Shown in pieces: positions 1-64,000 of a stretch of DNA of 64,000 bases. Location: positions 62,001 through 126,000 of the IMG/VR virus record IMGVR_UViG_3300034104_005687. One strand, 5' to 3'. Numbering within the stretch: the stretch's first letter is position 1; each line of letters begins with the position of its first letter. The notes under the pieces are model-generated. The model worked only from the letters and a program-made list of their open reading frames with translations. It did no database searches and was not told the origin of the DNA. Both the position numbers and the translations under genes were made by a program.

Positions 1-1502
1 TTGGGCACTGGAAAATACTGACTTTGAAAATCTTGCGGCGTGAAAGGTATAATGGTGTATCTGACTCGATATGCAAAATCATTGCGTTTGGGATCGTAGT
101 CCAGCTGCTGCACACTCATGGCAATGTGATACCAGGAAAAAGATGTAGTGGTGGCTGTGCTACCAGCTTCTGATCTATCGTCATCGCCTTCGGCAATCAC
201 TGTGGTGGCCTGGTTGGTGATGTAGTCGGAATTTCTTATGGCTATGTCAATGGCCTGCAACATCTGCATGCCAGCGGTGATGCCTTGATTTCTGCTGTTG
301 GGATTGACTGCTCCTTTGTCTGGGCTTAGACCGCTGGGATCCTGCTGTGGCGCAGGACCCATGTCAGTGGCTCCTTTGTTGACAGTAGATCCAGGTTTGA
401 ACAGCGTAGCGTCTCTGATTTTTTCAGCACCGTTGGCAAACACAATTTCATATTCGTCAGCAACATCGGCTCTGCCATCTTTGACCAGTTGTTGTTGATA
501 GGCATTCATGACACCAACCAGACCAGTTCTCAATGCAGATTTTTGTTGTGCCGCTGATGCATTGGGTGGAGGTGTACCTGCCTGTGCCAATCTAGTGGTC
601 TCAGCGTTAGACTGGTTTGGATCAGACCTTGCACCAGCAGGAGCACTACCACTGACATTGTTGTCTGCTACGCTGCCTACCAGCAATTCGCCCACAGTCT
701 GCCCATTGAGTTCATAATCAGCAGTGATGGTGCCGCGTCGTGTGCTGCCGGCCACAATCTGTCCAATAGGCTGACAATCAAACTCATAGCTGACCAGTCT
801 GGAACTTACTTCCCATTTGATGTCTTTGATTCGGAAAGGAATATATTTTTCAACTATAGCCCTAGAGTCTGACTGTTTGGAGGCCTGGTCAGTAGAAGCC
901 ACTGCTTGCAGTTTGCCAGTTTTATCATACCCATAAAAACGAATCACCATGAGATAGCACACTGCTGCGTAGTTTATGGCTCCGTTGCGGGTTTTGGGCT
1001 GTAGATCTTGTACAGCTTTGTATATGCAGTCTATCAGGGTAATGTTGGACGGTTCAACCACAGTGAACTTCAACTGGGTTGAACCGTGCGCGGCCATGGT
1101 ACCTTTTCCCAAAGGAATGTTTTCCAGGGTAATGGTATCTATATAAAAGTCATTGGGAAAAAATGGATTGCGTCCTGCATCTGGTGCACCAGCGCCTGCT
1201 GCAGACCCTTGGGGTCCTCCTATGTTGTTGGGTGCACCTCCGCTTTGAAACATCAAATTGTAGCCCGTAATTGATTTTTTTCCTGTGCGTTGAAATGCAG
1301 TAAGCTGAGCCGGAGTCAACATGTAGACCGAAGCCTGATAGCTAGTAGTTTCAAAGCCGTCCAGTATGTTGGGCTGTGGTACAATGGGTTTGTCCGCCGC
1401 AGTCTTTGCTGGGCGCGAGGTAGTAATTACTATTTCGCCAAGGTTGGCTACGTCTGACGTTTGCGGGTTGTCGTCATTGGCTTGATTGTCTGCTACTGAC
1501 AT
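1..1502 (-). CDS. Probable baseplate hub/tail structural protein, truncated by window start
   Basis: Not in ORF track (no stop in window). ATG at 1502 directly after the upstream gene stop; hand translation of the 5' part gives MSVADNQANDD...PQPNILDGFETTSYQASVYML...DFYIDTITLEN...KFTVVEPSNITLID. Function from baseplate context only. Confidence 0.55.
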   Translation of the reverse strand, partial: MSVADNQANDDNPQTSDVANLGEIVITTSRPAKTAADKPIVPQPNILDGFETTSYQASVYMLTPAQLTAFQRTGKKSITGYNLMFQSGGAPNNIGGPQGSAAGAGAPDAGRNPFFPNDFYIDTITLENIPLGKGTMAAHGSTQLKFTVVEPSNITLIDCIYKAVQDLQPKTRNGAINYAAVCYLMVIRFYGYDKTGKLQAVASTDQASKQSDSRAIVEKYIPFRIKDIKWEVSSRLVSYEFDCQPIGQIVAGSTRRGTITADYELNGQTVGELLVGSVADNNVSGSAPAGARSDPNQSNAETTRLAQAGTPPPNASAAQQKSALRTGLVGVMNAYQQQLVKDGRADVADEYEIVFANGAEKIRDATLFKPGSTVNKGATDMGPAPQQDPSGLSPDKGAVNPNSRNQGITAGMQMLQAIDIAIRNSDYITNQATTVIAEGDDDRSEAGSTATTTSFSWYHIAMSVQQLDYDPKRNDFAYRVRYTIIPFTPQDFQSQYFPVP

Positions 1503-1505
1503 TGT

Positions 1506-1805
1506 TTAGTACCCCAAGACCGATTTCAGTGTGCTTTCTTTGGGCAAGTAAATTTCTTTGCCCACAGTAAAATCCAAAGGAGGCTTGGTCAGCGTATTGG
1601 GATTTCGTTGATAAAACACCCACCACAGTGTGGGTGTGCCATACAGGTCATAGGCCAACAAGTCGGGTCTGTACTGATATGTCAAGTTTATGACAGTTTT
1701 TAAGTCATCACTTTCTTTGGGTATGGGACGATCCACCATGACGTCAAGAAAAAACTGACTGTATGGAGTTGTGTAATAGGGACTGGTTGAGTCGTAGTTG
1801 GCCAT
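1506..1805 (-). CDS. Baseplate wedge protein, gp53-like/LysM-type
   Basis: 99 aa; YRPDLLAYDLYGTPTLWWVF...N...GKEIYLP pattern typical of gp53/LysM-like wedge proteins. Confidence 0.75.
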   Translation of the reverse strand: MANYDSTSPYYTTPYSQFFLDVMVDRPIPKESDDLKTVINLTYQYRPDLLAYDLYGTPTLWWVFYQRNPNTLTKPPLDFTVGKEIYLPKESTLKSVLGY

Positions 1806-2896
1806 TACCAGAATCCTTTCTTCAATAAGTTGCCATTGCTGAATTCTTTGACGCTGAACTGTTTGCTGACTTGTGACCTGGTCTGTATGGGCAGTAAGGT
1901 AATGTTCATGTCAATTTTGGTTGGTACATATGTGGCTTGATTCAAGCCGTAGACTGTTGCACGAGTCTGTCCCAGATCTCCTCGAGTGCCTGGCACAGCA
2001 CCTTTGGGCACACCGGGCTGTCCAGTTACTGCATTGAACAAGTTGCTGAGTCGTCCTATGGCTGAACTAATGGTGCTGACTGGCGATGATCCAACTTGTT
2101 GCTGTCTGTTACTCAGGTTCAGCCCTATGTTGTTGGGAGTGACTGCAATGTAGTCAACGTCGTTGGGCAAGTTGTACTGAAAATTGGTGATCACACAGGC
2201 ATGGTCGTTGAACTGATATTCTCCATAGCCGCGCAAGTATACTAGGGGCGGTGGAGATCCACGCTGTTGATCTTTGCCGTAGAACATTTTGGTAGCTGAT
2301 CTAAAAAACTGTATCACTGCCAGCACATACTCTGCTTCGCGGGTGTCCTGTGCTGTGAATGTGGCTTGAATTTGCACATCGCTGACCTGACTACCTTTGT
2401 AGAAGTATCCACGATAGTTGGAGTGTGTTAGATCATATGGATCGTATTTGGCAGCATAGCTGGTGTTGATTATAGGGGTATAGGGAAATACCACACCGTC
2501 GCTGACCCTGAGTGGTGCCAACAGCGCATTGCTTTTGTCTTGATACAGGTACTCAGCATCTGGTGCAATACGCAGTCGTACACGCCAGTCGCCCTTGGTG
2601 GTTTGGTTGAAGTACTGCTGAATGCTGGCCTGTTCCTGAGTTTCTTTGAGCAAGGCCTTGGTTCTTGCATTGGCGTCGCTGTCAGGGTCGTCATCTTCAT
2701 TGGCCTGGGTCTCAAGCTCTTGGCGTCGCTGTTCAAAGAACTCTTTAACAACAGGATCGTTGTCGGGATCAACAGGCTTAGGCGCAGAATTTTCTGCGGC
2801 GCCAGTTTCGCCGGTCGCGCCAAAATCCGCAGGATTGGCCTGCGGCAGTTCAGGGTCTGTGTTGGGGTTTACCTGTTGTGGAAATTCTGTGGACAT
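1805..2896 (-). CDS. Baseplate/tail-tube initiator-like protein (gp48/gp54-like)
   Basis: 363 aa; VFPYTP, FTAQ, GSPPPLVYLRGYG, CVITNFQY motifs of tube-fold baseplate proteins; acidic low-complexity N-terminus. Confidence 0.55.
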   Translation of the reverse strand: MSTEFPQQVNPNTDPELPQANPADFGATGETGAAENSAPKPVDPDNDPVVKEFFEQRRQELETQANEDDDPDSDANARTKALLKETQEQASIQQYFNQTTKGDWRVRLRIAPDAEYLYQDKSNALLAPLRVSDGVVFPYTPIINTSYAAKYDPYDLTHSNYRGYFYKGSQVSDVQIQATFTAQDTREAEYVLAVIQFFRSATKMFYGKDQQRGSPPPLVYLRGYGEYQFNDHACVITNFQYNLPNDVDYIAVTPNNIGLNLSNRQQQVGSSPVSTISSAIGRLSNLFNAVTGQPGVPKGAVPGTRGDLGQTRATVYGLNQATYVPTKIDMNITLLPIQTRSQVSKQFSVKEFSNGNLLKKGFW

Positions 2897-2914
2897 TGTT
2901 GTGTTCCTATACAG

Positions 2915-2920
2915 TATTTA
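2915..2920 (-). promoter_or_regulatory. T4-type late promoter core (TAAATA) for the baseplate operon
   Basis: GGTAAATAC on minus strand 18 nt upstream of ATG 2896; same motif precedes many structural genes. Confidence 0.6.
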
Positions 2921-2952
2921 CCCAAAAAATTATCAGCGTAGTTTAAGAAAGG

Positions 2953-2980
2953 TTGACAAGTCATACTTTTGTGTTAAAAT
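2953..2980 (+). promoter_or_regulatory. Sigma70-type promoter for gp55/47/46 operon
   Basis: TTGACA (2953-2958), 16 nt, TGT-TAAAAT (2975-2980); AGGAG at 2992-2996. Confidence 0.65.
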
Positions 2981-3006
2981 AAGTAAATATTAGGAGAACC
3001 TCCCCC

Positions 3007-3927
3007 ATGTCAGAACCCTTGGTCAAAACACCAGCCAAAGTCAACTATCTCAACAACAGAGATATCCTCAAAGAAATTCATCTCAGCAAAAAAACCTATT
3101 GCAGCTACAGAGATCCTGTGACTGATCATCAGTACGATATCATACTGCCCAGTGTTGACAAGATCAATCAGCGCACAGTGGCCGAGGCCCGCAGAAATCG
3201 TGCCGACCGTATCAAACGCGAAACAGGGGAAATTGTAGACCCTACCAAAATTCCCAACACAGACATAGTGTTTAGAATTACCTGCTGGGAACACATTCCG
3301 CTGGCACCCAAGAAAGTGCCCAAAAATGCTACCAAGCGCAAGAAGCTAGAAGACATCCTGGACCTGGATGAAGTAGCAGTGGATCCTCTGGAGGATCTTG
3401 TGGAAGAGCCTGTGCTGGATCCCACACATGTGCGACTGAACTTTCCGCCGTTTTATCACTATCGCATCGACGAAAACAAGGTACCGTTTGTGGTGGGCAA
3501 GAGTCACTGGAAGGGCGATTTGGAAACGGGCGAGTATTGTCGCGATCACGGCAATATGACACGCAAGCTGGCCACCATGTTTATGAAACTGTGCGAGCGT
3601 TATGCCACAAGGAGCAACTGGCGTGGCTACACATACAATGAAGAAATGCGTGGACAAGCTCTACTACAGCTTAGTCAGATTGGTCTACAGTTCGACGAGA
3701 GCAAGAGCCAGAACCCGTTTGCGTATTACACTGCTGCGATCACTAACAGTTTTACGCGGATTCTCAACATAGAGAAAAAGAACCAAAACATTCGTGACGA
3801 TATCCTGGAAATCAATGGGTTGAACCCAAGCTGGACTCGTCAAAACTCAGGTGCCAAAAGCATGGCTGCCATGTCCGGACCGGTTGTGAGCAGCCTGGAT
3901 GATGTAGTACAATCAGTAGATGAGTAA
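3007..3927 (+). CDS. gp55: Late-transcription sigma factor, T4 gp55-like
   Basis: NYLNN N-terminal motif; NWRGYTYNEEM and FDESKSQNPFAYYTAAITNSFTRIL motifs; sits upstream of gp47/gp46 as in T4-like phages. Confidence 0.88.
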   Translation: MSEPLVKTPAKVNYLNNRDILKEIHLSKKTYCSYRDPVTDHQYDIILPSVDKINQRTVAEARRNRADRIKRETGEIVDPTKIPNTDIVFRITCWEHIPLAPKKVPKNATKRKKLEDILDLDEVAVDPLEDLVEEPVLDPTHVRLNFPPFYHYRIDENKVPFVVGKSHWKGDLETGEYCRDHGNMTRKLATMFMKLCERYATRSNWRGYTYNEEMRGQALLQLSQIGLQFDESKSQNPFAYYTAAITNSFTRILNIEKKNQNIRDDILEINGLNPSWTRQNSGAKSMAAMSGPVVSSLDDVVQSVDE

Positions 3928-4936
3928 TTTATTTAAAAAAGCCGCAATCTTTACCGACATCCATTTTGGGCTCAAGTCCAACAGTGTTCTACACAACGAA
4001 GACTGTTTGGCTTTTGTGAAGTGGGCCACGGCCAAGGCCCAAGAAGAAGGTTGCGAAACCTGCATGTTTCTGGGCGATTGGCACAACAATCGATCAAGCC
4101 TGAACATAGTCACCCTGAACTACAGTTTGCAGGCCTTGGAGCACATGAACAACAACTTTGAACGTGTGTATTTTATTCCAGGTAATCACGATTTGTACTA
4201 TCGGGATAAACGTGACATTCAAAGTGTAGAATGGGCCAAACACCTACCGCGTGTGGAAATCTGCAATGATTGGTTCAGCAGTGGCGGCGTCACTATTGCT
4301 CCTTGGCTATGCGGTGATGATCACAAACGACTGGCAAAAATGAGCGGTGAATATTTGTTTGGTCACTTTGAACTGCCAGGATACCTGATGAATGCAATGG
4401 TAGAGATGCCAGATCATGGTGAAATACGTCGAGAAGATCTTGGAGGGTTCGGACATGTTTTTACAGGACACTTTCACAAGCGGCAGACCAAAAAGAATAT
4501 TACCTACATCGGCAATGCGTTCCCTCACAATTATGCAGATGCTGGTGATGACGAACGAGGTCTCACTGTGTTGGAGTGGGGATCAGCGCCTGAATTTCAT
4601 GCTTGGCCTGCTCAACCAACGTACCGTGTGTACGGGCTGGCCAACCTTATTGACAACGCTGCGTCGCTGCTTCGACCCAAGATGCATGTCAGAGTTAACC
4701 TAGATATCGAGATCTCATACGAAGAAGCCAACTTTATCAAAGAAACTTTTGTGCGAGACTACAACCTGCGTGAGATGGCGTTGATTCCCAACAAGACTGC
4801 CGGTGTAGACGAAGATATGGCGCCCGGAGAAGTCAAGTTTGAATCAGTGGATCAGATTGTTACAGATCAACTTACCAACATTGAAAGTGAGTTTTACGAT
4901 AACAAGCTCTTGCTGAAGATTTATCAAACACTATGA
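3920..4936 (+). CDS. gp47: Recombination endonuclease subunit (Mre11/SbcD-like)
   Basis: Metallophosphoesterase motifs TDIHFG, LGDW, GNHD, GHFE, GHFH. Confidence 0.92.
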   Translation: MSNLFKKAAIFTDIHFGLKSNSVLHNEDCLAFVKWATAKAQEEGCETCMFLGDWHNNRSSLNIVTLNYSLQALEHMNNNFERVYFIPGNHDLYYRDKRDIQSVEWAKHLPRVEICNDWFSSGGVTIAPWLCGDDHKRLAKMSGEYLFGHFELPGYLMNAMVEMPDHGEIRREDLGGFGHVFTGHFHKRQTKKNITYIGNAFPHNYADAGDDERGLTVLEWGSAPEFHAWPAQPTYRVYGLANLIDNAASLLRPKMHVRVNLDIEISYEEANFIKETFVRDYNLREMALIPNKTAGVDEDMAPGEVKFESVDQIVTDQLTNIESEFYDNKLLLKIYQTL

Positions 4937-5649
4937 AATTGTATTTCAACGGATGCAGTCATACCTACGGTGATGATCTTGAAGATCCCAAAAGTAGTGC
5001 ATGGCCATCTGTTGTGTCTTCTGCACTAGGCGCAGATTTTTTGAATGACAGTGTCAGTGGTGGCACCAACGATCGCATAATGTATCGGACCATAAAGCAC
5101 CTAGATCAGTTTGATAAATTCTATATTGCTTGGACTTACACCACTCGATTTACCAGGTATAGAGCAGACAACAACCATGATGTCAACTTCAATCCTCAAT
5201 TGATACACAGGCTTTACAGCAAAGATCCTAACTTTGCAGAATATGGAAAAATACATTATCGGGTCTGGCACAACGAATTGTATGCTGCGAAGTTATGGTT
5301 GCAAAACATTGTGTTGTTGCAACGATTGTTTGAATCAGTCAACAAACCATATGTCATGATCAATACTGCGTCAAATCATCTAGATCGGTGGTTAAGCAGT
5401 TGGCAAGACTTTAATTCTAGTGTACAATCATTGTTGTGTTTTGATCTCATGAATGATCAGCAACTTGAACAAGAACATCTAGAACTACAAAAATTAGCAT
5501 CAATGATTGACACTTCCTGTTTTGTTGGATGGAATCAATGGTGTTTGGCCGACGAGTTAAAAAAATACCCGGTTGGACCAACTGGCCACTTACTGGAACA
5601 AGGACACAAGGCCACAGCCTTGCATATTTTAAAGCATGATTCACATTAA
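4933..5649 (+). CDS. SGNH/GDSL hydrolase-like protein
   Basis: N-terminal FNGCSHTYG, SGGTN, C-terminal TGHLLEQGH; resembles 59152 and 60603 products. Confidence 0.5.
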   Translation: MKLYFNGCSHTYGDDLEDPKSSAWPSVVSSALGADFLNDSVSGGTNDRIMYRTIKHLDQFDKFYIAWTYTTRFTRYRADNNHDVNFNPQLIHRLYSKDPNFAEYGKIHYRVWHNELYAAKLWLQNIVLLQRLFESVNKPYVMINTASNHLDRWLSSWQDFNSSVQSLLCFDLMNDQQLEQEHLELQKLASMIDTSCFVGWNQWCLADELKKYPVGPTGHLLEQGHKATALHILKHDSH

Positions 5650-7717
5650 AAAACTCACTGTCAAAAACTTCATGAGTGTGGGCAATGCCACACAAGGCAT
5701 TGACTTTGATCGCAGGGACTTGACGCTGGTACTAGGCGAGAACCTGGACCTAGGTGGCGACGGCAGTCGCAACGGCACAGGAAAGACCACAATCATCAAT
5801 GCGTTGAGTTACGCCTTGTATGGCAATGCACTGTCAAATATTCGCAAGGACAACCTTGTGAACAAGACCAACGGCAAGAACATGCTGGTAAGTCTGGACT
5901 TCAGTGTGGGCAGTCAGGACTACAGAATTGAACGTGGTCGCAAGCCCAATGTGCTGAAGTTCTATGTGAACCACGAAGCACAAGCTGCCACAGACGAAGC
6001 ACAAGGCGAAAACAAAGAAACGCAGGAAGTGATCGAACGCATCATGAGCATGAGTCACGACATGTTCAAACATGTGTTGGCGTTGAATACCTATACTGAA
6101 CCATTCCTGAGTTTGAAGGCCAATGAGCAACGTGCCATCATTGAGCAGTTGTTGGGCATTACCCTGTTGAGTGAACGAGCCGATCGTGTCAAAGAGTTAA
6201 ATCGACAAACCAAAGATGCGATCTCGCAAGAAGAATTTCGTATACGTGCCGAGCAAGAAGCCAACAAACGCATAGAAGAACAGATCGAAAGCCTGCGTCG
6301 CAGACAAGTGCTATGGCAGAAAAAATACGACAGCGATCTACAGATTCTAGTTGGTCAGTATGACGAACTTTCCAAGATCAACATTGAAGCAGAATTACAA
6401 GCACACCAAGACCTAACTGTATGGAGTGATCGTCGTCGACAACAAGAAGCTCGCAACAGCCTGTCAGCTCGCAGCACAGCCTGGCAACAAAAACACAACA
6501 CCGAAGTCGAAGCCGCAGGTCGTGCATATTCGGACAAGAATCGTATCAGCATTGATATTGAACTAGCAGCATGGGCACAGTTAGCTGCTCACAATCAAAA
6601 ATCTCGAGACATTGCCGAACTTGAAAAACTGATCGCCCGTTGTGTTCAGGACGAGAAGAAAGAAGTCAAGCTGGTAGAAAAACTACGAGCCGAGATTGAA
6701 GAACTCCGAAATCACAAGTGCTATGCATGTGGACAAGACTTTCATGATGTCAGTCACGAGTCAGTGTTGGCTACAAAAGAAAAAACACTACAAGAAGCTG
6801 CCTTACAGGTCTTGGCCACCAACAGTCAATGGATAGAGCACACTAATGCGTTGTTGAAGCTGGGCGAGCTGGGTGTTCCGCCCACAACACATTACACCAC
6901 AGAAGCCGAAGCAATACGTCACTCCACTGAGTTAGATGCGCTTCGTCAAACACTGGAAAATAAAACTACCGAAGTCAACCCTTATGCTGATCAACTGGCA
7001 GAAATGCCCGAAGTGGATCCTGGTCAGCAACCAGTTACCCACTACGACACCGAAGCAAAAGCTATCAAACACAGCAGCCAAGTTGCTAGTTTGCTGACAC
7101 AGATCACAAACAAGCATGCCGAAACTGATCCCTATGGTGAACAGATTGCTGATATGCAGACCAAGGCTCTGCAAACTGTGAGCTACGATCACCTCAACGA
7201 GCTGACCCGAGTACAGGATCATCAAGACTTCTTGCTGAAACTGTTGACTTCCAAAGACAGCTTTGTTCGCAAAAAAATCATTGATCAAAATCTCAGTTAT
7301 CTCAACAGCAGACTTACCCACTATCTGGATCGTATGGGCTTGCCGCACACTGTGAAATTCATGAATGATTTGTCGGTAAATATCGAAGAACTAGGTCGTG
7401 AACTGGACTTTGACAATCTGTCAAGAGGCGAGCGTACCCGATTAATTCTCAGCATGAGCTGGGCATTCCGTGATGTATGGGAAAGCCTTTATCACCCCAT
7501 CAACTTGCTGTTCATTGACGAACTGATCGACAATGGTTTAGACACATCTGGCGTAGAAAACGCCTTGGGTCTACTGAAACGCATGAGCCGCGAACGCAAC
7601 AAGAGTGTTTGGCTTGTGAGTCACAGAGACGAGTTGGCCGGACGAGTTGAGAACATACTCAGAGTGGTCAAAGAAAATGGCTTTACCAGCTATAATACAG
7701 ACATAGAGCATGCATAA
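5636..7717 (+). CDS. gp46: Recombination ATPase subunit (Rad50/SbcC-like)
   Basis: KNFMSVG, Walker A NGTGKTT, coiled coils with CYAC zinc hook, signature LSRGE, Walker B LLFIDE, SH motif. Confidence 0.93.
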   Translation: MIHIKKLTVKNFMSVGNATQGIDFDRRDLTLVLGENLDLGGDGSRNGTGKTTIINALSYALYGNALSNIRKDNLVNKTNGKNMLVSLDFSVGSQDYRIERGRKPNVLKFYVNHEAQAATDEAQGENKETQEVIERIMSMSHDMFKHVLALNTYTEPFLSLKANEQRAIIEQLLGITLLSERADRVKELNRQTKDAISQEEFRIRAEQEANKRIEEQIESLRRRQVLWQKKYDSDLQILVGQYDELSKINIEAELQAHQDLTVWSDRRRQQEARNSLSARSTAWQQKHNTEVEAAGRAYSDKNRISIDIELAAWAQLAAHNQKSRDIAELEKLIARCVQDEKKEVKLVEKLRAEIEELRNHKCYACGQDFHDVSHESVLATKEKTLQEAALQVLATNSQWIEHTNALLKLGELGVPPTTHYTTEAEAIRHSTELDALRQTLENKTTEVNPYADQLAEMPEVDPGQQPVTHYDTEAKAIKHSSQVASLLTQITNKHAETDPYGEQIADMQTKALQTVSYDHLNELTRVQDHQDFLLKLLTSKDSFVRKKIIDQNLSYLNSRLTHYLDRMGLPHTVKFMNDLSVNIEELGRELDFDNLSRGERTRLILSMSWAFRDVWESLYHPINLLFIDELIDNGLDTSGVENALGLLKRMSRERNKSVWLVSHRDELAGRVENILRVVKENGFTSYNTDIEHA

Positions 7718-7727
7718 GGAATAATCA

Positions 7728-8117
7728 GTGCTGTTGACCGTTGAGCATTCTAATTTGACTATGATACGTTTTGAAATCAATGGATCAGTGGTTGAGCACT
7801 ATCAACAACAACAAGAATATTGTGTTGATATAAACTGCAACGGCAATGTAGAAATATTCTTTGAACCATGGAAAATCAAACCATTGGTCAGAGTTGACAA
7901 TCATCTGTTGGATTACTGGTGCGCTGATATGCAATTGTACGATCACATGGTTAGACTTAAATGGGATTCAGGGTTCTATCATCGGTACCAAGAAAAAATT
8001 GTGCAGGGAAAAATAGATTACTTGAATCTAACAACACAAGAAGATATTGATTATTATTTGGGCATAAAAAATTCAAATCTAGATTTAGTTAGCCAACTCA
8101 AACAGTATTTAAAATGA
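7728..8117 (+). CDS. Hypothetical protein
   Basis: 129 aa; GTG start with AAGGA upstream; overlaps next gene (ATGA). Confidence 0.6.
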   Translation: MLLTVEHSNLTMIRFEINGSVVEHYQQQQEYCVDINCNGNVEIFFEPWKIKPLVRVDNHLLDYWCADMQLYDHMVRLKWDSGFYHRYQEKIVQGKIDYLNLTTQEDIDYYLGIKNSNLDLVSQLKQYLK

Positions 8118-9619
8118 GCCGAGTATTATTAGTTAACCTCCCCATGTACGACACATTGGCACCTCCCGGAGCATTGGCAGTTTTGGCAGCAATCTGCGAA
8201 CAAAATCAAAAGGCTTACGAGTTTTTAGACTTTAATATTTTTTTGCACCGCACACTCAACGAAAAAGAACTTGCTGAACTCAGTGATTGGTTGGTAGGTA
8301 TCACCATTGACTACCATGGTATCTCTGAAGAACTCAGACAAAAGGTGTTTGATCTATGGTGCGAGCAAATCAACAAAATAGATCCTGACAGTTTTGAATT
8401 CATTGGTATCAGTATTTTTAGTATGTGGAGTCTCAGGATGGCACAATTAATTTTGCCATGGCTGAGAAAAAGAACTTTATCCAAAATTGTATTGGGCGGC
8501 AACGGATGCAACAGTAAATTTTTTGATACAAAAATTGGCTTTTCTAGCTGGGTTGTTGAAAACCAATTGGCTGATTTTGTAGTGATCGGCGACGGTGAGC
8601 CCACGTTTGATGCCATACTCAAAGGCGAAACTTGTGTGCCCGGAGTTAATCAAGTACCTCAGAAAAACGACTGGGACATTGATCAATTCCCGATCCCCAA
8701 CTACAAAAACTTTGATCTGTCTTTGTATAGTGCAAAAAAAGTGTATGTTACCGGAAGTCGTGGATGTGTAAGAAACTGTACGTTTTGCGACATTGGTGCG
8801 ACTTGGCCTAAATTTCGATTCAGAAAAGCTGATAAGTTGGTAGAAGAAATCAAACAACATTACTATGATCTTGGGGTCACAGAATTTGATTTTACAGACA
8901 GTTTGATCAATGGTAGCATCAGTAACTTCTATCAATTCAACTGTTTGCTAGCTGAGGAAAAAGTCAAAAATCCTGATCTCAAAAATGTCAGCTACATTGG
9001 ACAATTTATTTGCAGACCCCAGTCTCAAATGTCTGCCTCACACTACGAAGCCATGTACTATGCAGGATGCAAGCAGGTTACCATTGGTATTGAAAGCTTT
9101 AGTGAAAATGTTCGATACCACATGCGTAAAAAATTTACCAATCTTGATATTGATTATCACATCGACCAATGCAGTAGATGGAATATCAAAAATGTTTGGT
9201 TGATGATTTGCGGGTACCCTACTGAGACATTGCAAGATCATGTTGAAAACTTAAACAGTTTAGAAAAATACTCCCTGTATGCCAAACAAGGAATAATCGA
9301 ACTAATTCGATGGGGAACTACCATGCACCTTATCGACGACACACCAATAACCAGTGCTGAGATGCTCAAGGATTTGGATATTGTATTGGATGCTCAAGGC
9401 AGCCTGGGATTTACCAGCACTTACAATTGGGTAAGTTCCAAGAATCCGTCTCTAGACCTTGCAGAGCGCATACGTCGGCGAGTTGAAATTCACGAACATT
9501 GTGTCAAGAATGGGTATCCTCAGCCAAGGGTCCGCCAAGAACTCAGCAGTTTGCTGACGCTGGCAAAGCAACACCTTGTGGGCCCAAGAAAAAAAATATT
9601 CGAGATTGGCCAGCTATGA
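8114..9619 (+). CDS. B12-binding-domain radical SAM enzyme
   Basis: N-terminal cobalamin-binding-like domain (GISIFS, IVLGG, VVIGDGE), SRGCVRNCTFC (CxxxCxxC), IGIES, GYPTET. Confidence 0.85.
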   Translation: MSRVLLVNLPMYDTLAPPGALAVLAAICEQNQKAYEFLDFNIFLHRTLNEKELAELSDWLVGITIDYHGISEELRQKVFDLWCEQINKIDPDSFEFIGISIFSMWSLRMAQLILPWLRKRTLSKIVLGGNGCNSKFFDTKIGFSSWVVENQLADFVVIGDGEPTFDAILKGETCVPGVNQVPQKNDWDIDQFPIPNYKNFDLSLYSAKKVYVTGSRGCVRNCTFCDIGATWPKFRFRKADKLVEEIKQHYYDLGVTEFDFTDSLINGSISNFYQFNCLLAEEKVKNPDLKNVSYIGQFICRPQSQMSASHYEAMYYAGCKQVTIGIESFSENVRYHMRKKFTNLDIDYHIDQCSRWNIKNVWLMICGYPTETLQDHVENLNSLEKYSLYAKQGIIELIRWGTTMHLIDDTPITSAEMLKDLDIVLDAQGSLGFTSTYNWVSSKNPSLDLAERIRRRVEIHEHCVKNGYPQPRVRQELSSLLTLAKQHLVGPRKKIFEIGQL

Positions 9620-10218
9620 AAATATTCTTAACCGGTGCATCAAGCGGCATTGGTGCTGCTTTGTTTGAAACTTTGTCAGTGGACCATCAAGTAATTGCAC
9701 CCAACCGTAACACATTTGATCTAACCAATACAAAACATATCGATGACTTAGATGTCGACTTTGACATGTTGATAAATTGTGCTGGTACCGGACTAGGCGG
9801 AAAACAACAGTTTGCAAATCATTGCAGCAACGATGTTGTTGAAATTTTCAATACCAATTTGCTTGCGCCAATTTTACTAACCAAAAACGTATTAAAAATC
9901 AATCCAGCATGTAAAATAGTCAACATTACCAGTACCAACAACAATCGGTATTGGCCAGGAGATTTAGTATACAGCCTGACCAAATCTTCATTGTCTATAT
10001 TTGGAGACATGCTTCGTGTCGAGTATCCTGATTGTTGTTTGCTAGAGATTAGATTGGGATTAACTAAAACCAATTTCAACAAAGCAAGATACAAGAACAC
10101 ACCTGATCGATATCAGGACATTTACAACAATCCGCATTTGCTTCCAGAAAATGTAGCAAACAAAATTGTCAGTGTGTTGTTTGACAATACAGTAAAATAC
10201 ATAGAAATTTCTCCTTGA
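9616..10218 (+). CDS. Short-chain dehydrogenase/reductase
   Basis: Start ATG 9616 (ATGA overlap): TGASSGIG, INCAG, catalytic YSLTK. Confidence 0.88.
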   Translation: MKIFLTGASSGIGAALFETLSVDHQVIAPNRNTFDLTNTKHIDDLDVDFDMLINCAGTGLGGKQQFANHCSNDVVEIFNTNLLAPILLTKNVLKINPACKIVNITSTNNNRYWPGDLVYSLTKSSLSIFGDMLRVEYPDCCLLEIRLGLTKTNFNKARYKNTPDRYQDIYNNPHLLPENVANKIVSVLFDNTVKYIEISP

Positions 10219-11312
10219 TGTATCCTTGGCAACTTTATCATTGGCATTTTGAAGTCAGTGGCAAATGCACACTGAAGTGTCCTCGGTGTCCTCGAAATGA
10301 TGCCAGCCCTGTACCGTGGTTAAACAAAGAACTGGATTTGAATTTTTTCAAAAAAATTCTAACTCCTGATCTACTTAAAAACACAGTCCAACGTATCACA
10401 ATGTGTGGTGACATTGGAGATCCAATCTATGCCAGTGAATACATCGAGATCGTAGACTACATCAAATCACATAATCCCAAAATACATGTGTATACCATCA
10501 CCAATGGCAGCTATAGAAAAGCTGATTGGTGGCAAGATTTTGCCAAAGTCAGTAACGAGTATGACACTATTAATTTTAGTATCGACGGGTACGATAATGA
10601 GTCAAACAATCTATACAGAGTTGGCAGCAACTGGGACAGTATCATGCAAGGCATGGATATCATGTGCCAACATAGTTCTGCATTTGTGTACTGGGCCACT
10701 ATTTTGTTTAAGTTCAATCAGGCCCACATTGATAGCATACGAGCCCAAGCACAAAACGCCGGGTGCGATGGATTACAACTTACGTACAGTACAAAATTTG
10801 GCAGCAAGTACGGAGAAGCATACGGTGGAGTCCATGACCCGCTTGAACCTGATCTAGAGTTTATAAGCAAAACTCATCGATATGAAAGATACTTTGAACA
10901 GCTCTCTGACAGACAACAGCTGAACCAATCTTATCTAGCTCATAATCAGCAACGTTTTATAGAAATCAAACAGCAGCATCAACAAATGATAACTCCCATG
11001 TGCAGCATTGGAAATCGAGGAATATACGTCAGTGCCGACGGAATACTGCATCCATGTAGTTGGGTCAGCTATCCATACCACAGTATCAGCACAGATCGAA
11101 AAACTATACATTTTAAAGATAGTTTTCATCAGATACATAGAAGCAAGTTGGATTTGAAATCTAGGTCACTGGATCAGGTCCTGAATGACCCAGTTTGGTC
11201 CAAACTGTTTGATACATTCGACAATCAAGGCAAAGCCTGGGTTGAATGTGAACAAAAATGCCATTGTAATTTAGTTGATCAGAACTATGCTGTAGGTTAT
11301 CTTACCAATTGA
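10218..11312 (+). CDS. Radical SAM enzyme with C-terminal SPASM/Twitch-like domain
   Basis: CTLKCPRC, GDIGDP, TNG, FSIDG; C-terminal C...ADGILHPC...CEQKC. Confidence 0.85.
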   Translation: MYPWQLYHWHFEVSGKCTLKCPRCPRNDASPVPWLNKELDLNFFKKILTPDLLKNTVQRITMCGDIGDPIYASEYIEIVDYIKSHNPKIHVYTITNGSYRKADWWQDFAKVSNEYDTINFSIDGYDNESNNLYRVGSNWDSIMQGMDIMCQHSSAFVYWATILFKFNQAHIDSIRAQAQNAGCDGLQLTYSTKFGSKYGEAYGGVHDPLEPDLEFISKTHRYERYFEQLSDRQQLNQSYLAHNQQRFIEIKQQHQQMITPMCSIGNRGIYVSADGILHPCSWVSYPYHSISTDRKTIHFKDSFHQIHRSKLDLKSRSLDQVLNDPVWSKLFDTFDNQGKAWVECEQKCHCNLVDQNYAVGYLTN

Positions 11313-11314
11313 CT

Positions 11315-11953
11315 ATGAATACCTTGAAAGAAATAATTGAGATTGAAAATTTTTTAACTGCTATTGAGCTTGAACAAGTAAACGCAGCAGTTGAAAAATG
11401 GCAAATGGTTCCTTATTATTCCAACGGTGGAAGATTTACCAAAGGTAGTTTAATTGCCAATCAGGCCATACAGCCATGGGATCAATCTGATCAAGCTGTC
11501 AGCATCATAAAACCAAAATTAGACAATCTGCTCGGCGAATATCGTGTGTCTGAACTGGTGCTTCAAGAATTATCTTTGCCCTGGGATGTTCACACTGATT
11601 ATGTTAGATCCAGCAATGTTGGGCGCCCTTATTATTCGGTCATTATTGCATTGAGCAATTGCGACAGTCGTACGATACTGTTTGATCAAACTGCCGAACA
11701 CAACGATTTTTATAAGTTCAAACAGACCAATAAAAAAACAACAAATCCAGTGGATCAAAACTTTTGGCAAAACAACCTAAGCCATTGTTGGGATGAAGAC
11801 CGAGAGTATTTGAGTCTTCGATATGTAAGTCGTCCCTGGAAACCTGGTAACTTGTTTTCATTCCAACGAAATGTATTACACTCCAGTGACAATTTTCATA
11901 CCAGAACTTCGTACCCCAAAAGATTTATACAAATATTAACAGACAAAATTTAA
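11315..11953 (+). CDS. 2OG-Fe(II) oxygenase-like protein
   Basis: IEIENFLT start, HTD (HxD), distal LHSS and KRFI residues; ATG 11315 preferred over TTG 11309. Confidence 0.55.
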   Translation: MNTLKEIIEIENFLTAIELEQVNAAVEKWQMVPYYSNGGRFTKGSLIANQAIQPWDQSDQAVSIIKPKLDNLLGEYRVSELVLQELSLPWDVHTDYVRSSNVGRPYYSVIIALSNCDSRTILFDQTAEHNDFYKFKQTNKKTTNPVDQNFWQNNLSHCWDEDREYLSLRYVSRPWKPGNLFSFQRNVLHSSDNFHTRTSYPKRFIQILTDKI

Positions 11954-11986
11954 AAGCAACCTGGCAGCAATCATAAATTATATGCA

Positions 11987-12421
11987 ATGACATGGCTATA
12001 CAACAATCAACCGGTGGAAACTCTCCCAGAAGATTGTGTGGGCTTTGTGTACCTAATCACCAACATCAGAACCGATCGCAAATACATAGGCAAAAAACTA
12101 GCCAAGTTCTCAAAAACAACTCAACGAACAGTCAAACTCAAAAACGGCACCAAGAAGAAAAAAAAGATTCGCACCAAGGTGGACAGCGACTGGCAGGACT
12201 ATTACGGTAGCAGCCCAGAGCTCTCCCGGGATGTTGAATCTCAAGGCAAAGACAACTTCAAACGAGAAATACTTTATTACTGTAAATCTAAATCAGAATG
12301 CAGCTATATCGAAGCAAGAGAACAATTTTCACGACGAGTGCTAGAATCCCAAGACTGGTACAACGGACACATTCAGGTTCGTGTGCACGGCAGTCACATA
12401 ATCAACAAACTACACAGTTAA
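11987..12421 (+). CDS. Small GIY-YIG nuclease-family protein
   Basis: GFVYLITN...KYIGKK, YYGSS, conserved E (YIEARE) and N (WYN); Lys-rich insertion. Confidence 0.8.
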   Translation: MTWLYNNQPVETLPEDCVGFVYLITNIRTDRKYIGKKLAKFSKTTQRTVKLKNGTKKKKKIRTKVDSDWQDYYGSSPELSRDVESQGKDNFKREILYYCKSKSECSYIEAREQFSRRVLESQDWYNGHIQVRVHGSHIINKLHS

Positions 12422-12864
12422 GCAGTCAAGACTTGCACAGGTCAACCTCGTGTGCCGAACAGTAGAAACCTGGGCCCAGTGTCGCAGGGATCCGAAGCCT
12501 CGCCGCTGCCGCGAGCACTCAATCAGTATCCTTGACAGGACCACGATCGCTCAACACCTGCGATTTGATTGTTTGAACAGAATTTTAAAAGGGAAAAAGA
12601 CGTACTAGTGATAGTACACGTTTGTATGCATGTTAGCGTGTGTGATACAAATCGCCGTTGTGATAAAGACGCAGCTCGAGGTACCGGACAACCGCCTCTG
12701 CAATGCTGTAACGCTAAGTGACTTGCCCGACTCGGATGAAGTTTCTTTGCCCTGTGCGGGCAAAGTGTGACCATAAGATCTGGATGAAGCATTTAATCGC
12801 TTCGCTCTTTGATTCAACAACTGGTGTGAGCGACAGCGATACACCAAGAACTGCGTAGCAGTTC
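12422..12864 (+). ncRNA. Putative large structured non-coding RNA or origin-type element
   Basis: 443-nt gap with no credible ORF and about 10 hairpins, including GTACTA-GTGA-TAGTAC (GNRA loop on plus strand), CTTTGCCC/GGGCAAAG, GAACTGC/GCAGTTC, and a three-way junction closed by CAATCA/TGATTG. Confidence 0.6.
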
Positions 12865-13899
12865 TCAATAGTTGGCCACTGGATGTGTGTTGGGTTCTAG
12901 CAATTTGTGCAAGTCTTGTGTGTTGTTTGGAAACTTTGACAATTTCCAAGTTTTGAGATTTAGATTGTGTTGATATATCAAACAGTGCTGTATCACTACT
13001 TCTTGATCAAATGTTAGATCAATCTCGTAATACCAGTTGTTGACAATGCTGTCAACTATGTGCTGATAATTGTAACAGAAACTCAGCAAATTCAATTGTT
13101 TGGTTTGCCACTTTGCGTATATGGGTCTCCATGCTGCTAATCTTTCTGATACCATCTCTAAACTCAAATAGTTCAACATCTTTTGAACCGCTTGCTCGCC
13201 GCGGTACCACAACTCCTGGCAGTTGATCCACAAGTGAGGATATGTCATATTTTTTAAATATAACTCTTGATAGTAAAAAGGTCTTGAATCTAGTGCCTGT
13301 TGTTCTCGTTGGTCCCATATATCTGTTAGTCCTAAGTCTGTCCACGAGTCGATGCTGTCTTTAAAAAATAATTCTTGACGGTGCTGTTTTAATTCTCTGA
13401 CACTGTTGTATGGTTGATGATCAATTGTTTCTCCTTCTAATGCTCGCGGTTCTAAATGGTACAGTTGAATATTTGGATGATTTCCAATGTATATTAACTT
13501 TGCATTGCGAAGATTGCAAAATTCAAACACTTGATCAAAGTCTTGACTTATGTATTGAAAAATTTGTGATCTAACAGAAGGTATACCAATATCAGATATT
13601 GGTATATTTTTTTCATCTACTGCAACAACAAGTTTCAATGGGTATGGGTATGCGGAATACAGTTGGTGTTGCGGCATGGACAACAAGGACTCTATAAATT
13701 TTTGTGTGTTAACAAAGCCCATGGGATGATTTTTTTTATACCCATGGGCATTGAGTTCTTGCACAGGATCATTGGGCAATTCCAACCACTGTTGTTGATG
13801 TATATTGTAGTGATGTGTCTGCCCGGACAAGAAATGAATAGACCAATCAAAAAAAGTGCACCCTACTGGGTATGCACTAGTAATGCAATACACACTCAT
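12865..13899 (-). CDS. Hypothetical protein, possibly sulfotransferase-like fold
   Basis: 344 aa; N-terminal strand plus GCTFFDW resembles the sulfotransferase PAPS loop; weak. Confidence 0.5.
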   Translation of the reverse strand: MSVYCITSAYPVGCTFFDWSIHFLSGQTHHYNIHQQQWLELPNDPVQELNAHGYKKNHPMGFVNTQKFIESLLSMPQHQLYSAYPYPLKLVVAVDEKNIPISDIGIPSVRSQIFQYISQDFDQVFEFCNLRNAKLIYIGNHPNIQLYHLEPRALEGETIDHQPYNSVRELKQHRQELFFKDSIDSWTDLGLTDIWDQREQQALDSRPFYYQELYLKNMTYPHLWINCQELWYRGEQAVQKMLNYLSLEMVSERLAAWRPIYAKWQTKQLNLLSFCYNYQHIVDSIVNNWYYEIDLTFDQEVVIQHCLIYQHNLNLKTWKLSKFPNNTQDLHKLLEPNTHPVANY

Positions 13900-14231
13900 A
13901 AATTTTGATCAGGCCAGTCCCTAAACAAAGCATGCTGGATGTCACCTGCTACAAACTGATTGAAGCTACGGTGTTTGGTTTCCAGTTCGCCTTCCAATGG
14001 TGCTACCCTCTTGAAAGCACTGTCCATTTGAGCCATGTCTGTAAACTCCATAAGTATCATCCATTCAGGCATGTCTGCTATGCTACGAAAACCCATCTTG
14101 CAGCGTGTGATACGATAGTTTTCCAGTTTGCCCTCAGACTTCAGATGATCAAAAAAGCTCTTCATTCCGTTGACCCATTCAAGGTCTGAAATGTCTCCGG
14201 CCTTGTTGGCCCATATTGTGTAGATGTCCAT
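13896..14231 (-). CDS. DUF6614-like small alpha/beta barrel protein
   Basis: MDIYTIW...HLKSEG...RITRCKMG...EF.DMAQMDSAF...ALFRDWPD pattern. Confidence 0.6.
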   Translation of the reverse strand: MDIYTIWANKAGDISDLEWVNGMKSFFDHLKSEGKLENYRITRCKMGFRSIADMPEWMILMEFTDMAQMDSAFKRVAPLEGELETKHRSFNQFVAGDIQHALFRDWPDQNL

Positions 14232-14233
14232 AG

Positions 14234-14668
14234 TTACTCCAGTGGTCCTAATAATTCAAAGCCGTCTATGCTTTGTTTGTACAGGTGTGCTTGTTCAAGA
14301 TACAGATACTCAAATCCCTGTGCTTTGTAGATGGCACACTCTGTTTTTAGTGTTTCTATCCCTAACCGTAGTCGGGGATTGTTGTAGTTCCATGCAAATT
14401 GATCGCACAGGGCGTTTTTTTCGTCGTAGCGTTTGATCAAGCTGAATGCTGCCAGCTTGTCTCCGTCATAGTATCCAATCACATCAGTCATTGGATCAGT
14501 GTAACGGCTATCAAATATGGGCATTACACTGGCAAAATGTTTGTATTTGCAGTAATCTCTGTAGATGCTGTTCAGCTGAGTAATATCAGGTTCGCGCAGG
14601 TACTGCCATTTCACAGTAGGCTCATAGTTGGTTTTCGACAAATCAATACGTGCAAACTGATAGGTCAT
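14234..14668 (-). CDS. Aminoacyl-tRNA-protein transferase C-terminal-domain-like protein (ATE1/Bpt, GNAT fold)
   Basis: YYDGDKLAAFS...FAWNY..PRLRLG..TL..E....K.QGFEYLYL matches the ATE C-terminal pattern. Confidence 0.6.
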   Translation of the reverse strand: MTYQFARIDLSKTNYEPTVKWQYLREPDITQLNSIYRDYCKYKHFASVMPIFDSRYTDPMTDVIGYYDGDKLAAFSLIKRYDEKNALCDQFAWNYNNPRLRLGIETLKTECAIYKAQGFEYLYLEQAHLYKQSIDGFELLGPLE

Positions 14669-15168
14669 GTGCGCGGATCCTGACGATGCTGAAACAGGGA
14701 CTGCAAGTAATCTTCAGGCCATGTGTCATAGAATCCTTTGCGTGCCATAAGCTGAGCCTTGGTGTTTAGGTCGCTGACACTTTGTACCAAGGCCAGTGCA
14801 TAGGTTCCTTGATTCATGCAAACTCCGTTGACTATTTCAACATCTTTGGGATGATCTTCTAAGGCCAATAAATCAGCAGCCAACAAAAAATCTTTGTTGG
14901 CATGATCAAGGCTGCTGGCAAACAGGTCATGAGACCATTGATCAGGATCGTATGCATATATTATGACTTCGCTGAGGCCTATACCATGCCGTGCACGATG
15001 TTTGAGATCATAGTATGGGTCAGTGCCCAAGAATACCTGATAGCTATTTTTGAGTCTTGCACTGCGAGCATACGGACACGGAGAAAACCCTCCCAGGGCG
15101 GGATGCGGAACTTCCACAAAGTTCACAATCCAGCGTTCTATGTCTTGTTTTACAGTTTCTAAGTTCAT
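14665..15168 (-). CDS. DUF1415/DUF6875-like protein
   Basis: WIVNFVE.PHP.LGG.SPCPYAR and later DHP motif. Confidence 0.5.
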   Translation of the reverse strand: MNLETVKQDIERWIVNFVEVPHPALGGFSPCPYARSARLKNSYQVFLGTDPYYDLKHRARHGIGLSEVIIYAYDPDQWSHDLFASSLDHANKDFLLAADLLALEDHPKDVEIVNGVCMNQGTYALALVQSVSDLNTKAQLMARKGFYDTWPEDYLQSLFQHRQDPRT

Positions 15169-15344
15169 TAAAAATAAGGCAGCCCAGATTTTTTGGTTGT
15201 TTCCAAATTGCTTTTGATCAATTCGGCAATGCTTTCTCGATCACGATAACTCAACTGCATGGCTTGATCCAAAGTGATACCACCACGCATGCTCCAGCAA
15301 ATCCTGAACATTTCGTCCTTGATCTGCTTGGCCTCCTTTTCCAT
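15168..15344 (-). CDS. gp51-like baseplate hub/tail assembly chaperone (58 aa; probably also made as a frameshift fusion)
   Basis: Missed by ORF track: MEKEAKQIKDEMFRICWSMRGGITLDQAMQLSYRDRESIAELIKSNLETTKKSGLPYF; frame is open back to 15404. Confidence 0.75.
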   Translation of the reverse strand: MEKEAKQIKDEMFRICWSMRGGITLDQAMQLSYRDRESIAELIKSNLETTKKSGLPYF

Positions 15345-15382
15345 TTTATCAACAGTGTTGACAACCTGTTCGTTGTCTTGGA

Positions 15383-16219
15383 TCAGGAGGCGCCCGCGAA
15401 AAAATCAGTCATGTTCAGGGTAAATGGTTGATCGTATTGATGATTACAGTTGCTGCACTGAATGTGCATGGGTTGCAATTCACTTTTTTGCTTGTTGGCA
15501 ATGATAAAATCTCTGATCTGGCCAAACATGTTGCGATCGCAGTTGCCCAGCCATTCTGCAATGTGTTCTTCGTTGGAAACTTGTGCAGTGGGTGTCTTGA
15601 CCAGGGCAATACTTTGAGCCAGTGCTCGGGTAGTGATATTGTTGATTTTTTTCAGCACGTCGGACAACTGTTTCACACGATCTTTGTTTTCTGGATCCAT
15701 CTCAGTCAAGGACTGCAGGGCACGTTGTTCTTCAAACTGAGTCAGTGAATTTTCATTCATTTGTTTGTAGCTCATGGGTTGAAAATAAATTTCCAAATCT
15801 CCAATTTTCAAACTTTGTGAGTAATCCATGCCCTGGATATTGCTGAGAACCTGTGTGAGATTCATGGTATATTCTGTTTCTGTTTCGCATCCAGGGCAGG
15901 TAGAATTGATGTCAAGATCGTTGCCATAGGTAGCAATGCGTATGGCCACCAGCATGGTATCTAGATCAACGTTGGGCACAGCCCAGGCATCTTTGATGTT
16001 GGGAATACAGCTCTCAATCACACTGCACACTGATTGCCCATTGAACAAGGCATCGGGTGTACGATATGTGATTTCGTCCATGGTGGTCATGGGTAACACA
16101 GGATATTCGCCGTTGACTGTGTGCTCAATGGCGTTGGCAGGGTAAAATTTGCCCTGACTGGGCAACCGAATAAAGATAGCGGGTTGCCTAAAGTATTGAC
16201 TCAAGGGATTGGAATTCAT
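15383..16219 (-). CDS. gp26-like baseplate hub assembly protein
   Basis: LPSQG, PMTTMDE, AIRIATYG, CPGC and CSNC zinc pairs, terminal DFF. Confidence 0.75.
   Translation of the reverse strand: MNSNPLSQYFRQPAIFIRLPSQGKFYPANAIEHTVNGEYPVLPMTTMDEITYRTPDALFNGQSVCSVIESCIPNIKDAWAVPNVDLDTMLVAIRIATYGNDLDINSTCPGCETETEYTMNLTQVLSNIQGMDYSQSLKIGDLEIYFQPMSYKQMNENSLTQFEEQRALQSLTEMDPENKDRVKQLSDVLKKINNITTRALAQSIALVKTPTAQVSNEEHIAEWLGNCDRNMFGQIRDFIIANKQKSELQPMHIQCSNCNHQYDQPFTLNMTDFFAGAS
15398..15404 (-). other. Putative -1 programmed ribosomal frameshift site T TTT TTC
   Basis: GAT TTT TTC near end of gp26-like ORF; the -1 frame opens exactly here and runs into the gp51-like ORF. Confidence 0.7.
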
Positions 16220-16233
16220 GGATTTTCTCGCGG

Positions 16234-16257
16234 TAAATATGACTATAACTATTTATA
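16234..16257. promoter_or_regulatory. Pair of face-to-face late promoters (TAAATA plus, TATAAATA minus)
   Basis: TAAATA 16234-16239 (+) and TATAAATA 16250-16257 (-) in the 50-nt gap between divergent genes. Confidence 0.65.
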
Positions 16258-16269
16258 GGCCGCAAAAAC

Positions 16270-19200
16270 ATGGATCAAGAATTAAGAGACCTAGTTGAAC
16301 AGATGCGTCAACTGATTCCGGTGCTGCAAGGAATGAGCAAACCTCCTGGCGCAACTGTGGACAGCCCTGCTGACAAAATGACTCGAGGTGTAGATCGAAT
16401 GGTTGTGGCCCTGGGTCAACTAGCAGTCAAATTGGATACTACCAAAAAGACACGTCGTGACGAAGAAGAAGCTGTCAAAAAGTTTGCCAAAGCAGTGGAA
16501 AAAACTGCAGATAACATAGAAGAAGAAAACAAAGAACGCCAAAAAGTCACTGATGCTTTGGAAAAAGAAAGCAAGGCTCGAGAAGAAGCAATTAAGGAAG
16601 CAACTCGTAGAAACAATCTGTCGCAGCAAGGACGTGAGCAAGAAGACAAAGAAAGAGCCAAGTACGAAGCAGAACAACGCAATCGTAATACCAAACTAAG
16701 CATAGAACAAAACCGTAGGTCCTCTAGCAGCAGCAAAGATTTGTTTGATTCATTGAGCAGCACAGGGGGCAGTGCTGAGATATTGAAAAACAAGTTCTTG
16801 AATCTTGGAGGAGACAGTTTAACAGCACAGTCAGGTCTACAATTGTTCAGTGCTGGTCTCAGCGGCACCACAAAATCTTTGACCACATTTGCATCAGGCT
16901 TGATCAATGGTGAACGTGGTGCGCAACTGTCTGCCAAAGCACTCAACGATTTTGCCACACCAATATTGAACGTAGCAAGTAGTATAGGTACTTTGCTGAC
17001 GGTGTTGTCTTTTATTCCTGGTCCTGTTGGAATATTGACTCGTGGTGCCAGAATGGCAGGTGCAGCAGTGTTTGGGCTAGGATCAGCTGCTGGCAAAGCT
17101 GCACTTAAATTCAACGAGATAGGAGCCAAGCAGCTTGACACCCTGGTAAAAAGTTTCAACGACGCCAGCGGCGCAGGTGTTAGTTTAACTGGTGGACTAG
17201 AAGGCACTCTGGACCTAATGCACACGCTGAACATGACCACAGCGGATGCAGCGCAGTTTCAAGAAATGTTGAGTAAAAACAACAAGCAACTGGCCTTGTT
17301 GGGCGGAACAGCAGGTGTTGGAGCCAAGAGATTTGCTGAAGTTTCGGGTGCATTGGTCAAAAGCGATATTGGCCAAACGTTTGAAATCATGGGTATCACT
17401 CAACAAGAACAGCGAGAAGCTGCTTTGTTGTACATGAGCATTCAGGCCAGAACTGGCCAGCTGCAGTTAAAGAACACTGAAAAACTCATTGAAGAATCTG
17501 CTAGATTTGTACACGAATTAGATCAAGCAGCACAACTCACTGGCGCTACCCGACGTGAACAACAAGAAGCACGCGAAGCTGCAATGGCCGAAGTTAGATT
17601 CCGTGCAGCCTTGATAGATGCGCAGCAACGTGGCGATACCGCAGACATGGCTCAATTGAAAGTTGCTGAACGAGCAGCAGCTATTGCCAAAAGCCTAGGC
17701 GACGAAAAAGGCTTTCTTGGTATTTTGCAACAGGCAGCAGGCCAAGGAGCACTGACCACCCCAGAAGCAATAGCAGCAGAGCAAACCTACAGAATATCAG
17801 AAATACTGGCTCAGCCCAACATCACTGATCAGCAGATCCTGGAACACCTGGCCAAAAATGCTGATCTTAATTTGCAGTCATTGGCAGGTACCAACCGATT
17901 GATCGGCGGCATTGACGCATTGCAAACAGGTATTGTTGGCATGGACAATTCTGTCAAGCGTCAAAACGCACTAGCACAAGAAGCCGCCAAGGCAGGGTTC
18001 ACAGGTCCAGAAGCAATTACTAACTACCTTAAACAGGAAGAAAAGAAACGCAAACAGCCCGGCGGCGATCTTACTCTAATGGTCAGCGCAGGTCGTGCAC
18101 AGCAAGCTGCTGCACAAATCATGGAACAAGGTATTGCGACCTTTAATTCTGCAGCAGATATCAACAAAGCAGCATCCGAGGCTTTTGCAAACGCAGTTGC
18201 TATCTTTGGCTCAGCAGTGGGTGCAAACCCTGTGCCTGGCGGAACACCCACGTTTGGTGGCGTACCAGTGGAATCAGGTGTGCGTCTTCCGCCTACGCCG
18301 GAGGCTGCACAAGCCAAGGTGGATCAGGCCGATGCAAAAATTAAAGAGGTCGGGGACAAGATAAAAGAACAAGAGAAAAAGCTAGCAGAGGCCAAGACAA
18401 ATGTTGAAAAAGATAAAGCTGAAGCTGAAATTAAAAGATTGAAAAAAGAGAAGGATGATGCAGACAAGGCAAAAAATGCTGCTGATCTAGGAAAAAAAGC
18501 TGAAGAAAATAGACGTCGTCTTGAAGATGCACATAAACGTTCAAAATCAGGTGCTGCTCCAGGTAGTGCACCAGCAACCACCACACCGCCTGCTGCTCCA
18601 GGTAGTGCACCAGCAACCACCACACCGCCTGCTGCTCCGGGTAGTGCACCAGCCGCAAAGTCTGCTCCGGGTAGTGCACCAGCCGCAAAGCCTGCTGCTC
18701 CGGGTAGTGCACCAGCTGCAAAGCCTGCTGCTCCGTCTAGTGCACCAGCTGCAAAGCCTGCTGCTCCGTCTAGTGCACCAGCTGCAAAGCCTGCTGCTCC
18801 GGGTTCTACCCCAAATAATCCTGCACCTTTGCCACCAATGCCACCTGGTGCAAACCCAGCAACAGCCGAAAAGCCTACTGCATCTATTATTAAAATATTG
18901 GACCTAATAGGTCGTGCAGAAAGTCGCGGCAACTACAACGTATTGGTTGGGGGAGAAATAAACCCCGACTTAACCAATATGACTATTGCAGAAGTTCAGG
19001 ATTTTCAAGGTAAAATGGTTCGTGCAGGACATGAGAGCACAGCAGTTGGAAAGTATCAAATAATACAAGAAACACTCCGTACCTTGTTAACTCGAGGTGT
19101 AGTAAACCCAAACGAAACATTTTCTCCAAGCACACAAGACAAACTGGCCATTGCATTGCTTAATGAAAAAGGTTGGCCAAAATTTCAAAGTGGCAAGATG

Positions 19201-19680
19201 TCTGCAGACCAAATGGCCGATGCTATTGCACAAGTATGGGCAGGATTCCCGCTAGCCGACGGAATGAGTTATTATCGAGGGGTTGGAACTAACAAAGCAA
19301 CTATTAGTCGTCAGGAAGTGTTGACTGCACTAACAGACGTTCCCAAAGCCAAAGATGGTGGCATGTTCCAAGGCCCGATGTCTGGATATCCTGCTGTGTT
19401 GCATGGCAAAGAAGCAGTGATACCGCTGAAAAATGGTGCTGTGCCTGTGATGATGCCTGCCCTGGACGAACTAGTATTATCCAACAAAAACATGGAACAG
19501 CAAATGAGTGATATGCGAAAAGAAATGGCACAGGTGATGCGAGAGTTGGTCGATTCTATCCAAATAATGAAAGAAAGTGGATCTCAGCAACGCATGATTC
19601 AGTTGTTGGAAAGCATGTCTCGTAGTCAACAGACCACAGCCGTAGCCAGTCAAAGAATGGCACAGCTGGCATCAAACTAA
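16270..19680 (+). CDS. Tape-measure-like protein with C-terminal lysozyme-like domain
   Basis: 1136 aa, long helical Ala/Gln/Glu-rich body; AESRGNYN...STAVGKYQII..TL...QDKLAIALL...WAGFP muramidase motifs; C-terminal GG...GP.SGY...LHGKEAVIP. Confidence 0.75.
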   Translation: MDQELRDLVEQMRQLIPVLQGMSKPPGATVDSPADKMTRGVDRMVVALGQLAVKLDTTKKTRRDEEEAVKKFAKAVEKTADNIEEENKERQKVTDALEKESKAREEAIKEATRRNNLSQQGREQEDKERAKYEAEQRNRNTKLSIEQNRRSSSSSKDLFDSLSSTGGSAEILKNKFLNLGGDSLTAQSGLQLFSAGLSGTTKSLTTFASGLINGERGAQLSAKALNDFATPILNVASSIGTLLTVLSFIPGPVGILTRGARMAGAAVFGLGSAAGKAALKFNEIGAKQLDTLVKSFNDASGAGVSLTGGLEGTLDLMHTLNMTTADAAQFQEMLSKNNKQLALLGGTAGVGAKRFAEVSGALVKSDIGQTFEIMGITQQEQREAALLYMSIQARTGQLQLKNTEKLIEESARFVHELDQAAQLTGATRREQQEAREAAMAEVRFRAALIDAQQRGDTADMAQLKVAERAAAIAKSLGDEKGFLGILQQAAGQGALTTPEAIAAEQTYRISEILAQPNITDQQILEHLAKNADLNLQSLAGTNRLIGGIDALQTGIVGMDNSVKRQNALAQEAAKAGFTGPEAITNYLKQEEKKRKQPGGDLTLMVSAGRAQQAAAQIMEQGIATFNSAADINKAASEAFANAVAIFGSAVGANPVPGGTPTFGGVPVESGVRLPPTPEAAQAKVDQADAKIKEVGDKIKEQEKKLAEAKTNVEKDKAEAEIKRLKKEKDDADKAKNAADLGKKAEENRRRLEDAHKRSKSGAAPGSAPATTTPPAAPGSAPATTTPPAAPGSAPAAKSAPGSAPAAKPAAPGSAPAAKPAAPSSAPAAKPAAPSSAPAAKPAAPGSTPNNPAPLPPMPPGANPATAEKPTASIIKILDLIGRAESRGNYNVLVGGEINPDLTNMTIAEVQDFQGKMVRAGHESTAVGKYQIIQETLRTLLTRGVVNPNETFSPSTQDKLAIALLNEKGWPKFQSGKMSADQMADAIAQVWAGFPLADGMSYYRGVGTNKATISRQEVLTALTDVPKAKDGGMFQGPMSGYPAVLHGKEAVIPLKNGAVPVMMPALDELVLSNKNMEQQMSDMRKEMAQVMRELVDSIQIMKESGSQQRMIQLLESMSRSQQTTAVASQRMAQLASN
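18550..18810 (+). repeat. Tandem repeats encoding a Pro/Ala linker (PAAPGSAPAAK)
   Basis: Two 42-nt units then about five 30-33-nt units of ctgctccgggtagtgcaccagc-type sequence. Confidence 0.9.
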
Positions 19681-19696
19681 CGGTAAATAAGTCACC

Positions 19697-21493
19697 ATGG
19701 CAGAACCTAGATCAAGCGGCGGCTGGCGCAAATACTTCAAAGTAGCAGACACATCAGGCGTGATGAGCCCCATCAGCGGCACCAATCAATACGGCCTGCC
19801 CGGCTACGGAAAAAACGACGGCTCAGGCGGTATGCCTGCAGACTTTGTGTTTCGTAACTATGCCAGCAGATTGCCCGAAGTTTATTCAGGCCATCCCAAC
19901 CGTGTGGAACGATACAATCAGTACGAAAACATGGACATGGATTCAGAAATCAATGCATGCCTGGATATCATTGCTGAATTTTCCACACAGATCAACGATG
20001 ACAATGGCACACCATTTGCAGTAGATTACAAAGACAAGCCCACAGACAACGAAGTCAGCATCATTCGCAAACAGTTGCAGCAGTGGGTAAAAATCAATCA
20101 ACTAGACAACAGAATTTTCAAACTGTTCCGCAACACCATCAAGTACGGTGATCAAGTTTTTGTGCGTGACCCAGAAACATTTGAAATGATGTGGGTGGAC
20201 ATGAGCAAGGTTGCACGTATCATTGTGAACGAAAGCGAAGGCAAGCGTCCCGAGCAGTATGTGATTCGTGACATCAACCCCAATTTCCAAAACATGACTG
20301 TGGCAGCAAAAACCACCACAGACTACATGACCAACCCTGTGACCGGCAGCATCAGCGGCAGTGCAAACTACACCATGCCCAACGGTGGCACAGGTGGCGG
20401 CGTGGGCAACAGCCGTTTCATGACAGCCATGAACGAAACTTGCTTGGATGCCAAGCACGTGGTGCACATGAGCCTAAACGAAGGACTGGACGTATTTTGG
20501 CCTTTTGGACGCAGTGTGCTGGAACAGATCTACAAGGTATTCAAGCAAAAAGAACTGCTGGAAGACAGTATTCTTATCTATCGTGTGAGCCGTGCTCCTG
20601 AACGACGAATCTTCAAGATTGACGTGGGCAGCATGCCCAGCCACTTGGCCATGCAGTTTGTGGAACGTGTAAAAAACGAAATGCATCAGCGACGAATCCC
20701 CACTGTCACAGGCGGCGGACAAAACATGATGGATGCCAGCTACAACCCGCTCAGCATCAACGAAGATTACTTTTTCCCCCAGACTCAAGACGGTCGCGGC
20801 AGCAGTGTAGAAACCTTGCCAGGCGGACAAAATCTGGGCGAAATCGACGACTTGAAGTATTTCAACAACAAAATGGCTCGTGGTCTGCGTGTGCCATCTA
20901 GCTATTTGCCCACAGGTCCTGATGATTCAGACCGCAGCATGGCCGACGGCAAAGTGGGCACTGCACTGATTCAAGAGTATCGTTTCAACCAGTACTGTGA
21001 GCGCCTGCAAGGACACATAGCACAAAAGCTAGACGATGAATTCAAGATGTTCATGAAATGGCGTGGTTTCAACATTGATTCCAGTTTGTTCACGCTAAAA
21101 TTCAATCCGCCACAGAACTTTGCTAGCTATCGTCAAGCCGAACTGGATACCACACGTATTGGAGCATTTACAAGCCTGGAACAACTGCCCTACATGAGCA
21201 AACGATTCTTGCTCAAACGCTATCTTGGCCTCACAGAAGACGAAATCAAAGAAAACGAAGAAATGTGGCAAGAAGAACGCGATCAACCAGAGATGCAGAC
21301 CAACTCTGGACAGGATCTTCGCAGTGTGGGTATCACACCTGGCGGGCTCGAAAGTGACATTGAAACAGGTGCTGACATGGCCGGCATGGAACCGGGCACA
21401 CCGGGCACACCCGGAGTTGATGCGGCCGCTGCGCCAGGAGGCCCCGGCGGCGTAGTCCCAGCCAGTGCCACAGGTGCTACACCAACAGCATAA
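19697..21493 (+). CDS. gp20: Portal protein
   Basis: LLEDSILIYRVSRAPERRIFKIDVG, EDYFFP, VETLPGGQNLGEIDDLKYF. Confidence 0.95.
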   Translation: MAEPRSSGGWRKYFKVADTSGVMSPISGTNQYGLPGYGKNDGSGGMPADFVFRNYASRLPEVYSGHPNRVERYNQYENMDMDSEINACLDIIAEFSTQINDDNGTPFAVDYKDKPTDNEVSIIRKQLQQWVKINQLDNRIFKLFRNTIKYGDQVFVRDPETFEMMWVDMSKVARIIVNESEGKRPEQYVIRDINPNFQNMTVAAKTTTDYMTNPVTGSISGSANYTMPNGGTGGGVGNSRFMTAMNETCLDAKHVVHMSLNEGLDVFWPFGRSVLEQIYKVFKQKELLEDSILIYRVSRAPERRIFKIDVGSMPSHLAMQFVERVKNEMHQRRIPTVTGGGQNMMDASYNPLSINEDYFFPQTQDGRGSSVETLPGGQNLGEIDDLKYFNNKMARGLRVPSSYLPTGPDDSDRSMADGKVGTALIQEYRFNQYCERLQGHIAQKLDDEFKMFMKWRGFNIDSSLFTLKFNPPQNFASYRQAELDTTRIGAFTSLEQLPYMSKRFLLKRYLGLTEDEIKENEEMWQEERDQPEMQTNSGQDLRSVGITPGGLESDIETGADMAGMEPGTPGTPGVDAAAAPGGPGGVVPASATGATPTA

Positions 21494-21501
21494 ATAACGT
21501 C

Positions 21502-21720
21502 ATGCTGCTACAAGAATTCTGGAAAAAAGCACCCGAAGCTTATCAAGACGTAAGTCAAGACAATGCACAAGTTACCAAAAACGACTTGCGCAAAACTCGC
21601 TTGACTTTGCGACAGCTCAACAAGCTACGAAAGATGAATGATGTGCGATCTTTTGAATACAAAGAGAAGCTCAAGAAAATTCGTCAACAGTACGCACCAC
21701 CACCACAACCTATTGCGTAA
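21502..21720 (+). CDS. Small head-module protein
   Basis: 72 aa basic protein between portal and core genes; TAAATA upstream. Confidence 0.7.
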   Translation: MLLQEFWKKAPEAYQDVSQDNAQVTKNDLRKTRLTLRQLNKLRKMNDVRSFEYKEKLKKIRQQYAPPPQPIA

Positions 21721-21824
21721 TTTTGATCATAATTGGCAATTTATGGCCTTTTTAGCCGATTAAACCGCGTATTTTTCTCTCGCATTGTAAATAACAATAC
21801 ACTTTACTTACAGGAGTTTTCTCT

Positions 21825-22685
21825 ATGAACAGATTTGAACAGTTGATCGAATACGTGATCAATGATGAAGAACAAAAAGCTCGCGAGCTTTTCCACGACA
21901 TCGTGGTTGAAAAAAGCCGCCAGATTTATGAAAATATCATGGCCGAAGAAGAGATTGATGAAGCTGCCGCCGAAGACCTCGACGAAGCAGCTGAAGACGA
22001 ACTCGAAGAAGGCGCCATGGGCGGCGATGCTGCTGACAGCCTGATCGACGATGTCGAAATGGAAGAAGAAAGCGACATGAACATGGAAGCCGAAGGCGAC
22101 GATGAAATGGGCGACGATGATGGCATGGGCGACGACATGGGCGACGGCGACGCAGCCGACATGGGAGACGACATGGGCGGCAGCGACGAAGCAGCTACCA
22201 AAGACGACATCATGAATTTAGAAGACAAATTGGACCAGTTGATGGCCGAATTTGAAGAATTAATGTCTGGCGATGCAGGCGGCAACGACATGGGCGACGG
22301 CGACGATTTTGTCCCAGACGCAGGTGGTGACGCAATTGCTGTGGATGACACAGAAGAAATGATTCCAATGGCAGAAGCTGTTAGTCTCAAAGCTGCACCA
22401 AAACCAGTCACAGCTGAAGAAGGCGGTGTAAACAAGAAGTCTACAGTTGCTGCCAATAGTGGCGCTGCTGGTATGGCTGCCAAGCCAGTGCACACTGGAA
22501 CAGCAATGGGCGGCAAGCATGATGCTGCTGGCGCTTACAGCAATCAGACCAAAGACCTTATCGGTGACTTCCAGAACAAAGCTGGCGCTGGTATGAAAGA
22601 TCTCAAGCCTGCTACCAAGCCACATTTAGCTCAAGCTACTGGTGTTAACGCCAAGAGCCCGCTACCAGGCGGCCGTAAAGGTTAA
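21825..22685 (+). CDS. Acidic prohead core protein
   Basis: Very D/E-rich, AGGAG RBS, located between portal and protease. Confidence 0.65.
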   Translation: MNRFEQLIEYVINDEEQKARELFHDIVVEKSRQIYENIMAEEEIDEAAAEDLDEAAEDELEEGAMGGDAADSLIDDVEMEEESDMNMEAEGDDEMGDDDGMGDDMGDGDAADMGDDMGGSDEAATKDDIMNLEDKLDQLMAEFEELMSGDAGGNDMGDGDDFVPDAGGDAIAVDDTEEMIPMAEAVSLKAAPKPVTAEEGGVNKKSTVAANSGAAGMAAKPVHTGTAMGGKHDAAGAYSNQTKDLIGDFQNKAGAGMKDLKPATKPHLAQATGVNAKSPLPGGRKG

Positions 22686-22689
22686 TTAA

Positions 22690-23328
22690 ATGTCATCTAG
22701 ATACCTAAGAGAAGATCTTACATTCAGCCAGGCCAATATACAGGTCCTGGAAGAAGCCGACATTAACGGCAGTAAGAATCTCTATCTCAAAGGCATTTGC
22801 ATTGAAGGCGACAAGCGCAACGCAAATGAACGTATCTATCCACGCCACGAAATCATCAAAGCAGTAGAAACCATCAATGAACAAATTCGTGGTGGTAACT
22901 CTGTGCTAGGTGAAGTGGACCATCCCGATGATCTCAAGATCAATCTTGATCGAGTGTGTCACTCAGTTGAAGGAATGTGGATGGACGGTCATGCAGGCTG
23001 CGGCAAGCTAAAAATTCTCCCAACCCCAATGGGCAACTTGATCAAAACTTTGTTGCAAAGTGGTGTCAAGCTGGGAGTTAGCAGTCGTGGTTCCGGCAAT
23101 GTAGACGACAGAACAGGACATGTTAGTGACTTTGAAATAGTCACTATTGATGTAGTTGCTCAACCCAGCGCACCAAATGCTTATCCCACAGCAGTGTACG
23201 AAGGTCTCATGAACATGAGACATGGTCACCGCGTGATGGAAATGGCTCGCGAAGCTGGTCAAGGCGACAAAGTGCAGAAGTACTTGGCCGAGGAAGTAAA
23301 GCGCCTTATCCGAGAACTTAAAATCTAA
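22690..23328 (+). CDS. gp21: Prohead protease
   Basis: NANERIYP, LGEVDHP, LGVSSRGSG, DVVAQPSAPNAY. Confidence 0.95.
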   Translation: MSSRYLREDLTFSQANIQVLEEADINGSKNLYLKGICIEGDKRNANERIYPRHEIIKAVETINEQIRGGNSVLGEVDHPDDLKINLDRVCHSVEGMWMDGHAGCGKLKILPTPMGNLIKTLLQSGVKLGVSSRGSGNVDDRTGHVSDFEIVTIDVVAQPSAPNAYPTAVYEGLMNMRHGHRVMEMAREAGQGDKVQKYLAEEVKRLIRELKI

Positions 23329-23340
23329 GGAGAATCAGGA

Positions 23341-24432
23341 ATGTTTGATGCAATCAAACCTTTGCTCGACAGCGGCCTGATCAACGAAGACGTAAGCCGA
23401 GAATTAAACGAGGCTTGGGAATCTAAGTTGAATGAAGCCCGCGAGCAAGTACGTGCAGAACTCCGCGAGGAATTTGCGCAACGCTACGAACATGACAAAA
23501 CAGTCATGGTCGAAGCCTTAGATAAGATGGTAACTGATGGTCTTGCCAATGAGATTCAACAAGTTGCAGCTGAGAAGCGTGCAATTGCTGAAGATCGTGT
23601 TAAGTTCCAAGGCAAAATGAAAGAATCAGCACAGAAGTTCAATGGCTTCATGGTTCAGAAATTGGCTGAAGAAATTAGCGAACTGCGCAAAGATCGTAAA
23701 ATGCATACTGAAGGACTCAACAAGCTTGAGAACTTTGTGGTGCATGCTCTGGCTCGAGAAATTCAAGAGTTTGCTGCTGACAAGCGCGACATGGTGGAAA
23801 CCAAGGTTCGTTTGGTTCGTGAAGCACGCACACAATTGGAAGGTCTCAAAGCACGTTTTGTAAAAGAAAGTGCTCAAAAGATGAGCCGAGCCGTTAGCCA
23901 CCACCTTAAGGCAGAACTAACACAATTGCAAGAAGACATCAAGGCTGCTCGAGAGAACAGTTTTGGTCGTCGTATCTTTGAAGCATATGCAGCTGAATTT
24001 GGAGCTACTCATCTCAATGAGAAAGCCGAAGTCAAGAAGTTGTACAATATGCTGACCGACAAAGATCGCAAGTTGGCGGAAGCCATTCAACTCACCCAAA
24101 AGGCGAAAGTCTTGGTTGAGTCCAAAGAACGCGAAATGCGTATTCTTCGTGACAGCAATGAGCGTAAAGAACTCATGGCCGAATTGCTGAATCCCTTAAA
24201 CCGGGAAAAAGCCGATGTAATGCGTAATTTGCTCGAAAGCGTACAAACAGCTCGTCTGAAAAACGCATTCGAAAAATATCTCCCTGCAGTGATGGAAGAC
24301 CGTTCCGCAAGAACCCAAAAGGTAATTGTTGAATCTGTTTCGTCAGTGACTGGAGATAAAACTGTTCCAACACAGCAAGATCCGGATGACCGCAGAAATG
24401 TGATCGACCTCAAGCGTTTGGCAGGTTTATAA
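23341..24432 (+). CDS. gp22: Prohead core scaffolding protein
   Basis: Coiled-coil protein between gp21 and gp23; AAGGAG RBS. Confidence 0.8.
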   Translation: MFDAIKPLLDSGLINEDVSRELNEAWESKLNEAREQVRAELREEFAQRYEHDKTVMVEALDKMVTDGLANEIQQVAAEKRAIAEDRVKFQGKMKESAQKFNGFMVQKLAEEISELRKDRKMHTEGLNKLENFVVHALAREIQEFAADKRDMVETKVRLVREARTQLEGLKARFVKESAQKMSRAVSHHLKAELTQLQEDIKAARENSFGRRIFEAYAAEFGATHLNEKAEVKKLYNMLTDKDRKLAEAIQLTQKAKVLVESKEREMRILRDSNERKELMAELLNPLNREKADVMRNLLESVQTARLKNAFEKYLPAVMEDRSARTQKVIVESVSSVTGDKTVPTQQDPDDRRNVIDLKRLAGL

Positions 24433-24454
24433 TCTTTTTATATAGGAGACTTAA

Positions 24455-25651
24455 ATGTCGCAAGAACTACTTGAAAGCCGCTGGGGCGAGACCAAAGAAG
24501 CTCTGCTTGAAGGTCTGAACGGCACCAAGCGCAACAGCATGGGTGTTATTTTAGAAAATACCCGTAAGTACTTGAAGGAAAACGCTTCCGCAGGTTCTAC
24601 ATCTGCTGGCAACATTGCCACACTTAACCGTGTGATTCTGCCAGTGATCCGTCGTGTTATGCCAACCGTTATTGCTAACGAGTTGGTTGGCGTTCAGCCC
24701 ATGACTGGCCCAGTTGGTCAAATCCACACTCTGCGTGTGCGTTATGCCCAAAGCTTGACTGATAACTCATTGGCAGCAACCAGCGTAACAGCTGGCCAAG
24801 AAGCCTTGAGCCCATTCACAATTGCTACTGCTTACTCTACTGTGCCTAAAGACACAACTACAGCAACTAGCTACACTGGCGGTTCTACTGCTAGTATGGA
24901 AGGTAACGGCGGTAAGCAAATTTCCGTCCAGATCCTGAAGCAAGCTGTTGAAGCCAAGACACGTAAGTTGCAAGCACGTTGGACATTTGAAAGTGCCCAA
25001 GATGCTCAAGCAATGCACGGTATTGACGTTGAAGCCGAAATCATGGCTGCTCTGGCACAAGAAATTACAGCTGAAATTGACCAGGAGATTCTCCTGTCCC
25101 TACGCAGCTTGGCTTCTACTGAGTTCACATACAACCAGGCTACTGTTTCTGGTACTGCTACATTCGTTGGTGACGAGCACGCTGCTTTGGCTGTTCTGAT
25201 CAACCGTGTTGCTAACTTGATCGCTCAGCGTACACGTCGTGGCGCTGGTAACTACGCTGTTGTTAGCTCTGCCGCTTTGACAGTGTTGCAATCTGCAACT
25301 ACTAGTGCTTTTGCTCGTACCACAGAAGGTACTTTCGAAGCTCCTACAAACACCAAGTTTGCTGGTACCCTCAACGGTTCTATGCGTGTGTTTGTTGACT
25401 CTTATGCTAGCGACACAACTCCTGTGTTGGTTGGTTATAAGGGTTCTTCAGAAGCTGACGCTCCTGCATTCTACTGCCCATACATCCCATTGATGAGCAG
25501 CGGTGTTGTTCTGGATCCGTCAACATTTGAACCAGTTGTGAGCTTCATGACTCGCTATGGTTACATCGAATTGACCAACACTGCTAGCAGCTTCGGCAAC
25601 GCTGGCGACTACGTTGGTGAGATCGCTGTACAGAACTTGTCTTTCAGCTAA
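24455..25651 (+). CDS. gp23: Major capsid protein
   Basis: VGVQPMTGPVGQI, VEAKTRKLQARWTFE.AQD, FYCPYIPL, FMTRYG. Confidence 0.97.
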   Translation: MSQELLESRWGETKEALLEGLNGTKRNSMGVILENTRKYLKENASAGSTSAGNIATLNRVILPVIRRVMPTVIANELVGVQPMTGPVGQIHTLRVRYAQSLTDNSLAATSVTAGQEALSPFTIATAYSTVPKDTTTATSYTGGSTASMEGNGGKQISVQILKQAVEAKTRKLQARWTFESAQDAQAMHGIDVEAEIMAALAQEITAEIDQEILLSLRSLASTEFTYNQATVSGTATFVGDEHAALAVLINRVANLIAQRTRRGAGNYAVVSSAALTVLQSATTSAFARTTEGTFEAPTNTKFAGTLNGSMRVFVDSYASDTTPVLVGYKGSSEADAPAFYCPYIPLMSSGVVLDPSTFEPVVSFMTRYGYIELTNTASSFGNAGDYVGEIAVQNLSFS

Positions 25652-25677
25652 TCACTGCAAGGCTTTTCACAAGCAAC

Positions 25678-25705
25678 CAAAAAAGCACTTTCGGGTGCTT
25701 TTTTG
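25678..25705 (+). terminator. Rho-independent terminator after gp23 (possibly bidirectional)
   Basis: CAAAAAAGCACT-TTCG-GGTGCTTTTTTG. Confidence 0.85.
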
Positions 25706-25713
25706 TTGGCCGT

Positions 25714-25760
25714 AAAAAATCCGCACATTCTGACAAGTCAATTCAGGAGTGGCGCGGATT
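25714..25760 (-). terminator. Probable terminator for the TPR-glycosyltransferase gene
   Basis: AATCCGC...GCGGATT imperfect long stem followed by T run on minus strand. Confidence 0.5.
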
Positions 25761-25828
25761 AAGTAATATAGTTTAACGACTTTGCTTTTTATAGTATCTT
25801 GTATTGGATACAGGTGTATTGTACTATA

Positions 25829-26977
25829 TTACACCTTGAACCACGATAGATATTGGCTAACTTTTTTAACAACGCTGGTCCAATCTCCGTAATCAGATTG
25901 TCTAAACAGTCGTGCTGTGGAGTACCAAGGGGAACTGTCGCGATCCAACAACCATCGCCAATCAGTACTGTAGCGTTGGATCATCAACCACAGCGGCCTG
26001 CCCAGTGCACCAGACAAGTGAGCCACAGCAGTGTCCACACTGACCACAACGTCCATGTGCATGATCAGTGCAGCAGTTTCTGCAAAGCTTGACACACAAC
26101 CAGGAAACATTTTGACACCCAACTGTTGAAGTTCAGCAGTTTCTTCTTCAGTGGCATCACACTGTAGATTGATCCATTCGTATTGCGGGTTGTCTTTCAA
26201 CATGCGAACAACATCATCAAACTGCATGGCTTTGTGTTGATTGAGCCATGAGTCTCGACGTCCGCTCCAGCACAGACCTACTCTCATGCGTGTTTTTGGA
26301 CCCAGACGTTCTTGCCACTGTTGAACCAGTGCAGGATCAGCATTGAGATAACTCACAGGTTTTGCCAGTATATCTAGTGTGATGCCCAACACACCGGGTA
26401 TGCTCATGATAGGAACCCAATAATCAAACTCGCCCATGTCGTCGGTATATCTACCTACTTGGTGTATGATATTGCTGCGACTCAGCAGCGGAATCAAACC
26501 GTCAGTGACTTGTAGTTTGACTTTTGCACCCATTTGATGCAAGTTCCACAAAAATCTCACAAACTGAATGTTGTCCCCGTGTCCTTGTTCGCCTACCACA
26601 AGAATGGTTTTGTCTCGTAGATCTTGACCGCGCCAACGTGGCTGCTGATACTTGGGTTCTGTGCCAGCAAGATGCTCGTAGTTCCATCTAGCTTCGTATG
26701 CTGGCCAACCGCGACTGTAGTCGCCTTGCAGCAGATAGGCCACTGCCAAATTGAATTGTGCAGTGACATTGTTGGGTTCCAACACCAATGCATGTTGCAA
26801 AAACGGTACAGATCTAGCAGGATAACCCATTTCTCTGGTTACATTGCCGTAGTTGTTCCAGGCCGCTGCCGATTCTGGATCTTGCACAAACGCCAATGCA
26901 TAGCATTTGAGTGCTTCGTGATATTGGCGATCGGTGCGATGTTGATTGCCTTGTTCAATTAAAAATTCTGTTTCCAT
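25829..26977 (-). CDS. TPR-repeat protein with GT-B (family 9-like) glycosyltransferase domain
   Basis: Start METEF at 26977; TPRs (AWNNYG, AQFNLA), EQGHGDNIQFVRF, VSVDTAVAHLSGALGRP, DWRW...SPWY. Confidence 0.85.
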   Translation of the reverse strand: METEFLIEQGNQHRTDRQYHEALKCYALAFVQDPESAAAWNNYGNVTREMGYPARSVPFLQHALVLEPNNVTAQFNLAVAYLLQGDYSRGWPAYEARWNYEHLAGTEPKYQQPRWRGQDLRDKTILVVGEQGHGDNIQFVRFLWNLHQMGAKVKLQVTDGLIPLLSRSNIIHQVGRYTDDMGEFDYWVPIMSIPGVLGITLDILAKPVSYLNADPALVQQWQERLGPKTRMRVGLCWSGRRDSWLNQHKAMQFDDVVRMLKDNPQYEWINLQCDATEEETAELQQLGVKMFPGCVSSFAETAALIMHMDVVVSVDTAVAHLSGALGRPLWLMIQRYSTDWRWLLDRDSSPWYSTARLFRQSDYGDWTSVVKKVSQYLSWFKV

Positions 26978-27033
26978 ACTGATATTTAATGCGTGCTGCC
27001 TGAGCTTTTGACATTTTCCATAAATATATCTGC

Positions 27034-27092
27034 AACGCAATCGTGCGTTTTATGCTGTTGTTAACACCCTCAGCGTAGCGGCTAGAACCCGC
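27034..27092 (+). promoter_or_regulatory. Structured 5' leader (three adjacent hairpins) downstream of a late promoter
   Basis: TAAATA at 27021-27026; AACGCA/TGCGTT, TATGCTG/CAGCGTA, GCGG/CCGC; AAGGAG RBS follows. Confidence 0.5.
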
Positions 27093-27118
27093 ATCGGACT
27101 TCTTTAAGGAGAAAACAA

Positions 27119-27823
27119 ATGGGTCGTCCTCTAAAAATTAAAAAATCTACTACCAGTGACATCGGTTTCAATCCGTTTAGCGCACTGACCAATCCAATTT
27201 ATCCCAGCGATCCTACCACATTTGATGGTACAGAGTATCTGGGTGTTGTGGGTGGTGCCAATGCTAGCGTAGCTACTGCTGCGTTTCCTGTGGTCAAATG
27301 CCGTGCATTTATTGTAGGCACAGCATCTGAAGCTGATGCATACATCATCACACAAAAAGGCACTACCAAGTATCAAGTGGCCACTGTCACAGCGGTCAAC
27401 GACGAAGACATGGTTGTAGGTCAAGCATATCGTATTTTGAGTGTGGGTACCACTGACTGGGCAGCATGCGGAGCCAGCGATTCAAATGCAGCAGTTGGTG
27501 ATGTATTCACTGCAACTGCAGCGGGTGCAGGCACAGGTACTGTGCAAAACGTAGGTACATGTGTGTTGGCCAACGAAGCTGACACAGCACTCACTGTAGG
27601 CAACATGAACATCACATTCAGCACAGGCGACAGTACTGCACAGTTGATCAGCAAGCTGACCAACAAGTTTGCTCTGGACTACAGCACACCCCCGGTTCGT
27701 TATTTGACCAACTTCTTCAGCGACGAAGGCTATGAAGTCAAGTCAGGTACTACAGGTGCTGCCAACGTAAGTGGACAACAAAACCGCGTGAGTTTGGCAA
27801 TTGTAGAGAACTTTACTTCGTAA
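27119..27823 (+). CDS. Putative virion structural protein
   Basis: 234 aa Thr/Ala/Gly-rich, late promoter and strong RBS. Confidence 0.6.
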   Translation: MGRPLKIKKSTTSDIGFNPFSALTNPIYPSDPTTFDGTEYLGVVGGANASVATAAFPVVKCRAFIVGTASEADAYIITQKGTTKYQVATVTAVNDEDMVVGQAYRILSVGTTDWAACGASDSNAAVGDVFTATAAGAGTGTVQNVGTCVLANEADTALTVGNMNITFSTGDSTAQLISKLTNKFALDYSTPPVRYLTNFFSDEGYEVKSGTTGAANVSGQQNRVSLAIVENFTS

Positions 27824-27838
27824 TATCTACTAATCCTG

Positions 27839-27871
27839 AATCCTCTCAGATACATACTGGGAGGATTTTTT
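27839..27871 (+). terminator. Terminator-like hairpin that also sequesters the next RBS
   Basis: AATCCTCTCAG-ATACATA-CTGGGAGGATT then TTTT and ATG 27872. Confidence 0.65.
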
Positions 27872-28459
27872 ATGAGCAGAGCATTTGTATTGGGCAATGG
27901 CGTAAGCCGACAGCAGGTAGATCTAAACACTCTACGACATCTGGGACAAATCTACGGGTGCAATGCCTTGTACAGAGATTTTGTGCCTGATGTATTGGTC
28001 AGCACAGACACTCCTATCAGCACAGCAATACAACAATCAGGATATTCTGCTCAACACAGAATGTACACTCGCAAGCCTATTCCTGGCCTGGGTGCACAAC
28101 AAGTTCCACAACGTTACTACGGCTACAGTTCTGGACCTATCGCAGTGGGTATAGCAGCCCGAGACCAAAATGTTGCTGTGTACCTAGTGGGGTTTGACAT
28201 GGGTCCCAAAGATCATAATCAATTCAACAATGTGTATGCTGACACAGAATTCTACAAAAAAAGCTCAGCACGCCCGACCTACGCAGGCAACTGGGCTCGA
28301 CAGTTGGCACAAATAATGCAAGATTTCCCCAAAACAAACTTTTTTAGAGTGCAAGGAGAAACCACCGCAGACATACTGGAACTCAATGGTGTGCCCAACC
28401 TTGCGACCATGCCAATGGCAGACTTTCTAAACCGCATAAATAACACAAAGGATCTGTAA
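27872..28459 (+). CDS. Maf/MptE/CstII-like (DUF115-type) putative glycosyltransferase-fold protein
   Basis: AFVLGNG.SR, YGCNALYRDF.PD, SSG..A, VYLVGFD motifs. Confidence 0.55.
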   Translation: MSRAFVLGNGVSRQQVDLNTLRHLGQIYGCNALYRDFVPDVLVSTDTPISTAIQQSGYSAQHRMYTRKPIPGLGAQQVPQRYYGYSSGPIAVGIAARDQNVAVYLVGFDMGPKDHNQFNNVYADTEFYKKSSARPTYAGNWARQLAQIMQDFPKTNFFRVQGETTADILELNGVPNLATMPMADFLNRINNTKDL

Positions 28460-31400
28460 ATGTCTACCTACAAGCGTGCCACCGGTAATATTGTTTTTGA
28501 AACCCTGACTGCTAACTCTTCGGTTTCGTTCATTGGCCCCACAGCCAATGCAGTGTCAGTGGTTATCAACGGCGATCTGAGTGTGAGTGGCAATGCTAGC
28601 TTGACCGGTAACATTGCTGGTGACAAAATATTCAACGGCACAACATCCATTGAAATTCAACAGGCCAACGGCAATGCCAATATCAGTGTGGGTGGTGTCA
28701 GCAATGTGATGGTGATTGCTCCTGATGGTATAAGTGTGGCTGGAAATGCCAACGTAACAGGAAACGCAGTCATTGGCAATCTACAGGTCAACGGGGTTAT
28801 TGCGGGCAACGTTTCTTTTGGAAATTTAAATACCACAGGTAATGTTTCAATTACCAGAGACGCCAGCCTTGGCCAGCCCACGTTTAGATTCAACGATACA
28901 GATACCACAATCACCACAAACACGGTGTTAGGTGCTGTGGAATGGTTTACCAGCGATACTGCACCTGGAGCAAGAGTAACAACAGCAGTTAGATCCATTG
29001 CAACCAGTGCCACTGGAAATGCAAGATATGAAGTTTTGACGTCCACAGATGGTGCAGCAGCCACTGCAAAATTTGCAATTGACGATGTAGGCAATGTTGG
29101 TGTTGCCAACACAGCCCCATTGCATACATTTGCAGTTTCTGGCAACACATATGTCAGTGGTACTGCCACAGTTATTGGCAACGTCACTGGTGGTAATTTT
29201 ATTACTGCAGGGCTAGTAAGTGCCACTGGAAACATTACAAGTGCAGCAAATATTGCTGGTGGTAATTTGGCAATTACTGCCAACGTTGTGGCCAACAATC
29301 TTTCTGCAACCACAGGGATCAGTGCCGGTGCCGGCGGAGTAACTGCCACAGGAAACATCCGTGGTGGAAATTTGGTCAGCGACGGTGTTATTAGTGCTAC
29401 AGGTAACTTAACTACCACTGACATATTTGCTACTACAGTGAGTGCTTCTGGCAACATAACAGGAGCCAACCTCAATGTAGGAGGTGTGGCCAACACAAAT
29501 TCTGTAACTGCTGTGACCACAGTATCAGCAGGCGGAAACGTCACAGGTGGCAATATCAACACAGGTGGCCAAGTCAGTGCAATTGGTAACGTCATAGGTG
29601 CCAATGTTAATTCAACTGGATTAGTTGTTGCAGCAGGCAACGTTGTTGCAGGATCATTTTTTGTTGGCGATGGCGGATTTTTGTCAAACATCACTATTGC
29701 TGCCAATGTGGCAGTGACTCAGTTGGCCAACGGTACTTCAAACTGGACTATTCGTGGCTCAGGTGGCAACATCACTGGTGACGTAGCTGGAACTTCCAAC
29801 GTGGTAATTATTACCACTAACACAATGACTGTGACAGGATTAGTGTCAGTCACAGGCAATGTCACTGGTGGCAACATTACCACTGCAGGCTTGGTCAGCG
29901 CCACAGGCAACATCGACGGTGGTAACGTCAATGCTACCATTGGCAATTTCAACACTGTAATTGGTGTGGCCAACGCCAGCAATTTGACCACAGGCACAGT
30001 GCCCAGCGACCGACTAACTGGCATATATACCATCAACATTTCAGGATATTCTGCCACAGTCAGTGCCGCTGCCCAACCTAATATTACGTCTTTGGGCACG
30101 TTGAGTGCGTTGAGCGTAGCTGGCAATATCACCGGCGGCCTTGTGAGTGCATCTGGCAATATTACAGGTGGCAACTTGTTAACAGGTGGGTTGATTTCGG
30201 CAACTGGCAACATCACGGGTGGTAATTTGTTAGCTGCTGGATTGAGTTTGAGCGGTAATGTGTTGGGTAATTTATTGCCCAGTGCCAACGTCACTTATGA
30301 CTTGGGCAGTGCTACACAAGCCTGGCGAGATTTGTATCTATCAGGTAACAGTATTAAATTGGGCAGTGCAACATTAACTGCCTCAGGCACAGGTCTTAGC
30401 ATGGGCACTGGCAACGTCACCGGTGGCAACTTAACCACCACAGGTATTACATCAACTGCATCATTGACTGCGTCTACCACAATCAGTGCCACTGGCAACA
30501 TCACAGGTGGCAACATCAACACTGGTGGCCTGGTCAGTGCAACAGGCAACATCACTGGTGGTAACTTAATCACCGCAGGATTGATCACTGCCACAGGCAA
30601 CGTGACTGGGAATTACATTCTGGGCAATGGTGCGCTGCTGACTGGAGTTATCACATCTGTGGCCAACATCAACTTTGGCACCAGTAACGTAACTGTGCTC
30701 AGTTCAGGCGGCAATATATCTGTTGGAGTTGGCGGAACACCAAACGTTGTAGTATGGGCAACTACTGGACAGTACACCACAGGTTTGATCAGCGCCACTG
30801 GAAATATACAAACAAGTGGACAATTTATTGGATCTGGTGCAGGACTTACGTCAATACCAGGAGCCAACGTCACAGGTACCGTGCCCAACGCGGCCAACGC
30901 AACCAACGCAACCAACGCAACAAGTGCAACCACTGCAGGTACAGTGACTACCGCAGCGCAGCCCAATATCACAAGTGTGGGTACATTAACATCGTTGAGT
31001 TCAAGTGGCAATATCACTGGCGCAAACATCAACGGCAACGGCTCTGGACTCAGCAGTATTACAGGCGCTAATGTCACAGGTACCGTGGCCAATGCCACAT
31101 TTGCAGTCAGTGCTGGTAGTGCTACTTCAGCTACTACAGCAGGTACTGTGACCTCTGCTGCACAGCCCAATATCACATCAGTTGGCACGTTGAGCGCACT
31201 CAGCGTATCTGGCAACATCACTGGTGGTAATTTGATCACTGCAGGTTTAGTAAGTCTAAGCAGCATTACCAAAACTGGTACCAACGGAGTAGGCAACATT
31301 GGTGCAGCAGGTTCGGCATTTGACACTGTATTTGCTAGAGCAACATCAGCTCTGTATGCTGACTTGGCTGAAAAATTCCTAGCAGATCAACCTTATCAGC

Positions 31401-31729
31401 CTGGCACTGTGCTGATATTTGGCGGCAACAAAGAAGTGACTATTTCAACTACAGATGCAGATCATAGAGTTGCAGGGGTAGTTTCAACTGATCCTAGCTA
31501 CTTGATGAACTCAGGACTCACAGGCGATTATGCTGTGAAACTGGCATTGCAAGGACGAGTACCGTGCAAGGTGTTTGGTCCTGTGGAAAAAGGTGATCTG
31601 CTGGTGTCGGCCGCAGACGGGCATGCTCGAGCAGTCAAGAGTGCATCTGCTGGCACAATCATTGGCAAGAGCCTACAGAACTTCAGTGGCGCAACTGGCA
31701 CCATTGAAATAGTGGTTGGCAGAGACTGA
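28460..31729 (+). CDS. Tail fibre-like protein with C-terminal YADLAE chaperone/autoproteolytic-type domain
   Basis: GN(I/V)TGGN repeats, QPNITSVG modules, C-terminal YADLAE...GVVST.P..LMN...GRVP.KV...KGDLLV. Confidence 0.8.
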   Translation: MSTYKRATGNIVFETLTANSSVSFIGPTANAVSVVINGDLSVSGNASLTGNIAGDKIFNGTTSIEIQQANGNANISVGGVSNVMVIAPDGISVAGNANVTGNAVIGNLQVNGVIAGNVSFGNLNTTGNVSITRDASLGQPTFRFNDTDTTITTNTVLGAVEWFTSDTAPGARVTTAVRSIATSATGNARYEVLTSTDGAAATAKFAIDDVGNVGVANTAPLHTFAVSGNTYVSGTATVIGNVTGGNFITAGLVSATGNITSAANIAGGNLAITANVVANNLSATTGISAGAGGVTATGNIRGGNLVSDGVISATGNLTTTDIFATTVSASGNITGANLNVGGVANTNSVTAVTTVSAGGNVTGGNINTGGQVSAIGNVIGANVNSTGLVVAAGNVVAGSFFVGDGGFLSNITIAANVAVTQLANGTSNWTIRGSGGNITGDVAGTSNVVIITTNTMTVTGLVSVTGNVTGGNITTAGLVSATGNIDGGNVNATIGNFNTVIGVANASNLTTGTVPSDRLTGIYTINISGYSATVSAAAQPNITSLGTLSALSVAGNITGGLVSASGNITGGNLLTGGLISATGNITGGNLLAAGLSLSGNVLGNLLPSANVTYDLGSATQAWRDLYLSGNSIKLGSATLTASGTGLSMGTGNVTGGNLTTTGITSTASLTASTTISATGNITGGNINTGGLVSATGNITGGNLITAGLITATGNVTGNYILGNGALLTGVITSVANINFGTSNVTVLSSGGNISVGVGGTPNVVVWATTGQYTTGLISATGNIQTSGQFIGSGAGLTSIPGANVTGTVPNAANATNATNATSATTAGTVTTAAQPNITSVGTLTSLSSSGNITGANINGNGSGLSSITGANVTGTVANATFAVSAGSATSATTAGTVTSAAQPNITSVGTLSALSVSGNITGGNLITAGLVSLSSITKTGTNGVGNIGAAGSAFDTVFARATSALYADLAEKFLADQPYQPGTVLIFGGNKEVTISTTDADHRVAGVVSTDPSYLMNSGLTGDYAVKLALQGRVPCKVFGPVEKGDLLVSAADGHARAVKSASAGTIIGKSLQNFSGATGTIEIVVGRD

Positions 31730-31747
31730 TATCCAAGAAATTTAAAG

Positions 31748-31780
31748 CAAGTCTTCTGGTAAATACAACTAGAGGACTTG
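31748..31780 (+). promoter_or_regulatory. Late promoter inside an RBS-sequestering hairpin
   Basis: CAAGTCTTCTGGT-AAATACA-ACTAGAGGACTTG; TAAATA 31760-31765 in loop, GAGGA in 3' arm. Confidence 0.65.
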
Positions 31781-31787
31781 TATACCT

Positions 31788-33320
31788 ATGGCACAACAAA
31801 TAATCGACACCGGCGCAGCAGCAAACGATGGAACTGGGGAGCCGTTGCGTCAGGCGTTTACGGATGTAAACAATAACTTTACACAAATTTGGACAGCAGG
31901 TCCTGTGGGCAGCAATGTTCGGATATCCAACAATGTTATTTCTACCACTGGACTGAATCAGAATCTGATCATAGAAGCCAATGGTATTGGCACAGTAAAC
32001 TTTGAAAGCACTGTGCTGCCAGGTATCAATTCAGTGTACGACCTTGGTAGTCCTTCTGCACAATTTGACACCATTTATGGGCAGTACTTTGTGGGCAATG
32101 GCGCATTGCTGACCGGCATTACTGCAGATTCAGGCAGCTTTATTGTCAACGGCACATCCAACGTGGCCATCCCGCAGTTGAATGGCAACGTGGTTATCAC
32201 TATTGGTGGCAACAGCAACACTGTGGTAATCGGCCAAACTGCTGCTACATTTGCTGGTAGTTTGTTGCCATCCGCAAATTCTCAATACAATTTGGGCAAT
32301 GTTGATCGTCAATGGAACAACTTGTTTGCTGGCACAATCAATGCCAGTGGCGAGATAAACGCCAATGGAGCAATTACCGGTAGTTCTACTCTGAGCGTGA
32401 CTGGGGCTATTACTTCAAGTGCCAACATATCAGGTACCAACTTTTTGGGCAATGGTAGATTCCTGACCGGCGTTTTGTCGACCAACGGTGGCAATTTGAC
32501 TTTTAGTGCAACACCTCCTACTGAAAACGTGTTGCAAGGTGATATTTGGATTGACAGTAATTCTGCAGTTCAATACATCTACTTCAATGATAACATAGGC
32601 AATGTTTGGGCTGAGATGGAAGCATACCAATCTTTCAGTGATGGAGGGTCTGGTGGTGCTACAGATTTGACAGCAGTTTCATCCAACATTGTTCCAGTCA
32701 ACAGCAATACTTACAGCATTGGTACTTCGAGTAGCCAGTGGAAAGATTTATATGTTGGCACCGGCAATGTTTATATTGGTAATCAACGGTTGTCAACCAG
32801 CGGAAGTGTACTGCAATTCAATGGTGCCAATGTTGCAGTACAAAATACCAACCCAACATTTGCAACATTGTCAGTCACAGGCAATGTACAGTCAGCCAAC
32901 GTCAACACAGGTCGAGTCAGCGCATCAGGCAACGTCACAGCAGTTGGCAATATTCAAGGCAATTATTTCATTGGAAATGGTAGTTTGTTGACAGGTATAG
33001 CCGGTGGCGGCGGAGCATATCCTTCAGATCCCACATTCAATACTGTGACAGCCAACATTGTGTCCACTGCTAACTTGATATTTACAGGCGCAGGACCTGT
33101 GGTAATTGCCAGCGGCAACGATATCAATTTAAACACTGTGGGACAAGTTACTTTTAGCAATGTGGTCTCACTGCCCAGCAAAACCCGAGCACAACTAAAT
33201 GCGTTGGGTGGAATTGCTGTGGGGTCAATTGCATTTTGCAGTGATGCGTCAGGAGGTGCTTGCCCTGTATGGTACAATGGTACAGCCTGGCTCAAAATAT
33301 CTGGCAACGGTGCAATCTGA
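31788..33320 (+). CDS. Fibre/baseplate connector protein with gp9/gp10-like N-terminus
   Basis: IDTGAAANDGTGEPLRQAF..VN.NF motif; YDLGS/YNLG/YSIG knob-type repeats. Confidence 0.7.
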   Translation: MAQQIIDTGAAANDGTGEPLRQAFTDVNNNFTQIWTAGPVGSNVRISNNVISTTGLNQNLIIEANGIGTVNFESTVLPGINSVYDLGSPSAQFDTIYGQYFVGNGALLTGITADSGSFIVNGTSNVAIPQLNGNVVITIGGNSNTVVIGQTAATFAGSLLPSANSQYNLGNVDRQWNNLFAGTINASGEINANGAITGSSTLSVTGAITSSANISGTNFLGNGRFLTGVLSTNGGNLTFSATPPTENVLQGDIWIDSNSAVQYIYFNDNIGNVWAEMEAYQSFSDGGSGGATDLTAVSSNIVPVNSNTYSIGTSSSQWKDLYVGTGNVYIGNQRLSTSGSVLQFNGANVAVQNTNPTFATLSVTGNVQSANVNTGRVSASGNVTAVGNIQGNYFIGNGSLLTGIAGGGGAYPSDPTFNTVTANIVSTANLIFTGAGPVVIASGNDINLNTVGQVTFSNVVSLPSKTRAQLNALGGIAVGSIAFCSDASGGACPVWYNGTAWLKISGNGAI

Positions 33321-33322
33321 TC

Positions 33323-34840
33323 ATGAAAGAATATGTTGTAACTGTGCATGATCCCAATGTGTGGGATACAGGGCTCTGGCATGAACTCACAACCAATGGA
33401 CTGGGCGATAATTTTGTACCCACCAGAAATGTTGATGTGGTCAATGAACGCCCGTTCAACGAATACTGTGCTCATTTTTTGCTGTCAGATTCTGAAGCCA
33501 ATCAACTGCGCCAGGATCCTCGGATACTTGATGTTGAACTATCAGCTGAACAGAATCCCAATGTCAGCAAAGGATTTCATGCTCAGCGTCCTCCTCGTGA
33601 TTACAACAAAAGCAACACCACAACATCAGCAATGAAAAATTGGGGGCTGGTGCGGTGCAACACTCCTACCAACAATTTTGCCAACACATCAAACGTGTTG
33701 GAACCTTTCTATTACAATCTTGATGGCACAGGGGTTGATGTTGTAGTGGTTGATTCTGGAGTAGAAGCAGGCCATCCAGAATTTGCAGTCAACGACGACG
33801 GCACAGGTGGCACCAGAGTTGTAGATTTTGATTGGGCCAGTTTGGGAGTATCAGGCACACCAAGTTCAGCCAGCATTGGAGGATATCTAGGTGACAGCGA
33901 CGGTCACGGTACCAACTGTGCCAGTATTGCTGTGGGCAATACCTGTGGCTGGGCCAGTGGCGCAGCAATTTATTCTATTAGAATTTTTGCTGGCCCTAGC
34001 ATACAAACAGGTGCTTATCTTAACGCAATCAACAGTGATATTGCTTTTGATTTGGTTAGAGCGTTTCACTTGCAAAAAATAGCCAATGGCAATACTCGAC
34101 CCACAATCTGTACCAACAGTTGGGGCTGGAGAGGGCCTTACAGCTCAATGGTCTCTACCACTTGGCGTGGCACAAATTATTTTAGTTTTGCCCCAAACAG
34201 CACTTATGGTCAAGTCTTTCAAGTTTTTCCTGCTACCTATAGTTATATCACCGCCAGTGTACAGTCTTGTGCCGCTGCAGGTGTTATTTTAGTAGGTGCA
34301 GCTGGAAATTATCGACACAAAATTGATGTGCCTGGCGGCATTGACTACGATAATTTTTGGAGAGATAGTAGCGGAACCATCAACTACTACCATCGAGGTA
34401 GCAGTCCCACCAGTGCTCCGGCAATGATTTGTGTTGGCGCCATTGACAGCATATCAGAACAAAAAGTTTATTTTAGTGAAACAGGACCTAGAATTGATGT
34501 GTTTGCCCCGGGCAACCTAATCATGGGCGCATATGCCAACAGATCCTATGTTACCGCTGCAGTACGTGATCCTAGAAACTCCGCCTATTATTTGAACAAA
34601 GTGTCAGGTACCAGTCAGGCTTGCCCACAGGTAACTGGTGTGTTGGCCTGTGTATTGCAGGCACGGCCCAGAATGACGCCTGCAGAAGCCAAAAGTTTTA
34701 TTGCCAGCACCTCACAAAAAAACGCATTGGCCAATCCCACCACAGGCGGCTACAGCAACTTCAACAGTCTACAAGGTGCTGCCAATAGATATTTGTACAT
34801 GCCGTTCAACAGCGCAACACGGGGCAGTATGACCAGCTAA
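33323..34840 (+). CDS. Subtilisin-family (S8) serine protease
   Basis: Triad motifs VVVVDSG, HGTNCAS, SGTSQACP; oxyanion AAGN; ATG 33323. Confidence 0.92.
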   Translation: MKEYVVTVHDPNVWDTGLWHELTTNGLGDNFVPTRNVDVVNERPFNEYCAHFLLSDSEANQLRQDPRILDVELSAEQNPNVSKGFHAQRPPRDYNKSNTTTSAMKNWGLVRCNTPTNNFANTSNVLEPFYYNLDGTGVDVVVVDSGVEAGHPEFAVNDDGTGGTRVVDFDWASLGVSGTPSSASIGGYLGDSDGHGTNCASIAVGNTCGWASGAAIYSIRIFAGPSIQTGAYLNAINSDIAFDLVRAFHLQKIANGNTRPTICTNSWGWRGPYSSMVSTTWRGTNYFSFAPNSTYGQVFQVFPATYSYITASVQSCAAAGVILVGAAGNYRHKIDVPGGIDYDNFWRDSSGTINYYHRGSSPTSAPAMICVGAIDSISEQKVYFSETGPRIDVFAPGNLIMGAYANRSYVTAAVRDPRNSAYYLNKVSGTSQACPQVTGVLACVLQARPRMTPAEAKSFIASTSQKNALANPTTGGYSNFNSLQGAANRYLYMPFNSATRGSMTS

Positions 34841-34896
34841 TGGAGTCAAAACCAAAGCTTTGAAAAAAAATAAATATGTAAAACGGATTTAACCAT

Positions 34897-37800
34897 ATGC
34901 CATTGAACTTTCCACTTAACCCTGTACTGAACCAGTCCTACACATTTGCAGGCAAAACCTGGATATGGAATGGATCAGGTTGGGCACTAAAAACTCTTGG
35001 TGCTATCAACAACATACCAGTGGGCAATGTCACTCCCAGCACAGGTGGATTTACTGCATTAACAGCAACGTCTGTGTCAGCCACAGGCAACGTCACAGGT
35101 GGTAATGTAGTCACAGCTGGACAAGTCAGTGCAGGCGGAAATGTCACAGGTGGCAACGTAGTCACAGCTGGACAGGTCAGTGCAGGCGGAAATGTCACAG
35201 GTGGTAACGTAGTCACTGCTGGACGAGTCAGTGCCACCGGCAATGTGTCGGGTAATTTTATCTTGGGCAATGGTAGTTTGCTAACTGGCATAACAACCAC
35301 CTACGGCAATGCCAATGTGGCTGCATATTTGCCCACATATACAGGTAACTTAAATCCTGGCAATCTGGTAAGTTCAGGTGTGGTATCGGGTGCAAACTTG
35401 ATCACTACAGGACAAGTCAGTGCTGCTGGCAACGTCACTGGTCAATTCTTTATTGGTAATGGTAGTTTATTAACTGGAATTGCTACAAGTTATGGCAATG
35501 CCAATGTGGCTGCATATCTTCCTACATATACAGGCAACTTAAATCCAGGTAATTTAACCAGCAATGGTAATGTGTCAGGTGCAAACTTGATCACTGCAGG
35601 ACAAGTCAGTGCCACGGGCAATGTCACAGGTAATTTTATCTTGGGTAATGGTAGTTTGCTAACTGGCATAACAACCACCTACGGCAATGCCAACGTTGCT
35701 GCATACCTTCCTACATATACAGGCAACTTAAATCCTGGTAATTTAACCAGCAATGGCAATGTGTCAGGTGCAAACTTGATCACAGCAGGCCAGATTAGTG
35801 CTGCTGGCAACGTCACAGGCAACTACATTCTAGGCAATGGTGCCTTGTTAACCGGATTGCCTGCTACCTACGGCAATGCCAATGTGGCTGCATATTTGCC
35901 CACATATTCTGGCAATATTGGCGCAAACAACATAACCGCCACCGGATTGATCAGTACCACAGGCAATGTACAAGGCGCATTCATTCTTGGCGACGGCGGA
36001 TTTTTAACCAACGTCACAGTGAGCTCCAATGTTGCTGTAAGCCAAATCGCCAATGGTACCACAGTGTTGAGTGTAGCTGGGGCCAACGGTAATTTGGTCG
36101 CCACAGTAAATGGCGTCAGTAACGTGGCAGTGTTCACGCCCACAGGTGTTGAATTTGCCGGTAACTTGACGCCTGTAGCCAATGTCACTTACAACCTTGG
36201 TTCGCCAACTCGAGCATGGAACGACTTGTACCTAAGTGGTAACACCATTTATCTCAACGATTCCACTATCTCAGCCAACACAACAGCATTTACGCTGACC
36301 ACACCACTAGGCGGCACTGCTATTATTGAAGGTGGCGGCACTATTAAAGCGTACGGTAACTCCAACGTTGCTGAATATCTTCCAACTTACACTGGTAATC
36401 TAGCAAGTTTGCAAGGCAATGTTACGACCACGGCCAACATCAGTGGACAATATATTTTAGGCAATGGTGCATTTTTAACAGGCATTACAGCTGGAACCAG
36501 CTATGCCAATGCCAATGTTGCTGACTACTTGGCCAGTGGCACAGTAACATCAAATATCATTACATCTGGCAATATCTCAGGTGGCAACATAATTGGCAAC
36601 GGATCTGGATTAACATCAATAACTGGCGCCAATGTCACAGGTACAGTGGCCAACGCCACATTCGCTACATCAGCTGGATCAGCTACATCGGCTACCACTG
36701 CTGGAACAGTCACAACAAATGCACAACCCAACATAACATCAGTTGGTACATTGACTGCACTGAGTGTGGGCACTGGCAACATCACTGGTGGCAATTTGTT
36801 GTTGAGCGGTGCTATCATTGATTCAGCCCAGCTGGATCTACAAACTTCTGCTGCCAATGCCAACATTGTGTTGACACCCAATGGCACAGGCAATGTAAAT
36901 CTTGGTCGCATGAGTGCATCAGGCAACATTACTGCTTCAACATATTTTGGATCAGGTGCAGGCCTAACAAGTATTCCAGGTGCCAACATCACAGGTACAG
37001 TGGCCAACGCCACATTCGCTACATCAGCTGGATCAGCTACCACAGCAGGTACTGTGACCACAAATGCACAGCCCAATATCACAAGTGTTGGAACGTTGAC
37101 TGCACTCAGTGTCAGTGGCAACATTGTAAGTGGAGCTGGGGTAGGCGGAAATATCTCTGGTGCCAATGTTGTAACTGCCAACTTGTTTACTGGTACTTTG
37201 TCTACTGCGGCACAGCCCAACATAACATCTGTTGGTACTCTGACATCATTGAGCGTAACAGGTAATATCAATGGCGGCAATGTTAACTCAACATTCTTTG
37301 GCAACGGCGCTGGATTAACATCAATCACAGGTGCCAACGTCACAGGCACAGTGGCCAATGCCACATTTGCCACATCAGCTGGTACAGTAGCCGCAAATGC
37401 ACAGCCCAACATTACCAGTGTAGGCATACTGATCGACTTGAGTGCGTCGGGCAATGTCACTGCTGGTAACTTAACTGTTGGATCAGGCACTATAACCGGC
37501 GGCAATATCAATGGCGCAAATTTCAATGGTAATGTGGCATTTGGCGCTGGCACAATAGGAGGTTCTGGCAACATCAGCGGTGGTAACCTAAATGCCACAG
37601 GATTGATCAGTGCAACTGGCAACATCACCGGCAACAATATTTTTGGCAACATCCAGGGAACAACAGGAGATATACTCAATGTTACTAGTACAAACCTAAC
37701 AGTTACAAATATCTCTGCACCAAATCCTGGCAACGCTGTCAATATTGGTGCTGGCGGAAACAACAATCTCGTCGTAAGCAACGTGCTTGTACAGGTACAA

Positions 37801-40800
37801 AACGTTCCCTTGAGCGTGGCTGGCAACGTTACAGGTGGTAATGTATTAACTGGTGGATTGATCTCAGCCACAGGTAATATCACAGGCGGCAATCTAAGTG
37901 TCACAGGATTGATTGGTGCAACTGGCAATGTAGCTGGCGGTAATTTGATCACTGGTGGATTGATCACCGCAACAGGTGCTATTACTTCTACAGCAAACGT
38001 TGTTGCTAACAATGTCAACGTAACTCAGTCTGTGACTGGCACTGTGTTGTCAGCCACAGGCAACATCACTGGCGGCAATGTCAACACAGCTGGTTTGATA
38101 TCAGCCACTGGTGCAGTAAATTCAGGCAGCGTAAGCGCCACTGGCAACGTAGTTGGTGGGAACGTCAACACTGCTGGCTTGATATCTGCAGGTGGCAACG
38201 TCACAGGTGGCAACGTGTCTACAGGTGGATTGATTACTGCTACTGGCAACGTCACTGGTGGCAACGTCAACACTGCAGGGTTGGTATCAGCTACTGGCAA
38301 TGTTGCTGGTGGAAATATCACCACACAAGGTATTGTCAGTGCTTCTGGCAACATTGTGACTTCAGGATTCTTTGTAGGTAATTTTGCCGGCAATATCACA
38401 GCAAACATTGTGGTGCCCGGAGCCAACACACAGGTTTTGTTCAACACCAATGGCAACGCTGATGCAGTAGCTGGGTTGACTTACAACAAAGATTCAAATG
38501 TGCTGGCAGTGCTGGGTGTGCTGTCTGCACAAGGCAACGTTGTGGCCAACAATGCAGTGATCAGCGGCCTGACCACTGTTACTGGCAACGTCATAGGTGG
38601 CAACGTGGTCACTGCAGGACAAGTTAGTGCTACAGGCAACGTAACTGGCAATTACTTTATTGGTAATGGTAGTTTGCTAACAGGAATTGCTGGATCTTAT
38701 GGCAACACAGAAGTTGCTGCATACTTGCCAACTTATACTGGCAGCCTTCCTAACTTAACAGGAGTAGTGACCACTACTGCCAACGTCACTGGGGGCAACA
38801 TCATTGCCACAGTGGATGTGATTGCACAAACAGGCAGATTTGTTGGCAATGGTTCAGGATTGACCAATATTGTTGCTGCCAATGTCACAGGTACAGTGGC
38901 CAATGCTACTTCGGCTGTTACTGCTGGTACTGTGACCACAGCCGCACAACCCAATATCACAAGTGTTGGCACATTGACATCATTGAGTTCAAGTGGCAAC
39001 ATCACAGGTGCTAATATCAATGGCAATGGTTCTGGATTGACATCAATAACTGGGGCCAATGTCACAGGTACAGTGGCCAATGCTACTTTTGCTACTTCAG
39101 CTGGATCTGCTACTAGTGCAACCACAGCTGGTACAGTTACCACAGCCGCACAACCCAACATTACATCAGTTGGTACATTGACATCATTGAGTGCTACAGG
39201 CAACATCACTGGTGGTAACCTAAATGCCACAGGATTGAGTTTGAGCGGCAACGTTGTGAGTGCCATCAACACTGTTGCCAACATTACAACCACTGCCAAC
39301 ATTGCAGGTGGGTTCTTCATTGGTAATGGTAGTTTGTTAACTGGTCTAGCAGCAACATATGGCAACGCCAACGTTGTTGCTAATTTGGCTGCACTTGGTT
39401 CTAATCCAATATTGTCAACTGCCAACATCAGTGGCGCTAATATCAACGCCAGCGGAATTGTTAGTGCTACAGGCAACATCAACGGCGGAAACATCAATGT
39501 CACTGGTAATATTGTAGACACTGGTGCTCTAACAATTAGTACAGGTAGCGACGGCAATATTGCATTGGCACCAAACGGCACAGGTATAGTTACAGCTTCG
39601 GGTGCATTTAGTGCTGTTGGCAACATCACTGGTGGCAATTTGAATGCCACAGGATTGAGTTTGAGTGGCAACGTGATCAGTGCAATCAATACCACTGCCA
39701 ACATTACAACCACCGCCAACGTCACTGCTGGCAATATTTCAACCAGCGGATCACTGGGCAACATCACTGGTGCTAATGTTATTTCTTCAGTTACTTTAAG
39801 TGCCACTGGCAATGTGGTTGGTGGCAATGTCACTACAACTGGATTGATAACTGCTTCAGGTAATATTACATCAGCAGGCAATATCGCTGCCAACTTCTTT
39901 ATTGGTAATGGTAGTTTACTAACTGGTATATCAGCTGGCGGAACGCCAACTAGTATCGTCAACGGAACATCCAACGTTGCGGTTGCATTGAACGGCAACA
40001 CCACAATTGGTGTAGCAGGAACCACAGTTGGCACATTCCACTCAGGAGGCGCAATTGTTGTTGGCACTTTGGCAGCAGGAAATCTAACTGGTACATTAAC
40101 CACAGCCGCACAGCCCAATATCACAAGTGTTGGCACATTGACATCATTGAGCTCAAGTGGCAACATCACTGGTGCCAATATCAATGGCAATGGATCTGGA
40201 CTCAGCAGCATAACTGGCGCCAACGTCACAGGCACCGTGGCCAATGCCACTTCGGCTGTATCTGCAACTACAGCAGGTACTGTGACTACAGCGGCGCAGC
40301 CCAATATCACAAGTGTTGGCACATTGACAAGTTTGAGTTCAAGTGGCAACATCACTGGTGCAAACATCAATGGCAATGGTTCTGGATTAACATCAATCAC
40401 TGGCGCCAATGTCACAGGCACAGTGGCCGCAGCTACCACAGCAGGCACAGTGACCACAAATGCACAGCCCAACATTACATCAGTTGGCACATTGAGCATA
40501 CTCAATGTAACTGGCAACATTGTAAGTGGAGGTGGTACTGGTGGAAATATCTCTGGTGCCAACGTCATAACTGCCAACCTGTTTACTGGTACACTGACTA
40601 CTGCTGCACAGCCCAACATAACATCTGTTGGCACATTGAGCTCACTCAGTGTCAGTGGCAACGTAACAGGCGGCAATTTGAGTTTGAGTGGAAATGTGAT
40701 TGGACCTCTAAATTCAACAGCCAATGTCAACACCACTGGCAACATCACAGCAGCATATTATTTTGGTGATGGCAGTCAACTAACTGGTGTAACAGCATCT

Positions 40801-43800
40801 GGTGTAAATGCTGCTGCCTTAACTGGCAACACACTGAGTTCCAATGTGTTGTTCAGCAGTTTGACTAGCGTTGGTACTTTGACTGCACTCAGTGTCAGTG
40901 GCAACGTTGTTGGTGGCAACATCAACACTGCTGGACAAGTTACTGCAACTACATTAGAAACAACTGGCAACGCTGTGATCGGCGGAGACCTAGTGGTCAA
41001 CGGCAACACTATTTCAGTCAACATTGAAAGTCTCAATGTTCAGGATCCAATTATTGGGCTAGGAAGAGGTGCAAACAACGCTCCTCTCACAGTCAACGAC
41101 GGCAAAGATCGTGGCGAACAACTTTGGTACTACAGTACCGCAGAAAATTCTGCTTTTATTGGATATCAAAATGCTTCAGGTAATTTGATTGCAGCCAGCA
41201 ATGTCAGCATTGCCAACGAGATTGTAACAGTCAACAGCTACGGAACATTTGTGGTTGGTAATGTTGTTGCACAAACATTGAGCGCAAGTGGCAATATCAC
41301 TGGCGCCAACATCAATGGCAACGGATCTGGACTCAGCAGCATCACTGGAGCCAATGTCACGGGTACAGTGGGATCAGCAACAACAGCCACAACTGCTGGC
41401 ACAGTGACCACCGCAGCACAACCCAACATTACCTCAGTTGGCACATTAACATCATTGAGTGCGTCAGGCAACATTGATGGGGCTAATATCAACGGCAACG
41501 GATCTGGATTAACATCAATAACTGGCGCCAATGTCACAGGTACTGTGGCCAATGCTACTTTTGCTACTTCAGCTGGATCTGCTACTAGTGCAACCACAGC
41601 AGGTACTGTGACCACAAATGCACAGCCTAACATTACTAGTGTGGGCACATTGACATCATTGAGTTCAAGTGGAAATGTCACTGGCGGTAATATTATCACT
41701 GGCGGGGTAATCTCAGCAACTGGAAATATTACTGGTGCAAACATCAATGGCAACGGATCAGGTCTTAGCTCATTAACTGGTGCAAACGTCACAGGTACTG
41801 TGGCCAATGCTACTTTTGCTACTTCAGCTGGATCTGCTACTAGTGCAACCACAGCAGGTACTGTGACCACAGCAGCACAGCCCAATATCACAAGTGTTGG
41901 TACACTAACATCATTGAGTGCTTCAGGCAATATTGATGGTGCAAATATCAATGGCAATGGATCAGGCCTGACATCAATAACTGGTGCTAATGTCACAGGC
42001 ACTGTAGCCAACGCCACTTTTGCTACATCAGCAGGTAGTGCTACTAGTGCAACCACAGCTGGTACAGTTACCACAGCCGCACAACCCAACATTACATCAG
42101 TTGGTACATTGACATCATTGAGTGCGTCAGGCAACATCACTGGTGCAAACATCAACGGCAATGGATCAGGACTCAGCAGCATCACCGGTGCCAATGTCAC
42201 AGGTACTGTGGCCAATGCTACATTTGCTACTTCAGCAAACAATGCTACTACAGCAGGTACTATAACTGCTAACGCACAACCCAACATTACATCAGTTGGT
42301 ACGTTGATATCATTGAGCTCAAGTGGCAACATCACTGGTGCAAATATCACCACAGCTGGCATCATGACTGCAACTGGCAACATAGTGACCAACGACACAG
42401 TGATTACCAGCAACTTGCAATTGTCAGGATCTATAGTTGGCTCTTTAAACGTAACTGCCAACATTTCTGGTGCAAACGTCAACACCACCAACATAAGTTT
42501 GAGTGGCAACGTTATTACTCCGTTGAGAGTAAGTGGCAACATCACTGGCACCAACATTGAAAGTACCGCTGCAACCACAGTTGGCACTAACCTAACTGTC
42601 AGTGCTGGTAACATTGTGGTAAACACTGGTTTTGCCAGCGTAAATGGCAACGTCACTGGTGGCAACATCAACACTGCAGGACTAGTCAGTGCCACAGGCA
42701 ACATACGTGGTGGCAATATTGTGTCCGCAGGTTCTGTCAGCAGCGCAGGCACAGTTACTGCTGTTGGCAACGTTACTGGCGGAAACATTACTACTGCAGG
42801 CTTGGCCACTGTGACTGGCAATATACAAGGTGGCAATATTGTGTCCGCAGGTTCTGTCAGCAGCACAGGTGCTGTCACAGCTGGCGGCAACGTCACGGGC
42901 AGCAACATTACAACTGCTGGGCTAATCACTGCCACTGGCAACGTCACTGGCAGCAACATAAACACAGCAGGATTGATCAGTGCTGTAGGCAACGTAGTAG
43001 CAGGCAATTTTAGTACTGCAGGATTGATCACTGCGGCTGGTAATATCACAGGCGGCAATGTTATTGCTACCACATTCATTGGAAACTTACAGGGTAACAT
43101 TAGTCTGCCTGGCAGCAACACTCAAGTGTTGTTCAACAACAATGGCATTATAGGCAGTGACTCTGGTTTGGTATACGACAGTATAACCAATGCACTCAGC
43201 GTTGGCGGAACATTTGCCACCAACAATGGCGGCGACGTCAACGTATCAGGTCGTGTCAGCGTTGCAGGCAACATCATTACCAACACAGGCACAGTGAGTG
43301 GTGCTGCCGTTGAATCTGGCAGCACTGTGAGTGCAATTGGCAATGTGGTTGGTGGCAACATCAATACGGGTGGTAGAGTCAGTGCAACAGGCACAATAAC
43401 TGCTGTTGGCAACATCACAGGCGGCAACATTGCCACAGGTGGACTTGTAACTGCCACAGGCAATATCAACACTGGCGCAGGTATCAGTGCTGTTGGCAAC
43501 ATCACAGGCGGCAACGTCATTACCACAGGTGCTGTAATTGGACAACTTGATGTTGGCAATATTGCAGTCACAGGCAACATCAACGTACAAAGTGCTACTG
43601 CAAACACATTTGTCAGCGCAATTGGCAACGTCATAGGTGGCAATGTAAACTCTTTGGGCGTGCTCAGTGCAGTGGGCAACATCAATGGTGCCAATCTCAG
43701 CATAACAGGCCTTGGCAATATTGTGACACTGGAAATTGTGACACTGGCCAATGTCAAGAGTACTGAAATTTCAAACAGCACAACCAGCGGAGCATTCAAA

Positions 43801-44130
43801 GTAGCAGGCGGCGCAGGCATCGGCGGCAATGTGTATGCTGGTGCGTTCTACACCAGCGGAATTTTGAGTGCTGGAGGCAACGTCACTGGTGCCAACATAG
43901 CCACAGGTGGTGTAATCACTGCCACAGGCAACATCACAGGTGGCAACTTAAACGCCACAGGATTGAGTTTAAGCGGCAATGTTGTCAGCACACTCAATAC
44001 AACATCGGCAATCAACACAACTGGCAACATAACAGCAGGCAATGCGTCAGTTTCAGGAACCATAAATATTGCTGGACAGCAGGCGGCCACAGTAAGTGAC
44101 GCAGTAGCACTGGCAATTGCATTAGGATAA
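34897..44130 (+). CDS. Giant repetitive tail fibre/adhesin-like virion protein (3077 aa)
   Basis: LNFP.NP..NQ.Y....KTW.WNG..W N-terminus; very many GN(I/V)(T/S)G units; QPNITSVGTL and YGNANVAAYLPTY modules; ends AVALAIALG. Confidence 0.8.
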   Translation: MPLNFPLNPVLNQSYTFAGKTWIWNGSGWALKTLGAINNIPVGNVTPSTGGFTALTATSVSATGNVTGGNVVTAGQVSAGGNVTGGNVVTAGQVSAGGNVTGGNVVTAGRVSATGNVSGNFILGNGSLLTGITTTYGNANVAAYLPTYTGNLNPGNLVSSGVVSGANLITTGQVSAAGNVTGQFFIGNGSLLTGIATSYGNANVAAYLPTYTGNLNPGNLTSNGNVSGANLITAGQVSATGNVTGNFILGNGSLLTGITTTYGNANVAAYLPTYTGNLNPGNLTSNGNVSGANLITAGQISAAGNVTGNYILGNGALLTGLPATYGNANVAAYLPTYSGNIGANNITATGLISTTGNVQGAFILGDGGFLTNVTVSSNVAVSQIANGTTVLSVAGANGNLVATVNGVSNVAVFTPTGVEFAGNLTPVANVTYNLGSPTRAWNDLYLSGNTIYLNDSTISANTTAFTLTTPLGGTAIIEGGGTIKAYGNSNVAEYLPTYTGNLASLQGNVTTTANISGQYILGNGAFLTGITAGTSYANANVADYLASGTVTSNIITSGNISGGNIIGNGSGLTSITGANVTGTVANATFATSAGSATSATTAGTVTTNAQPNITSVGTLTALSVGTGNITGGNLLLSGAIIDSAQLDLQTSAANANIVLTPNGTGNVNLGRMSASGNITASTYFGSGAGLTSIPGANITGTVANATFATSAGSATTAGTVTTNAQPNITSVGTLTALSVSGNIVSGAGVGGNISGANVVTANLFTGTLSTAAQPNITSVGTLTSLSVTGNINGGNVNSTFFGNGAGLTSITGANVTGTVANATFATSAGTVAANAQPNITSVGILIDLSASGNVTAGNLTVGSGTITGGNINGANFNGNVAFGAGTIGGSGNISGGNLNATGLISATGNITGNNIFGNIQGTTGDILNVTSTNLTVTNISAPNPGNAVNIGAGGNNNLVVSNVLVQVQNVPLSVAGNVTGGNVLTGGLISATGNITGGNLSVTGLIGATGNVAGGNLITGGLITATGAITSTANVVANNVNVTQSVTGTVLSATGNITGGNVNTAGLISATGAVNSGSVSATGNVVGGNVNTAGLISAGGNVTGGNVSTGGLITATGNVTGGNVNTAGLVSATGNVAGGNITTQGIVSASGNIVTSGFFVGNFAGNITANIVVPGANTQVLFNTNGNADAVAGLTYNKDSNVLAVLGVLSAQGNVVANNAVISGLTTVTGNVIGGNVVTAGQVSATGNVTGNYFIGNGSLLTGIAGSYGNTEVAAYLPTYTGSLPNLTGVVTTTANVTGGNIIATVDVIAQTGRFVGNGSGLTNIVAANVTGTVANATSAVTAGTVTTAAQPNITSVGTLTSLSSSGNITGANINGNGSGLTSITGANVTGTVANATFATSAGSATSATTAGTVTTAAQPNITSVGTLTSLSATGNITGGNLNATGLSLSGNVVSAINTVANITTTANIAGGFFIGNGSLLTGLAATYGNANVVANLAALGSNPILSTANISGANINASGIVSATGNINGGNINVTGNIVDTGALTISTGSDGNIALAPNGTGIVTASGAFSAVGNITGGNLNATGLSLSGNVISAINTTANITTTANVTAGNISTSGSLGNITGANVISSVTLSATGNVVGGNVTTTGLITASGNITSAGNIAANFFIGNGSLLTGISAGGTPTSIVNGTSNVAVALNGNTTIGVAGTTVGTFHSGGAIVVGTLAAGNLTGTLTTAAQPNITSVGTLTSLSSSGNITGANINGNGSGLSSITGANVTGTVANATSAVSATTAGTVTTAAQPNITSVGTLTSLSSSGNITGANINGNGSGLTSITGANVTGTVAAATTAGTVTTNAQPNITSVGTLSILNVTGNIVSGGGTGGNISGANVITANLFTGTLTTAAQPNITSVGTLSSLSVSGNVTGGNLSLSGNVIGPLNSTANVNTTGNITAAYYFGDGSQLTGVTASGVNAAALTGNTLSSNVLFSSLTSVGTLTALSVSGNVVGGNINTAGQVTATTLETTGNAVIGGDLVVNGNTISVNIESLNVQDPIIGLGRGANNAPLTVNDGKDRGEQLWYYSTAENSAFIGYQNASGNLIAASNVSIANEIVTVNSYGTFVVGNVVAQTLSASGNITGANINGNGSGLSSITGANVTGTVGSATTATTAGTVTTAAQPNITSVGTLTSLSASGNIDGANINGNGSGLTSITGANVTGTVANATFATSAGSATSATTAGTVTTNAQPNITSVGTLTSLSSSGNVTGGNIITGGVISATGNITGANINGNGSGLSSLTGANVTGTVANATFATSAGSATSATTAGTVTTAAQPNITSVGTLTSLSASGNIDGANINGNGSGLTSITGANVTGTVANATFATSAGSATSATTAGTVTTAAQPNITSVGTLTSLSASGNITGANINGNGSGLSSITGANVTGTVANATFATSANNATTAGTITANAQPNITSVGTLISLSSSGNITGANITTAGIMTATGNIVTNDTVITSNLQLSGSIVGSLNVTANISGANVNTTNISLSGNVITPLRVSGNITGTNIESTAATTVGTNLTVSAGNIVVNTGFASVNGNVTGGNINTAGLVSATGNIRGGNIVSAGSVSSAGTVTAVGNVTGGNITTAGLATVTGNIQGGNIVSAGSVSSTGAVTAGGNVTGSNITTAGLITATGNVTGSNINTAGLISAVGNVVAGNFSTAGLITAAGNITGGNVIATTFIGNLQGNISLPGSNTQVLFNNNGIIGSDSGLVYDSITNALSVGGTFATNNGGDVNVSGRVSVAGNIITNTGTVSGAAVESGSTVSAIGNVVGGNINTGGRVSATGTITAVGNITGGNIATGGLVTATGNINTGAGISAVGNITGGNVITTGAVIGQLDVGNIAVTGNINVQSATANTFVSAIGNVIGGNVNSLGVLSAVGNINGANLSITGLGNIVTLEIVTLANVKSTEISNSTTSGAFKVAGGAGIGGNVYAGAFYTSGILSAGGNVTGANIATGGVITATGNITGGNLNATGLSLSGNVVSTLNTTSAINTTGNITAGNASVSGTINIAGQQAATVSDAVALAIALG

Positions 44131-44133
44131 AAC

Positions 44134-44466
44134 ATGGCAAACACATTCAAACGTAAACTAAGTAGAGGAATAGGTAATTCTGCTATTCAGGTAGGAACTT
44201 ACACAGTAGGCGCAAATGTTACCACAGTGGTAATTGGACTTACTGTGACCAACACTTCGGGCAGTGCAATTTCGGCCAATGTTTTTCTCTACAACGGTGC
44301 GGCCAACACAAGCATTGTTTCCACAGCGCCAATCAGTTCAGGTTCCAGTTTGGTTGTGGTTGGCGGCGATCAAAAGGTTGTGTTAGAAACAGGAGACAGC
44401 ATCTACGTTCAAAGCAGTGCAGCATCCAGTGTTGATGTTGTGATGAGCATTATGGAAATCACATAA
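44134..44466 (+). CDS. Small virion structural protein
   Basis: 110 aa beta-rich, MANTFK...KVVLETGD.I...DVVMSIMEIT. Confidence 0.65.
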   Translation: MANTFKRKLSRGIGNSAIQVGTYTVGANVTTVVIGLTVTNTSGSAISANVFLYNGAANTSIVSTAPISSGSSLVVVGGDQKVVLETGDSIYVQSSAASSVDVVMSIMEIT

Positions 44467-47400
44467 TGAGCGGCTATCTTGGTCTTGATCCCAACACACA
44501 GTTACTGAATACCAGTACTCAGTTCTTCAGCGGAAACAGTGCGGCCACTCAGTTTACACTGTCTCGAGCAGTAGCATCAGCATCTGATCTGGATGTACTG
44601 ATAGGCAACGTCCCTCAAAGACCAACGGTTGATTTCTCTGCTCAAAACACCACACTGTTGTTTACTAGTGCTCCAGCAACTGGTACCAACAACATCACAG
44701 TTACGTTTAGAGCTGGTGCTCTTAACTCATTGACACTACAGGCCACTGCATTTCCATCAGGAACAGTTGGTGCACCTGGACTATATTCTGTAGCTGCAAA
44801 CAATACTGGTTTGTATTGGCCTACTGCCACTGACATGGCTGTTACTGTGGCTGGCACTGAGCGAGTTAACTTCAGCAGCAATTCTATATCTACTAGCAAT
44901 GTCACGGGTGCACTCACTGTATCCGGCGGTGTAGGCGTGACTGGCAACATCTATACCAGTGGTATTGTCAATGTCACAAACACTACACAAAGTACCAGTG
45001 TTGCTTCGGGAGCATTACAAGTTGCTGGCGGTGCAGGCATAGTTGGCAACGTTAACGTTGGCGGCGACATTACCTGTGTGGGCGATTTTACTGTAAACGG
45101 TGTATTCCGAACCACCGGAACTGACAGCCTGGAAGTCAACGATCCATTTATTTTCTTGGCCAACGCCAACCCTGGTGACAGCTTTGATTCGGGTATTATT
45201 ACTGAATACGACGATGGAGTCACACGATATGCTGGTATTTTTCGAGATATCACAGACGATCAATGGAAATTGTTTGGTAACTTAACAGTCAAGCCCGGCA
45301 CCACAGTGGACACAGGTGATGCCAGTTTCAACTACAACAGTTTGATTGTGGCTGGGCTATCGGCCACAGGCAACGTAACAGGTACATATCTTTTGGGCAA
45401 TGGTAGTTTGCTGACAGGTATATCTACCGACACCACCAACATCAGCAATGGCAACAGCGCAGTTGTTATACCATCCATAAACGGCAACATACTGTCCAAC
45501 GTCAACGGCATAACCATTGTCAATGTGTCATCAACTGGCGCCACAGTAACTGGTGCAGTAAATTCCACAACACTCAGTGCATCAGGCAACGTCACTGGTG
45601 GCAACTTGATCACTGGTGGTGCAGTAGTAGCAACCGGTGCAATATCTGGCTCTGTTGTTAGCACAACAGGCAACGTCACTGGTGGCAACATCAATACCAG
45701 CGGACTTGTAAGCGCAACTGGTGCTGTGAATTCTGGCAGTGTTACGGCCACAGGCAACGTAGTAGGTGGCAACATCAATACAGGTGGTTTAATCAGTGCT
45801 ACAGGTGCCATAACTGGTGCTGCTATCACTGGTACAAGTCTAAACTTGAGCACCGGCAACATCACAGCAGGCAACCTAAATGCCGCTGGTATTAGCCTAA
45901 CTGGCAACATTGTGTCTGCGGTCAACGCAACCAGCACTATTGTTGCTGGATCTACTATAAGTGCCGTGGGCAACATCACAGGTGGCAACATCAACACAGC
46001 AGGCTTGGTTTCGGCAACTGGTGCTGTAAATGCAGGCAGTGTTGCAGCAGGCACCACAATCAGTGCAGCAGGCAACATCACTGGCGGCAACTTAATTACA
46101 GGTGGGTTGATCACTGCTACAGGCAACTTGGTCACAGGAGCCAACGTAATTGCCACAGGATTTGGTACTTTTACTGGCAACATTACAGGTGGCAACTTGA
46201 TCACCGGCGGTCTGATCTCAGCAACGGGTGCTATTACAGGCGCTGATATCTCAGGCACAACTATCAGTGGTTCAGGCAACGTCACCGGAGGCAACGTCAA
46301 CACAGCTGGTATTGTCAGCGCCACAGGCAACATTGTGGGCGGCAACATCAGCACACCCGGCTTGATCACTGCCACAGGATCAATTCAAGCCACTGGTAAT
46401 ACCAACGGTGGCAACTTAAATGCGGTGAGTGCTGTAGCAGCAGGCACAACAGTAAGTGCAGGCGGCAATATCACAGGCGGTAACATATTAACCACTGGAT
46501 TGGTCAGTGCAGGTGGCACAGTGAGTGCAACTGGTACTATCACAGGTGGCAACATAGCCACTGCAGGCACAATAAGCAGCACAGGCAACATAGTCAGTGC
46601 AGGTAATGTGAGTGGTGGCAACGTGTTGGCCACACAAGCAGTGATTGGAGCCATAGTCAGCAGTACAGGCAATGTTACTGCCACAGGCAACGTCAGTGCA
46701 GGTAATGTGATTGCCACAGGTTTGAGCCTGATTGGCAACGTGCTGGGAGCATTGGCTACTACAGGCAACATCACCAGCGGCAATTTGATCACAACAGGGT
46801 TGATTACAGCAACTAGCAACATCACTGGTGGTAATATAAACACTGCTGGATCAATGTCAGCCACTGGCACGGTCAATGGTAATGTTTTAAGATCAACTAA
46901 CTCAGCAGGCGACGAAGGAGGAGAGATTCAACTAGCCCTTGCAGCCGCAAACACTACATTGAGTGGTGGTGTAAACATAGACGTTTATCAGAATAGAATA
47001 CGATTCTTTGAAACTGGTGGCACAGCACGCGGCGTGTTTATTGATTTGGCAACTGCTGCTGCAGGTGCGGCAACTCCGTTGAATCCAGCTACCCCAACAC
47101 AGATTGTCAATGGCTCTACTAATTTTAGTTCTATCCTAAATGCAAACCTTACAGCTACGGTAGCAGGAACTTCAAACGTAGTAGTAATTGCATCCACTGG
47201 ACAATTTGTTACAGGATTGATCAGTGCCACAGGCAACATCACTGGTGCCAATATCAACGGCAACGGATCAGGATTGAGTGCAATTACTGGGGCCAACGTC
47301 ACAGGTACTGTGGCCAACGCTACTTTTGCTACTTCTGCTGGATCGGCTACTACCGCAACAAGTGCAACCACAGCTGGTACTGTGACCACAGCAGCACAGC

Positions 47401-48836
47401 CCAACATTACTTCAGTTGGTACATTAACTGCACTAGCAGTGACCGGTAACACTACATCAAGCAACTTTGTTGGTACACTAAATGGATCAGGTGCCAACGT
47501 TACCAGCATCAGTGCTACCAACATTAGTTCTGGTACACTGGAACAAGCTAGATTGGCCAATGCCGCAGTAACACTGGGCGGTACAGCACTCACACTTGGT
47601 GCAACTGTGACCACTGTGGTTGGTTTGACTAGTGTGACATCAACTACATTTGTGGGTGCATTGACTGGAGCAGCTACATCAGCCACAACGGCAGGTACTG
47701 TGACAACAGCAGCACAACCCAACATAACATCTGTTGGTACATTGTCAGGGTTGACGGTAACTGCAACCATCACAGGTAATATAACAGGATCAGCTGGTAC
47801 TGCAACAAGTGCTACTACAGCTGGTACTGTGACAACAGCAGCACAACCCAACATTACTTCAGTTGGTACACTGTCAGGGTTGACTGTAACTGCAACTATT
47901 ACAGGTAATATATCAGGTTCAGCAGCTACTGCAACCAGTGCTACTTCAGCTACCACAGCAGGTACTGTGACCACAGCAGCACAACCCAACATAACCTCAG
48001 TTGGTACGTTGACTGCATTGGCAGTGACTGGTAATACTACATCAGGAAACTTTGTTGGCACATTGAATGGATCAGGAGCCAACGTTACCAGTATCAGTGC
48101 TACCAACATTTCTAGTGGCACACTGGCTCAGGCTAGATTGGCTAACGCTAGCATAACTGTTAATGGTACTGCAATTGCACTAGGTGCATCAGGCACAATC
48201 ACAGCCACTGCCACAGGTACACTCACAATTGGCACAGGCCTCGGCGGTACCAGTTACAATGGCAGCACGGGCGTTACTATTACCAACACAGGTGTAACTG
48301 CTTTAACAGGTGGCGGCGGCATCACCGTAAACGCAAGCACAGGTTCTATCACGTTGGGTTCTACTGCAACTAGCGCAAACACCGCAGGTGCAATTGTTGC
48401 ACGTGGGGCAAGTGGAGAATTTAGTGCTGGAGTAATTACAGCAACTGCAACTTCTGCACGTTATGCTGACTTGGCAGAAAATTATTCTGCTGATGCTGTG
48501 TACGAACCAGGCACTGTGTTGATATTTGGTGGCACAGCAGAAGTCACTGTTGCCAACGCAGCAGGTGACACAAGAATTGCAGGTGTAGTGTCTACGGATC
48601 CAGCGCACTTGATGAATTCTACCATTGACTGCGAACATCCAGTGGCAGTTGCGTTGACTGGTCGAGTTCCTACCCGAGTAACAGGCACAGTACGCAAAGG
48701 AGACATGATGGTAGCTGCTGGCAACGGCCAAGCACAAGCATGTGCAACACCTGCATTGGGGTCTGTGATTGGTAAAGCATTGGCAGACTTTGATGGAACC
48801 AGTGGTGTAATTGAAGTTGTAGTAGGAAGATTATAA
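44466..48836 (+). CDS. Tail fibre-like protein with C-terminal YADLAE domain
   Basis: 1456 aa; same repeat types and C-terminal domain as 28460 gene. Confidence 0.8.
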   Translation: MSGYLGLDPNTQLLNTSTQFFSGNSAATQFTLSRAVASASDLDVLIGNVPQRPTVDFSAQNTTLLFTSAPATGTNNITVTFRAGALNSLTLQATAFPSGTVGAPGLYSVAANNTGLYWPTATDMAVTVAGTERVNFSSNSISTSNVTGALTVSGGVGVTGNIYTSGIVNVTNTTQSTSVASGALQVAGGAGIVGNVNVGGDITCVGDFTVNGVFRTTGTDSLEVNDPFIFLANANPGDSFDSGIITEYDDGVTRYAGIFRDITDDQWKLFGNLTVKPGTTVDTGDASFNYNSLIVAGLSATGNVTGTYLLGNGSLLTGISTDTTNISNGNSAVVIPSINGNILSNVNGITIVNVSSTGATVTGAVNSTTLSASGNVTGGNLITGGAVVATGAISGSVVSTTGNVTGGNINTSGLVSATGAVNSGSVTATGNVVGGNINTGGLISATGAITGAAITGTSLNLSTGNITAGNLNAAGISLTGNIVSAVNATSTIVAGSTISAVGNITGGNINTAGLVSATGAVNAGSVAAGTTISAAGNITGGNLITGGLITATGNLVTGANVIATGFGTFTGNITGGNLITGGLISATGAITGADISGTTISGSGNVTGGNVNTAGIVSATGNIVGGNISTPGLITATGSIQATGNTNGGNLNAVSAVAAGTTVSAGGNITGGNILTTGLVSAGGTVSATGTITGGNIATAGTISSTGNIVSAGNVSGGNVLATQAVIGAIVSSTGNVTATGNVSAGNVIATGLSLIGNVLGALATTGNITSGNLITTGLITATSNITGGNINTAGSMSATGTVNGNVLRSTNSAGDEGGEIQLALAAANTTLSGGVNIDVYQNRIRFFETGGTARGVFIDLATAAAGAATPLNPATPTQIVNGSTNFSSILNANLTATVAGTSNVVVIASTGQFVTGLISATGNITGANINGNGSGLSAITGANVTGTVANATFATSAGSATTATSATTAGTVTTAAQPNITSVGTLTALAVTGNTTSSNFVGTLNGSGANVTSISATNISSGTLEQARLANAAVTLGGTALTLGATVTTVVGLTSVTSTTFVGALTGAATSATTAGTVTTAAQPNITSVGTLSGLTVTATITGNITGSAGTATSATTAGTVTTAAQPNITSVGTLSGLTVTATITGNISGSAATATSATSATTAGTVTTAAQPNITSVGTLTALAVTGNTTSGNFVGTLNGSGANVTSISATNISSGTLAQARLANASITVNGTAIALGASGTITATATGTLTIGTGLGGTSYNGSTGVTITNTGVTALTGGGGITVNASTGSITLGSTATSANTAGAIVARGASGEFSAGVITATATSARYADLAENYSADAVYEPGTVLIFGGTAEVTVANAAGDTRIAGVVSTDPAHLMNSTIDCEHPVAVALTGRVPTRVTGTVRKGDMMVAAGNGQAQACATPALGSVIGKALADFDGTSGVIEVVVGRL

Positions 48837-49226
48837 ATGTATATAGGTAACACACCGCAAATTGGTCAGTACAGAAAAATGGATGCGTTGAGCTTTGATG
48901 GCTCAACCACAAGTTTTCCTATCACTGTAGGAGGTACAGCATTTACACCTCCCACTGTGTTTGCAATGATGGTGGTGCTCAACGACATACCTTTGAATCC
49001 CGGAGTTGATTTTTCAATTGCTGGATCAACCATTAGCTTTTCTGCACCCCCAGCATCTCTAACACCGTTCTTTGGCATACTCATGGGCGATACCCTGTTC
49101 ACTGGTGTCCCCAGCGATGCCACGGTGACCAACAGCAAAATTGCAACTGGCGCAGTCAGTTACGATAAATTTAGTACAAGCACGCAGGCAAGACTTACTG
49201 CGAATCAAATCATATTTGGAGTTTAA
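48837..49226 (+). CDS. Small virion structural protein
   Basis: MYIGNTP, FDGSTTSF, PGVDFSI, PSDATVT..KI motifs of fibre-associated proteins. Confidence 0.6.
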   Translation: MYIGNTPQIGQYRKMDALSFDGSTTSFPITVGGTAFTPPTVFAMMVVLNDIPLNPGVDFSIAGSTISFSAPPASLTPFFGILMGDTLFTGVPSDATVTNSKIATGAVSYDKFSTSTQARLTANQIIFGV

Positions 49227-49229
49227 AAG

Positions 49230-52200
49230 ATGGCACGTCAACGAGTTAATCAATACGTTTTTACACCTGGTACCTCAGGTTTGGGTACTGTCAAGGTGCA
49301 GGGGCGTGTAAATCTAGAAGAATTTCTAGCCATCTACAACACCACAGACAACATCAATATCTACAATTTTGGTGACCCTGTGTTGGGCGGCACAGTGGCC
49401 TGGGCAGCAGGTACCACAGCACAGTTTCCCACAGCCTACGACGGTGTTACCACATTGACATTGAACGCTGACACCAGCCTGATGAATGCTGCAGACAAGC
49501 TGGCAATCTGGGTAGAAGCTCAAAGCATGACCACCAAGCCCTGGTCGTTTGAAATGGACGCTATTGGACGCAGCAGAGTTGCCAACCCACAGGCCTTGAT
49601 TGACGCTGACTTTGAATATGGTTTGCAAAACACCAAGTGGCAGAACTATTCGGTCAACAACAACATTCCTGGTTTTTATGAAAACACAGGATCTGACATT
49701 GTGTTTGGCACCAACGGCTATGTGTCATTGATTTCAGGTGATGATGTGATTACATCAGACGTTGATACATCTGTGAGATTGGCCAACCCTGGTTCAACAC
49801 AATGGGTAGCCAACGATTTTGCACTGTTGATCAGTCAAACACAGGGCAACATAGTTCCGTTGACCAGCACATTTACCACTGCTCGCGTGCCCAGTCCGCA
49901 GGAAAGAGCAATCACTGTCAGCAGTTCCACAGGATTTTCTGCAGGCGACAACGTGTTGATTATTCCGCGTCCAGCTTCAGGTGGAACCACTATTGCCACC
50001 ACAATCAGCAGCACAGCCACTACCACAGTAGTAGTCACCGACGCATCCACTGCAGGCATAGTAGACGGCAGTTATATCATTGCACTGACCAACACCGCCA
50101 ATGTATACGAAGTCATGGCAGTGACCAACGTCAGCACCAACACACTCACTGTGGTCCGACAGTCCAACAACACCAACGGTGCAGGAGCCAACATCAACTC
50201 AGGCAATGCAGTGTATGTGGTTCCAGCTATTGAAATAGCCAGAGTACTCAGAGTTGACAGCGGCACTTCTATAGACGTGGCCCGTGGCTGGTACAACATT
50301 CCCAGTGTGAATTCTGCAGAAATAGGTTCTATCATTCAACGATGCAGTGCCAACGTTGAATTGGTTCAACACACTGCCATAAGCTCTGCAGTCAACGGAC
50401 AGCAAACAATTTCTAGATCAGCATTTGGTTCAACCGCTCTGACCGCTGCTGGAGTTGGCAGTTTAATGGTACGCATGACCGGTGTATACAATGCCAGTAC
50501 CGATGCCAACGTTCCGTTGACCGCTGTCAATGCGCCCGACAATAGTTTTATCGCAGGACAAGGAGAGTACTGCACAGTACTGAGCTCAGAAAGCACTTCC
50601 ACTGACGGTACCAACATTTTGAGTGCTCTGGGATTCAACAGCAACAACTTCAGTTATTATCCGCACTTGGACCCTGCTGTTGCCTTGGGTTATCCGTTGA
50701 ACCGGTCAGACACTGTGATTCGAGCAGCATTTCCGTTTACAGGAGCTGATCTGGACATACTCAGCATTACCAGCAATGGAGCCAACCCCAGCACAATCAC
50801 TGTGACCACAACATATGCTCACGGACTGGTACCAGGAACTCCAATTTTGTGTAACCTAACTGCTGGCACAAACTATGTGTATGGCCTGGGCAGTTTCTTT
50901 ATCGTGAGTGTGCCCAGCAACAACACATTTACCTACACTGCCAAAACTGGTGCTGCGGTGTCTGGATCAATATTGGGCATAATCAACGTTCGCAGCAATG
51001 CCACATTCTTGCCAAGACCGTTTGACGGCGGTGTTGTGTTGGGACCCGGAACGCCAACTCGTGGCGCTGCTGCTGTACGACAGACTAAAAAATATTTCCG
51101 TTATCAATCAGGTAAAGGAATTTTGTTTACATCAGGTACCATGCTGAAACCAACATTTGATGTTATTGCAGTATCTGCCTCCAACACTGTGCCCAACAGC
51201 ACTATTACCATAGTTACCGATTTGCCTCATGGACTAAATCCTGGCGCAGAGATTGCGCTGTCGGGAGTTACAACTTCAGGATACAACTACCCAGGTTATG
51301 TGATTACTGACATTTTAAGTGATCTCAGCTTCACTGTTGATGCACAAGACACACTGGGTTCAACCACACCGGTACTGGGATCACAACCTCGTGTGAACGT
51401 GGAAGCCTGGCACGGAGCAAGCGTTCGAGCTGGTATCTTTGATGATCAAAACGGTTTGTATTGGGAATGTGATGGCCAAAGTATCAATGCAGTACAGCGC
51501 AGTTCCACATTCCAGGTAGCTGGCTTGGTATCAGTGGGTGTAGGCTCCAACTTGGTGGTAGGCAACGAAACTTGTCGTTTCCAAGAACAACTCAACAACG
51601 GAGACGTTGTGGTTATCCGTGGTATGACACACACTGTCACTAGTATTCCCAGCGAGCAACGCATGACTGTGGTACCAGTGTATCGCGGAGTATCAAATCA
51701 AAATCGTGTAAAAATGTGTTTACGACAAGAGATTCGTGTTCGTCAACCAGATTTCAACATTGATCCATTGGATGGCACAGGTCCCAGCGGATACACTCTT
51801 GACTCCACCAAAATGCAGATGTTGGGTGTAGAGTATTCATGGTACGGTGCAGGCTATGTGCAGTGGATGGCTCGAGGGCAAGATGGTGTTATGATTCCAG
51901 CACATCGTCGTCCCAACAACAACATCAACAACGAAGCATACATGCGTTCAGGCAATTTGCCTGCACGATATGAAGCCATCAACGAAACACCGGTAAACAG
52001 ATTGGCCAGTGCCATCGACAGCAGCCAGTCCACTATTACTTTGGTTGATGCCACCGACTATCCTGCAGCCAGTGTGACATATCCTGTGTACGTGATGATC
52101 GACAGCGAAATCGTCAAGTACTCGGGCAAGACTGGCAACAATTTGACTGGTTGCACACGAGCAGCAACATTTTCGCAATGGGTAGAAGGCGCTAACCGCA

Positions 52201-53198
52201 GTTTTACCAGCTCGGCAGCCGCCAGCCATGCTGCCAACACTGGTGTTATTTTGATCTCAAATACTTGTACGCCACTGGTAAATCACTGGGGTAGTTCAGT
52301 GATCATGGACGGCAACTTTGATGGTGACGAAGGCTATCAGTTCACATTCAACCGCGTGAACTACGGTTTGCCGGCAACTATTGGACAGAAGCAAGTGGCA
52401 TTTTGTATGCGACTAAGCCCCAGTGTCAGCAATGGCCTGATTGGAGAGCTAGGCGATCGTGACCTAATCAACCGTGCTCAAGTTACCATGAAAAACATGA
52501 TCATAAACATCACAGCCGGTCGTTATTTGGTAGAAGGTATCTTGAACCCCAGCAACATTGATGCTGCCAACACTGCCTGGGCTGGCATCAACAACCTGGG
52601 CGGTGGCTTTCAGCCCAGCCTGTGTGAATTTTCTACTGCTCCTACCTACACCGACGAAAGCACTGGTGGCCTTACAGGATCTCCATTTGGCACAGAAGGT
52701 GGCCTTATTGAATCAGGTACAAAACCAACGTTTTCTACCACTAGAACATTTGCAAACTTGACTCCAGGTGTGATATCCAGTTCAGGATCGGGTGCCAACA
52801 TCACTGTGCAGTTGACACGAACAGGCACAACTTACAACAACAACACTGTGCAAATCACTGTGCAGAATCCCGGCACAGGATATGCTGTTGCGGATACCTT
52901 GAGAATTTTAGGCAACGTCATTGGAGGATCAACACCTGCCAACGATCTAAACCTCACAGTTGCTGCTATTACCAGTGAATTGAACGGTGGCGAACGACTG
53001 TTTGCTATCCCAATCAGTACCACCAACTCGGGCACACTGGATCTGAGTTCAGTGAAACAGGTAGGGACCAGTGCTGTTCCAGGGCAAGGTGTTTACCCCA
53101 ACGGTCCTGAACTGCTGGCAATTCAGCTCACTGCATTGGTAACGGCTACCAATCCTGTGTCTGAAATTCAGTTGCAGTACTTTGAAAGCCAGGCCTAA
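49230..53198 (+). CDS. Large virion structural protein (1322 aa)
   Basis: LIDADFEYGLQ.TKW, RQTKKYFRYQSGKG, YSWYGAG, YMRSGNLP.RYE; beta-rich; in fibre module. Confidence 0.65.
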   Translation: MARQRVNQYVFTPGTSGLGTVKVQGRVNLEEFLAIYNTTDNINIYNFGDPVLGGTVAWAAGTTAQFPTAYDGVTTLTLNADTSLMNAADKLAIWVEAQSMTTKPWSFEMDAIGRSRVANPQALIDADFEYGLQNTKWQNYSVNNNIPGFYENTGSDIVFGTNGYVSLISGDDVITSDVDTSVRLANPGSTQWVANDFALLISQTQGNIVPLTSTFTTARVPSPQERAITVSSSTGFSAGDNVLIIPRPASGGTTIATTISSTATTTVVVTDASTAGIVDGSYIIALTNTANVYEVMAVTNVSTNTLTVVRQSNNTNGAGANINSGNAVYVVPAIEIARVLRVDSGTSIDVARGWYNIPSVNSAEIGSIIQRCSANVELVQHTAISSAVNGQQTISRSAFGSTALTAAGVGSLMVRMTGVYNASTDANVPLTAVNAPDNSFIAGQGEYCTVLSSESTSTDGTNILSALGFNSNNFSYYPHLDPAVALGYPLNRSDTVIRAAFPFTGADLDILSITSNGANPSTITVTTTYAHGLVPGTPILCNLTAGTNYVYGLGSFFIVSVPSNNTFTYTAKTGAAVSGSILGIINVRSNATFLPRPFDGGVVLGPGTPTRGAAAVRQTKKYFRYQSGKGILFTSGTMLKPTFDVIAVSASNTVPNSTITIVTDLPHGLNPGAEIALSGVTTSGYNYPGYVITDILSDLSFTVDAQDTLGSTTPVLGSQPRVNVEAWHGASVRAGIFDDQNGLYWECDGQSINAVQRSSTFQVAGLVSVGVGSNLVVGNETCRFQEQLNNGDVVVIRGMTHTVTSIPSEQRMTVVPVYRGVSNQNRVKMCLRQEIRVRQPDFNIDPLDGTGPSGYTLDSTKMQMLGVEYSWYGAGYVQWMARGQDGVMIPAHRRPNNNINNEAYMRSGNLPARYEAINETPVNRLASAIDSSQSTITLVDATDYPAASVTYPVYVMIDSEIVKYSGKTGNNLTGCTRAATFSQWVEGANRSFTSSAAASHAANTGVILISNTCTPLVNHWGSSVIMDGNFDGDEGYQFTFNRVNYGLPATIGQKQVAFCMRLSPSVSNGLIGELGDRDLINRAQVTMKNMIINITAGRYLVEGILNPSNIDAANTAWAGINNLGGGFQPSLCEFSTAPTYTDESTGGLTGSPFGTEGGLIESGTKPTFSTTRTFANLTPGVISSSGSGANITVQLTRTGTTYNNNTVQITVQNPGTGYAVADTLRILGNVIGGSTPANDLNLTVAAITSELNGGERLFAIPISTTNSGTLDLSSVKQVGTSAVPGQGVYPNGPELLAIQLTALVTATNPVSEIQLQYFESQA

Positions 53199-53638
53199 AC
53201 GGCCAAAGAGGCAAGATAACGCTCCACAGTGTCTATCTTGCCTTGCACAGCTTCAACATTCACAGTGTTCCACAGCCCAGGATGCATGGGCCTTGGCCAG
53301 TGCCCGCGATCAATCCAGGCATAGCCAAGGTGTTCGTGATTCAATGTTGGAGTGAATTCTGTGGCCACACTGCACACCCAGGTATTGTATTCAAATTGAC
53401 TGTCGGCGCTGGTGAATTTTTCCAACGGCACAAGATGTTGATAGTCAGGAAAAAATCCCAGTTCTTCCACACATTCGCGTTCCATACCGCCCAACAACGT
53501 TTCGCTGGGCTCTACCTTGCCACCAGGCAAGCCCCAAGAGCCAGGGTGTTTGGCATCGTTGCGCAACAAATAGAGATAGCGTCCAGTGTCAGCACTGCGA
53601 AACCAAACGCCCACAGCTCTTACAGAACCAGTCTCCAT
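53195..53638 (-). CDS. Nudix hydrolase
   Basis: Nudix box WGLPGGKVEPSETLLGGMERECVEELG; start placed at ATG 53638. Confidence 0.88.
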   Translation of the reverse strand: METGSVRAVGVWFRSADTGRYLYLLRNDAKHPGSWGLPGGKVEPSETLLGGMERECVEELGFFPDYQHLVPLEKFTSADSQFEYNTWVCSVATEFTPTLNHEHLGYAWIDRGHWPRPMHPGLWNTVNVEAVQGKIDTVERYLASLAV

Positions 53639-55020
53639 TTTCCCCCGGGGTACACTCCTTGATAGCTTTTGATCCATTCTTGTCCAGTCCAGTAATATTG
53701 TGTACCTGTAGTTATGTTGGTCACATACTGGCTGGCAGATTGTGATGATGCATTGAACACCACACGCCAAAAACCAGATGCCATGTATTCAACTATGTCG
53801 TTGGCTTCGGCTATCAGTGGTCGCCCATTTTCGCCAACCCAGGCCGAAGCTGGCCCAATATTTTCACCGTTGCCAGTAGGTTCAGTCAACAAATACCTGA
53901 CACCAGCTATGGAAGAGTCTTCGGTTCTGGGCCCAGTGGCCTGCGGATTGATAATGGCATCAATGGGCGGCAATGTGTTTTGTGGCACAGTGTCAACGTC
54001 TATGTCTACCAGCAAGAATCTTTCATCGTTGGGATCTACCACAATAGTGCCCACAACTTCTGATTCATCAGGTTGTTCCAGTCTGATTTGACTGATGCCT
54101 GGACGTAGAGCACCGTACAAGCTGATCACAGCAGGCCACATCAAGTTGCTGTCGGGCACAATCACAGTTTCTTGCAAACTGTCGTTGTCAGGCTCTGCAG
54201 CCAGGTACTGTTGCTGCAAACACTGTAGTTTGTTGCCAATCAGCACAGTGGCATAGTTGTAGGGTGTGATTACCTGACGTGTGCCCAGCAACAAATCGTT
54301 GTTGGTAATGGCGTTGATCAAGTCGCCTTGTGCATCGTACATGCTGGCCACAATTCGTTCAACCACGCCCAGTTTCTTGACCCTGGCAGGTGGACTGATC
54401 CAAATTGGCAAATTGAATCTCAGTGTGGCAATGTCAATGGGATTTTCTGTGCCCACAGGGATAGTTCGACTGCTCCAGTTTACACTTTCTAGTTCAACCA
54501 CACTCAAACTGGTCCAGTCAAGAAAGTTGTCAGTGCTTTGTATTTCCAAACTGGGATTGAACAAGGTCAGTATTTGTTCCACCAACTGTAACTTTTGATT
54601 GGTGTTGCTGGTCCAAACATCCAGGTTCAAGGTCAGCGCATACGGCACAGGCATCAGACGTTCTATGGTAAACGCATTGCCTTGAGTGGTTTCATAAGTT
54701 TCAGTTTCGGTATCGTAGGTACGTTGGCGCACATTGACCTTGCTTACAAAGTAAGGTTCTTGCATTCTGGGACGATCATAGTTCAGTGCCGCAATGTAAA
54801 ATGTCATCAGTGGAGTAGATGGCAAACTGCTGGCTGAGTTTTCTTGCAGTATGGTCTGTGCCTGACGACTAGAATCTCCGTAGCGGATGGGCACACGCAA
54901 CAGTGCGGCAGCATTGGGATCAGCGTCGTCGCGTCCGTATTCAATTTGGAACCCTGAAAAGATTCGTGTAAACTGTAACAGGAATCGACGTATTTGTTCG
55001 TCATAAAAATAACTTTGAAT
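53620..55020 (-). CDS. gp15: Tail terminator/sheath stabiliser, gp15-like, C-terminally extended; probable ATT start
   Basis: In-frame YFYDEQIRRFLLQFTRIFS upstream of the track's start; VPIRYG, MPVPY.L, QLVEQIL.LFNP motifs. Confidence 0.78.
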   Translation of the reverse strand: MQSYFYDEQIRRFLLQFTRIFSGFQIEYGRDDADPNAAALLRVPIRYGDSSRQAQTILQENSASSLPSTPLMTFYIAALNYDRPRMQEPYFVSKVNVRQRTYDTETETYETTQGNAFTIERLMPVPYALTLNLDVWTSNTNQKLQLVEQILTLFNPSLEIQSTDNFLDWTSLSVVELESVNWSSRTIPVGTENPIDIATLRFNLPIWISPPARVKKLGVVERIVASMYDAQGDLINAITNNDLLLGTRQVITPYNYATVLIGNKLQCLQQQYLAAEPDNDSLQETVIVPDSNLMWPAVISLYGALRPGISQIRLEQPDESEVVGTIVVDPNDERFLLVDIDVDTVPQNTLPPIDAIINPQATGPRTEDSSIAGVRYLLTEPTGNGENIGPASAWVGENGRPLIAEANDIVEYMASGFWRVVFNASSQSASQYVTNITTGTQYYWTGQEWIKSYQGVYPGGKWRLVL

Positions 55021-55031
55021 TTTGATTCTCC

Positions 55032-56342
55032 TTAACCGCCGTTGTCGGCGCGAGGTTTAAGAATTTCACTGAGACTCTGACGACTTGGAATAGCGCCTCG
55101 GTCTGTGGTGTTGACTGTGGTGTCGTTGTTGACAAAACTACTACGCAGTGTTTTGTTGTCTGGGCCGTTGTTGAGATCAGTGCGAACCTTGTCTTCAATC
55201 TTGATCCAACGTGCTCCGTCATAACGGAACAGTCTATTGGGCCTGTAATCCAGCCGTAAGCAGTAGTCGCCGGCCACAGGACTGAGTGGAAAACTCACAC
55301 CAGGAGTAACAGGCAATCCATTGGGTGCAATACCATCGCCGGTGAGATAACCCACAGTGTACCCGTCACTTTTGGGAGTAACGTTCATGCCGCCTTGTGT
55401 GCCGTCTACTGTGGTTGTATTATCTGCTGTGAGCCCTTCAGGATTAGCAGGCTGCAGCTCATTGGTAGGCAAAATATAAAACTTTGTGGGATCATAGCCT
55501 GACAACGGAACCTCAACGTCGGCCTGGACCAAGATAGCATCGTTGATTTCGTAGTCTTTCTGTCTGGTGCCTTGTATATCACTGATGGTGTCAGGAGTGT
55601 ACACAGTCCAAAAGTTGGTATTGGTTATGTTTGTGCCAGCAGGTACGTTCTGAGTGGCCTGATAATACACATCGCCATAGTTGACCACAGTGCCAGTGGG
55701 ATAAAAGTTTCCGTTGTCCCAGATGTTTTCTTGCACCATTGGCTTGTCTGTGATTGAATTGTATTCTTGTGCGTCTGTGAGCGGGGTGGCTTTGACACGC
55801 CACAAGTGAGGCAACCATGTTTGACTAAATCCCTCGCTGGCAAAAGCAGCGTCTTGTATCACATAATACTTGGGCAAAGCTCGCGGCAAGTTAGGATTCA
55901 GCGGATGAAAATCTCGCAGGTTGGGCAGTTCCAGCACATCGCCGGTCATGAGTTTTCGGCCAAACGTGTCTATCATGTCGTTGTAGTGAAACGTGATAAA
56001 CAGGGTATCATTGTTCAAAAACAAGCCAAACTGTGTTAGGTCAAAGTCCACATCTTGTTGATTGTATACTCCTCGCATGACATAGATGTCAGGAGCGTAC
56101 ACACGATCCCGGTTTTCCAGCAACAGCAAGTCCTGTATGTTCAGTGGATTCAGTTCGTCGTACACTGGCTGGGTGGCGTCTGCGTTGCCCGAAAATGCCG
56201 AATCCTCACCGCCAGTTTGTGGTCCTAGATATTTGTGAACATACATATCTGCCCCGCCAACAGTGTACATTTCGGAGATAGTGCGATCCAAAAACTGGTA
56301 ATCTCGGGTTCGATTGGGACGGTATAGGCTTAGGCGTGGCAT
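55032..56342 (-). CDS. gp14: Neck/head-closure protein, gp14-like, extended
   Basis: Start MPRLSLY at 56342; DLLLLENRDR, LTQFGLF, GDVLELP; adjacent to gp15. Confidence 0.65.
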   Translation of the reverse strand: MPRLSLYRPNRTRDYQFLDRTISEMYTVGGADMYVHKYLGPQTGGEDSAFSGNADATQPVYDELNPLNIQDLLLLENRDRVYAPDIYVMRGVYNQQDVDFDLTQFGLFLNNDTLFITFHYNDMIDTFGRKLMTGDVLELPNLRDFHPLNPNLPRALPKYYVIQDAAFASEGFSQTWLPHLWRVKATPLTDAQEYNSITDKPMVQENIWDNGNFYPTGTVVNYGDVYYQATQNVPAGTNITNTNFWTVYTPDTISDIQGTRQKDYEINDAILVQADVEVPLSGYDPTKFYILPTNELQPANPEGLTADNTTTVDGTQGGMNVTPKSDGYTVGYLTGDGIAPNGLPVTPGVSFPLSPVAGDYCLRLDYRPNRLFRYDGARWIKIEDKVRTDLNNGPDNKTLRSSFVNNDTTVNTTDRGAIPSRQSLSEILKPRADNGG

Positions 56343-56347
56343 GTTGT

Positions 56348-56355
56348 TATTTATA
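56348..56355 (-). promoter_or_regulatory. Late promoter TATAAATA
   Basis: Exact T4 late consensus 5 nt before ATG 56342. Confidence 0.75.
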
Positions 56356-56364
56356 GTATTTTGG

Positions 56365-56393
56365 TTGACTGGATATTCCCAAACTGCTATAAT
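56365..56393 (+). promoter_or_regulatory. Sigma70 early promoter
   Basis: TTGACT-17 nt-TATAAT with extended TG. Confidence 0.85.
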
Positions 56394-56420
56394 TAGCACT
56401 TAACTACACAAGGAGCCACA

Positions 56421-56666
56421 ATGCTAACAGATGTACAAAGCGCACAAATTAATAGTACTGAAGTATACACTTTAGATTATGAGGCAGAAGCTCTTCAAAG
56501 TTGCGAGGACTTAACAGACGAGCTAGAGGTACGTGCAACCAATGTTATTTTGGAGCAGACAAAGTGGGACGCTCGCGAGGATCTGGGCGGTATCACAGTT
56601 TACTTCCGAGATAGTACTTTAGTAGCATTCTACGATTACGAGCAGTTTCGCGGTACTGTGTTCTAA
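56421..56666 (+). CDS. Hypothetical early protein
   Basis: 81 aa acidic; AAGGAG RBS; behind sigma70 promoter. Confidence 0.7.
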   Translation: MLTDVQSAQINSTEVYTLDYEAEALQSCEDLTDELEVRATNVILEQTKWDAREDLGGITVYFRDSTLVAFYDYEQFRGTVF

Positions 56667-56684
56667 AAACAACACCAGCAAAGA

Positions 56685-56713
56685 TTGACATCAAAATCAA
56701 TCTTTGCTATAAT
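56685..56713 (+). promoter_or_regulatory. Sigma70 early promoter (consensus)
   Basis: TTGACA-17 nt-TATAAT with extended TG. Confidence 0.88.
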
Positions 56714-56741
56714 ACATGCTTAACCACTCTAGGAGTATGTT

Positions 56742-57029
56742 ATGAAAGCCGCTAACTTTGTTGCAAAATACACAGGTCCAAAAGGCAAGGGCTTTATACA
56801 GTCCTATGACAAAGTAAAAGCTACGGAAAAATGGGTGGAGTATGCATTGGACATTGTGGACATGAGCCGTATAATAATGTCTGCAGACTTTGACACTAAA
56901 TGGCGCCTGGCAGAGGCACTGGAAGTGGCAGAGCGCAAAAAAGCCTGGATGTACAAGCACAAGAATTTTGATGTTAAACGTGCCGCCAAACTTTTTGACG
57001 CTGTAAAACACTTGCCCAAGACTAAGTAA
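56742..57029 (+). CDS. Hypothetical early protein
   Basis: 95 aa basic; AGGAG RBS. Confidence 0.7.
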   Translation: MKAANFVAKYTGPKGKGFIQSYDKVKATEKWVEYALDIVDMSRIIMSADFDTKWRLAEALEVAERKKAWMYKHKNFDVKRAAKLFDAVKHLPKTK

Positions 57030-57038
57030 GGAACAATT

Positions 57039-58175
57039 ATGATTGCAACCAAACCCGTCAAGCCATTGAACCCTCGTAGTGCTGATACCAATGCCATGGG
57101 CATGGAACCCACTTGGAAAACACAACCCACCGACAATCGCATCAGTGCCTTTAGTCATGCTTTCTCGTGGTACAACTATTTCTACGGCAAAAAAGATGCT
57201 CGCGAGATGATTGTAAACTATTTAGAATTGCATGGTCGCAAAGCAGACGTTCGTACACTCAAACGCATTCCAGACAGCTCTATCCGATTGACCACAGGCT
57301 GGCTGTGCCGCATGAGCATGGTGGGACTAGAACTCACGGATTCGGAGCAGATCAAATTGGATAACTTGCTAGCAGAGATATTGGAATCCAAACAAGATGA
57401 AGTCTTAGAGGAAGTGGTAGTTGAGGACACAGTACCAAAAATCACTATCCAGGACCGACTGCGTGAAAAAGTGTCTGAGTGTGCTGGCGAGTTAGATGGC
57501 TTGTTTGATGACTTTGTTGCGTCAGGTGCCAAACTCAGTGCTGATTACAAACCCGTGGCGCTGATGCGTTCAATGAACATTGCACCACAAATGGTAAACG
57601 ACATCCGTCAAATTTGGACCCGTAAACTCACAGAGTTTGATGAGGCAGTAACAGGCAAAGATGCAGACTTGGTTCAAGGCTATAACTACCTGAGCAAGGT
57701 GCAGTTACGGAACTGTGTAAAGTTCTGCGAGCTTGTGATTTCTGACTGCGGCGCCTATGTGCAGATCAAAAAGGTCGAGCGCAAGCCAAGAGCAGTCAAA
57801 GCAGTGAGTCCAGAAAAACGTGCCGCAAAGTTCAAACATATCACAGAGTTTGCAGAGCTCAAGCTCAAAGGATTGCCGGCTGCAAGTCTTGTGGACAAGT
57901 CTGAGGCCTGGTTGTACGATACCAAAAAACGCAAGCTGATCCATATTGTTGCTGACAGCCATGCGCAAGCATTTACTGTAAAGAGCAATGCTATTATTGG
58001 ATTTAGCACAGTAGAAAGTCAGCAAAAAACTCTGCGTAAGCCAGCAGACGTGCTCAAAGCCATGAATGCCGCAGGCAAACCAGCTGCCAGAAAGATCTAC
58101 AAGGACTTGACCACCACAGAAACACCGTTCAACGGCCGCGGTACAGAGAATTTGATCATTCTCAAAAGCTGGTAA
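57039..58175 (+). CDS. Hypothetical phage protein
   Basis: 378 aa; AAGGA RBS; no recognised catalytic motif. Confidence 0.7.
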   Translation: MIATKPVKPLNPRSADTNAMGMEPTWKTQPTDNRISAFSHAFSWYNYFYGKKDAREMIVNYLELHGRKADVRTLKRIPDSSIRLTTGWLCRMSMVGLELTDSEQIKLDNLLAEILESKQDEVLEEVVVEDTVPKITIQDRLREKVSECAGELDGLFDDFVASGAKLSADYKPVALMRSMNIAPQMVNDIRQIWTRKLTEFDEAVTGKDADLVQGYNYLSKVQLRNCVKFCELVISDCGAYVQIKKVERKPRAVKAVSPEKRAAKFKHITEFAELKLKGLPAASLVDKSEAWLYDTKKRKLIHIVADSHAQAFTVKSNAIIGFSTVESQQKTLRKPADVLKAMNAAGKPAARKIYKDLTTTETPFNGRGTENLIILKSW

Positions 58176-58183
58176 ATACCTGC

Positions 58184-59152
58184 ATGACCATGCTGCTCAT
58201 TGACGAGAATCCAGACGATCCTCGTCGCCTTGTACACAATGTTGAATTTTACATCACAAATGTCTGTAACTTGAATTGTTTCAATTGCAATCGTTTCAAC
58301 AATCACGAGTTCAAAGGATACCAAAAGTGGAGCGACTATCAAAGTATCTACGAAAAATGGGCTCAGCACATAAAGCTACAACGAGTTACTATCCTTGGCG
58401 GCGAGCCTTTGTTGAATCCAACAATTCTAGATTGGATTGATGGTATCAATCGACTGTGGAATGTTTCAACACAGATTCTGACCAATGGCACCCGCTTAAA
58501 CAGCGTCAAAGGGTTGTACAATCGATTGGTCAACCCAGTCAACCCCAACAAGCTTGGGATCAAAAATTGGATAGGTGTAAGTTTGCACAATCGCAATGAC
58601 CTTGATCGTTGTTTTGATGAAGTAAAGAAATTTTTACACGGTGACGTTAGGTACTATCATCACAGTGACCCAGCCAATGTTAATAACGCAATGACCTTTG
58701 GTGCTACACATGCATTCGTTGACAGCAATGACGTGAGGATACCAATTTGGGAGTATGATAGTTTTTATCGTGCCTCGGTGTACTTGAACGCCAACGGAAA
58801 ATTTACACTGCACAACAGTGATCCTGAATTGGCGCACAAAGGCTGCGGTTTTGCCATGTTTAAATGTTATCATTTTATACATGGTGCATTGTATAAATGC
58901 GGGCCAGTGGCATTGTTTCCTGAGTTTGATGCCCAACACCAGCTTGACATATCCGACCAAGATCGACACTTGATCAACAGTTATAAGCCGTTGCAGGTTG
59001 ATGAGTATGTTGAACGTGGTGCCACGTTCCTTCACAAAATTGATCAAACAATTCCGCAGTGTAAATTTTGCCCTGAATTCATGCACGATGAAAAAAACAC
59101 TGCAATATTTGCCACACTAAAAAAAGCAGGTAGCACCAGTGGATTTGAATAA
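58184..59152 (+). CDS. Radical SAM enzyme
   Basis: CNLNCFNC, LGGEPLL, TNG, C-terminal LYKC and CKFC. Confidence 0.88.
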   Translation: MTMLLIDENPDDPRRLVHNVEFYITNVCNLNCFNCNRFNNHEFKGYQKWSDYQSIYEKWAQHIKLQRVTILGGEPLLNPTILDWIDGINRLWNVSTQILTNGTRLNSVKGLYNRLVNPVNPNKLGIKNWIGVSLHNRNDLDRCFDEVKKFLHGDVRYYHHSDPANVNNAMTFGATHAFVDSNDVRIPIWEYDSFYRASVYLNANGKFTLHNSDPELAHKGCGFAMFKCYHFIHGALYKCGPVALFPEFDAQHQLDISDQDRHLINSYKPLQVDEYVERGATFLHKIDQTIPQCKFCPEFMHDEKNTAIFATLKKAGSTSGFE

Positions 59153-59817
59153 TGACACAGGTATTGGTAACCTTTGGAGACAGTTGGCCTCAAGGAGTTG
59201 AATTAGAACCAAACGTTCCTCGTTATGGGGAAATACTGTGCCAGCAGTTGGGGTTTGACCAGTTTTATAACTACGGACAAGGCGGTACCAGCAACGAGCA
59301 CATGATTTTGCAGTTACAAAATTACTTGCAACAGCAATGGGACCCGGATCACCGTGTTGTTGCTGTGTTTTTTCTAACCAATCCCCACCGTACATTTTAT
59401 TTTCCAACAGACGCTGGATTCAACATTCACGGTCCCGAAAGGCAAAATTGGAACAAAGAAGCCAGGGAAGTTTTTGCAAAAAATTATTTACATTTTTATT
59501 CTGACGATGTTGCTGTCATGAGAAACAGTCTTGCAATAACAGCACTGCAACAGTGGTGTAAACTGCACAACATCAGCGATTACTATTTCTCAGGATGGGT
59601 AAAATATACTCACTGGCTGCCCATGGTTGATACTGATAAAATTTGGGCCGGCGGGCAGGAAACAGCCGGCGATTGGTTTGGTGCATCGGCGCACAACGGC
59701 GAGCACCTGATCAATATTGAAAACAACCCTTACATACGTCCTAATTTTGCACATCCTAATCAGTTGGGGCACGAATTAATTGCCAACAAGCTAGCACATT
59801 GGATACGCAATAAATAA
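59152..59817 (+). CDS. SGNH/GDSL hydrolase-like protein
   Basis: FGDSWPQG, NYGQGGTSN, HPNQLGHELIA. Confidence 0.65.
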   Translation: MTQVLVTFGDSWPQGVELEPNVPRYGEILCQQLGFDQFYNYGQGGTSNEHMILQLQNYLQQQWDPDHRVVAVFFLTNPHRTFYFPTDAGFNIHGPERQNWNKEAREVFAKNYLHFYSDDVAVMRNSLAITALQQWCKLHNISDYYFSGWVKYTHWLPMVDTDKIWAGGQETAGDWFGASAHNGEHLINIENNPYIRPNFAHPNQLGHELIANKLAHWIRNK

Positions 59818-59835
59818 CAGCACAAGGTAAATCCA

Positions 59836-60603
59836 ATGGAACAGCAACAAGATACCCTAACTACTCTAAAACAAAATCTTATTGATTATGTACAACTTCA
59901 GCTGGGCTCGCAAATTGTTGACATTGAGCTAGATCCCGAACACTACGAAGCCGCTTATCAAAAAACAATTGGCACATACCGTCAACGTGCACAAAATGCC
60001 TATGAAGAAAGCTATATCTTCATGCGATTGGTCAAGGATGAAAACATCTATCAGTTGCCGCAAGAAGTTATCAGTGTACGGCAAATTTTTCGAAGAACTT
60101 TTGGCGATGCCACTGGTCCTTATGCATCTAACTTTGACCCGTTTAGCCAGGCCAGTTTGAACGTTTATTTGATGAACTTCAACGTGGCAGGTGGACTTGC
60201 TACCTATGATTTCTACAGTCAGTATGTTGAACTTGCAGCACGTATGTTTGGCGGCTACATGAACTACACATACAATCCAGTGACCAAAAAACTACAGCTG
60301 ATCCGTGACCCCAAAGCCACTGGCGAAGCTGTGTTGATTTGGACCTACAACCTCAAGCCTGAAATTACCTTGCTCAGTGACTATCAGATCCAGCAATGGA
60401 TCAAGGACTACATGGTGGCCAACGCCAAATTGATCATTGGTGAAGCTCGTGAAAAGTTTGCCAGCATTGCTGGTCCACAAGGTGGAACCAGTCTCAATGG
60501 TGCAGCCATGAAATCAGAAGGCCAAGCGGCCATAGACAAACTGCTGGAAGATCTCAAAAACTATGTAGACGGGAGCCAGCCACTTACTTGGGTAATTGGC
60601 TGA
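59836..60603 (+). CDS. gp13: Neck protein (head-tail adaptor)
   Basis: LIDYV.LQLG...V.IELD, WIKDY..A..K...GE.R.KF....GP.GG..LNG. Confidence 0.85.
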   Translation: MEQQQDTLTTLKQNLIDYVQLQLGSQIVDIELDPEHYEAAYQKTIGTYRQRAQNAYEESYIFMRLVKDENIYQLPQEVISVRQIFRRTFGDATGPYASNFDPFSQASLNVYLMNFNVAGGLATYDFYSQYVELAARMFGGYMNYTYNPVTKKLQLIRDPKATGEAVLIWTYNLKPEITLLSDYQIQQWIKDYMVANAKLIIGEAREKFASIAGPQGGTSLNGAAMKSEGQAAIDKLLEDLKNYVDGSQPLTWVIG

Positions 60604-61331
60604 TGAGCAAAACACTGCTGGTAGGTTGCAGTTTTGTGGACAGATTGAATTATAGACTAAACAATGACGACTATCATGTTGACTCTAAAAAATATCAAGT
60701 GCTGTCGTCACCAGGGTCAGGTAACCAGGCTATAGCAGCTAGAACAATCTATCAACTCAGTCAAGACACCTACGATAAAGTAGTTGTGGTGTGGTCTGGC
60801 ATTAACCGCCTGGATTTCCCTATCAGCCAAGAACTACACAAAACTTATCCTCCCAATGGCAAAGATTCTTGGGCAGCAAGTTGCCCAGTGGGCAGCATGT
60901 CCTGGTATCATTCAGGCGGCATCTGTGGGTCAGGCACAAGCGAGTCAGGCACCCCAGAGTCCTTGAGACAATTTTTTCGTACCCAGTATCTAGGCGCAGA
61001 ATCAGGCAGCACTTACCTAACAGAAATGACACTGTTGAGCATAATTTCGTGCCAGGCTGTGTTGGAAAAATCAGGTGTACCTTATCAAATGGCATTTATA
61101 TACGATACTCAGCGCAGTATTCCTCAAGAAACTGAAGAACATTCGCATGGAATTATGGATACCGCATCACCGTTGTACTCCATGGTTGACTGGAAAAAAT
61201 TTACCAGATTTGACGCTCCTTATGAATGGGCCAAACAACACAACCGGTTGGAAACTGATGGTTATCATCCTACTCGAAATGCCATGATTGACTGGCTCAA
61301 GTTAGCCATGAACATTGACCTTCAGTCATAA
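60603..61331 (+). CDS. SGNH/GDSL hydrolase-like protein
   Basis: ATG 60603; LVGCSF, GSGN, VWSG..R.D, DGYHPT. Confidence 0.55.
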   Translation: MSKTLLVGCSFVDRLNYRLNNDDYHVDSKKYQVLSSPGSGNQAIAARTIYQLSQDTYDKVVVVWSGINRLDFPISQELHKTYPPNGKDSWAASCPVGSMSWYHSGGICGSGTSESGTPESLRQFFRTQYLGAESGSTYLTEMTLLSIISCQAVLEKSGVPYQMAFIYDTQRSIPQETEEHSHGIMDTASPLYSMVDWKKFTRFDAPYEWAKQHNRLETDGYHPTRNAMIDWLKLAMNIDLQS

Positions 61332-61343
61332 ACATGCTATAAT
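61315..61343 (+). promoter_or_regulatory. Sigma70 promoter, probably giving a leaderless mRNA
   Basis: TTGACC-17 nt-TATAAT; ATG 61350 lies 6 nt after the -10 box with no RBS. Confidence 0.75.
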
Positions 61344-61349
61344 CAGTGC

Positions 61350-61874
61350 ATGGCTGATTTAATGATTGATCTCGAAGGACTGGCAACTGGTCCCAACACC
61401 TGTATTCTAACCATTGCTGCCCAGAGCTTTGATCCCTTTGACACAGGGTATTATGAGCAATCTTACTATGCCCGAATCACACTGGAAAGTCAAGAAACAC
61501 GGGACATTGATCAAGGCACAATTGAGTGGTGGGCCACCCAGCCAGATCACGCACGTGAAGAAGCGTTTGGTGAACAGCACCGTGTGCCCTTGGATCAAGC
61601 ACTGGACGAGCTAGGCCGGTTGATTTGGCACTCCAACAGAATCTGGGCACAAGGTCCCACATACGACATGAATATCCTGGAACATGCCTACAAGAGCTAT
61701 CACAAGCCCTTGCCCTGGAAGTACTACATGGTCAGGGACAGTCGTACAGTGTTCAGCCTGTGGCCTGATCAACCCATGCCACCCACTAGCCATCATGCCC
61801 TAGAGGATTGCCGCAGACAGATTGGCATGCTGCAACGCACTCTACAACACCTCAACGTGACTTCACTCAAATGA
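61350..61874 (+). CDS. DEDDh 3'-5' exonuclease (DexA/Rv2179c-like)
   Basis: MIDLE, WAQG..YD, RDSRT, HHALED. Confidence 0.85.
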   Translation: MADLMIDLEGLATGPNTCILTIAAQSFDPFDTGYYEQSYYARITLESQETRDIDQGTIEWWATQPDHAREEAFGEQHRVPLDQALDELGRLIWHSNRIWAQGPTYDMNILEHAYKSYHKPLPWKYYMVRDSRTVFSLWPDQPMPPTSHHALEDCRRQIGMLQRTLQHLNVTSLK

Positions 61875-62440
61875 CCTTACCCAAACTTCTGATTATTGGC
61901 AACGCACGCCACGGCAAAGACACTGTGTGTGATATTCTACGTGAAGAATTTGGGTATAATTTTAGATCTAGTTCGGACTTTTGTGCTGAAAAGTTTATCT
62001 ATACCGAACTAGCACCCAAGTATGGGTATACCAGCTACGAGCAGTGCTTTGAAGATCGACACAATCATCGTGCTGAATGGTACAACATGATTCATGAATA
62101 CTGCCGAGACGATTATGCTAGACTGGGCAGAGAAATTTTTGCTGAAAACGAAATCTATTGCGGCCTACGCAACAAAGCAGAATTCCATGCCATGAAGAAT
62201 ACCAATGTGTTTGATTATGCTATTTGGGTAGATCGTAGTGATCACTTGCCTACAGAGGACAAATCCAGCATGAGCCTGGAAATTTGGATGGCTGATTATG
62301 TGATTGACAACAACGGTACACTATCGGATCTCAAGCGCAACACTCGTGAGCTGGTTAGCCGTCTGGTTGCAAATCACCAGGTCGCCATATCGAATCAGAT
62401 TTTGATAAATCGACTTCGCAGTTACGACACACCGTTTTGA
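61871..62440 (+). CDS. Deoxynucleoside monophosphate kinase-like P-loop protein
   Basis: ATG 61871; GNARHGKDT, ADYVIDNNGT. Confidence 0.7.
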   Translation: MTLPKLLIIGNARHGKDTVCDILREEFGYNFRSSSDFCAEKFIYTELAPKYGYTSYEQCFEDRHNHRAEWYNMIHEYCRDDYARLGREIFAENEIYCGLRNKAEFHAMKNTNVFDYAIWVDRSDHLPTEDKSSMSLEIWMADYVIDNNGTLSDLKRNTRELVSRLVANHQVAISNQILINRLRSYDTPF

Positions 62441-62702
62441 GATTTTTTATATCGCAGTTGGCGAGATTCCCGTCTACATGATACACTAGAGTTTGGGCCG
62501 AATATCGTGCCTTGAAACCACAACGATCACACTGCATTTTTTTCTTGTACCCAGCTGACTCCCAGCTGGGTTTTCTTTTGGGCAACTTTTTTCTTTTGCG
62601 AACACAGTTCTCGCAACGACTGCGATAGTGCACAACTTCGTCGCGTCGGTAGTTTATGGCACAAGCACGTTGATTGCACACAGGACAAGTGGGTCTTTTC
62701 AT
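62355..62702 (-). CDS. Zinc-finger/HNH-like protein
   Basis: Start MKRPTC at 62702; CPVC, CENC, CDRC, HVDGN..N....NL...CRNC. Confidence 0.7.
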   Translation of the reverse strand: MKRPTCPVCNQRACAINYRRDEVVHYRSRCENCVRKRKKLPKRKPSWESAGYKKKMQCDRCGFKARYSAQTLVYHVDGNLANCDIKNLKTVCRNCEVDLSKSDSIWRPGDLQPDG

Positions 62703-62706
62703 GAGG

Positions 62707-62771
62707 TATTTATAGGTGGACCTTTGCAAAGGGCAACATAGAGGGCGGTTTTTTCAATATACCTATAAATA
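62707..62771. promoter_or_regulatory. Divergent late promoters TATAAATA
   Basis: TATAAATA 62707-62714 (-) and 62764-62771 (+). Confidence 0.75.
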
Positions 62772-62796
62772 TCTGTAACTTAAAAAGGAACCCACT

Positions 62797-64000
62797 ATGG
62801 CTCTAGTATCACCCGGCGTAGAAGTAACAGTAATTGACGAAAGTCAATATATTCCAAGTGCTGTTAATTCAGTGCCTTACTTCTTGGTTGCAACTGCACA
62901 AGACAAAGTATCCGCTGACGGTATTACCGTTGCTGCCGGTACATTGGCTGCCAACGCAAACAAAACTTATCTAATTACCAGCCAACGCGATTTGGCTGCA
63001 ACTTTTGGTGTACCGTTCTTCTACAACACCACCAATGGTACCCCGATCAACGGGTATGAACTCAATGAATACGGCTTGTTGGCTGCTTATTCTTCACTGG
63101 GTGTCACTAACCGTGCTTATGTTCAGCGTGTTGACATTGACTTGACAGAACTAACTGCCAGTTTGAATCGTCCAGTGGGTGAGCCTGCCAACAATACTAC
63201 TTGGCTTGACATATCTGAATCTGTGTGGGGGATCCAAGAATGGAACCAAACTACTGGAACATTCACTGTCAAAACTCCTATTGTGATCACTGACCCTGCT
63301 GAAGTTGTCGATGCTGATGCAGAAGATTACACACCACTATCATCGGTGGGCAGCATTGGCGACTATGCAATGGTTGCTATCGGAGAAATTATATTTGGCT
63401 ATTACAAAAATTCCAGCAACTCCTGGGTGCAAATTGGTGATGACGGGTGGAAAGACTCGTGGCCTACATTGACAGGTACCGCTAGCCCGTCTAGTCTGGT
63501 TGTAGGTTACAATCTTTTTATCAATGGCACACTTGTAGCAGTACCAAGCACCAACACTGTGGCTGGTTTGGCAGCAGCCATTAACGCAGCCACAATCCAG
63601 GGTGTTAGTGCAGAAGCAGTCAGCGGCAAACTTACACTGTACGCAGATTCAACATCTACCAGCGATGGTTCCAGTCTCAACGGTGGCGTAGTTGCAATTG
63701 AACCAGGCGGCAACAACGGTGCAGCACTGCTGACCAGTTTGGGGATCACAGCAGGTGATTATCGTGCCCCTATATACCTTCCGTCTTACAGTTATCAAGT
63801 ACCACGCTGGAGAACAACCGATGCTACACCGCGCCCCACAGGATCTGTATGGAACAACATGAGTGCTGCCAACAGCGGTATAAATGTAGTGATCAAAAAA
63901 TACAGTACAGTGCTGGGAGATTGGGTTGCACAAACCAGCAATGCATACATTGGAGACTTTGCGGCATTGAGCGGTCTTGACCCCAGTGGAGGCGGAAAAA
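62797..64000 (+). CDS. gp18: Tail sheath protein, truncated by window end
   Basis: Not in ORF track; MALVSPGVEVTVIDESQY...LITSQRDL..TFG.P.F...ELNEYGL; AAGGA RBS. Confidence 0.9.
   Translation, partial: MALVSPGVEVTVIDESQYIPSAVNSVPYFLVATAQDKVSADGITVAAGTLAANANKTYLITSQRDLAATFGVPFFYNTTNGTPINGYELNEYGLLAAYSSLGVTNRAYVQRVDIDLTELTASLNRPVGEPANNTTWLDISESVWGIQEWNQTTGTFTVKTPIVITDPAEVVDADAEDYTPLSSVGSIGDYAMVAIGEIIFGYYKNSSNSWVQIGDDGWKDSWPTLTGTASPSSLVVGYNLFINGTLVAVPSTNTVAGLAAAINAATIQGVSAEAVSGKLTLYADSTSTSDGSSLNGGVVAIEPGGNNGAALLTSLGITAGDYRAPIYLPSYSYQVPRWRTTDATPRPTGSVWNNMSAANSGINVVIKKYSTVLGDWVAQTSNAYIGDFAALSGLDPSGGGK

What the first reader, a model, noticed from the sequence alone, without database searches (positions are those of the whole stretch)
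7728..11953. Phage-encoded tailoring-enzyme cassette: B12 radical SAM, SDR, radical SAM/SPASM, 2OG-Fe oxygenase-like
Seen: five tightly coupled genes (ATGA/TGATG overlaps or 2-nt gap) directly after gp46. Known: these families methylate, reduce, cross-link and hydroxylate substrates in biosynthetic clusters. Inference: an uncharacterised pathway making a modified sugar, base or protein modification; the 129-aa first ORF could be a carrier or accessory. No precursor peptide was evident, so the substrate is unknown.
Basis: partly seen in the sequence, partly recalled or inferred. Interest (0 to 1): 0.65.

Follow-up and report, generated by a model that had tools for sequence, protein, structure and literature searches.

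The report
Modular radical-SAM cassette in lake jumbo phage
Five tightly packed enzyme genes behind the recombination gene gp46 of a 349-kb lake-water phage are real and intact, but they are two independently shuffled enzyme pairs plus an optional oxygenase-like gene rather than one fixed pathway, and what they modify is still unknown.

Summary
Five co-directional genes (7728-11953) follow gp46 with ATGA, ATGA and TGATG overlaps and one 2-nt gap. All are conserved, and their catalytic motifs are intact.

The "one five-step pathway" reading is only partly supported. Across 49 non-redundant related phage loci the block splits into modules:
- **Core pair:** a short SDR plus a twitch/SPASM-type radical SAM enzyme. 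They are adjacent in 37 of 38 loci that carry the SDR. The radical SAM protein is more conserved than gp46 (median 73% vs 58% identity).
- **Mobile pair:** a new 129-aa Ig-like protein (O1) plus a class-B ("B12-type") radical SAM enzyme. They are adjacent in 11 of 11 loci, also at other genome positions. They are predicted to form a complex (ipSAE 0.82, best control 0.00).
- **O5:** an HxD/E...H oxygenase-like protein seen only together with the mobile pair. Its position varies.

The site is a variable hot-spot that ends in a SegE homing endonuclease and a Polynucleobacter-1 RNA.

The genome has 15 radical-SAM domain matches plus sugar-tailoring genes. No ThyA-type hydroxymethylase, DpdA or precursor peptide was found.

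My best guess is small-molecule (sugar or nucleotide-type) tailoring. This rests on analogy and is unproven.

The parts
5636..7717 (+). gp46-like Rad50/SbcC recombination nuclease subunit. It is the conserved left anchor of the variable site.
   Evidence: SMC_N, AAA_23 and Rad50 zinc hook. Present upstream of the cassette in nearly all related loci.
7728..8117 (+). O1: a 129-aa protein of a new small family. Residues 1-79 form an Ig-like beta-sandwich and residues 83-128 form three helices. It is the predicted small subunit or adaptor of the following radical SAM enzyme.
   Evidence: - No Pfam, NCBIfam or PHROG match.
- Only 60 clusters among 1.84 billion representatives, 49-159 aa (mostly about 130-145), profile matches covering most of each protein, no fusions apparent.
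- AF2 model pLDDT 95. Best PDB Z is 5.5 to filamin Ig domains, which is a generic match.
- Directly upstream of a B12-type radical SAM gene in 11 of 11 loci and in other contexts.
- Complex prediction ipSAE 0.82 against 0.00 for the best control.
8114..9619 (+). Class-B-like ('B12-type') radical SAM enzyme of 501 aa. It has an N-terminal Rossmann-like domain, a radical SAM core and a conserved Arg-rich C-terminal helix.
   Evidence: - Radical_SAM 53.9 bits; B12-binding only 13.1 bits against a cut-off of 32.1.
- Best NCBIfam matches are B12 radical SAM families, all far below their cut-offs.
- C218, C222 and C225 are invariant in 28 sequences.
- 925 homologues, several on contigs of about 300-350 kb (the window's phage is 349 kb), none with an informative name.
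9616..10218 (+). Short classical SDR oxidoreductase of 200 aa. It is the partner of the SPASM-type enzyme.
   Evidence: - adh_short 57.8 bits.
- TGASSGIG motif present.
- N81, S106, Y119 and K123 conserved in at least 95% of 38 sequences.
- Directly upstream of the SPASM gene in 37 of 38 SDR-bearing loci.
10218..11312 (+). Radical SAM enzyme of 364 aa with a twitch/partial-SPASM C-terminal domain holding one predicted auxiliary 4Fe-4S site. It is the core gene of the site.
   Evidence: - Radical_SAM 39.9 bits; SPASM 15.4 bits, below cut-off.
- Invariant C17/C21/C24 and C262...G275-x4-C280, C344-x3-C348.
- Model pLDDT 83.
- Z 13-16 to SuiB, SkfB, BlsE, PqqE, DesII, MoaA, anSME, viperin and BtrN.
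- 1445 homologues.
- Median identity 72.7% against 57.7% for gp46 in the same 43 loci.
11315..11953 (+). O5: a 212-aa protein with an HxD/E...H motif. It is probably a cupin or 2OG-Fe(II)-oxygenase-like enzyme and is tied to the O1+B12 module.
   Evidence: - H93, D/E95, H189 and K202 conserved in 20 sequences.
- PhyH matched weakly in 9 of 20 members, best E 0.0013, all below cut-off.
- The protein atlas places it next to viral clusters, some carrying DUF6445.
- It follows B12 directly in L004, L005, L012, L084, L086 and L087.
11987..12421 (+). SegE-like GIY-YIG homing endonuclease. It is the right-hand border of the variable site.
   Evidence: SegE_GIY-YIG 116.8 bits. Follows the cassette in most related loci.
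12430..12574 (+). Polynucleobacter-1 RNA motif (RF01718), directly after SegE at the end of the plus-strand gene block.
   Evidence: 79.1 bits against a gathering score of 37. The same motif lies directly after SegE in L040, L076, L083 and L086, and about 1 kb downstream of it (after an inserted 341-aa gene) in L062, at 101-116 bits.

Best explanation
**Shown**
The block is a real, co-directional, translationally coupled gene set. It sits in a hyper-variable insertion site of a T4-like lake-water jumbo phage, between gp46 and a SegE homing endonuclease. It is a composite of three parts.
1. **Lineage-core pair.** A short SDR and a radical SAM enzyme with one twitch-like auxiliary cluster are almost always adjacent. 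They are under stronger constraint than gp46.
2. **Mobile pair.** The Ig-like protein O1 and a class-B-like radical SAM enzyme are always adjacent. They also occur at other genome positions and without module 1.
3. **O5.** An HxD/E...H oxygenase-like protein is found only where module 2 is present, at varying positions.

**Supported by a model only**
O1 docks through its C-terminal helices and its conserved R55, Y87 and G112 onto the conserved Arg-rich C-terminal domain of the B12-type enzyme. This fits a dedicated small subunit or substrate adaptor better than a substrate.

**Inferred**
- Module 1 does radical-initiated oxidation or dehydration that yields a carbonyl, which the SDR then reduces with NAD(P)H. 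The net result would be deoxygenation or epimerisation.
- Module 2 does a cobalamin-type radical alkylation (probably C-methylation), optionally followed by O5-dependent hydroxylation.
- The modules are self-sufficient tailoring steps. Where both are present they may act on the same scaffold.
- The most likely substrate is a small, conserved sugar or nucleotide-type metabolite, not a peptide.
For: **Anatomy and coupling**
- Gene boundaries and overlaps.
- Module statistics.
- Alternative gene order with the same five families.
- O1+B12 in non-gp46 contexts.
- A paralogous 'small ORF + B12 radical SAM' pair after UvsX in the same genome.
- Conservation of SPASM above gp46 in 43 of 43 loci.
- Intact motifs.
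- Complex model: 0.82 against 0.00. At least 93% of contacts agree between runs and partner pLDDT is at least 88. The mark was reached by 58 of 80 solved complexes and 2 of 110 mismatched pairs. Three of the four near-invariant O1 residues lie in the interface.

**Substrate class (all indirect)**
- No N-terminal RRE domain. The cluster motif starts at residue 17, and there is a single auxiliary cluster site.
- No conserved small ORF inside the cassette.
- The partner is an SDR.
- Structural neighbours include the sugar or nucleotide enzymes BlsE, DesII, MoaA, BtrN and viperin.
- The same genome carries a DegT aminotransferase, an NAD-epimerase/dehydratase, a carbamoyltransferase and a GT2.
- The only isolated-phage relatives of the radical SAM core sit in clusters of several radical SAM genes with amidinotransferase, NDP-sugar transferases, a DegT-type aminotransferase and a carbamoyltransferase.
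- There is precedent for a radical SAM dehydratase with a reductase partner, AprD4/AprD3 (PMC5461906).
Against: - No substrate, product or activity has been observed.
- The top structural neighbours of the SPASM enzyme are peptide modifiers (SuiB, SkfB, PqqE). Their Z scores are tied with those of the sugar enzymes.
- The best HMM matches of the B12-type enzyme include RiPP and protein C-methyltransferases.
- An Ig-like adaptor could point to a macromolecular substrate.
- Cobalamin binding is unverified. B12-binding scores 13 bits against a cut-off of 32. AprD4 and ArsL lie in the same sequence space without binding cobalamin (PMC12931638).
- The sugar genes of the genome are not adjacent to this cassette.
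- The O5 fold was not modelled.
- The loci were sampled by similarity to two query proteins, so the co-occurrence frequencies are biased.
Confidence: 0.5

Rival explanations
1. **Protein or peptide modification.** The radical SAM enzymes post-translationally modify a phage or host protein, for example by C-methylation, cross-linking or epimerisation. O1 would act as the substrate-recognition adaptor, analogous to an RRE.
For: - The highest Z scores of the SPASM model are to the RiPP maturases SuiB and SkfB, and to PqqE.
- B12-type matches include rSAM_ocin_1, ApyD and the MCR glutamine C-methyltransferase.
- O1 has an Ig-like protein-interaction fold.
- The genome carries a large expansion of radical SAM paralogues. 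Such expansions are typical of multi-site polymer tailoring; this is my own knowledge.
Against: - No conserved precursor-like ORF lies in or next to the cassette. The only recurrent small ORF (c20) is a basic, helical 57-62-aa protein that is absent from the window.
- There is no RRE domain.
- Only one auxiliary cluster site is present.
- An SDR partner is unusual for peptide maturases.
- 73% identity across phages whose gp46 is 58% identical argues against a co-evolving phage protein substrate.
Confidence: 0.2
2. **Nucleic-acid modification.** The modules tailor phage DNA (or an RNA) after replication, as an anti-restriction measure. Combinatorial module exchange would resemble that of thymidine-hypermodification clusters.
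For: - The cassette lies in the replication and recombination gene block after gp46/gp47 and, for the paralogous module, after UvsX.
- Modules are shuffled at a site flanked by homing endonucleases.
- There is precedent for a radical SAM enzyme acting on DNA, M6 gp53 (PMC8989533).
Against: - No ThyA-like dUMP/dCMP hydroxymethylase is present; only ThyX.
- No TGT/DpdA and no clear QueC.
- M6 gp53 is SPL-like, not SPASM-like.
- The adjacent genes are not kinases or aGPT-Pplase-type transferases, as far as the Pfam scans show.
Confidence: 0.15
3. **One obligate five-enzyme pathway.** This is the first reader's reading: all five proteins act in sequence on one substrate and are selected as a unit.
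For: - Tight translational coupling.
- The same five families co-occur in a second lineage in another order.
- O1-B12-SDR-SPASM is also present in L003.
Against: - SDR+SPASM stands alone in at least 30 loci.
- O1-B12-O5 stands alone between gp46 and SegE in L004, L005 and L012.
- O1-B12 stands alone at another genome site in L006, L007, L008 and L013.
Confidence: 0.1

Closest known systems
Class B (cobalamin-dependent) radical SAM methyltransferases, such as the PoyC/rSAM_ocin_1, PhpK, GenK and ladderane-type B12 radical SAM families
   Same: A Rossmann-like N-terminal domain followed by a CX3CX2C radical SAM core. The best HMM matches are to these families, with E values from 1e-21 to 1e-13. 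A paralogue in the same genome has a clearer B12-binding domain.
   Different: - All scores are far below the family cut-offs, so it belongs to no curated subfamily.
- The B12-binding domain is sub-threshold.
- It has an obligate Ig-like partner protein (O1). I know of no described class B enzyme with such a partner (my own knowledge; a term search of the 2026 review PMC12931638 for 'partner' and 'accessory protein' found none).
- The family looks phage-associated: several homologues lie on contigs of about 300-350 kb, the size of this phage, and none carries an informative name.
Twitch/SPASM radical SAM enzymes acting on sugars or nucleotides (BtrN, BlsE, DesII, MoaA), and the AprD4/AprD3 dehydratase-reductase pair
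   Same: - Radical SAM core plus the C-terminal CX12GX4C auxiliary-cluster motif.
- Z 13.5-15.2 over most of the model.
- An adjacent NAD(P)H-type reductase, as with AprD4/AprD3.
   Different: - Identity is at most 18%.
- The distal Cys pair is C344-x3-C348, reached after a long insertion.
- AprD4 itself matches the other (B12-type) gene only weakly: 19 bits against a cut-off of 500.
- No aminoglycoside-type scaffold genes are adjacent.
RiPP SPASM maturases (SuiB, SkfB, PqqE, anSME-like)
   Same: Highest structural Z scores, 15-16. SkfB is the best PDB match by sequence, E 4.5e-4.
   Different: There is no RRE domain, no precursor gene and no second auxiliary cluster motif (CX2CX5CX3C is absent). 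The partner is an SDR.
Clusters of several radical SAM genes in Campylobacter phage CP220, Pelagibacter phage Mosig and marine T4-like environmental genomes
   Same: - They are T4-like phages with several MoaA/SPASM-like radical SAM genes in accessory regions.
- The cores are 27-33% identical.
- Up to 12 radical SAM genes have been reported in one marine T4-like genome (PMC5332604).
   Different: The partner genes differ: amidinotransferase, glycosyltransferases, a DegT aminotransferase and a carbamoyltransferase. Those clusters have no O1, B12-type or O5 homologues in GenBank phages. None has been characterised functionally.

Membership tests
Radical SAM superfamily (both 8114-9619 and 10218-11312) | CX3CX2C cluster motif and a PF04055 score above the cut-off | tested here: met
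   C218/C222/C225 and C17/C21/C24 are invariant. Scores are 53.9 and 39.9 bits against a cut-off of 29.5.
Class B cobalamin-dependent radical SAM enzymes | N-terminal cobalamin-binding Rossmann domain (PF02310) above threshold | tested here: inconclusive
   13.1 bits against a cut-off of 32.1. One homologue and two larger paralogues score better. The alignments to B12 radical SAM models start at about residue 90.
Class B cobalamin-dependent radical SAM enzymes | Actual cobalamin binding or use | not testable with these tools
   AprD4 and ArsL lie in the same sequence space but do not bind cobalamin (PMC12931638).
Any curated B12 radical SAM equivalog (ladderane, PoyC-type, PhpK, QCMT, BzaD, HpnJ, BchE, AprD4, ArsL) | NCBIfam score at or above the curated cut-off | tested here: not met
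   The best score is 74.4 bits against a cut-off of 360. All 25 matches are far below their cut-offs.
SPASM subfamily (two auxiliary clusters) | Seven-Cys motif CX9-15GX4C ... CX2CX5CX3C ... C | tested here: not met
   Only C262-x12-G-x4-C280 and C344-x3-C348 are conserved, with no CX2CX5CX3C. PF13186 scores 15.4 bits, below its cut-off of 21.5.
Twitch / partial-SPASM radical SAM enzymes (one auxiliary cluster) | CX9-15GX4C plus further Cys ligands, and a fold match to twitch/SPASM structures | tested here: met
   Four invariant C-terminal Cys residues. Z 13-16 to SuiB, SkfB, BlsE, PqqE, MoaA and BtrN over residues 1 to about 350. Cluster binding itself was not tested.
Classical short-chain dehydrogenase/reductase | TGxxxGxG cofactor motif and the N-S-Y-K catalytic tetrad | tested here: met
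   TGASSGIG is present. N81, S106, Y119 and K123 are conserved in at least 95% of 38 sequences. PF00106 scores 57.8 bits.
2OG-Fe(II) oxygenase / cupin (O5) | HxD/E...H facial triad plus a basic 2OG-binding residue | tested here: met
   H93, D/E95 and H189 are conserved, position 197 is always R or K, and K202 is invariant.
2OG-Fe(II) oxygenase / cupin (O5) | Significant profile match or a double-stranded beta-helix fold | tested here: inconclusive
   PhyH scores 14.3 bits against a cut-off of 22, and 9 of 20 members match weakly. There is no PDB match by sequence. hhalign to two weakly 2OG-like (sub-threshold Pfam) proteins from related loci was not significant.
RiPP biosynthetic cluster | Adjacent precursor peptide gene and an RRE domain | tested here: not met
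   No conserved small ORF lies inside the cassette. The small ORF c20 is absent from the window and looks like a basic helical protein. Neither radical SAM enzyme has an N-terminal extension.
Thymidine/cytidine hypermodification clusters | ThyA-like dNMP hydroxymethylase in the genome | tested here: not met
   PF00303 is absent from the 97%-complete genome; only ThyX is present. 5-HMUDK and aGPT-Pplase were not searched specifically.
7-deazaguanine DNA modification | DpdA/TGT transglycosylase | tested here: not met
   PF01702 is absent and QueC scores only 14 bits. A QueD/PTPS-like gene exists elsewhere in the genome.
Viperin-like enzymes | NCBIfam viperin cut-off and no auxiliary cluster | tested here: not met
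   25.8 bits against a cut-off of 180. Conserved auxiliary Cys residues are present.

The most novel reading that the evidence does not exclude
**Proposal**
- O1 plus the B12-type enzyme would define a previously undescribed two-component radical SAM system: an Ig-like adaptor subunit docked on the C-terminal domain.
- Several versions exist: O1, the c29-type proteins, and the 177-aa ORF after UvsX.
- Together with the ultra-conserved SDR+twitch-radical-SAM pair and the other radical SAM genes of the genome (15 domain matches in all), it would build or install a new kind of modification. Candidates are a methylated or deoxygenated sugar-type moiety on phage DNA or virion, or an anti-defence metabolite.
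- This would be specific to abundant freshwater jumbo phages that probably infect Polynucleobacter-like hosts.
Probability: 0.25. Interest if true: 0.8.

Novelty: new variant of a known kind. Interest (0 to 1): 0.58.

Why it matters
- Phage radical SAM genes are widespread in aquatic T4-like and jumbo phages, yet almost none has a known reaction.
- This work reduces a vague "tailoring cassette" to defined, testable units:
  - a highly constrained SDR plus twitch-radical-SAM pair that marks a whole lake-phage lineage;
  - a portable B12-type enzyme with a predicted dedicated Ig-like subunit.
- Either unit could reveal new radical chemistry or a new virus-host interaction, such as a DNA or virion modification or an inhibitor.
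- The work also places the orphan Polynucleobacter-1 RNA motif in phage genomes next to a homing endonuclease. That suggests a host for an abundant uncultured phage group.

Tried and rejected
**Searches that gave nothing useful**
- GenBank phages: no DNA match to the cassette and no protein match to the B12-type enzyme. Only 27-33% matches to the radical SAM core of the SPASM-type enzyme.
- PHROGs: nothing for O1, B12 or O5.
- O5 profile against PDB sequences: only a chance ribosomal-protein match.
- hhalign among the accessory families O5, c21, c29, c73, O1 and c43-c48: no significant relation. The best was c29 against O1 at 7% probability.
- hhalign of O5 against two weakly 2OG-like (sub-threshold Pfam) proteins of related loci: not significant.
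- Foldseek of O1 against PDB and BFVD: nothing at E ≤ 0.001. VIA wide search: only generic Ig domains, Z ≤ 5.5. The atlas gave one viral 184-aa cluster at TM 0.63. It may be the c29-type partner, but I could not check this.
- B12 profile against PDB: one unnamed radical SAM protein.
- Scan of 185,579 prokaryote genomes for the SPASM family: three hits. Two (L081, L083) show gp46/SegE phage synteny; the third (L082) carries only radical SAM paralogues plus the SDR+SPASM pair and may also be phage. All sit in MAG bins, so no clear cellular gene cluster is available to borrow a function from.
- Sequencing runs: 24 lake-water DNA runs and no RNA run, so expression is untested.
- Promoter and terminator scan: no more sites than in shuffled sequence.
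- Repeat search: no flanking repeats that would mark a discrete mobile element.

**Readings considered and rejected**
- Cyanophage origin. The closest gp46 relatives are jumbo phages of Proteobacteria.
- Chance ORFs.
- Viperin, MoaA or AprD4 membership. All are below their cut-offs.

**Slips and limits**
- Searches had wrong coordinates. One search was a mistaken too-short query. Searches were over the size limit. In one search the machine was busy.
- No alternative genetic code was used.
- Read laying was given 5,501 letters.

Full report
**1. What is there**

The window is bases 62,001-126,000 of a 349,369-bp virus record judged 97% complete. The same DNA occurs in at least 24 lake-water metagenome runs.

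The genes after gp47 (3920-4936, Metallophos) and gp46 (5636-7717; SMC_N, AAA_23, Rad50 hook) are as follows:
- **O1**, 7728-8117. It starts at GTG with an AAGGA site 6 nt upstream.
- **B12-type radical SAM gene**, 8114-9619, with an ATGA overlap.
- **SDR**, 9616-10218, with an ATGA overlap.
- **SPASM-type radical SAM gene**, 10218-11312, with a TGATG overlap.
- **O5**, 11315-11953, after a 2-nt gap.

A SegE-like GIY-YIG endonuclease follows at 11987-12421 (116.8 bits). After it the genes switch to the minus strand, up to a T4 baseplate-family gene.

- The five genes have 34-41% GC against 45.7% for the genome.
- Promoter-like and terminator-like sites are no more frequent than in shuffled sequence.
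- Antisense ORFs of up to 152 aa lie wholly inside conserved sense genes; they were not searched separately.
- Contigs identical to the window bridge gp46-O1-B12, B12-SDR-SPASM and B12 through O5 in separate runs.

**2. The proteins**

*B12-type enzyme (501 aa)*
- Radical_SAM scores 53.9 bits, and C218/C222/C225 are invariant.
- The best NCBIfam matches are B12-binding radical SAM families: ladderane-type lipid, RiPP C-methyltransferase, PhpK and the MCR glutamine methyltransferase. All are far below their cut-offs.
- The B12-binding domain itself scores only 13 bits.
- A 2026 review warns that AprD4 and ArsL sit in this sequence space without binding cobalamin (PMC12931638). "B12" is therefore an architectural label, not a shown property.

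*SDR (200 aa)*
- It has TGASSGIG, and N81, S106, Y119 and K123 are conserved in at least 95% of 38 sequences.

*SPASM-type enzyme (364 aa)*
- It has C17-x3-C21-x2-C24 and the motif C262-x12-G-x4-C280. C344-x3-C348 is also conserved, but the CX2CX5CX3C block is absent. That means one twitch-like auxiliary site rather than a full SPASM domain.
- Its model (pLDDT 83) aligns at Z 13-16 with SuiB, SkfB, BlsE, PqqE, DesII, MoaA, anSME, viperin and BtrN. The scores are effectively tied, so the fold does not give the substrate class.

*O5 (212 aa)*
- It conserves H93, D/E95, H189, a basic residue at 197 and K202.
- It gives only weak PhyH matches, in 9 of 20 members.

*O1 (129 aa)*
- It matches nothing in Pfam, NCBIfam or PHROGs.
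- It has only 60 relatives among 1.84 billion representative proteins, of 49-159 aa (mostly about 130-145), with profile matches that cover most of each protein and no fusions apparent.
- It folds with pLDDT 95 into an Ig-like sandwich followed by three helices. It has no specific structural relative.

**3. Comparative anatomy**

Searches with the two radical SAM proteins fetched 66 further viral loci. I mapped them by tblastn and ORF clustering.

In 49 non-redundant loci:
- SDR is directly followed by SPASM in 37 of the 38 loci that carry the SDR, nearly always right after gp46.
- In three loci a 170-175-aa SDR-like protein takes the SDR's place.
- O1 is directly followed by the B12-type gene in 11 of 11 loci. 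The pair lies before SDR-SPASM (window, L003, L064) or after it (L045, L046).
- The O1-B12 pair also occurs without SDR-SPASM (L004, L005, L012). In L006, L007, L008 and L013 it sits next to a helicase. That position corresponds to about 165 kb in this genome.
- More distant O1 homologues again overlap the start of a radical SAM gene of about 480-500 aa.
- O5 occurs only where O1-B12 occurs. In L084, L086 and L087 the order is gp46-(second SPASM)-O1-B12-O5-shortSDR-SPASM-SegE.
- The five families therefore co-occur in two different orders. The window's order is unique to this phage.
- Other fillers of the site are a 179-189-aa ORF followed by a B12-type paralogue, extra SPASM paralogues, and a PDDEXK endonuclease.
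- In the same 43 loci the SPASM protein is 72.7% identical (median) against 57.7% for gp46. It is higher in all 43.
- A scan of 185,579 prokaryote genomes found only three SPASM homologues, all in MAG bins. Two (L081, L083) show gp46/SegE phage synteny; the third (L082) carries only radical SAM paralogues plus the SDR+SPASM pair and may also be phage.

**4. O1 as a subunit**

A complex model of O1 with the B12-type enzyme scored ipSAE 0.82, against 0.00 for the best of three controls.
- The runs shared at least 93% of their contacts, and partner pLDDT was at least 88.
- In the tool's calibration this mark was reached by 58 of 80 solved complexes and 2 of 110 mismatched pairs. The counts hold only roughly here because my own alignments were used.
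- The interface uses O1 residues 55, 58-62, 84-91 and 108-128. These include three of the four near-invariant residues, R55, Y87 and G112.
- On the enzyme side it uses residues 351-357 and 391-397 and the conserved 450-488 region, including the ERIRRR-type helix.
- The conserved FEPWKIKP loop of O1 is not in the interface and points elsewhere.

This supports binding but does not show it. It fits a small subunit or adaptor better than a substrate.

The genome also has a 177-aa ORF followed by a B12-type paralogue (35% identical) directly after UvsX. An atlas cluster of 184-aa viral proteins matches the O1 model at TM 0.63. The "small partner plus B12-type enzyme" arrangement may therefore be general in these phages.

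**5. Genome context**

- The genome has 15 radical-SAM domain matches, 10 of them over the cut-off.
- These include a family of at least nine paralogues; five of the eight scanned with Pfam show an N-terminal SPASM domain.
- It also encodes a carbamoyltransferase, an NAD-epimerase/dehydratase, a DegT aminotransferase and a GT2.
- It lacks a ThyA-like hydroxymethylase (only ThyX is present) and lacks TGT/DpdA.
- The only isolated phages with a related radical SAM core are Campylobacter phage CP220 and Pelagibacter phage Mosig. Both carry it in clusters of several radical SAM genes together with sugar-tailoring genes: amidinotransferase, NDP-sugar transferases, a DegT-type aminotransferase and a carbamoyltransferase.
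- A marine T4-like genome with 12 radical SAM genes has been noted before, without a function (PMC5332604).

**6. Interpretation**

*Shown*
- The block is real and conserved, and its motifs are intact.
- It is a mosaic of SDR+SPASM (core), O1+B12 (mobile) and O5 (an add-on to O1+B12).
- It sits in a hot-spot bounded by gp46 and SegE.

*Inferred*
- SDR+SPASM may be a redox couple in which a radical step yields a carbonyl that NAD(P)H then reduces. AprD4/AprD3 is the functional precedent, not a relative.
- O1+B12 may be a radical alkylase, with O5 as a hydroxylase.

*Substrate*
I favour a small sugar or nucleotide-type molecule, for five reasons:
- There is no precursor gene and no RRE domain.
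- There is a single auxiliary cluster site.
- The partner is an SDR.
- Sequence constraint is extreme.
- The genome and distant relatives carry sugar-tailoring genes.

This is analogy. Protein and nucleic-acid substrates remain open.

**7. Novelty and verdict**

- The superfamilies are known. None of the five proteins belongs to a curated subfamily.
- O1 is a new family. The O1 plus B12-type pairing and the lineage-core SDR+twitch pair are undescribed, as far as the searched literature shows.
- I rate the finding a new variant of a known kind (phage auxiliary tailoring genes), with interest 0.58.

Noticed in passing
window 12430-12574 (+); also L040 5270-5408, L076 8537-8673, L086 7696-7831, L083 11187-11331, L062 7045-7177: A full-length Polynucleobacter-1 RNA motif (RF01718; 79 bits here, 101-116 bits in relatives) lies directly after the SegE gene in this phage and in L040, L076, L083 and L086; in L062 it lies about 1 kb downstream, after an inserted gene. 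L083 was binned with a Polynucleobacter MAG and the phage comes from lake water. The orphan motif may therefore be a phage element, and the host may be Polynucleobacter-like.
   Followed up: partly
whole genome G000; in the window 58184-59152 (+): The 349-kb genome has 15 radical-SAM domain matches. One further radical SAM gene lies inside the window at 58184-59152. At least nine genes are paralogues of one family; five of the eight scanned with Pfam have a SPASM domain at the N-terminus rather than the C-terminus (G000 21620, 25448, 26656, 27912, 30329, 137609, 138742, 150267, 221592).
   Followed up: partly
G000 146924-151520 (outside the window): A second 'small ORF (177 aa) + B12-type radical SAM (505 aa, 35% identical) + 85-aa ORF + radical SAM (417 aa)' block sits directly after the UvsX/RecA gene. 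This mirrors the O1+B12 module that sits after gp46.
   Followed up: partly
G000 19002-31831 (outside the window): A cluster on the minus strand holds a carbamoyltransferase, an NAD-dependent epimerase/dehydratase and four radical SAM genes. It looks like a sugar-tailoring cluster.
   Followed up: partly
G000 312284-312844 (outside the window): A second DegT-type aminotransferase match is split in two and has two in-frame TGA codons. It may be a broken gene or a frameshift. An intact DegT gene is at G000 10287-11327.
   Followed up: no
L009 5814-5990, L045 9268-9453, L056 9387-9560, L057, L059, L065: A conserved 57-62-aa basic, helical ORF (motif ...ARKALGxLxKLxKxRRAEIQxKKN) recurs in the variable site of relatives, mostly just upstream of SegE (in L045 and L065 elsewhere in the site). 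It is absent from the window. It does not look like a RiPP precursor.
   Followed up: partly
window 4933-5649 (+): A 238-aa DUF6071 gene sits between gp47 and gp46. It overlaps both, and only some relatives have it. The gp47/gp46 junction is therefore a second small variable site.
   Followed up: no
window 13896-14231 (-): A 111-aa DUF6614 protein is 81-90% identical across relatives. It is the most conserved gene near the site, and its function is unknown.
   Followed up: no
window 7368-7551 and 11968-12151: In lake-water contigs the end of gp46 and the start of SegE attract several-fold more summed contig depth, with variant letters, than the cassette between them. Many co-occurring related phages seem to share the flanks but not this cassette sequence.
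   Followed up: no
window 34897-44130, 44466-48836, 49230-53198 (+): Three very long ORFs of 3077, 1456 and 1322 aa lie in a row. They were not examined.
   Followed up: no

What the first reader, a model, noticed from the sequence alone, without database searches (positions are those of the whole stretch)
12422..12810. Large, densely paired intergenic element with features of a structured ncRNA
Seen: longest non-coding gap in the window. Stems: GCAC/GTGC enclosing AGG-TCAA-CCT (12435-12455); CTCGC/GCGAG (12499-12515); CAATCA/TGATTG (12520-12571) closing a three-way junction with TCCT-TGAC-AGGA and GATCGC/GCGATT; GTACTA-GTGA-TAGTAC (12602-12617, GNRA loop); TTTGTAT/ATACAAA (12621-12651); nested GCAGC/GCTGT, GAGG/CCTC, CGG-ACAA-CCG (12671-12709); CTTTGCCC/GGGCAAAG (12745-12765); GAAGC/GCTTC (12786-12803); possible long-range TCCGA(12491)/TCGGA(12732); GGATGAAG twice. 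G-T pairs and the GNRA loop favour a plus-strand RNA. I could not match it to tRNA, tmRNA, RNase P or canonical group I cores, so it may be an undescribed class.
Basis: partly seen in the sequence, partly recalled or inferred. Interest (0 to 1): 0.85.

Follow-up and report, generated by a model that had tools for sequence, protein, structure and literature searches.

The report
Known phage RNA, longer than catalogued
The gap holds the gene for a roughly 445-base structured non-coding RNA of a T4-like jumbo phage from lake water; its front third is the already catalogued Polynucleobacter-1 RNA (Rfam RF01718), and its last 150 bases form a conserved, so far unannotated domain shared by a wider group of phage RNAs whose function is still unknown.

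Summary
The finding is real, but it is not an undescribed class. Window 12430-12574 (+) matches Rfam RF01718, Polynucleobacter-1 RNA (79.1 bits, gathering score 37, full model). The authors' own 2010 alignment already draws a structured 'tail' reaching about 12717. Homologues from more than 150 uncultivated phage contigs show one RNA gene, about 12422-12866, on the plus strand. My curated structure has 92 base pairs, 95% canonical in 41 distinct sequences, 59 of them with compensatory changes, including at least three pseudoknots. No ORF is conserved.

New here:
- The RNA belongs to T4-like jumbo phages and lies near the baseplate hub gene.
- A small GIY-YIG nuclease gene lies directly upstream in 110 of 118 loci.
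- The last 150 nt (12718-12866) are a conserved, unannotated domain, shared with two further subtypes that Rfam does not detect.
- This domain carries two 8-12-nt boxes that change together by identity in every lineage, with no complementary partner in the RNA.

Function is unknown. My best guess is a trans-acting scaffold that offers two identical sites to one partner. Verdict: a new member of a known family, with a substantial extension of that family.

The parts
12422..12866 (+). Whole RNA gene (about 445 nt): Polynucleobacter-1 domain, published 'tail' and unannotated 3' domain
   Evidence: Block conserved from the GIY-YIG stop codon to a terminal hairpin in 41 distinct type-A homologues. 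92 curated pairs are 95% canonical and 59 have compensatory changes. G.U far outnumbers A.C, which fixes the + strand. No conserved ORF.
12430..12574 (+). 5' domain, the Rfam RF01718 Polynucleobacter-1 model: P1 12435-39/12451-55, P2 12470-76/12480-87, P3 12497-12503/12511-16, and a three-way junction of P4 12520-24/12567-71, P5 12530-31/12538-39 and P6 12545-50/12560-65
   Evidence: cmscan gives 79.1 bits against a gathering score of 37, E = 4e-15, model positions 1-141 of 141. Covariation in P1, P3, P4 and P6.
12422..12443 (+). 5' extension with two candidate pseudoknots: GCAG 12422-25 with the P3 loop CUGC 12506-09, and GAC 12430-32 with the P1 loop GUC 12441-43
   Evidence: Pair 12431/12442 is G-C in 24 and A-U in 16 sequences, always canonical. 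Pair 12422/12509 is 100% canonical with 5 pair types. The inner pairs of the first pseudoknot are only 69-72% canonical, so it is only partly supported.
12575..12717 (+). Central part, the 'tail' of the 2010 alignment that is not in the Rfam model: P7 12602-06/12613-17, P8a 12621-27/12645-51, P8b 12628-31/12640-43, P11 12671-75/12705-09, P10 12678-81/12695-98, pseudoknot PK2 12633-39/12711-17, pseudoknot P9 12657-61/12688-92
   Evidence: The 2010 SS_cons and SS_cons_1 lines show P7, P8, P10, P11 and PK2. Covariation supports them. P9 is new: GUUGU/ACAAC, GUUGA/UCAAC, GUUGG/CCAAC, GUUGC/GCAAC, GUCAU/AUGAC and GUCGU/ACGAC all occur.
12680..12698 (+). Invariant core GGUACCGGACAACCGCCUC (P10 and the 3' strand of P9)
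   Evidence: Variants with up to 3 changes occur in more distant phages.
12718..12866 (+). Unannotated 3' domain: two GUGAC-plus-box modules around hairpin P12, then a small hairpin (P13), hairpin P14 with a GAGCG..AGCGA loop, and terminal hairpin P15
   Evidence: Conserved in types A, B and C. Not marked in the 2010 alignment and no Rfam hit at E up to 10.
12730..12741 (+). Box R1, ACUCGGAUGAAG, preceded by GUGAC at 12718-22
   Evidence: Its variable positions 12734, 12738 and 12740 equal those of R2 in 41 of 41 type-A sequences and nearly all of 52 type-B sequences.
12778..12789 (+). Box R2, AUCUGGAUGAAG, preceded by GUGAC at 12767-71
   Evidence: Same evidence as R1. No complementary partner column anywhere in the RNA.
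12745..12765 (+). Hairpin P12, CUUUGCCC-UGUGC-GGGCAAAG, between the two boxes
   Evidence: 38 distinct stem versions in 106 sequences as extracted by folding, for example UUCACCGU/ACGGUGAA and CUUAGCCC/GGGCUAAG.
12823..12845 (+). Hairpin P14, GGUGU/ACACC, with the conserved loop GAGCGACAGCGAU
   Evidence: All five pairs have compensatory changes. The loop motif GAGYG..ARCGAA is kept in types A, B and C.
12848..12864 (+). Terminal hairpin P15, GAACUGC-GUA-GCAGUUC; probable 3' end or terminator
   Evidence: 54 distinct stem versions in 106 sequences as extracted by folding. In many relatives it is followed by a short U-rich run; in the window the run is weak.
11987..12421 (+). Upstream neighbour: 144-aa GIY-YIG nuclease-domain protein whose stop codon abuts the RNA
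   Evidence: Pfam PF19835 SegE_GIY-YIG, E = 9e-34. A homologue lies upstream on the same strand in 110 of 118 distinct loci with enough sequence. This matches the 'GOS11034 / PSSM2_218-like' upstream gene of the 2010 paper.
12865..13899 (-). Downstream neighbour, convergent 344-aa ORF with no family; its stop overlaps the last bases of P15
   Evidence: This shows the RNA is not a 5' leader of a downstream gene.

Best explanation
The interval is most of the gene for a stand-alone structured RNA of about 445 nt (window 12422-12866, plus strand), encoded by a T4-like jumbo phage from lake water.

Shown:
- Its 5' third is the Rfam family Polynucleobacter-1 (RF01718).
- The middle part is the 'tail' drawn in that family's original alignment.
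- The last 150 nt are a further conserved domain.
- The RNA folds into at least 15 helices and at least three pseudoknots, maintained by compensatory change.
- It is a syntenic feature of a whole clade of such phages. It lies between a small GIY-YIG nuclease gene and the baseplate-hub block, and exists in at least three subtypes that share the 3' domain.

Inferred:
- It acts in trans as a stable RNA rather than as a leader or attenuator. The next genes are convergent, and it ends in its own hairpin.
- It is probably transcribed together with, or from within, the upstream gene.

Mechanism I commit to, with low certainty (about one in three): it is a scaffold or decoy RNA. Its 3' domain displays two equivalent modules, each a GUGAC-type box followed by an identical 8-12-nt box. 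These bind two copies of one partner, either a dimeric or doubly bound protein or two copies of one nucleic acid. That would explain why the two boxes must stay identical while drifting between phage lineages. On this reading the GIY-YIG gene is a conserved neighbour, possibly a homing-type nuclease that settled beside a highly conserved RNA gene, and not a requirement for the RNA.
For: Identity:
- RF01718 match of 79.1 bits over the full model.
- The same family scores 81-121 bits in 10 of 12 related phage loci.
- The 2010 alignment shows the tail helices and a pseudoknot.
- The context 'downstream of a GOS11034/PSSM2_218-like gene' is reproduced.

RNA nature:
- 92 pairs, 95.0% canonical; 59 pairs have compensatory change; 0 of 500 column shuffles reach this value (their mean is 79.9%).
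- 222 G.U cells against 16 A.C cells.
- ORFs are not conserved and segment lengths are spread evenly over the three residues modulo 3.
- The P9 pseudoknot is proven by six different complementary versions.

Phage origin and synteny:
- The window encodes a Gp23 capsid protein, a T4 portal, a prohead protease, gp15 and a baseplate hub, and is part of a 349-kb IMG/VR contig.
- The core is found 0.4-2.8 kb from the hub gene in phages whose hub is only 34-66% identical.
- Of 55 hub loci, 25 carry the A/B core and 17 the C core; most of the rest are truncated contigs.

Trans-acting rather than cis-acting:
- The neighbours are convergent.
- Eight lineages keep the RNA without the GIY-YIG gene, and 16 have another gene inserted between the two.
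- There is a terminal hairpin with 54 distinct stem versions as extracted by folding.

Twin identical boxes:
-.
- No internal or nearby complement.

Presence in RNA libraries:
- Metatranscriptome contigs of close relatives cover 12419-12585 and 12646-12809 and run through both boxes.
Against: - The function is not shown by anything here.
- The transcription evidence is weak. The runs are held as assembled contigs without strand, DNA carry-over is not excluded, and the downstream gene may be too divergent to recruit relatives.
- The 93% adjacency to the GIY-YIG gene across three RNA subtypes, and the fact that this protein is more conserved (50-91% identity) than the hub (33-53%), could mean a functional pair rather than mere neighbourhood.
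- No candidate partner for the boxes was found.
- The local fold around the boxes is unresolved.
- The whole-region folding energy is no better than shuffles.
- My structure was curated by eye on a MAFFT alignment and tested with my own script, not with R-scape.
Confidence: 0.55

Rival explanations
1. The RNA is the working partner of the upstream GIY-YIG protein. The 144-aa protein is a bare nuclease domain without a nucleic-acid-binding domain. The RNA, encoded directly behind it, would either target it (with the boxes as specificity elements), tether two copies of it, or hold it in check, as RNA antitoxins do for their toxins.
For: - The gene is on the same strand and abuts the RNA in 94 loci; a homologue lies upstream in 110 of 118 distinct loci.
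- The pairing persists across types A, B and C, although the central RNA domains differ beyond recognition.
- The protein matches only the GIY-YIG domain, residues 3-129 of 144.
- The protein is better conserved than the structural neighbour.
- Two identical boxes would suit two protein copies.
Against: - Eight distinct lineages keep the RNA, with intact twin boxes, and have no GIY-YIG gene within several kb upstream.
- Homologues of the protein occur in 494 isolated phage genomes. The RNA itself finds no match in the isolated-phage collection. Of the two homologue loci inspected, one has only a 148-nt gap behind the gene and the other none.
- An unrelated 266-aa ORF sits between gene and RNA in 16 loci.
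- 8-12 nt is short for a guide, and no matching target was found.
Confidence: 0.2
2. It is a cis-acting part of the neighbouring messages: a structured 3' untranslated region that stabilises or terminates the GIY-YIG transcript, or a buffer or terminator between convergent transcription units.
For: - It starts at the stop codon of the upstream ORF and ends at the stop of the convergent ORF.
- The terminal hairpin and a terminator-like site at 12785-12804.
- The 2010 paper rated the motif as possibly cis-regulatory.
Against: - About 445 nt with at least 15 covarying helices, several pseudoknots and invariant single-stranded stretches is far more than termination or stability needs.
- The RNA is kept where the upstream gene is absent or separated by another gene.
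- The distance to and identity of the downstream genes vary.
- The 12785-12804 hairpin is not supported by covariation.
Confidence: 0.1
3. It is a ribozyme or self-processing RNA, and the twin boxes are two equivalent reaction sites (cleavage, ligation or excision of the 48-nt segment between them).
For: - Its size, its multiple pseudoknots and its invariant junction nucleotides resemble large ribozymes.
- Two identical sites flank a conserved hairpin.
Against: - No match to any ribozyme or intron family of Rfam, even at E up to 10.
- RNA-library contigs of close relatives run uninterrupted through both boxes and the hairpin (run X17 record 17 and run X18 record 26).
- The spacing of the boxes varies between 42 and 82 nt.
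Confidence: 0.08
4. It is not an RNA gene but a DNA-level element (direct repeats as protein-binding or recombination sites), or it encodes small peptides. For example, it could hold a cysteine-rich precursor for the nearby radical-SAM enzymes, or a reading frame that hops between the two boxes.
For: - Direct repeats that stay identical are typical of DNA sites read by one protein.
- The window has 31-46-codon ORFs here, one of them cysteine-rich, and radical-SAM genes lie at 8114-11312.
- In the window, R1 and R2 are in the same frame, 48 nt apart.
Against: - Compensatory changes with many G.U pairs and few A.C pairs show selection on a plus-strand RNA.
- None of eight ORFs tested is kept in more than 3 of 41 homologues, and segment lengths are spread evenly over the three residues modulo 3.
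- Type-B sequences have in-frame stops just before the core.
- The box spacing varies and is not in one frame.
Confidence: 0.03

Closest known systems
Polynucleobacter-1 RNA motif (Rfam RF01718; Weinberg et al. 2010, Genome Biol 11:R31, PMC2864571)
   Same: Window 12430-12574 matches the full 141-position model at 79.1 bits. The helices, the freshwater origin and the upstream gene family are as described. The 'tail' helices and pseudoknot of the authors' own alignment are present up to about 12717.
   Different: - The catalogued model stops at about one third of the RNA.
- The paper found 16 examples and none in a purified phage. Here there are more than 150 loci on phage contigs of up to 349 kb.
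- The RNA continues for about 150 nt beyond the published motif.
- One published hairpin (CGG/CCG) is better explained as a pseudoknot.
- Two further subtypes share only the 3' domain and escape the Rfam model.
GOLLD and ROOL: large ornate RNAs often carried by phages and prophages
   Same: Several hundred nucleotides long, many covarying helices and pseudoknots, phage-borne, function unknown. GOLLD was also first seen in lake metagenomes (10.1101/2024.12.08.627333).
   Different: No sequence or structure match to their Rfam models. No tRNA genes nearby. Nothing here shows multimer formation. This RNA is smaller and has the twin-box domain.
Free-standing GIY-YIG homing endonucleases of T4 (Seg proteins), such as segB inside the tRNA gene cluster (my own knowledge, not tested here)
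   Same: A small GIY-YIG gene of the SegE type sits directly beside a highly conserved RNA gene in a T4-like phage.
   Different: The protein here has only the catalytic domain, at 144 aa. Its presence is near-universal and looks vertically inherited: I found no near-identical pairs of loci with and without it. That is not the patchy pattern expected of an actively homing gene.
Nuclease-associated guide RNAs (HEARO/IscB omega RNA, TnpB omega RNA)
   Same: A large structured RNA encoded immediately next to a small nuclease gene, with short lineage-specific sequence boxes.
   Different: The nuclease is GIY-YIG, not RuvC/HNH. There are no transposon ends. The boxes are internal, duplicated and only 8-12 nt long. 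No target match was found. The RNA also occurs without the gene.
Pairs of identical protein-binding RNA sites, such as nutL/nutR boxB of lambdoid phages (my own knowledge)
   Same: Two copies of a short site stay identical within a phage yet differ between phages, as expected if one co-evolving factor reads both.
   Different: Here both sites lie 42-82 nt apart inside one ornate RNA, and no reader protein is known.

Membership tests
Rfam RF01718 Polynucleobacter-1 RNA | Covariance-model score at or above the curated gathering score (37 bits) over the whole model | tested here: met
   79.1 bits, E = 4e-15, model positions 1-141 of 141, window 12430-12574 on the + strand.
Rfam RF01718 Polynucleobacter-1 RNA | Consensus helices: three hairpins followed by a three-way junction | tested here: met
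   All are aligned in the cmscan output, with one non-canonical pair. P1, P3, P4 and P6 covary in 41 homologues.
Rfam RF01718 Polynucleobacter-1 RNA | 'Tail' of the original alignment: two further hairpins, nested helices and a loop-to-downstream pseudoknot | tested here: met
   P7, P8a/b, P10, P11 and PK2 are present at 12602-12717 and covary. The small CGG/CCG hairpin of that alignment is not supported.
Rfam RF01718 Polynucleobacter-1 RNA | Lies downstream of a gene of family GOS11034 (PSSM2_218-like); fresh water or estuary samples | tested here: met
   A GIY-YIG ORF lies directly upstream and does so in 110 of 118 loci. Its homologues are mainly in T4-like cyanophages. The DNA is held by 14 lake-water metagenome runs. 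That GOS11034 is this same family is inferred, not checked.
GOLLD / ROOL / HEARO / OLE / raiA (large ornate bacterial and phage RNAs) | Match to the family's covariance model | tested here: not met
   No such match at gathering score in the window, nor at E up to 10 in 12200-13100.
tRNA / tmRNA | tRNA-like domain detectable by ARAGORN | tested here: not met
   ARAGORN found no gene in the 64-kb window.
Group I or group II intron with a homing-endonuclease ORF | Intron core model match, and exons on the same strand on both sides | tested here: not met
   No intron family at E up to 10. The downstream gene is convergent and ends at 12865.
Guide RNA of an RNA-guided nuclease | Obligate pairing with the nuclease gene, and a guide that matches a target | tested here: inconclusive
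   Adjacency is 93% but not obligate. No complement of the boxes was found in the window or within +/-10 kb of the loci. Binding and cleavage cannot be tested with these tools.
Kink-turn / K-loop modules (box C/D-like) | Tandem sheared G.A pairs from UGA and GAU strands, with invariant adenines | tested here: inconclusive
   UGA(C) and (R)GAU are conserved in both modules. However, the A of UGA is G in many sequences (GUGGC, AUGGC), which canonical K-turns do not tolerate. No structure test was possible.
Intrinsic terminator at the 3' end | GC-rich hairpin followed by a U tract | tested here: inconclusive
   P15 is a covarying 7-bp hairpin. The U run is short in the window (UCUCAAU) and better in many relatives (CUUUU). 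The only consensus-scan hit (12785-12804) is not supported by covariation.

The most novel reading that the evidence does not exclude
The small GIY-YIG protein and the RNA form one machine. A bare GIY-YIG nuclease domain would be targeted, dimerised or gated by a 450-nt RNA whose twin 8-12-nt boxes set the specificity. That would be an RNA-partnered nuclease of a kind not known so far, conserved as a two-gene module across a whole clade of T4-like jumbo phages.

The evidence allows this reading: 93% adjacency across three RNA subtypes, a protein without a binding domain, and boxes with no partner inside the RNA. It does not favour it: the RNA also occurs without the gene, the gene is widespread in phages that lack the RNA, and no target was found.
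Probability: 0.08. Interest if true: 0.9.

Novelty: new member of a known kind. Interest (0 to 1): 0.45.

Why it matters
Polynucleobacter-1 has sat in Rfam since 2010 as a 141-nt 'sRNA' of unknown function with 16 examples, none of them from a known phage.

This window and its relatives show three things:
- The entry is the front end of a roughly 445-nt, heavily pseudoknotted RNA.
- The RNA is a conserved, syntenic gene of a large clade of uncultivated T4-like jumbo phages in lakes.
- The part shared most widely is a 3' domain that nobody has annotated; it is also present in two subtypes that Rfam cannot see.

That gives RNA biologists a better-defined object for modelling, cryo-EM and pull-downs. 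It also poses a concrete puzzle: two boxes that must stay identical. Finally, it raises a testable question about the small GIY-YIG protein encoded beside the RNA. For genome annotation, the Rfam model should be lengthened and two sister models added.

Tried and rejected
- Folding energy as evidence: no better than shuffles on either strand.
- tRNA or tmRNA: none found.
- Other Rfam families in 12200-13100 at E up to 10: only noise.
- Isolated phage genomes: no DNA match to the RNA.
- Small ORFs, a cysteine-rich peptide for the radical-SAM neighbours, or translational hopping between the boxes: the ORFs are not conserved, and the box spacing is variable and not in one frame.
- A complementary partner for the boxes: none inside the RNA by mutual information, and none at a fixed place within +/-10 kb. 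The box is not enriched in the window.
- Pairing of R1 with R2 (UCRGAU with AUCURG): possible on paper and seen in some minimum-free-energy folds. It does not explain the identity at the other variable positions, and the best-pairing combination is never observed.
- Hairpins that would put each box in a loop: cognate flank duplexes are only slightly better than non-cognate ones.
- CsrA-type GGA sites: half of the lineages have AGA.
- Canonical K-turns: the key adenine is often G.
- A pseudoknot between UCGCUUCGCUC (12797-12807) and the P14 loop: the first strand is absent in several relatives that keep the loop.
- GIY-YIG as a patchy, recently mobile gene: the apparent absence in L089 turned out to be an 808-nt insertion between gene and RNA, and loci that truly lack the gene are not close relatives of loci that have it.
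- Bacterial genomes: 45 of 48 pattern hits were chance matches in GC-rich genomes. The three real ones are probably phage contigs binned into MAGs.
- The 2023 IMG/VR survey of structured RNAs (PMC10690425): its motifs are at most 151 nt long, and its supplements were not available to check for overlap.
Full report
**What is in the sequence.** Window 12422-12864 is a 443-nt gap between two convergent ORFs. The first is 11987-12421 (+, 144 aa) and the second is 12865-13899 (-, 344 aa). It is the longest stretch of the window without a stop-free frame of 150 aa or more. As a single sequence it does not fold better than chance. The minimum free energy is -108.7 kcal/mol against -110.6 +/- 5.0 for dinucleotide shuffles (z = +0.37), and z is -0.13 for the other strand. 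The case for a structured RNA therefore rests on comparison with relatives, not on energy.

**It is a known family.** A scan of the whole window against Rfam 15 gives two matches above gathering score. One is RF01718, Polynucleobacter-1 RNA, at 12430-12574 (+): 79.1 bits against a threshold of 37, E = 4e-15, covering all 141 model positions (alignment). The only paper in the library that names the motif is Weinberg et al. 2010 (PMC2864571). Its supplement says the motif came from fresh-water and marine samples and one Polynucleobacter genome. [quoted passage not shown]

The authors' Stockholm file marks an ACTUAL_MOTIF longer than the SEARCH_MOTIF that became the Rfam model. Its structure lines already contain a further hairpin, a long bipartite hairpin, two nested helices, a small CGG/CCG hairpin and a loop-to-downstream pseudoknot. 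In window coordinates this published 'tail' reaches about 12717.

**Full extent and structure.** The neighbour's protein led to a related contig (L003, 59% protein identity). There the non-coding DNA was strikingly conserved and a hairpin had four compensatory pair changes.

In 41 distinct 'type A' sequences the Rfam domain is always followed by the same conserved block, up to a terminal hairpin at window 12848-12864. I curated 18 helices in window coordinates; they are listed under parts. On that alignment, 92 pairs are 95.0% canonical and 59 have at least one double compensatory change. None of 500 column shuffles reaches this value (mean 79.9%, maximum 81.5%), and sliding the partner by one or two columns collapses the pairing. 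RNAalifold alone found 63 pairs, 30 of them with compensatory change. G.U cells outnumber A.C cells 222 to 16, so the transcript is the plus strand.

None of eight ORFs in the region is kept in more than 3 of 41 relatives, and segment lengths are spread evenly over the three residues modulo 3. The region is therefore non-coding.

- GAAGC/GCUUC is 57% canonical.
- UCCGA/UCGGA shows no compensatory change (one extra pair type, 76% canonical), and its UCCGA stretch is an insertion found in only a few sequences.
- The CGG-ACAA-CCG hairpin is replaced by a pseudoknot between GUUGU (12657-61) and ACAAC (12688-92).

Across relatives this last helix appears as GUUGU/ACAAC, GUUGA/UCAAC, GUUGG/CCAAC, GUUGC/GCAAC, GUCAU/AUGAC and GUCGU/ACGAC. 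Two more pseudoknots involve the 5' end: 12430-32 with 12441-43 is well supported, and 12422-25 with 12506-09 is partly supported.

**Who carries it.** The window is part of a 349-kb IMG/VR contig. It encodes a Gp23-type capsid protein, a T4-type portal, a prohead protease, gp15 and a baseplate hub. The hub is about 30% identical to those of jumbo myoviruses such as PA5oct, Atu_ph07 and Phosso. No isolated phage in the collection has the RNA. Fourteen lake-water metagenome runs hold the DNA. Of 48 pattern hits in bacterial and archaeal genomes, 45 are chance matches in GC-rich genomes. The three real ones are contigs of two MAGs, with a GC content of about 0.44 and lengths up to 183 kb, that look like binned phage DNA.

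Gene neighbourhoods are syntenic. A GIY-YIG ORF of about 142 aa lies upstream on the same strand. Small ORFs, a DUF6614 protein and the baseplate hub lie downstream on the other strand. Starting instead from the hub protein, the RNA core turns up 0.4-2.8 kb from the hub in phages whose hub is only 34-66% identical. In 10 of 12 such loci Rfam finds Polynucleobacter-1 at 81-121 bits.

**Three subtypes, one shared 3' domain.** 'Type B' loci keep the core and everything downstream of it. Their 5' domain is different and gives no Rfam match in 13 loci scanned.

In hub loci with neither core, the GIY-YIG homologue is still there and is followed by about 500 nt of non-coding DNA. This 'type C' has a different centre (GAUGUCGACGUAGGUUGGGAAAGGUCAGAGCCCA...). 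It keeps the same 3' architecture: a GUGAC-type box and box X, a hairpin, a second GUGAC/CUGAC-type box and the same X, a hairpin with a GAGYG..ARCGAA loop, and a terminal hairpin. Of 55 hub loci, 25 have the A/B core and 17 the C core. Most of the rest are truncated, and two more show twin boxes without either core. The unannotated 3' domain (window 12718-12866) is thus the most widely shared part of a superfamily in which Polynucleobacter-1 is the 5' domain of one branch.

**The twin boxes.** R1 (12730-12741, ACUCGGAUGAAG) and R2 (12778-12789, AUCUGGAUGAAG) each follow a GUGAC box by about ten bases. Their three variable positions agree in 41 of 41 type-A sequences (G/G 28 and A/A 13; G/G 29 and A/A 12; U/U 21, A/A 17 and G/G 3) and in nearly all of 52 type-B sequences. 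The next-best mutual information with any other column is 0.5 bit or less. Rarer versions also occur in matching pairs: AGACGAAG, AGAUCAAG, ACAUGAAG, AUGAAGAG, AGAUAAAG, ACAGAAA and GGUAAU.

The box is not enriched elsewhere in the window. Its complement is not found at a fixed place within +/-10 kb. The spacing of the two boxes varies from 42 to 82 nt. Two short sequences that must remain identical, without an internal complement, point to a common outside reader.

**Expression.** Six metatranscriptome runs hold 12-15% of the sampled words. When four of them were laid on the window at 80% likeness, short contigs of close relatives covered 12419-12585 (178 nt, 3 differences), 12646-12794 and 12653-12809, as well as the GIY-YIG ORF. 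Nothing covered 12818-13225. The contigs run through both boxes without a skip. This is compatible with a transcribed, unspliced RNA. It is weak evidence, because there is no strand information, DNA carry-over is possible, and the downstream gene is too divergent to recruit relatives.

**The GIY-YIG neighbour.** The ORF matches Pfam SegE_GIY-YIG (E = 9e-34) over residues 3-129 of 144, so it is a bare catalytic domain. A homologue lies upstream on the same strand in 110 of 118 distinct loci with enough sequence. It abuts the RNA in 94 of them. In 16 it is separated from the RNA by an insertion of 800-1150 nt that encodes an unrelated 266-aa ORF. Eight lineages have the RNA, with twin boxes, but no such gene, and they are not close relatives of loci that have it.

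The protein is 50-91% identical between phages whose hub is 33-53% identical. Homologues occur in 494 isolated phage records, mostly T4-like cyanophages. Two of these loci were inspected: one has only a 148-nt gap behind the gene and the other none. The data fit a conserved neighbour, perhaps a homing-type nuclease long settled beside a conserved RNA gene, or a shared transcription unit. They do not exclude a functional pair.

**How it most likely works.**
- Shown: it is a plus-strand, non-coding, heavily structured RNA gene of a phage clade, and a member of RF01718.
- Inferred: it acts in trans. The flanking genes converge on it, it has its own terminal hairpin, and it survives changes of both neighbours.
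- Committed guess, about one in three: it is a scaffold or decoy whose 3' domain offers two identical sites to one partner.

The rivals, in order of likelihood, are a working partner of the GIY-YIG protein, a cis-acting 3' element, a ribozyme, and a DNA-level or coding element. Each is set out with its evidence in the fields above.

**Novelty and score.** What remains new is an extension:
- the phage origin of the RNA
- its true length
- a corrected pseudoknot
- the 3' domain with twin boxes
- two sister subtypes that Rfam cannot detect
- the near-constant GIY-YIG neighbour

I therefore file the window's element as a new member of a known kind, of moderate interest.

Noticed in passing
window 27033-27121 (+): A second Rfam match: RF02980 freshwater-2 RNA (70 bits, gathering score 49.9). 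It ends at the start codon of ORF 27119-27823 (no Pfam family) and lies between that ORF and the divergent TPR/glycosyltransferase ORF 25829-27040, which is a 5'-leader position.
   Followed up: partly
loci L196-L199, L201, L203-L205, L208-L211, L216, L222, L225-L227 (downstream of their GIY-YIG homologue): A 'type C' RNA of about 500 nt. Its central core differs (GAUGUCGACGUAGGUUGGGAAAGGUCAGAGCCCA...), but it has the same twin-box 3' domain as the window's RNA. None of these loci was scanned against Rfam. L186 and L229 have twin boxes without any of the three cores.
   Followed up: partly
L089:5690-6487 (-) and 15 other loci: An insertion of about 800-1150 nt lies between the GIY-YIG gene and the RNA. 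In L089 it encodes a 266-aa ORF (start MGISLFTGCSYTAGTGF...) with no Pfam match above threshold. A similar ORF follows the GIY-YIG gene in L186.
   Followed up: partly
L143, L152 (MAG 'Haliscomenobacter sp. EUL_031', contigs of 148 and 183 kb) and L136 (Flavobacteriales MAG): Contigs of bacterial MAGs in the species-representative genome set carry the phage RNA (types B and A) at a GC content of about 0.44. They are probably jumbo-phage contigs binned into MAGs.
   Followed up: partly
window 8114-11312 (+): Two ORFs with radical-SAM domains (8114-9619 and 10215-11312) and a short-chain dehydrogenase ORF (9499-10218) lie just upstream of the GIY-YIG gene, inside a region otherwise rich in structural genes. 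A further radical-SAM hit came from an ORF elsewhere in the window that was not located.
   Followed up: no
window 21500-21794 and 56400-56699: The next-longest intergenic gaps (about 295-300 nt) have no Rfam match. They were not compared with relatives.
   Followed up: no
window 34897-44130, 44466-48836, 49230-53198 (+): Three very large ORFs in a row (3077, 1456 and 1322 aa). They were not analysed.
   Followed up: no
L095, just after the invariant core: One type-B relative carries an insertion of about 100 nt in the loop that follows the core, so this loop tolerates large additions.
   Followed up: no
hub loci L178-L232 compared with the window: The GIY-YIG protein is far better conserved between phages (50-91% identity) than the baseplate hub encoded 1-3 kb away (33-53%).
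   Followed up: partly

Follow-up and report, generated by a model that had tools for sequence, protein, structure and literature searches.

A large uncultured freshwater phage carries a cut-down, putative relative of the enzymes that move amino acids from charged tRNA onto other molecules. Its gene is paired in most loci examined with a gene for a small heme-oxygenase-like protein and is often accompanied by an L-arginine amidinotransferase homologue. This arrangement looks like an undescribed phage pathway for making or tailoring an arginine-related compound rather than a protein-tagging device, although this reading is held with no more than even confidence. No description of such a module was found in the literature searched.

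A conserved gene run downstream of a baseplate hub gene

The window analyzed is a stretch of 64,000 nucleotides (positions 62,001 to 126,000 of IMG/VR virus record IMGVR_UViG_3300034104_005687). The original prediction described four coupled ORFs continuing from gp26/gp51-like genes, and this observation was confirmed. The relevant features, in the order in which they would be transcribed, are:

16250..16257 (-), T4-late-promoter-like motif TATAAATA, 31 nt upstream of the gp26-like start codon; promoter function is inferred
15383..16219 (-), gp26-like baseplate hub gene (278 aa), first gene of the run
15168..15344 (-), 58-aa ORF without a family hit
14665..15168 (-), 167-aa DUF1415/DUF6875 ("cytochrome P422")-like protein (p167), a putative thiolate-heme oxygenase
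14234..14668 (-), 144-aa stand-alone ATE_C-type GNAT core (Ate1/Bpt branch), a putative aminoacyl-tRNA-dependent transferase without ATE_N
13896..14231 (-), 111-aa DUF6614 protein, probably a ferredoxin-like alpha+beta barrel
12865..13899 (-), 344-aa ORF without an assignable family, variable cargo in the slot after DUF6614

The junctions between the last four ORFs are a 4-nt overlap, a 2-nt gap and a 4-nt overlap. The p167 start shares one base (TAATG) with the stop of the 58-aa ORF, which follows the 278-aa gene after 38 nt. The 278-aa protein is a member of T4_baseplate PF12322 (E 2.4e-17; 63.8 bits against a cut-off of 24.5) and matches PHROG 150, baseplate hub (E 2.6e-17). The 58-aa ORF had been labeled gp51-like, but this was not supported by any search; Pfam, NCBIfam and PHROGs gave no family hit.

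Related viral loci were compared to assess whether this arrangement exceeds chance. The order gp26, 58 aa, 167 aa, 144 aa, DUF6614 recurs in 73–78 of 80 related loci, with the 58-aa ORF present in 73. The transferase (81–94% identity across the lineage) and DUF6614 are as conserved as the portal, at about 85% each, whereas median identity is only 49% for gp26 and 52% for the 58-aa ORF. The 344-aa ORF is not a constant member, as it is present in 6 of 80 loci at 43–59% identity, and the slot between DUF6614 and the SegE-like gene varies from 394 to 2068 bp. It has 422 homologues, none with a name or a Pfam domain. Single-sequence scans of Pfam, NCBIfam and PHROGs and profile searches of PDB and Pfam found nothing for it, and a sulfotransferase-like reading of its N-terminus was not borne out by a Sulfotransfer_3 search, which was empty.

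The motif upstream of gp26 is one of 4 CTATAARTA matches in the window, against 0.48 expected. An exact TATAAATA upstream of gp26 occurs in only 1 of 61 related loci. However, a relaxed form, TATAA[A/G]TA, lies 35–38 nt upstream of the gp26-like ATG in 49 of 61, and none occurs inside the gp26 to DUF6614 run. Co-transcription with the baseplate genes, which the original prediction had assumed for tail chaperones, is inferred from spacing and this one conserved late-promoter-like motif.

The 144-aa protein resembles the ATE_C core of Ate1/Bpt

The 144-aa protein was not detectable as a single sequence in Pfam, NCBIfam or PHROGs. It gave no ATE_C (PF04377) hit even at E 1 to 10, and a search of the whole phage genome with ATE_C found nothing at E 10. 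A profile built from its family, however, hits only Ate1 among 177,635 PDB sequences (7wfx/8e3s; E 1.2e-10 to 2.5e-9). Relatives of 225–268 aa found by profile reach 25.5–33.8 bits against the ATE_C cut-off of 25, and look-alike clusters in the Atlas are viral and carry ATE_C, although one is auto-named N-acetyltransferase.

Alignment of the family profile to klAte1, read against PMC9351520, places W93 at Trp260 (tRNA 3' end), E110 at Glu277 (Arg pocket; Gln in Bpt) and Y130-K131 at Tyr303-Lys304 (catalytic Lys). These columns are conserved in 61, 59, 59 and 62 of 64 family members, respectively, and the equivalent of Ser273 is also kept. The residues that in Ate1 bind the tRNA 3' end and the aminoacyl group are retained. 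In contrast, the ATE_N domain is absent. The polypeptide begins at the conserved Arg-containing strand that follows the Cys motif of ATE_N, no ATE_N hit occurs in it or in ten longer relatives, and the alignment shows that the short forms lack the 55–90 N-terminal residues. The protein has no Zn/Fe-S cysteines and none of the residues that recognize N-terminal Asp/Glu, and it is 144 aa long compared to about 235 aa for Bpt and about 500 aa for Ate1.

The predicted structure (pLDDT 94.9) has a GNAT fold, with Z 12–15 to many GNAT domains. It is best matched by the tRNA-dependent enzymes MprF (aa-PG synthases; Z 15.1), FemX (Z 14.3) and the peptide synthases Sba18/Sbb17 (Sba18, Z 13.1), always to the second, donor-binding GNAT domain. 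There is no detectable sequence similarity to these enzymes, which carry a first GNAT-like domain for the acceptor that is absent here. Sba18/Sbb17 show that this fold can aminoacylate small molecules. Fold alone does not separate tRNA-dependent from acyl-CoA tandem GNATs, because VipF (Z 14.5) and NMT (Z 14.2) tie with MprF and FemX. The protein is also acidic (pI 5.4), which is not what one expects of a tRNA binder.

The partner has a predicted thiolate-heme oxygenase-type fold

The original prediction suggested that neighboring genes might supply the missing half of the transferase. This was not supported, as the predicted fold of p167 is that of DUF1415/DUF6875/P422 and not of an ATE_N or first-GNAT domain. 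By sequence, p167 falls below Pfam membership, with DUF6875 at E 0.014 and 15.9 bits (cut-off 24.5) over residues 8–46 only, and it matches phrog_28122 (E 3e-11). Its model (pLDDT 95.2) matches Atlas clusters carrying DUF6875/DUF1415 with TM 0.82–0.83. The only outlying PDB match is the arginine N-hydroxylase AglA (9ub3_A), with Z 7.4 over 149 aligned residues, and the next match has Z 4.0. The AglA value lies in the range common for chance arrangements. Foldseek against PDB found nothing below E 0.001, a sequence profile against PDB found nothing, and YqcI_YcgG (PF08892) against the genome found nothing, so that no sequence link to YqcI/YcgG was seen.

Both reference families, P422 (DUF6875) and the YqcI/YcgG enzymes such as AglA and DcsA, are thiolate-heme amino-acid oxygenases that hydroxylate free amino acids, Trp and Arg (bioRxiv 10.64898/2025.12.11.692455; PMC12866846). 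With these, p167 shares a four-stranded sheet sandwiched by helices and a Cys-Pro after helix 1, as in the P422 RxGxVCP heme-binding motif. Cys31, in PCP(Y/F)A, is invariant, and Cys31-Pro32 is invariant or nearly so. The equivalence of Cys31 to the heme ligand is inferred from residue ranges rather than from a residue-level superposition. p167 is shorter than these enzymes (167 aa against 180–300), does not keep the P422 substrate-binding motifs, and has its own invariant motif, LEDHP, at 103–107. Complex prediction for the transferase with p167 gave a score of 0.01 against a mark of 0.32, which is no evidence either way.

The 111-aa protein is a full member of DUF6614 (PF20319; E 4.4e-23, 81.9 bits against a cut-off of 25, over the full length). 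It shows weak similarity to the N-terminal domain of coproheme decarboxylase (E 0.04). The 44-aa anti-Druantia protein Druad1 is said to resemble DUF6614 (bioRxiv 10.1101/2024.04.14.589459), but this link was judged too weak to use.

Co-occurrence across divergent phage lineages

Failure of these genes to co-occur had been named beforehand as part of what would refute the prediction; they do co-occur. p167 is next to the transferase in 78 of 80 loci of this lineage, and a homologue is adjacent in five further divergent contexts (related loci L082, L086, L088, L114 and L117). DUF6614 joins the pair in three lineages and follows the ATE_C-like gene in L114 and L117. The association is not absolute, as p167 homologues occur without the transferase in three isolates and the transferase occurs without p167 in loci L085, L094 and L091.

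An L-arginine amidinotransferase homologue is adjacent in five arrangements. Its profile matches AGAT, StrB1, HsvA and SxtG over the full length (E 2e-37 to 1e-32), with C358, the catalytic, C-terminal Cys of the G-G-x-H-C-x-T motif, and H222 invariant. It is not inside the cassette in this window, but the phage genome has two copies elsewhere, one of them at G000:C1:17404-18432. Among cultured phages, tblastn of the 144-aa and DUF6614 proteins against 50,697 phage records gave no match, nor did blastn of the cassette. Profile searches for the transferase and p167 in the nearest cultured relatives (Phosso, Atu_ph07, PA5oct and PHA46) also found nothing.

Interpretation of the module

The original interpretation, a stand-alone transferase that may tag proteins or aminoacylate a small molecule with help from its neighbors, was partly supported. 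The stand-alone Ate1/Bpt-type core, its retained residues and the co-occurrence agree with it; the missing-half proposal and the 344-aa ORF as a fixed member do not. Of the two targets proposed, the partner enzymes (a heme oxygenase-like protein, an L-arginine amidinotransferase homologue and an alpha+beta-barrel-like DUF6614) favor the small molecule, but protein tagging is not excluded.

The preferred reading, about as likely as not, is a short tailoring pathway acting on an arginine-derived or other amine-bearing small molecule. In this view the 144-aa protein is a donor-side core lacking the ATE_N domain that recognizes the protein acceptor. It would take an aminoacyl group from charged host tRNA and put it on an amine. 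The group is probably basic, such as Arg, because the Glu that binds Arg in Ate1 is kept. The translationally coupled heme protein would oxidize the substrate or the product, and where an amidinotransferase is present it would move the guanidino group of arginine. In this phage the genes appear to be read from a late-type promoter together with baseplate-hub genes. The analysis itself establishes homology, conserved residues, fold, co-occurrence and strong purifying conservation. In the absence of biochemical data for any member of the family, tRNA dependence and aminoacyl transfer, Arg preference, heme binding, a small-molecule acceptor and late expression are inferred.

Protein tagging, in which Arg or Leu would be added to N-termini of host or phage proteins that are then handed to ClpS/ClpAP or otherwise changed in stability, appears unlikely. 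In its favor, all characterized Ate1/Bpt enzymes act on protein N-termini (PMC9351520), and the homology and catalytic residues described above also speak for it. That known Ate1/Bpt acceptors are proteins, not small molecules, counts against the preferred reading. The phage genome also encodes a ClpS adaptor (84.8 bits; G000:C1:202503-202739, in coordinates of that genome). However, ClpS is clade-wide and is present in Phosso, Atu_ph07, PA5oct and PHA46, which lack the transferase, and was rejected as specific support. The ATE_N domain, which in Ate1 carries the acceptor-recognizing residues (Arg80, Tyr25, Tyr87 and the Zn/Cys motif), is absent and no neighbor resembles it, and the recurrent partners are small-molecule enzymes.

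An ordinary acyl-CoA-dependent GNAT, an N-acetyl or N-acyl transferase acting on a metabolite, an antibiotic-like compound or a host protein, is less likely still. The protein is a single GNAT domain of typical size and the matches to VipF and N-myristoyltransferase noted above are compatible with this. Against it, the profile search finds only Ate1 among solved structures, no Acetyltransf family was hit, and the residues specific to tRNA-dependent transfer (Trp260, Tyr303 and Lys304 equivalents) are nearly invariant. By direct reading, the CoA-pyrophosphate motif Q/R-x-x-G-x-G/A is not present at the beta4-alpha3 loop, where the stretch around the invariant G103 reads P98-R-L-R-L-G103-I-E. 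About equally improbable is modification of a macromolecule or packaged polycation of the virion, such as a side chain of a baseplate or other structural protein, phage DNA, or a polyamine that condenses the 349-kb genome. This would explain the position directly after baseplate-hub genes behind a late-type motif. HsvA, one of the closest solved relatives of the associated amidinotransferase, is reported to act on polyamines, and an AdoMet decarboxylase gene lies near the transferase in L085. In other lineages, though, the pair lies among nucleotide-metabolism or unknown genes and not structural ones, and no DNA-modification enzyme family was found in the cassette.

A bolder possibility is not excluded but remains doubtful. 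Phages of several uncultured lineages may encode a compact tRNA-dependent biosynthetic pathway combining a thiolate-heme oxygenase, an Ate1-type aminoacyl transferase core, often an arginine amidinotransferase, and a DUF6614 protein. It would use the host's charged tRNA late in infection to make an aminoacylated, oxidized guanidino compound, for example a DNA-condensing polycation or an agent against competitors. It would also be the first Ate1/Bpt-branch enzyme whose acceptor is not a protein.

Ate1/Bpt enzymes are known only as protein N-terminal taggers of the N-degron pathways. Here the ATE_C-like core stands alone, is viral, has thousands of environmental copies, is as conserved as the portal protein, and in most loci is linked to a heme-oxygenase-like partner. 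This would extend the chemistry of this enzyme branch and add to the few known cases of tRNA-dependent, non-ribosomal bond formation. It would also give a first functional context to phage members of DUF1415/DUF6875 and DUF6614, and it points to small-molecule biosynthesis by phages, which is still poorly documented.

Genomic setting of the predicted transferase cassette

The window corresponds to bases 62001-126000 of a 349-kb IMG/VR virus record that is rated 97% complete by CheckV. The record is that of a T4-like jumbo myovirus, with a Portal_T4 gene, a gp26-like hub gene and giant structural ORFs. By portal protein, the nearest cultured relatives are Sinorhizobium phage Phosso, Agrobacterium phage Atu_ph07 and Pseudomonas phage PA5oct, at 48–56% identity. 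The features of the window referred to below are as follows.

8114-11953, plus strand: a cluster of a radical SAM enzyme (501 aa), a short-chain dehydrogenase, a second radical SAM enzyme (365 aa) and a 214-aa unknown, converging on the cassette
11987-12421, plus strand: a SegE-type GIY-YIG endonuclease gene (PF19835, E 9e-34)
12430-12574, plus strand: a Polynucleobacter-1 RNA (RF01718, 79 bits)
12865-15168, minus strand: the cassette, four ORFs of 344, 111, 144 and 167 aa
27033-27121, plus strand: a freshwater-2 RNA motif (RF02980, 70 bits), between a minus-strand 403-aa ORF and a plus-strand 234-aa ORF
34897-44130, 44466-48836 and 49230-53198, plus strand: three giant ORFs of 3077, 1456 and 1322 aa in the structural region
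62707-62771: a pair of T4-late-type motifs similar to that found upstream of the gp26-like gene in related loci

The four cassette ORFs are joined by a 4-nt overlap, a 2-nt gap and a 4-nt overlap. The start codon of the 167-aa ORF shares one base with the stop codon of a 58-aa ORF, which in turn follows a gp26-like baseplate hub gene matching PF12322 (E 2.4e-17) and PHROG 150. The arrangement described in the original prediction is correct, and only its ‘gp51-like’ label for the 58-aa ORF has no support.

Both RNA families are known from freshwater samples. The Polynucleobacter-1 RNA lies directly 3’ of the SegE-like gene on the same strand, in the convergent gap next to the cassette, and was also found in three related loci at 112–120 bits (L003 7446-7581, L009 8203-8338 and L069 7104-7239; L numbers denote individual related loci). 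Together with a window GC of 39–50%, this hints at a freshwater host such as Polynucleobacter. The SegE-type gene occupies the same position in 63 of 80 related loci at 70–92% identity and behaves like a resident gene rather than a mobile homing endonuclease. A homologue of the 365-aa radical SAM enzyme is nearby in 49 of 80 loci, but at only 21–58% identity, and a radical SAM gene is also convergent on the transferase in the P0129 context.

The 144-aa protein is a remote relative of Ate1

As a single sequence, the 144-aa protein matched no Pfam, NCBIfam or PHROG model. A word search returned 2874 close homologues of 144 aa, all unnamed, and an exhaustive profile search returned 153 cluster representatives, the distant ones being 225–268 aa in length and matching over their central part. 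Of ten of these longer relatives tested, seven passed the ATE_C threshold (25.5–33.8 bits) and an eighth scored just below it (20.6 bits), whereas none had ATE_N. A profile built from 64 family members hit only Ate1 arginyltransferases among all PDB sequences, at E 1.2e-10 to 2.5e-9.

When this alignment was read against the published klAte1 work (PMC9351520), the nearly invariant residues of the family were found to fall on functionally tested Ate1 positions. W93 falls on Trp260, which contacts the tRNA 3’ end, in 61 of 64 sequences. S/T106 (47 of 64) and E110 (59 of 64) fall on Ser273 and Glu277, which form the pocket for the Arg side chain; Bpt, which transfers Leu, has Gln at the Glu277 position. 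Y130 (59 of 64) and K131 (62 of 64) fall on Tyr303 and Lys304, the latter being the FemX-like catalytic lysine.

The AlphaFold model of the protein is confident (pLDDT 94.9) and superposes best on the second GNAT domain of tandem-GNAT enzymes, namely MprF (Z 15.1), FemX (Z 14.3) and Sba18/Sbb17 (Z 13.1), although VipF (Z 14.5) and N-myristoyltransferase (Z 14.2) score about the same. The predicted fold is thus that of the donor-side GNAT of a two-domain transferase, while the sequence places the protein in the Ate1/Bpt branch. The acceptor-side domain, ATE_N, is absent.

The 167-aa neighbour resembles thiolate-heme enzymes in predicted fold

The 167-aa protein (p167) gave a weak DUF6875 hit (E 0.014, residues 8–46) and PHROG hits of unknown function. 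Its model is confident (pLDDT 95.2) and shows a four-stranded sheet between helices. A Foldseek search of the PDB with this model found nothing, whereas an exhaustive structural alignment gave a single outlier, AglA (9ub3_A), at Z 7.4 with 149 of 167 residues aligned and the next match at Z 4.0. A shape search of the Atlas gave TM 0.82–0.83 to clusters that carry DUF6875 and DUF1415.

AglA is a YqcI/YcgG thiolate-heme enzyme that N-hydroxylates arginine compounds, with Cys44 as the heme ligand (PMC12866846). DUF6875 was recently renamed cytochrome P422 and is a thiolate-heme family that hydroxylates tryptophan, with the heme-binding motif RxGxVCP (bioRxiv 10.64898/2025.12.11.692455). In the phage family, Cys31 is invariant within PCP(Y/F)A, directly after helix 1, and an LEDHP motif at residues 103–107 is also invariant. 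These features suggest a small heme-thiolate oxygenase, with heme binding and the exact equivalence of Cys31 to the known ligands remaining inferences. The protein is not a substitute for ATE_N, and prediction of a complex with the transferase gave no verdict.

The 111-aa protein is a clear member of DUF6614 and shows faint similarity to the ferredoxin-like N-domain of coproheme decarboxylase (E 0.04). The 344-aa protein has 422 unnamed homologues and no family detectable in the searches performed.

Co-occurrence of the cassette genes

In 80 viral loci of the same lineage, the order gp26, 58 aa, 167 aa, 144 aa, DUF6614 is kept. Of these loci, 78 have p167 and 78 have DUF6614, and the rest are mostly cases in which the contig ends short of the gene. 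The 344-aa gene is present in only 6. The slot that it occupies, after DUF6614, varies from 394 to 2068 bp and is a cargo hotspot holding other genes elsewhere; in one sub-lineage, for example, it holds a phosphoribosyltransferase and a nucleoside phosphorylase of PNP/UDP type instead (L046 6770-7823).

Median identity of each gene in the related loci to the window
Transferase (144 aa): 84.7%
DUF6614: 85.3%
Portal: 84.5%
p167: 71.1%
58-aa ORF: 51.7%
gp26: 49.2%

Divergent members of the transferase family (32–53% identity) were also examined in unrelated genomic contexts, where p167-like genes were found beside the transferase in five loci.

Gene neighbours of divergent transferase family members, by locus
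L082: p167-like, transferase, amidinotransferase-like
L086: p167-like, transferase, a 211-aa family
L088: long-form transferase between an amidinotransferase-like gene and a convergent p167-like gene
L114: p167-like, transferase, amidinotransferase-like, DUF6614
L117: p167-like, transferase, DUF6614
L096: transferase, amidinotransferase-like
L085, L094, L091: no p167 neighbour

Two further unnamed protein families recur next to divergent ATE_C-like genes. One is 211–218 aa long (L085 2543-3199 and L086 3039-3674), and the other is 200–248 aa long and ends in YYxxLW(D/N) (L086 3733-4479 and L092 227-829).

Within the lineage of the window itself, the amidinotransferase-like gene is inserted either between the transferase and DUF6614 (L009-L011, L013, L016) or between p167 and the transferase (L005, L012). 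A profile of these proteins matched L-arginine:glycine amidinotransferase, StrB1, HsvA and SxtG at E 2e-37 to 1e-32, with the catalytic Cys invariant. The genome from which the window is taken (G000:C1) has two amidinotransferase-like paralogues outside the window. The first, at G000:C1:17404-18432, lies next to a carbamoyltransferase-like gene, and the second, at 205722-206639, lies next to an Asp/Arg-hydroxylase-like gene and a UvdE endonuclease.

Conversely, p167 homologues occur without the transferase in three cultured phages, HMO-2011, S-SCSM2R and CRP-810, and in the last two they sit next to 2OG-Fe(II) oxygenases. The nearest cultured relatives of this phage have neither gene.

Predicted transcription of the cassette

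No terminator-like or sigma-70-like site of note separates the genes. A TATAAATA motif lies 31 nt upstream of the gp26-like start codon. In related loci the conserved form is TATAA[A/G]TA, which was found 35–38 nt upstream of the start in 49 of 61 loci, and none occurs between gp26 and the end of DUF6614. The motif is part of a conserved near-palindrome, CCTATAAGTA-N8-TATATTTATAGG, located in the approximately 50 nt between the gp26-like gene and the divergent upstream gene in related loci (e.g. L003, L004 and L014). It places a T4-late-type motif on each strand, would serve both divergent genes, and looks like a bidirectional late promoter, although in the window only the gp26-side half is intact. 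One late transcription unit is inferred from these sequence features alone.

Interpretation

The transferase core is under selection as strong as that on the portal protein and keeps the donor-side catalytic residues; from this conservation it is inferred to be very probably active. The retained Glu at the Arg-pocket position, the arginine-using amidinotransferase that repeatedly joins the transferase, and a partner whose closest solved relative oxidises arginine compounds all point to arginine or guanidino chemistry. The absence of ATE_N, and partners that are all small-molecule enzyme types, point to a small amine acceptor rather than a protein N-terminus. A short tRNA-dependent tailoring pathway is therefore favoured, although with only about even confidence. 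The gene arrangement, the profile similarity to Ate1, the conserved residues and the recurrence of the partner genes were observed directly, while catalysis, use of tRNA, heme binding, the nature of the acceptor and late expression are inferred. The original interpretation was partly supported: the stand-alone Ate1/Bpt-like domain and a possible small-molecule acceptor are in keeping with these results, but its suggestion that neighbours supply the missing half of the transferase is not.

Tagging of protein N-termini, which the original prediction had also put forward, remains possible but is considered unlikely. The genome does encode a ClpS adaptor (G000:C1:202503-202739, 84.8 bits), but ClpS is shared by the whole clade, including phages without the transferase, and is present in five related uncultured genomes and in Phosso, Atu_ph07, PA5oct and PHA46. 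A plain acyl-CoA GNAT is less likely still, being disfavoured by the profile evidence, the conserved residues and the missing CoA-binding motif. A role in modifying virion components, DNA or a packaged polycation is regarded as similarly doubtful.

Some relatives of the transferase are already labelled automatically as ‘ATE_C domain-containing’ in database clusters, but no paper on a phage Ate1/Bpt-like enzyme or on this module was found in the literature searched. What appears to differ from the known enzymes is that the Ate1/Bpt catalytic core is here detached from its acceptor domain and recruited into a phage enzyme module.
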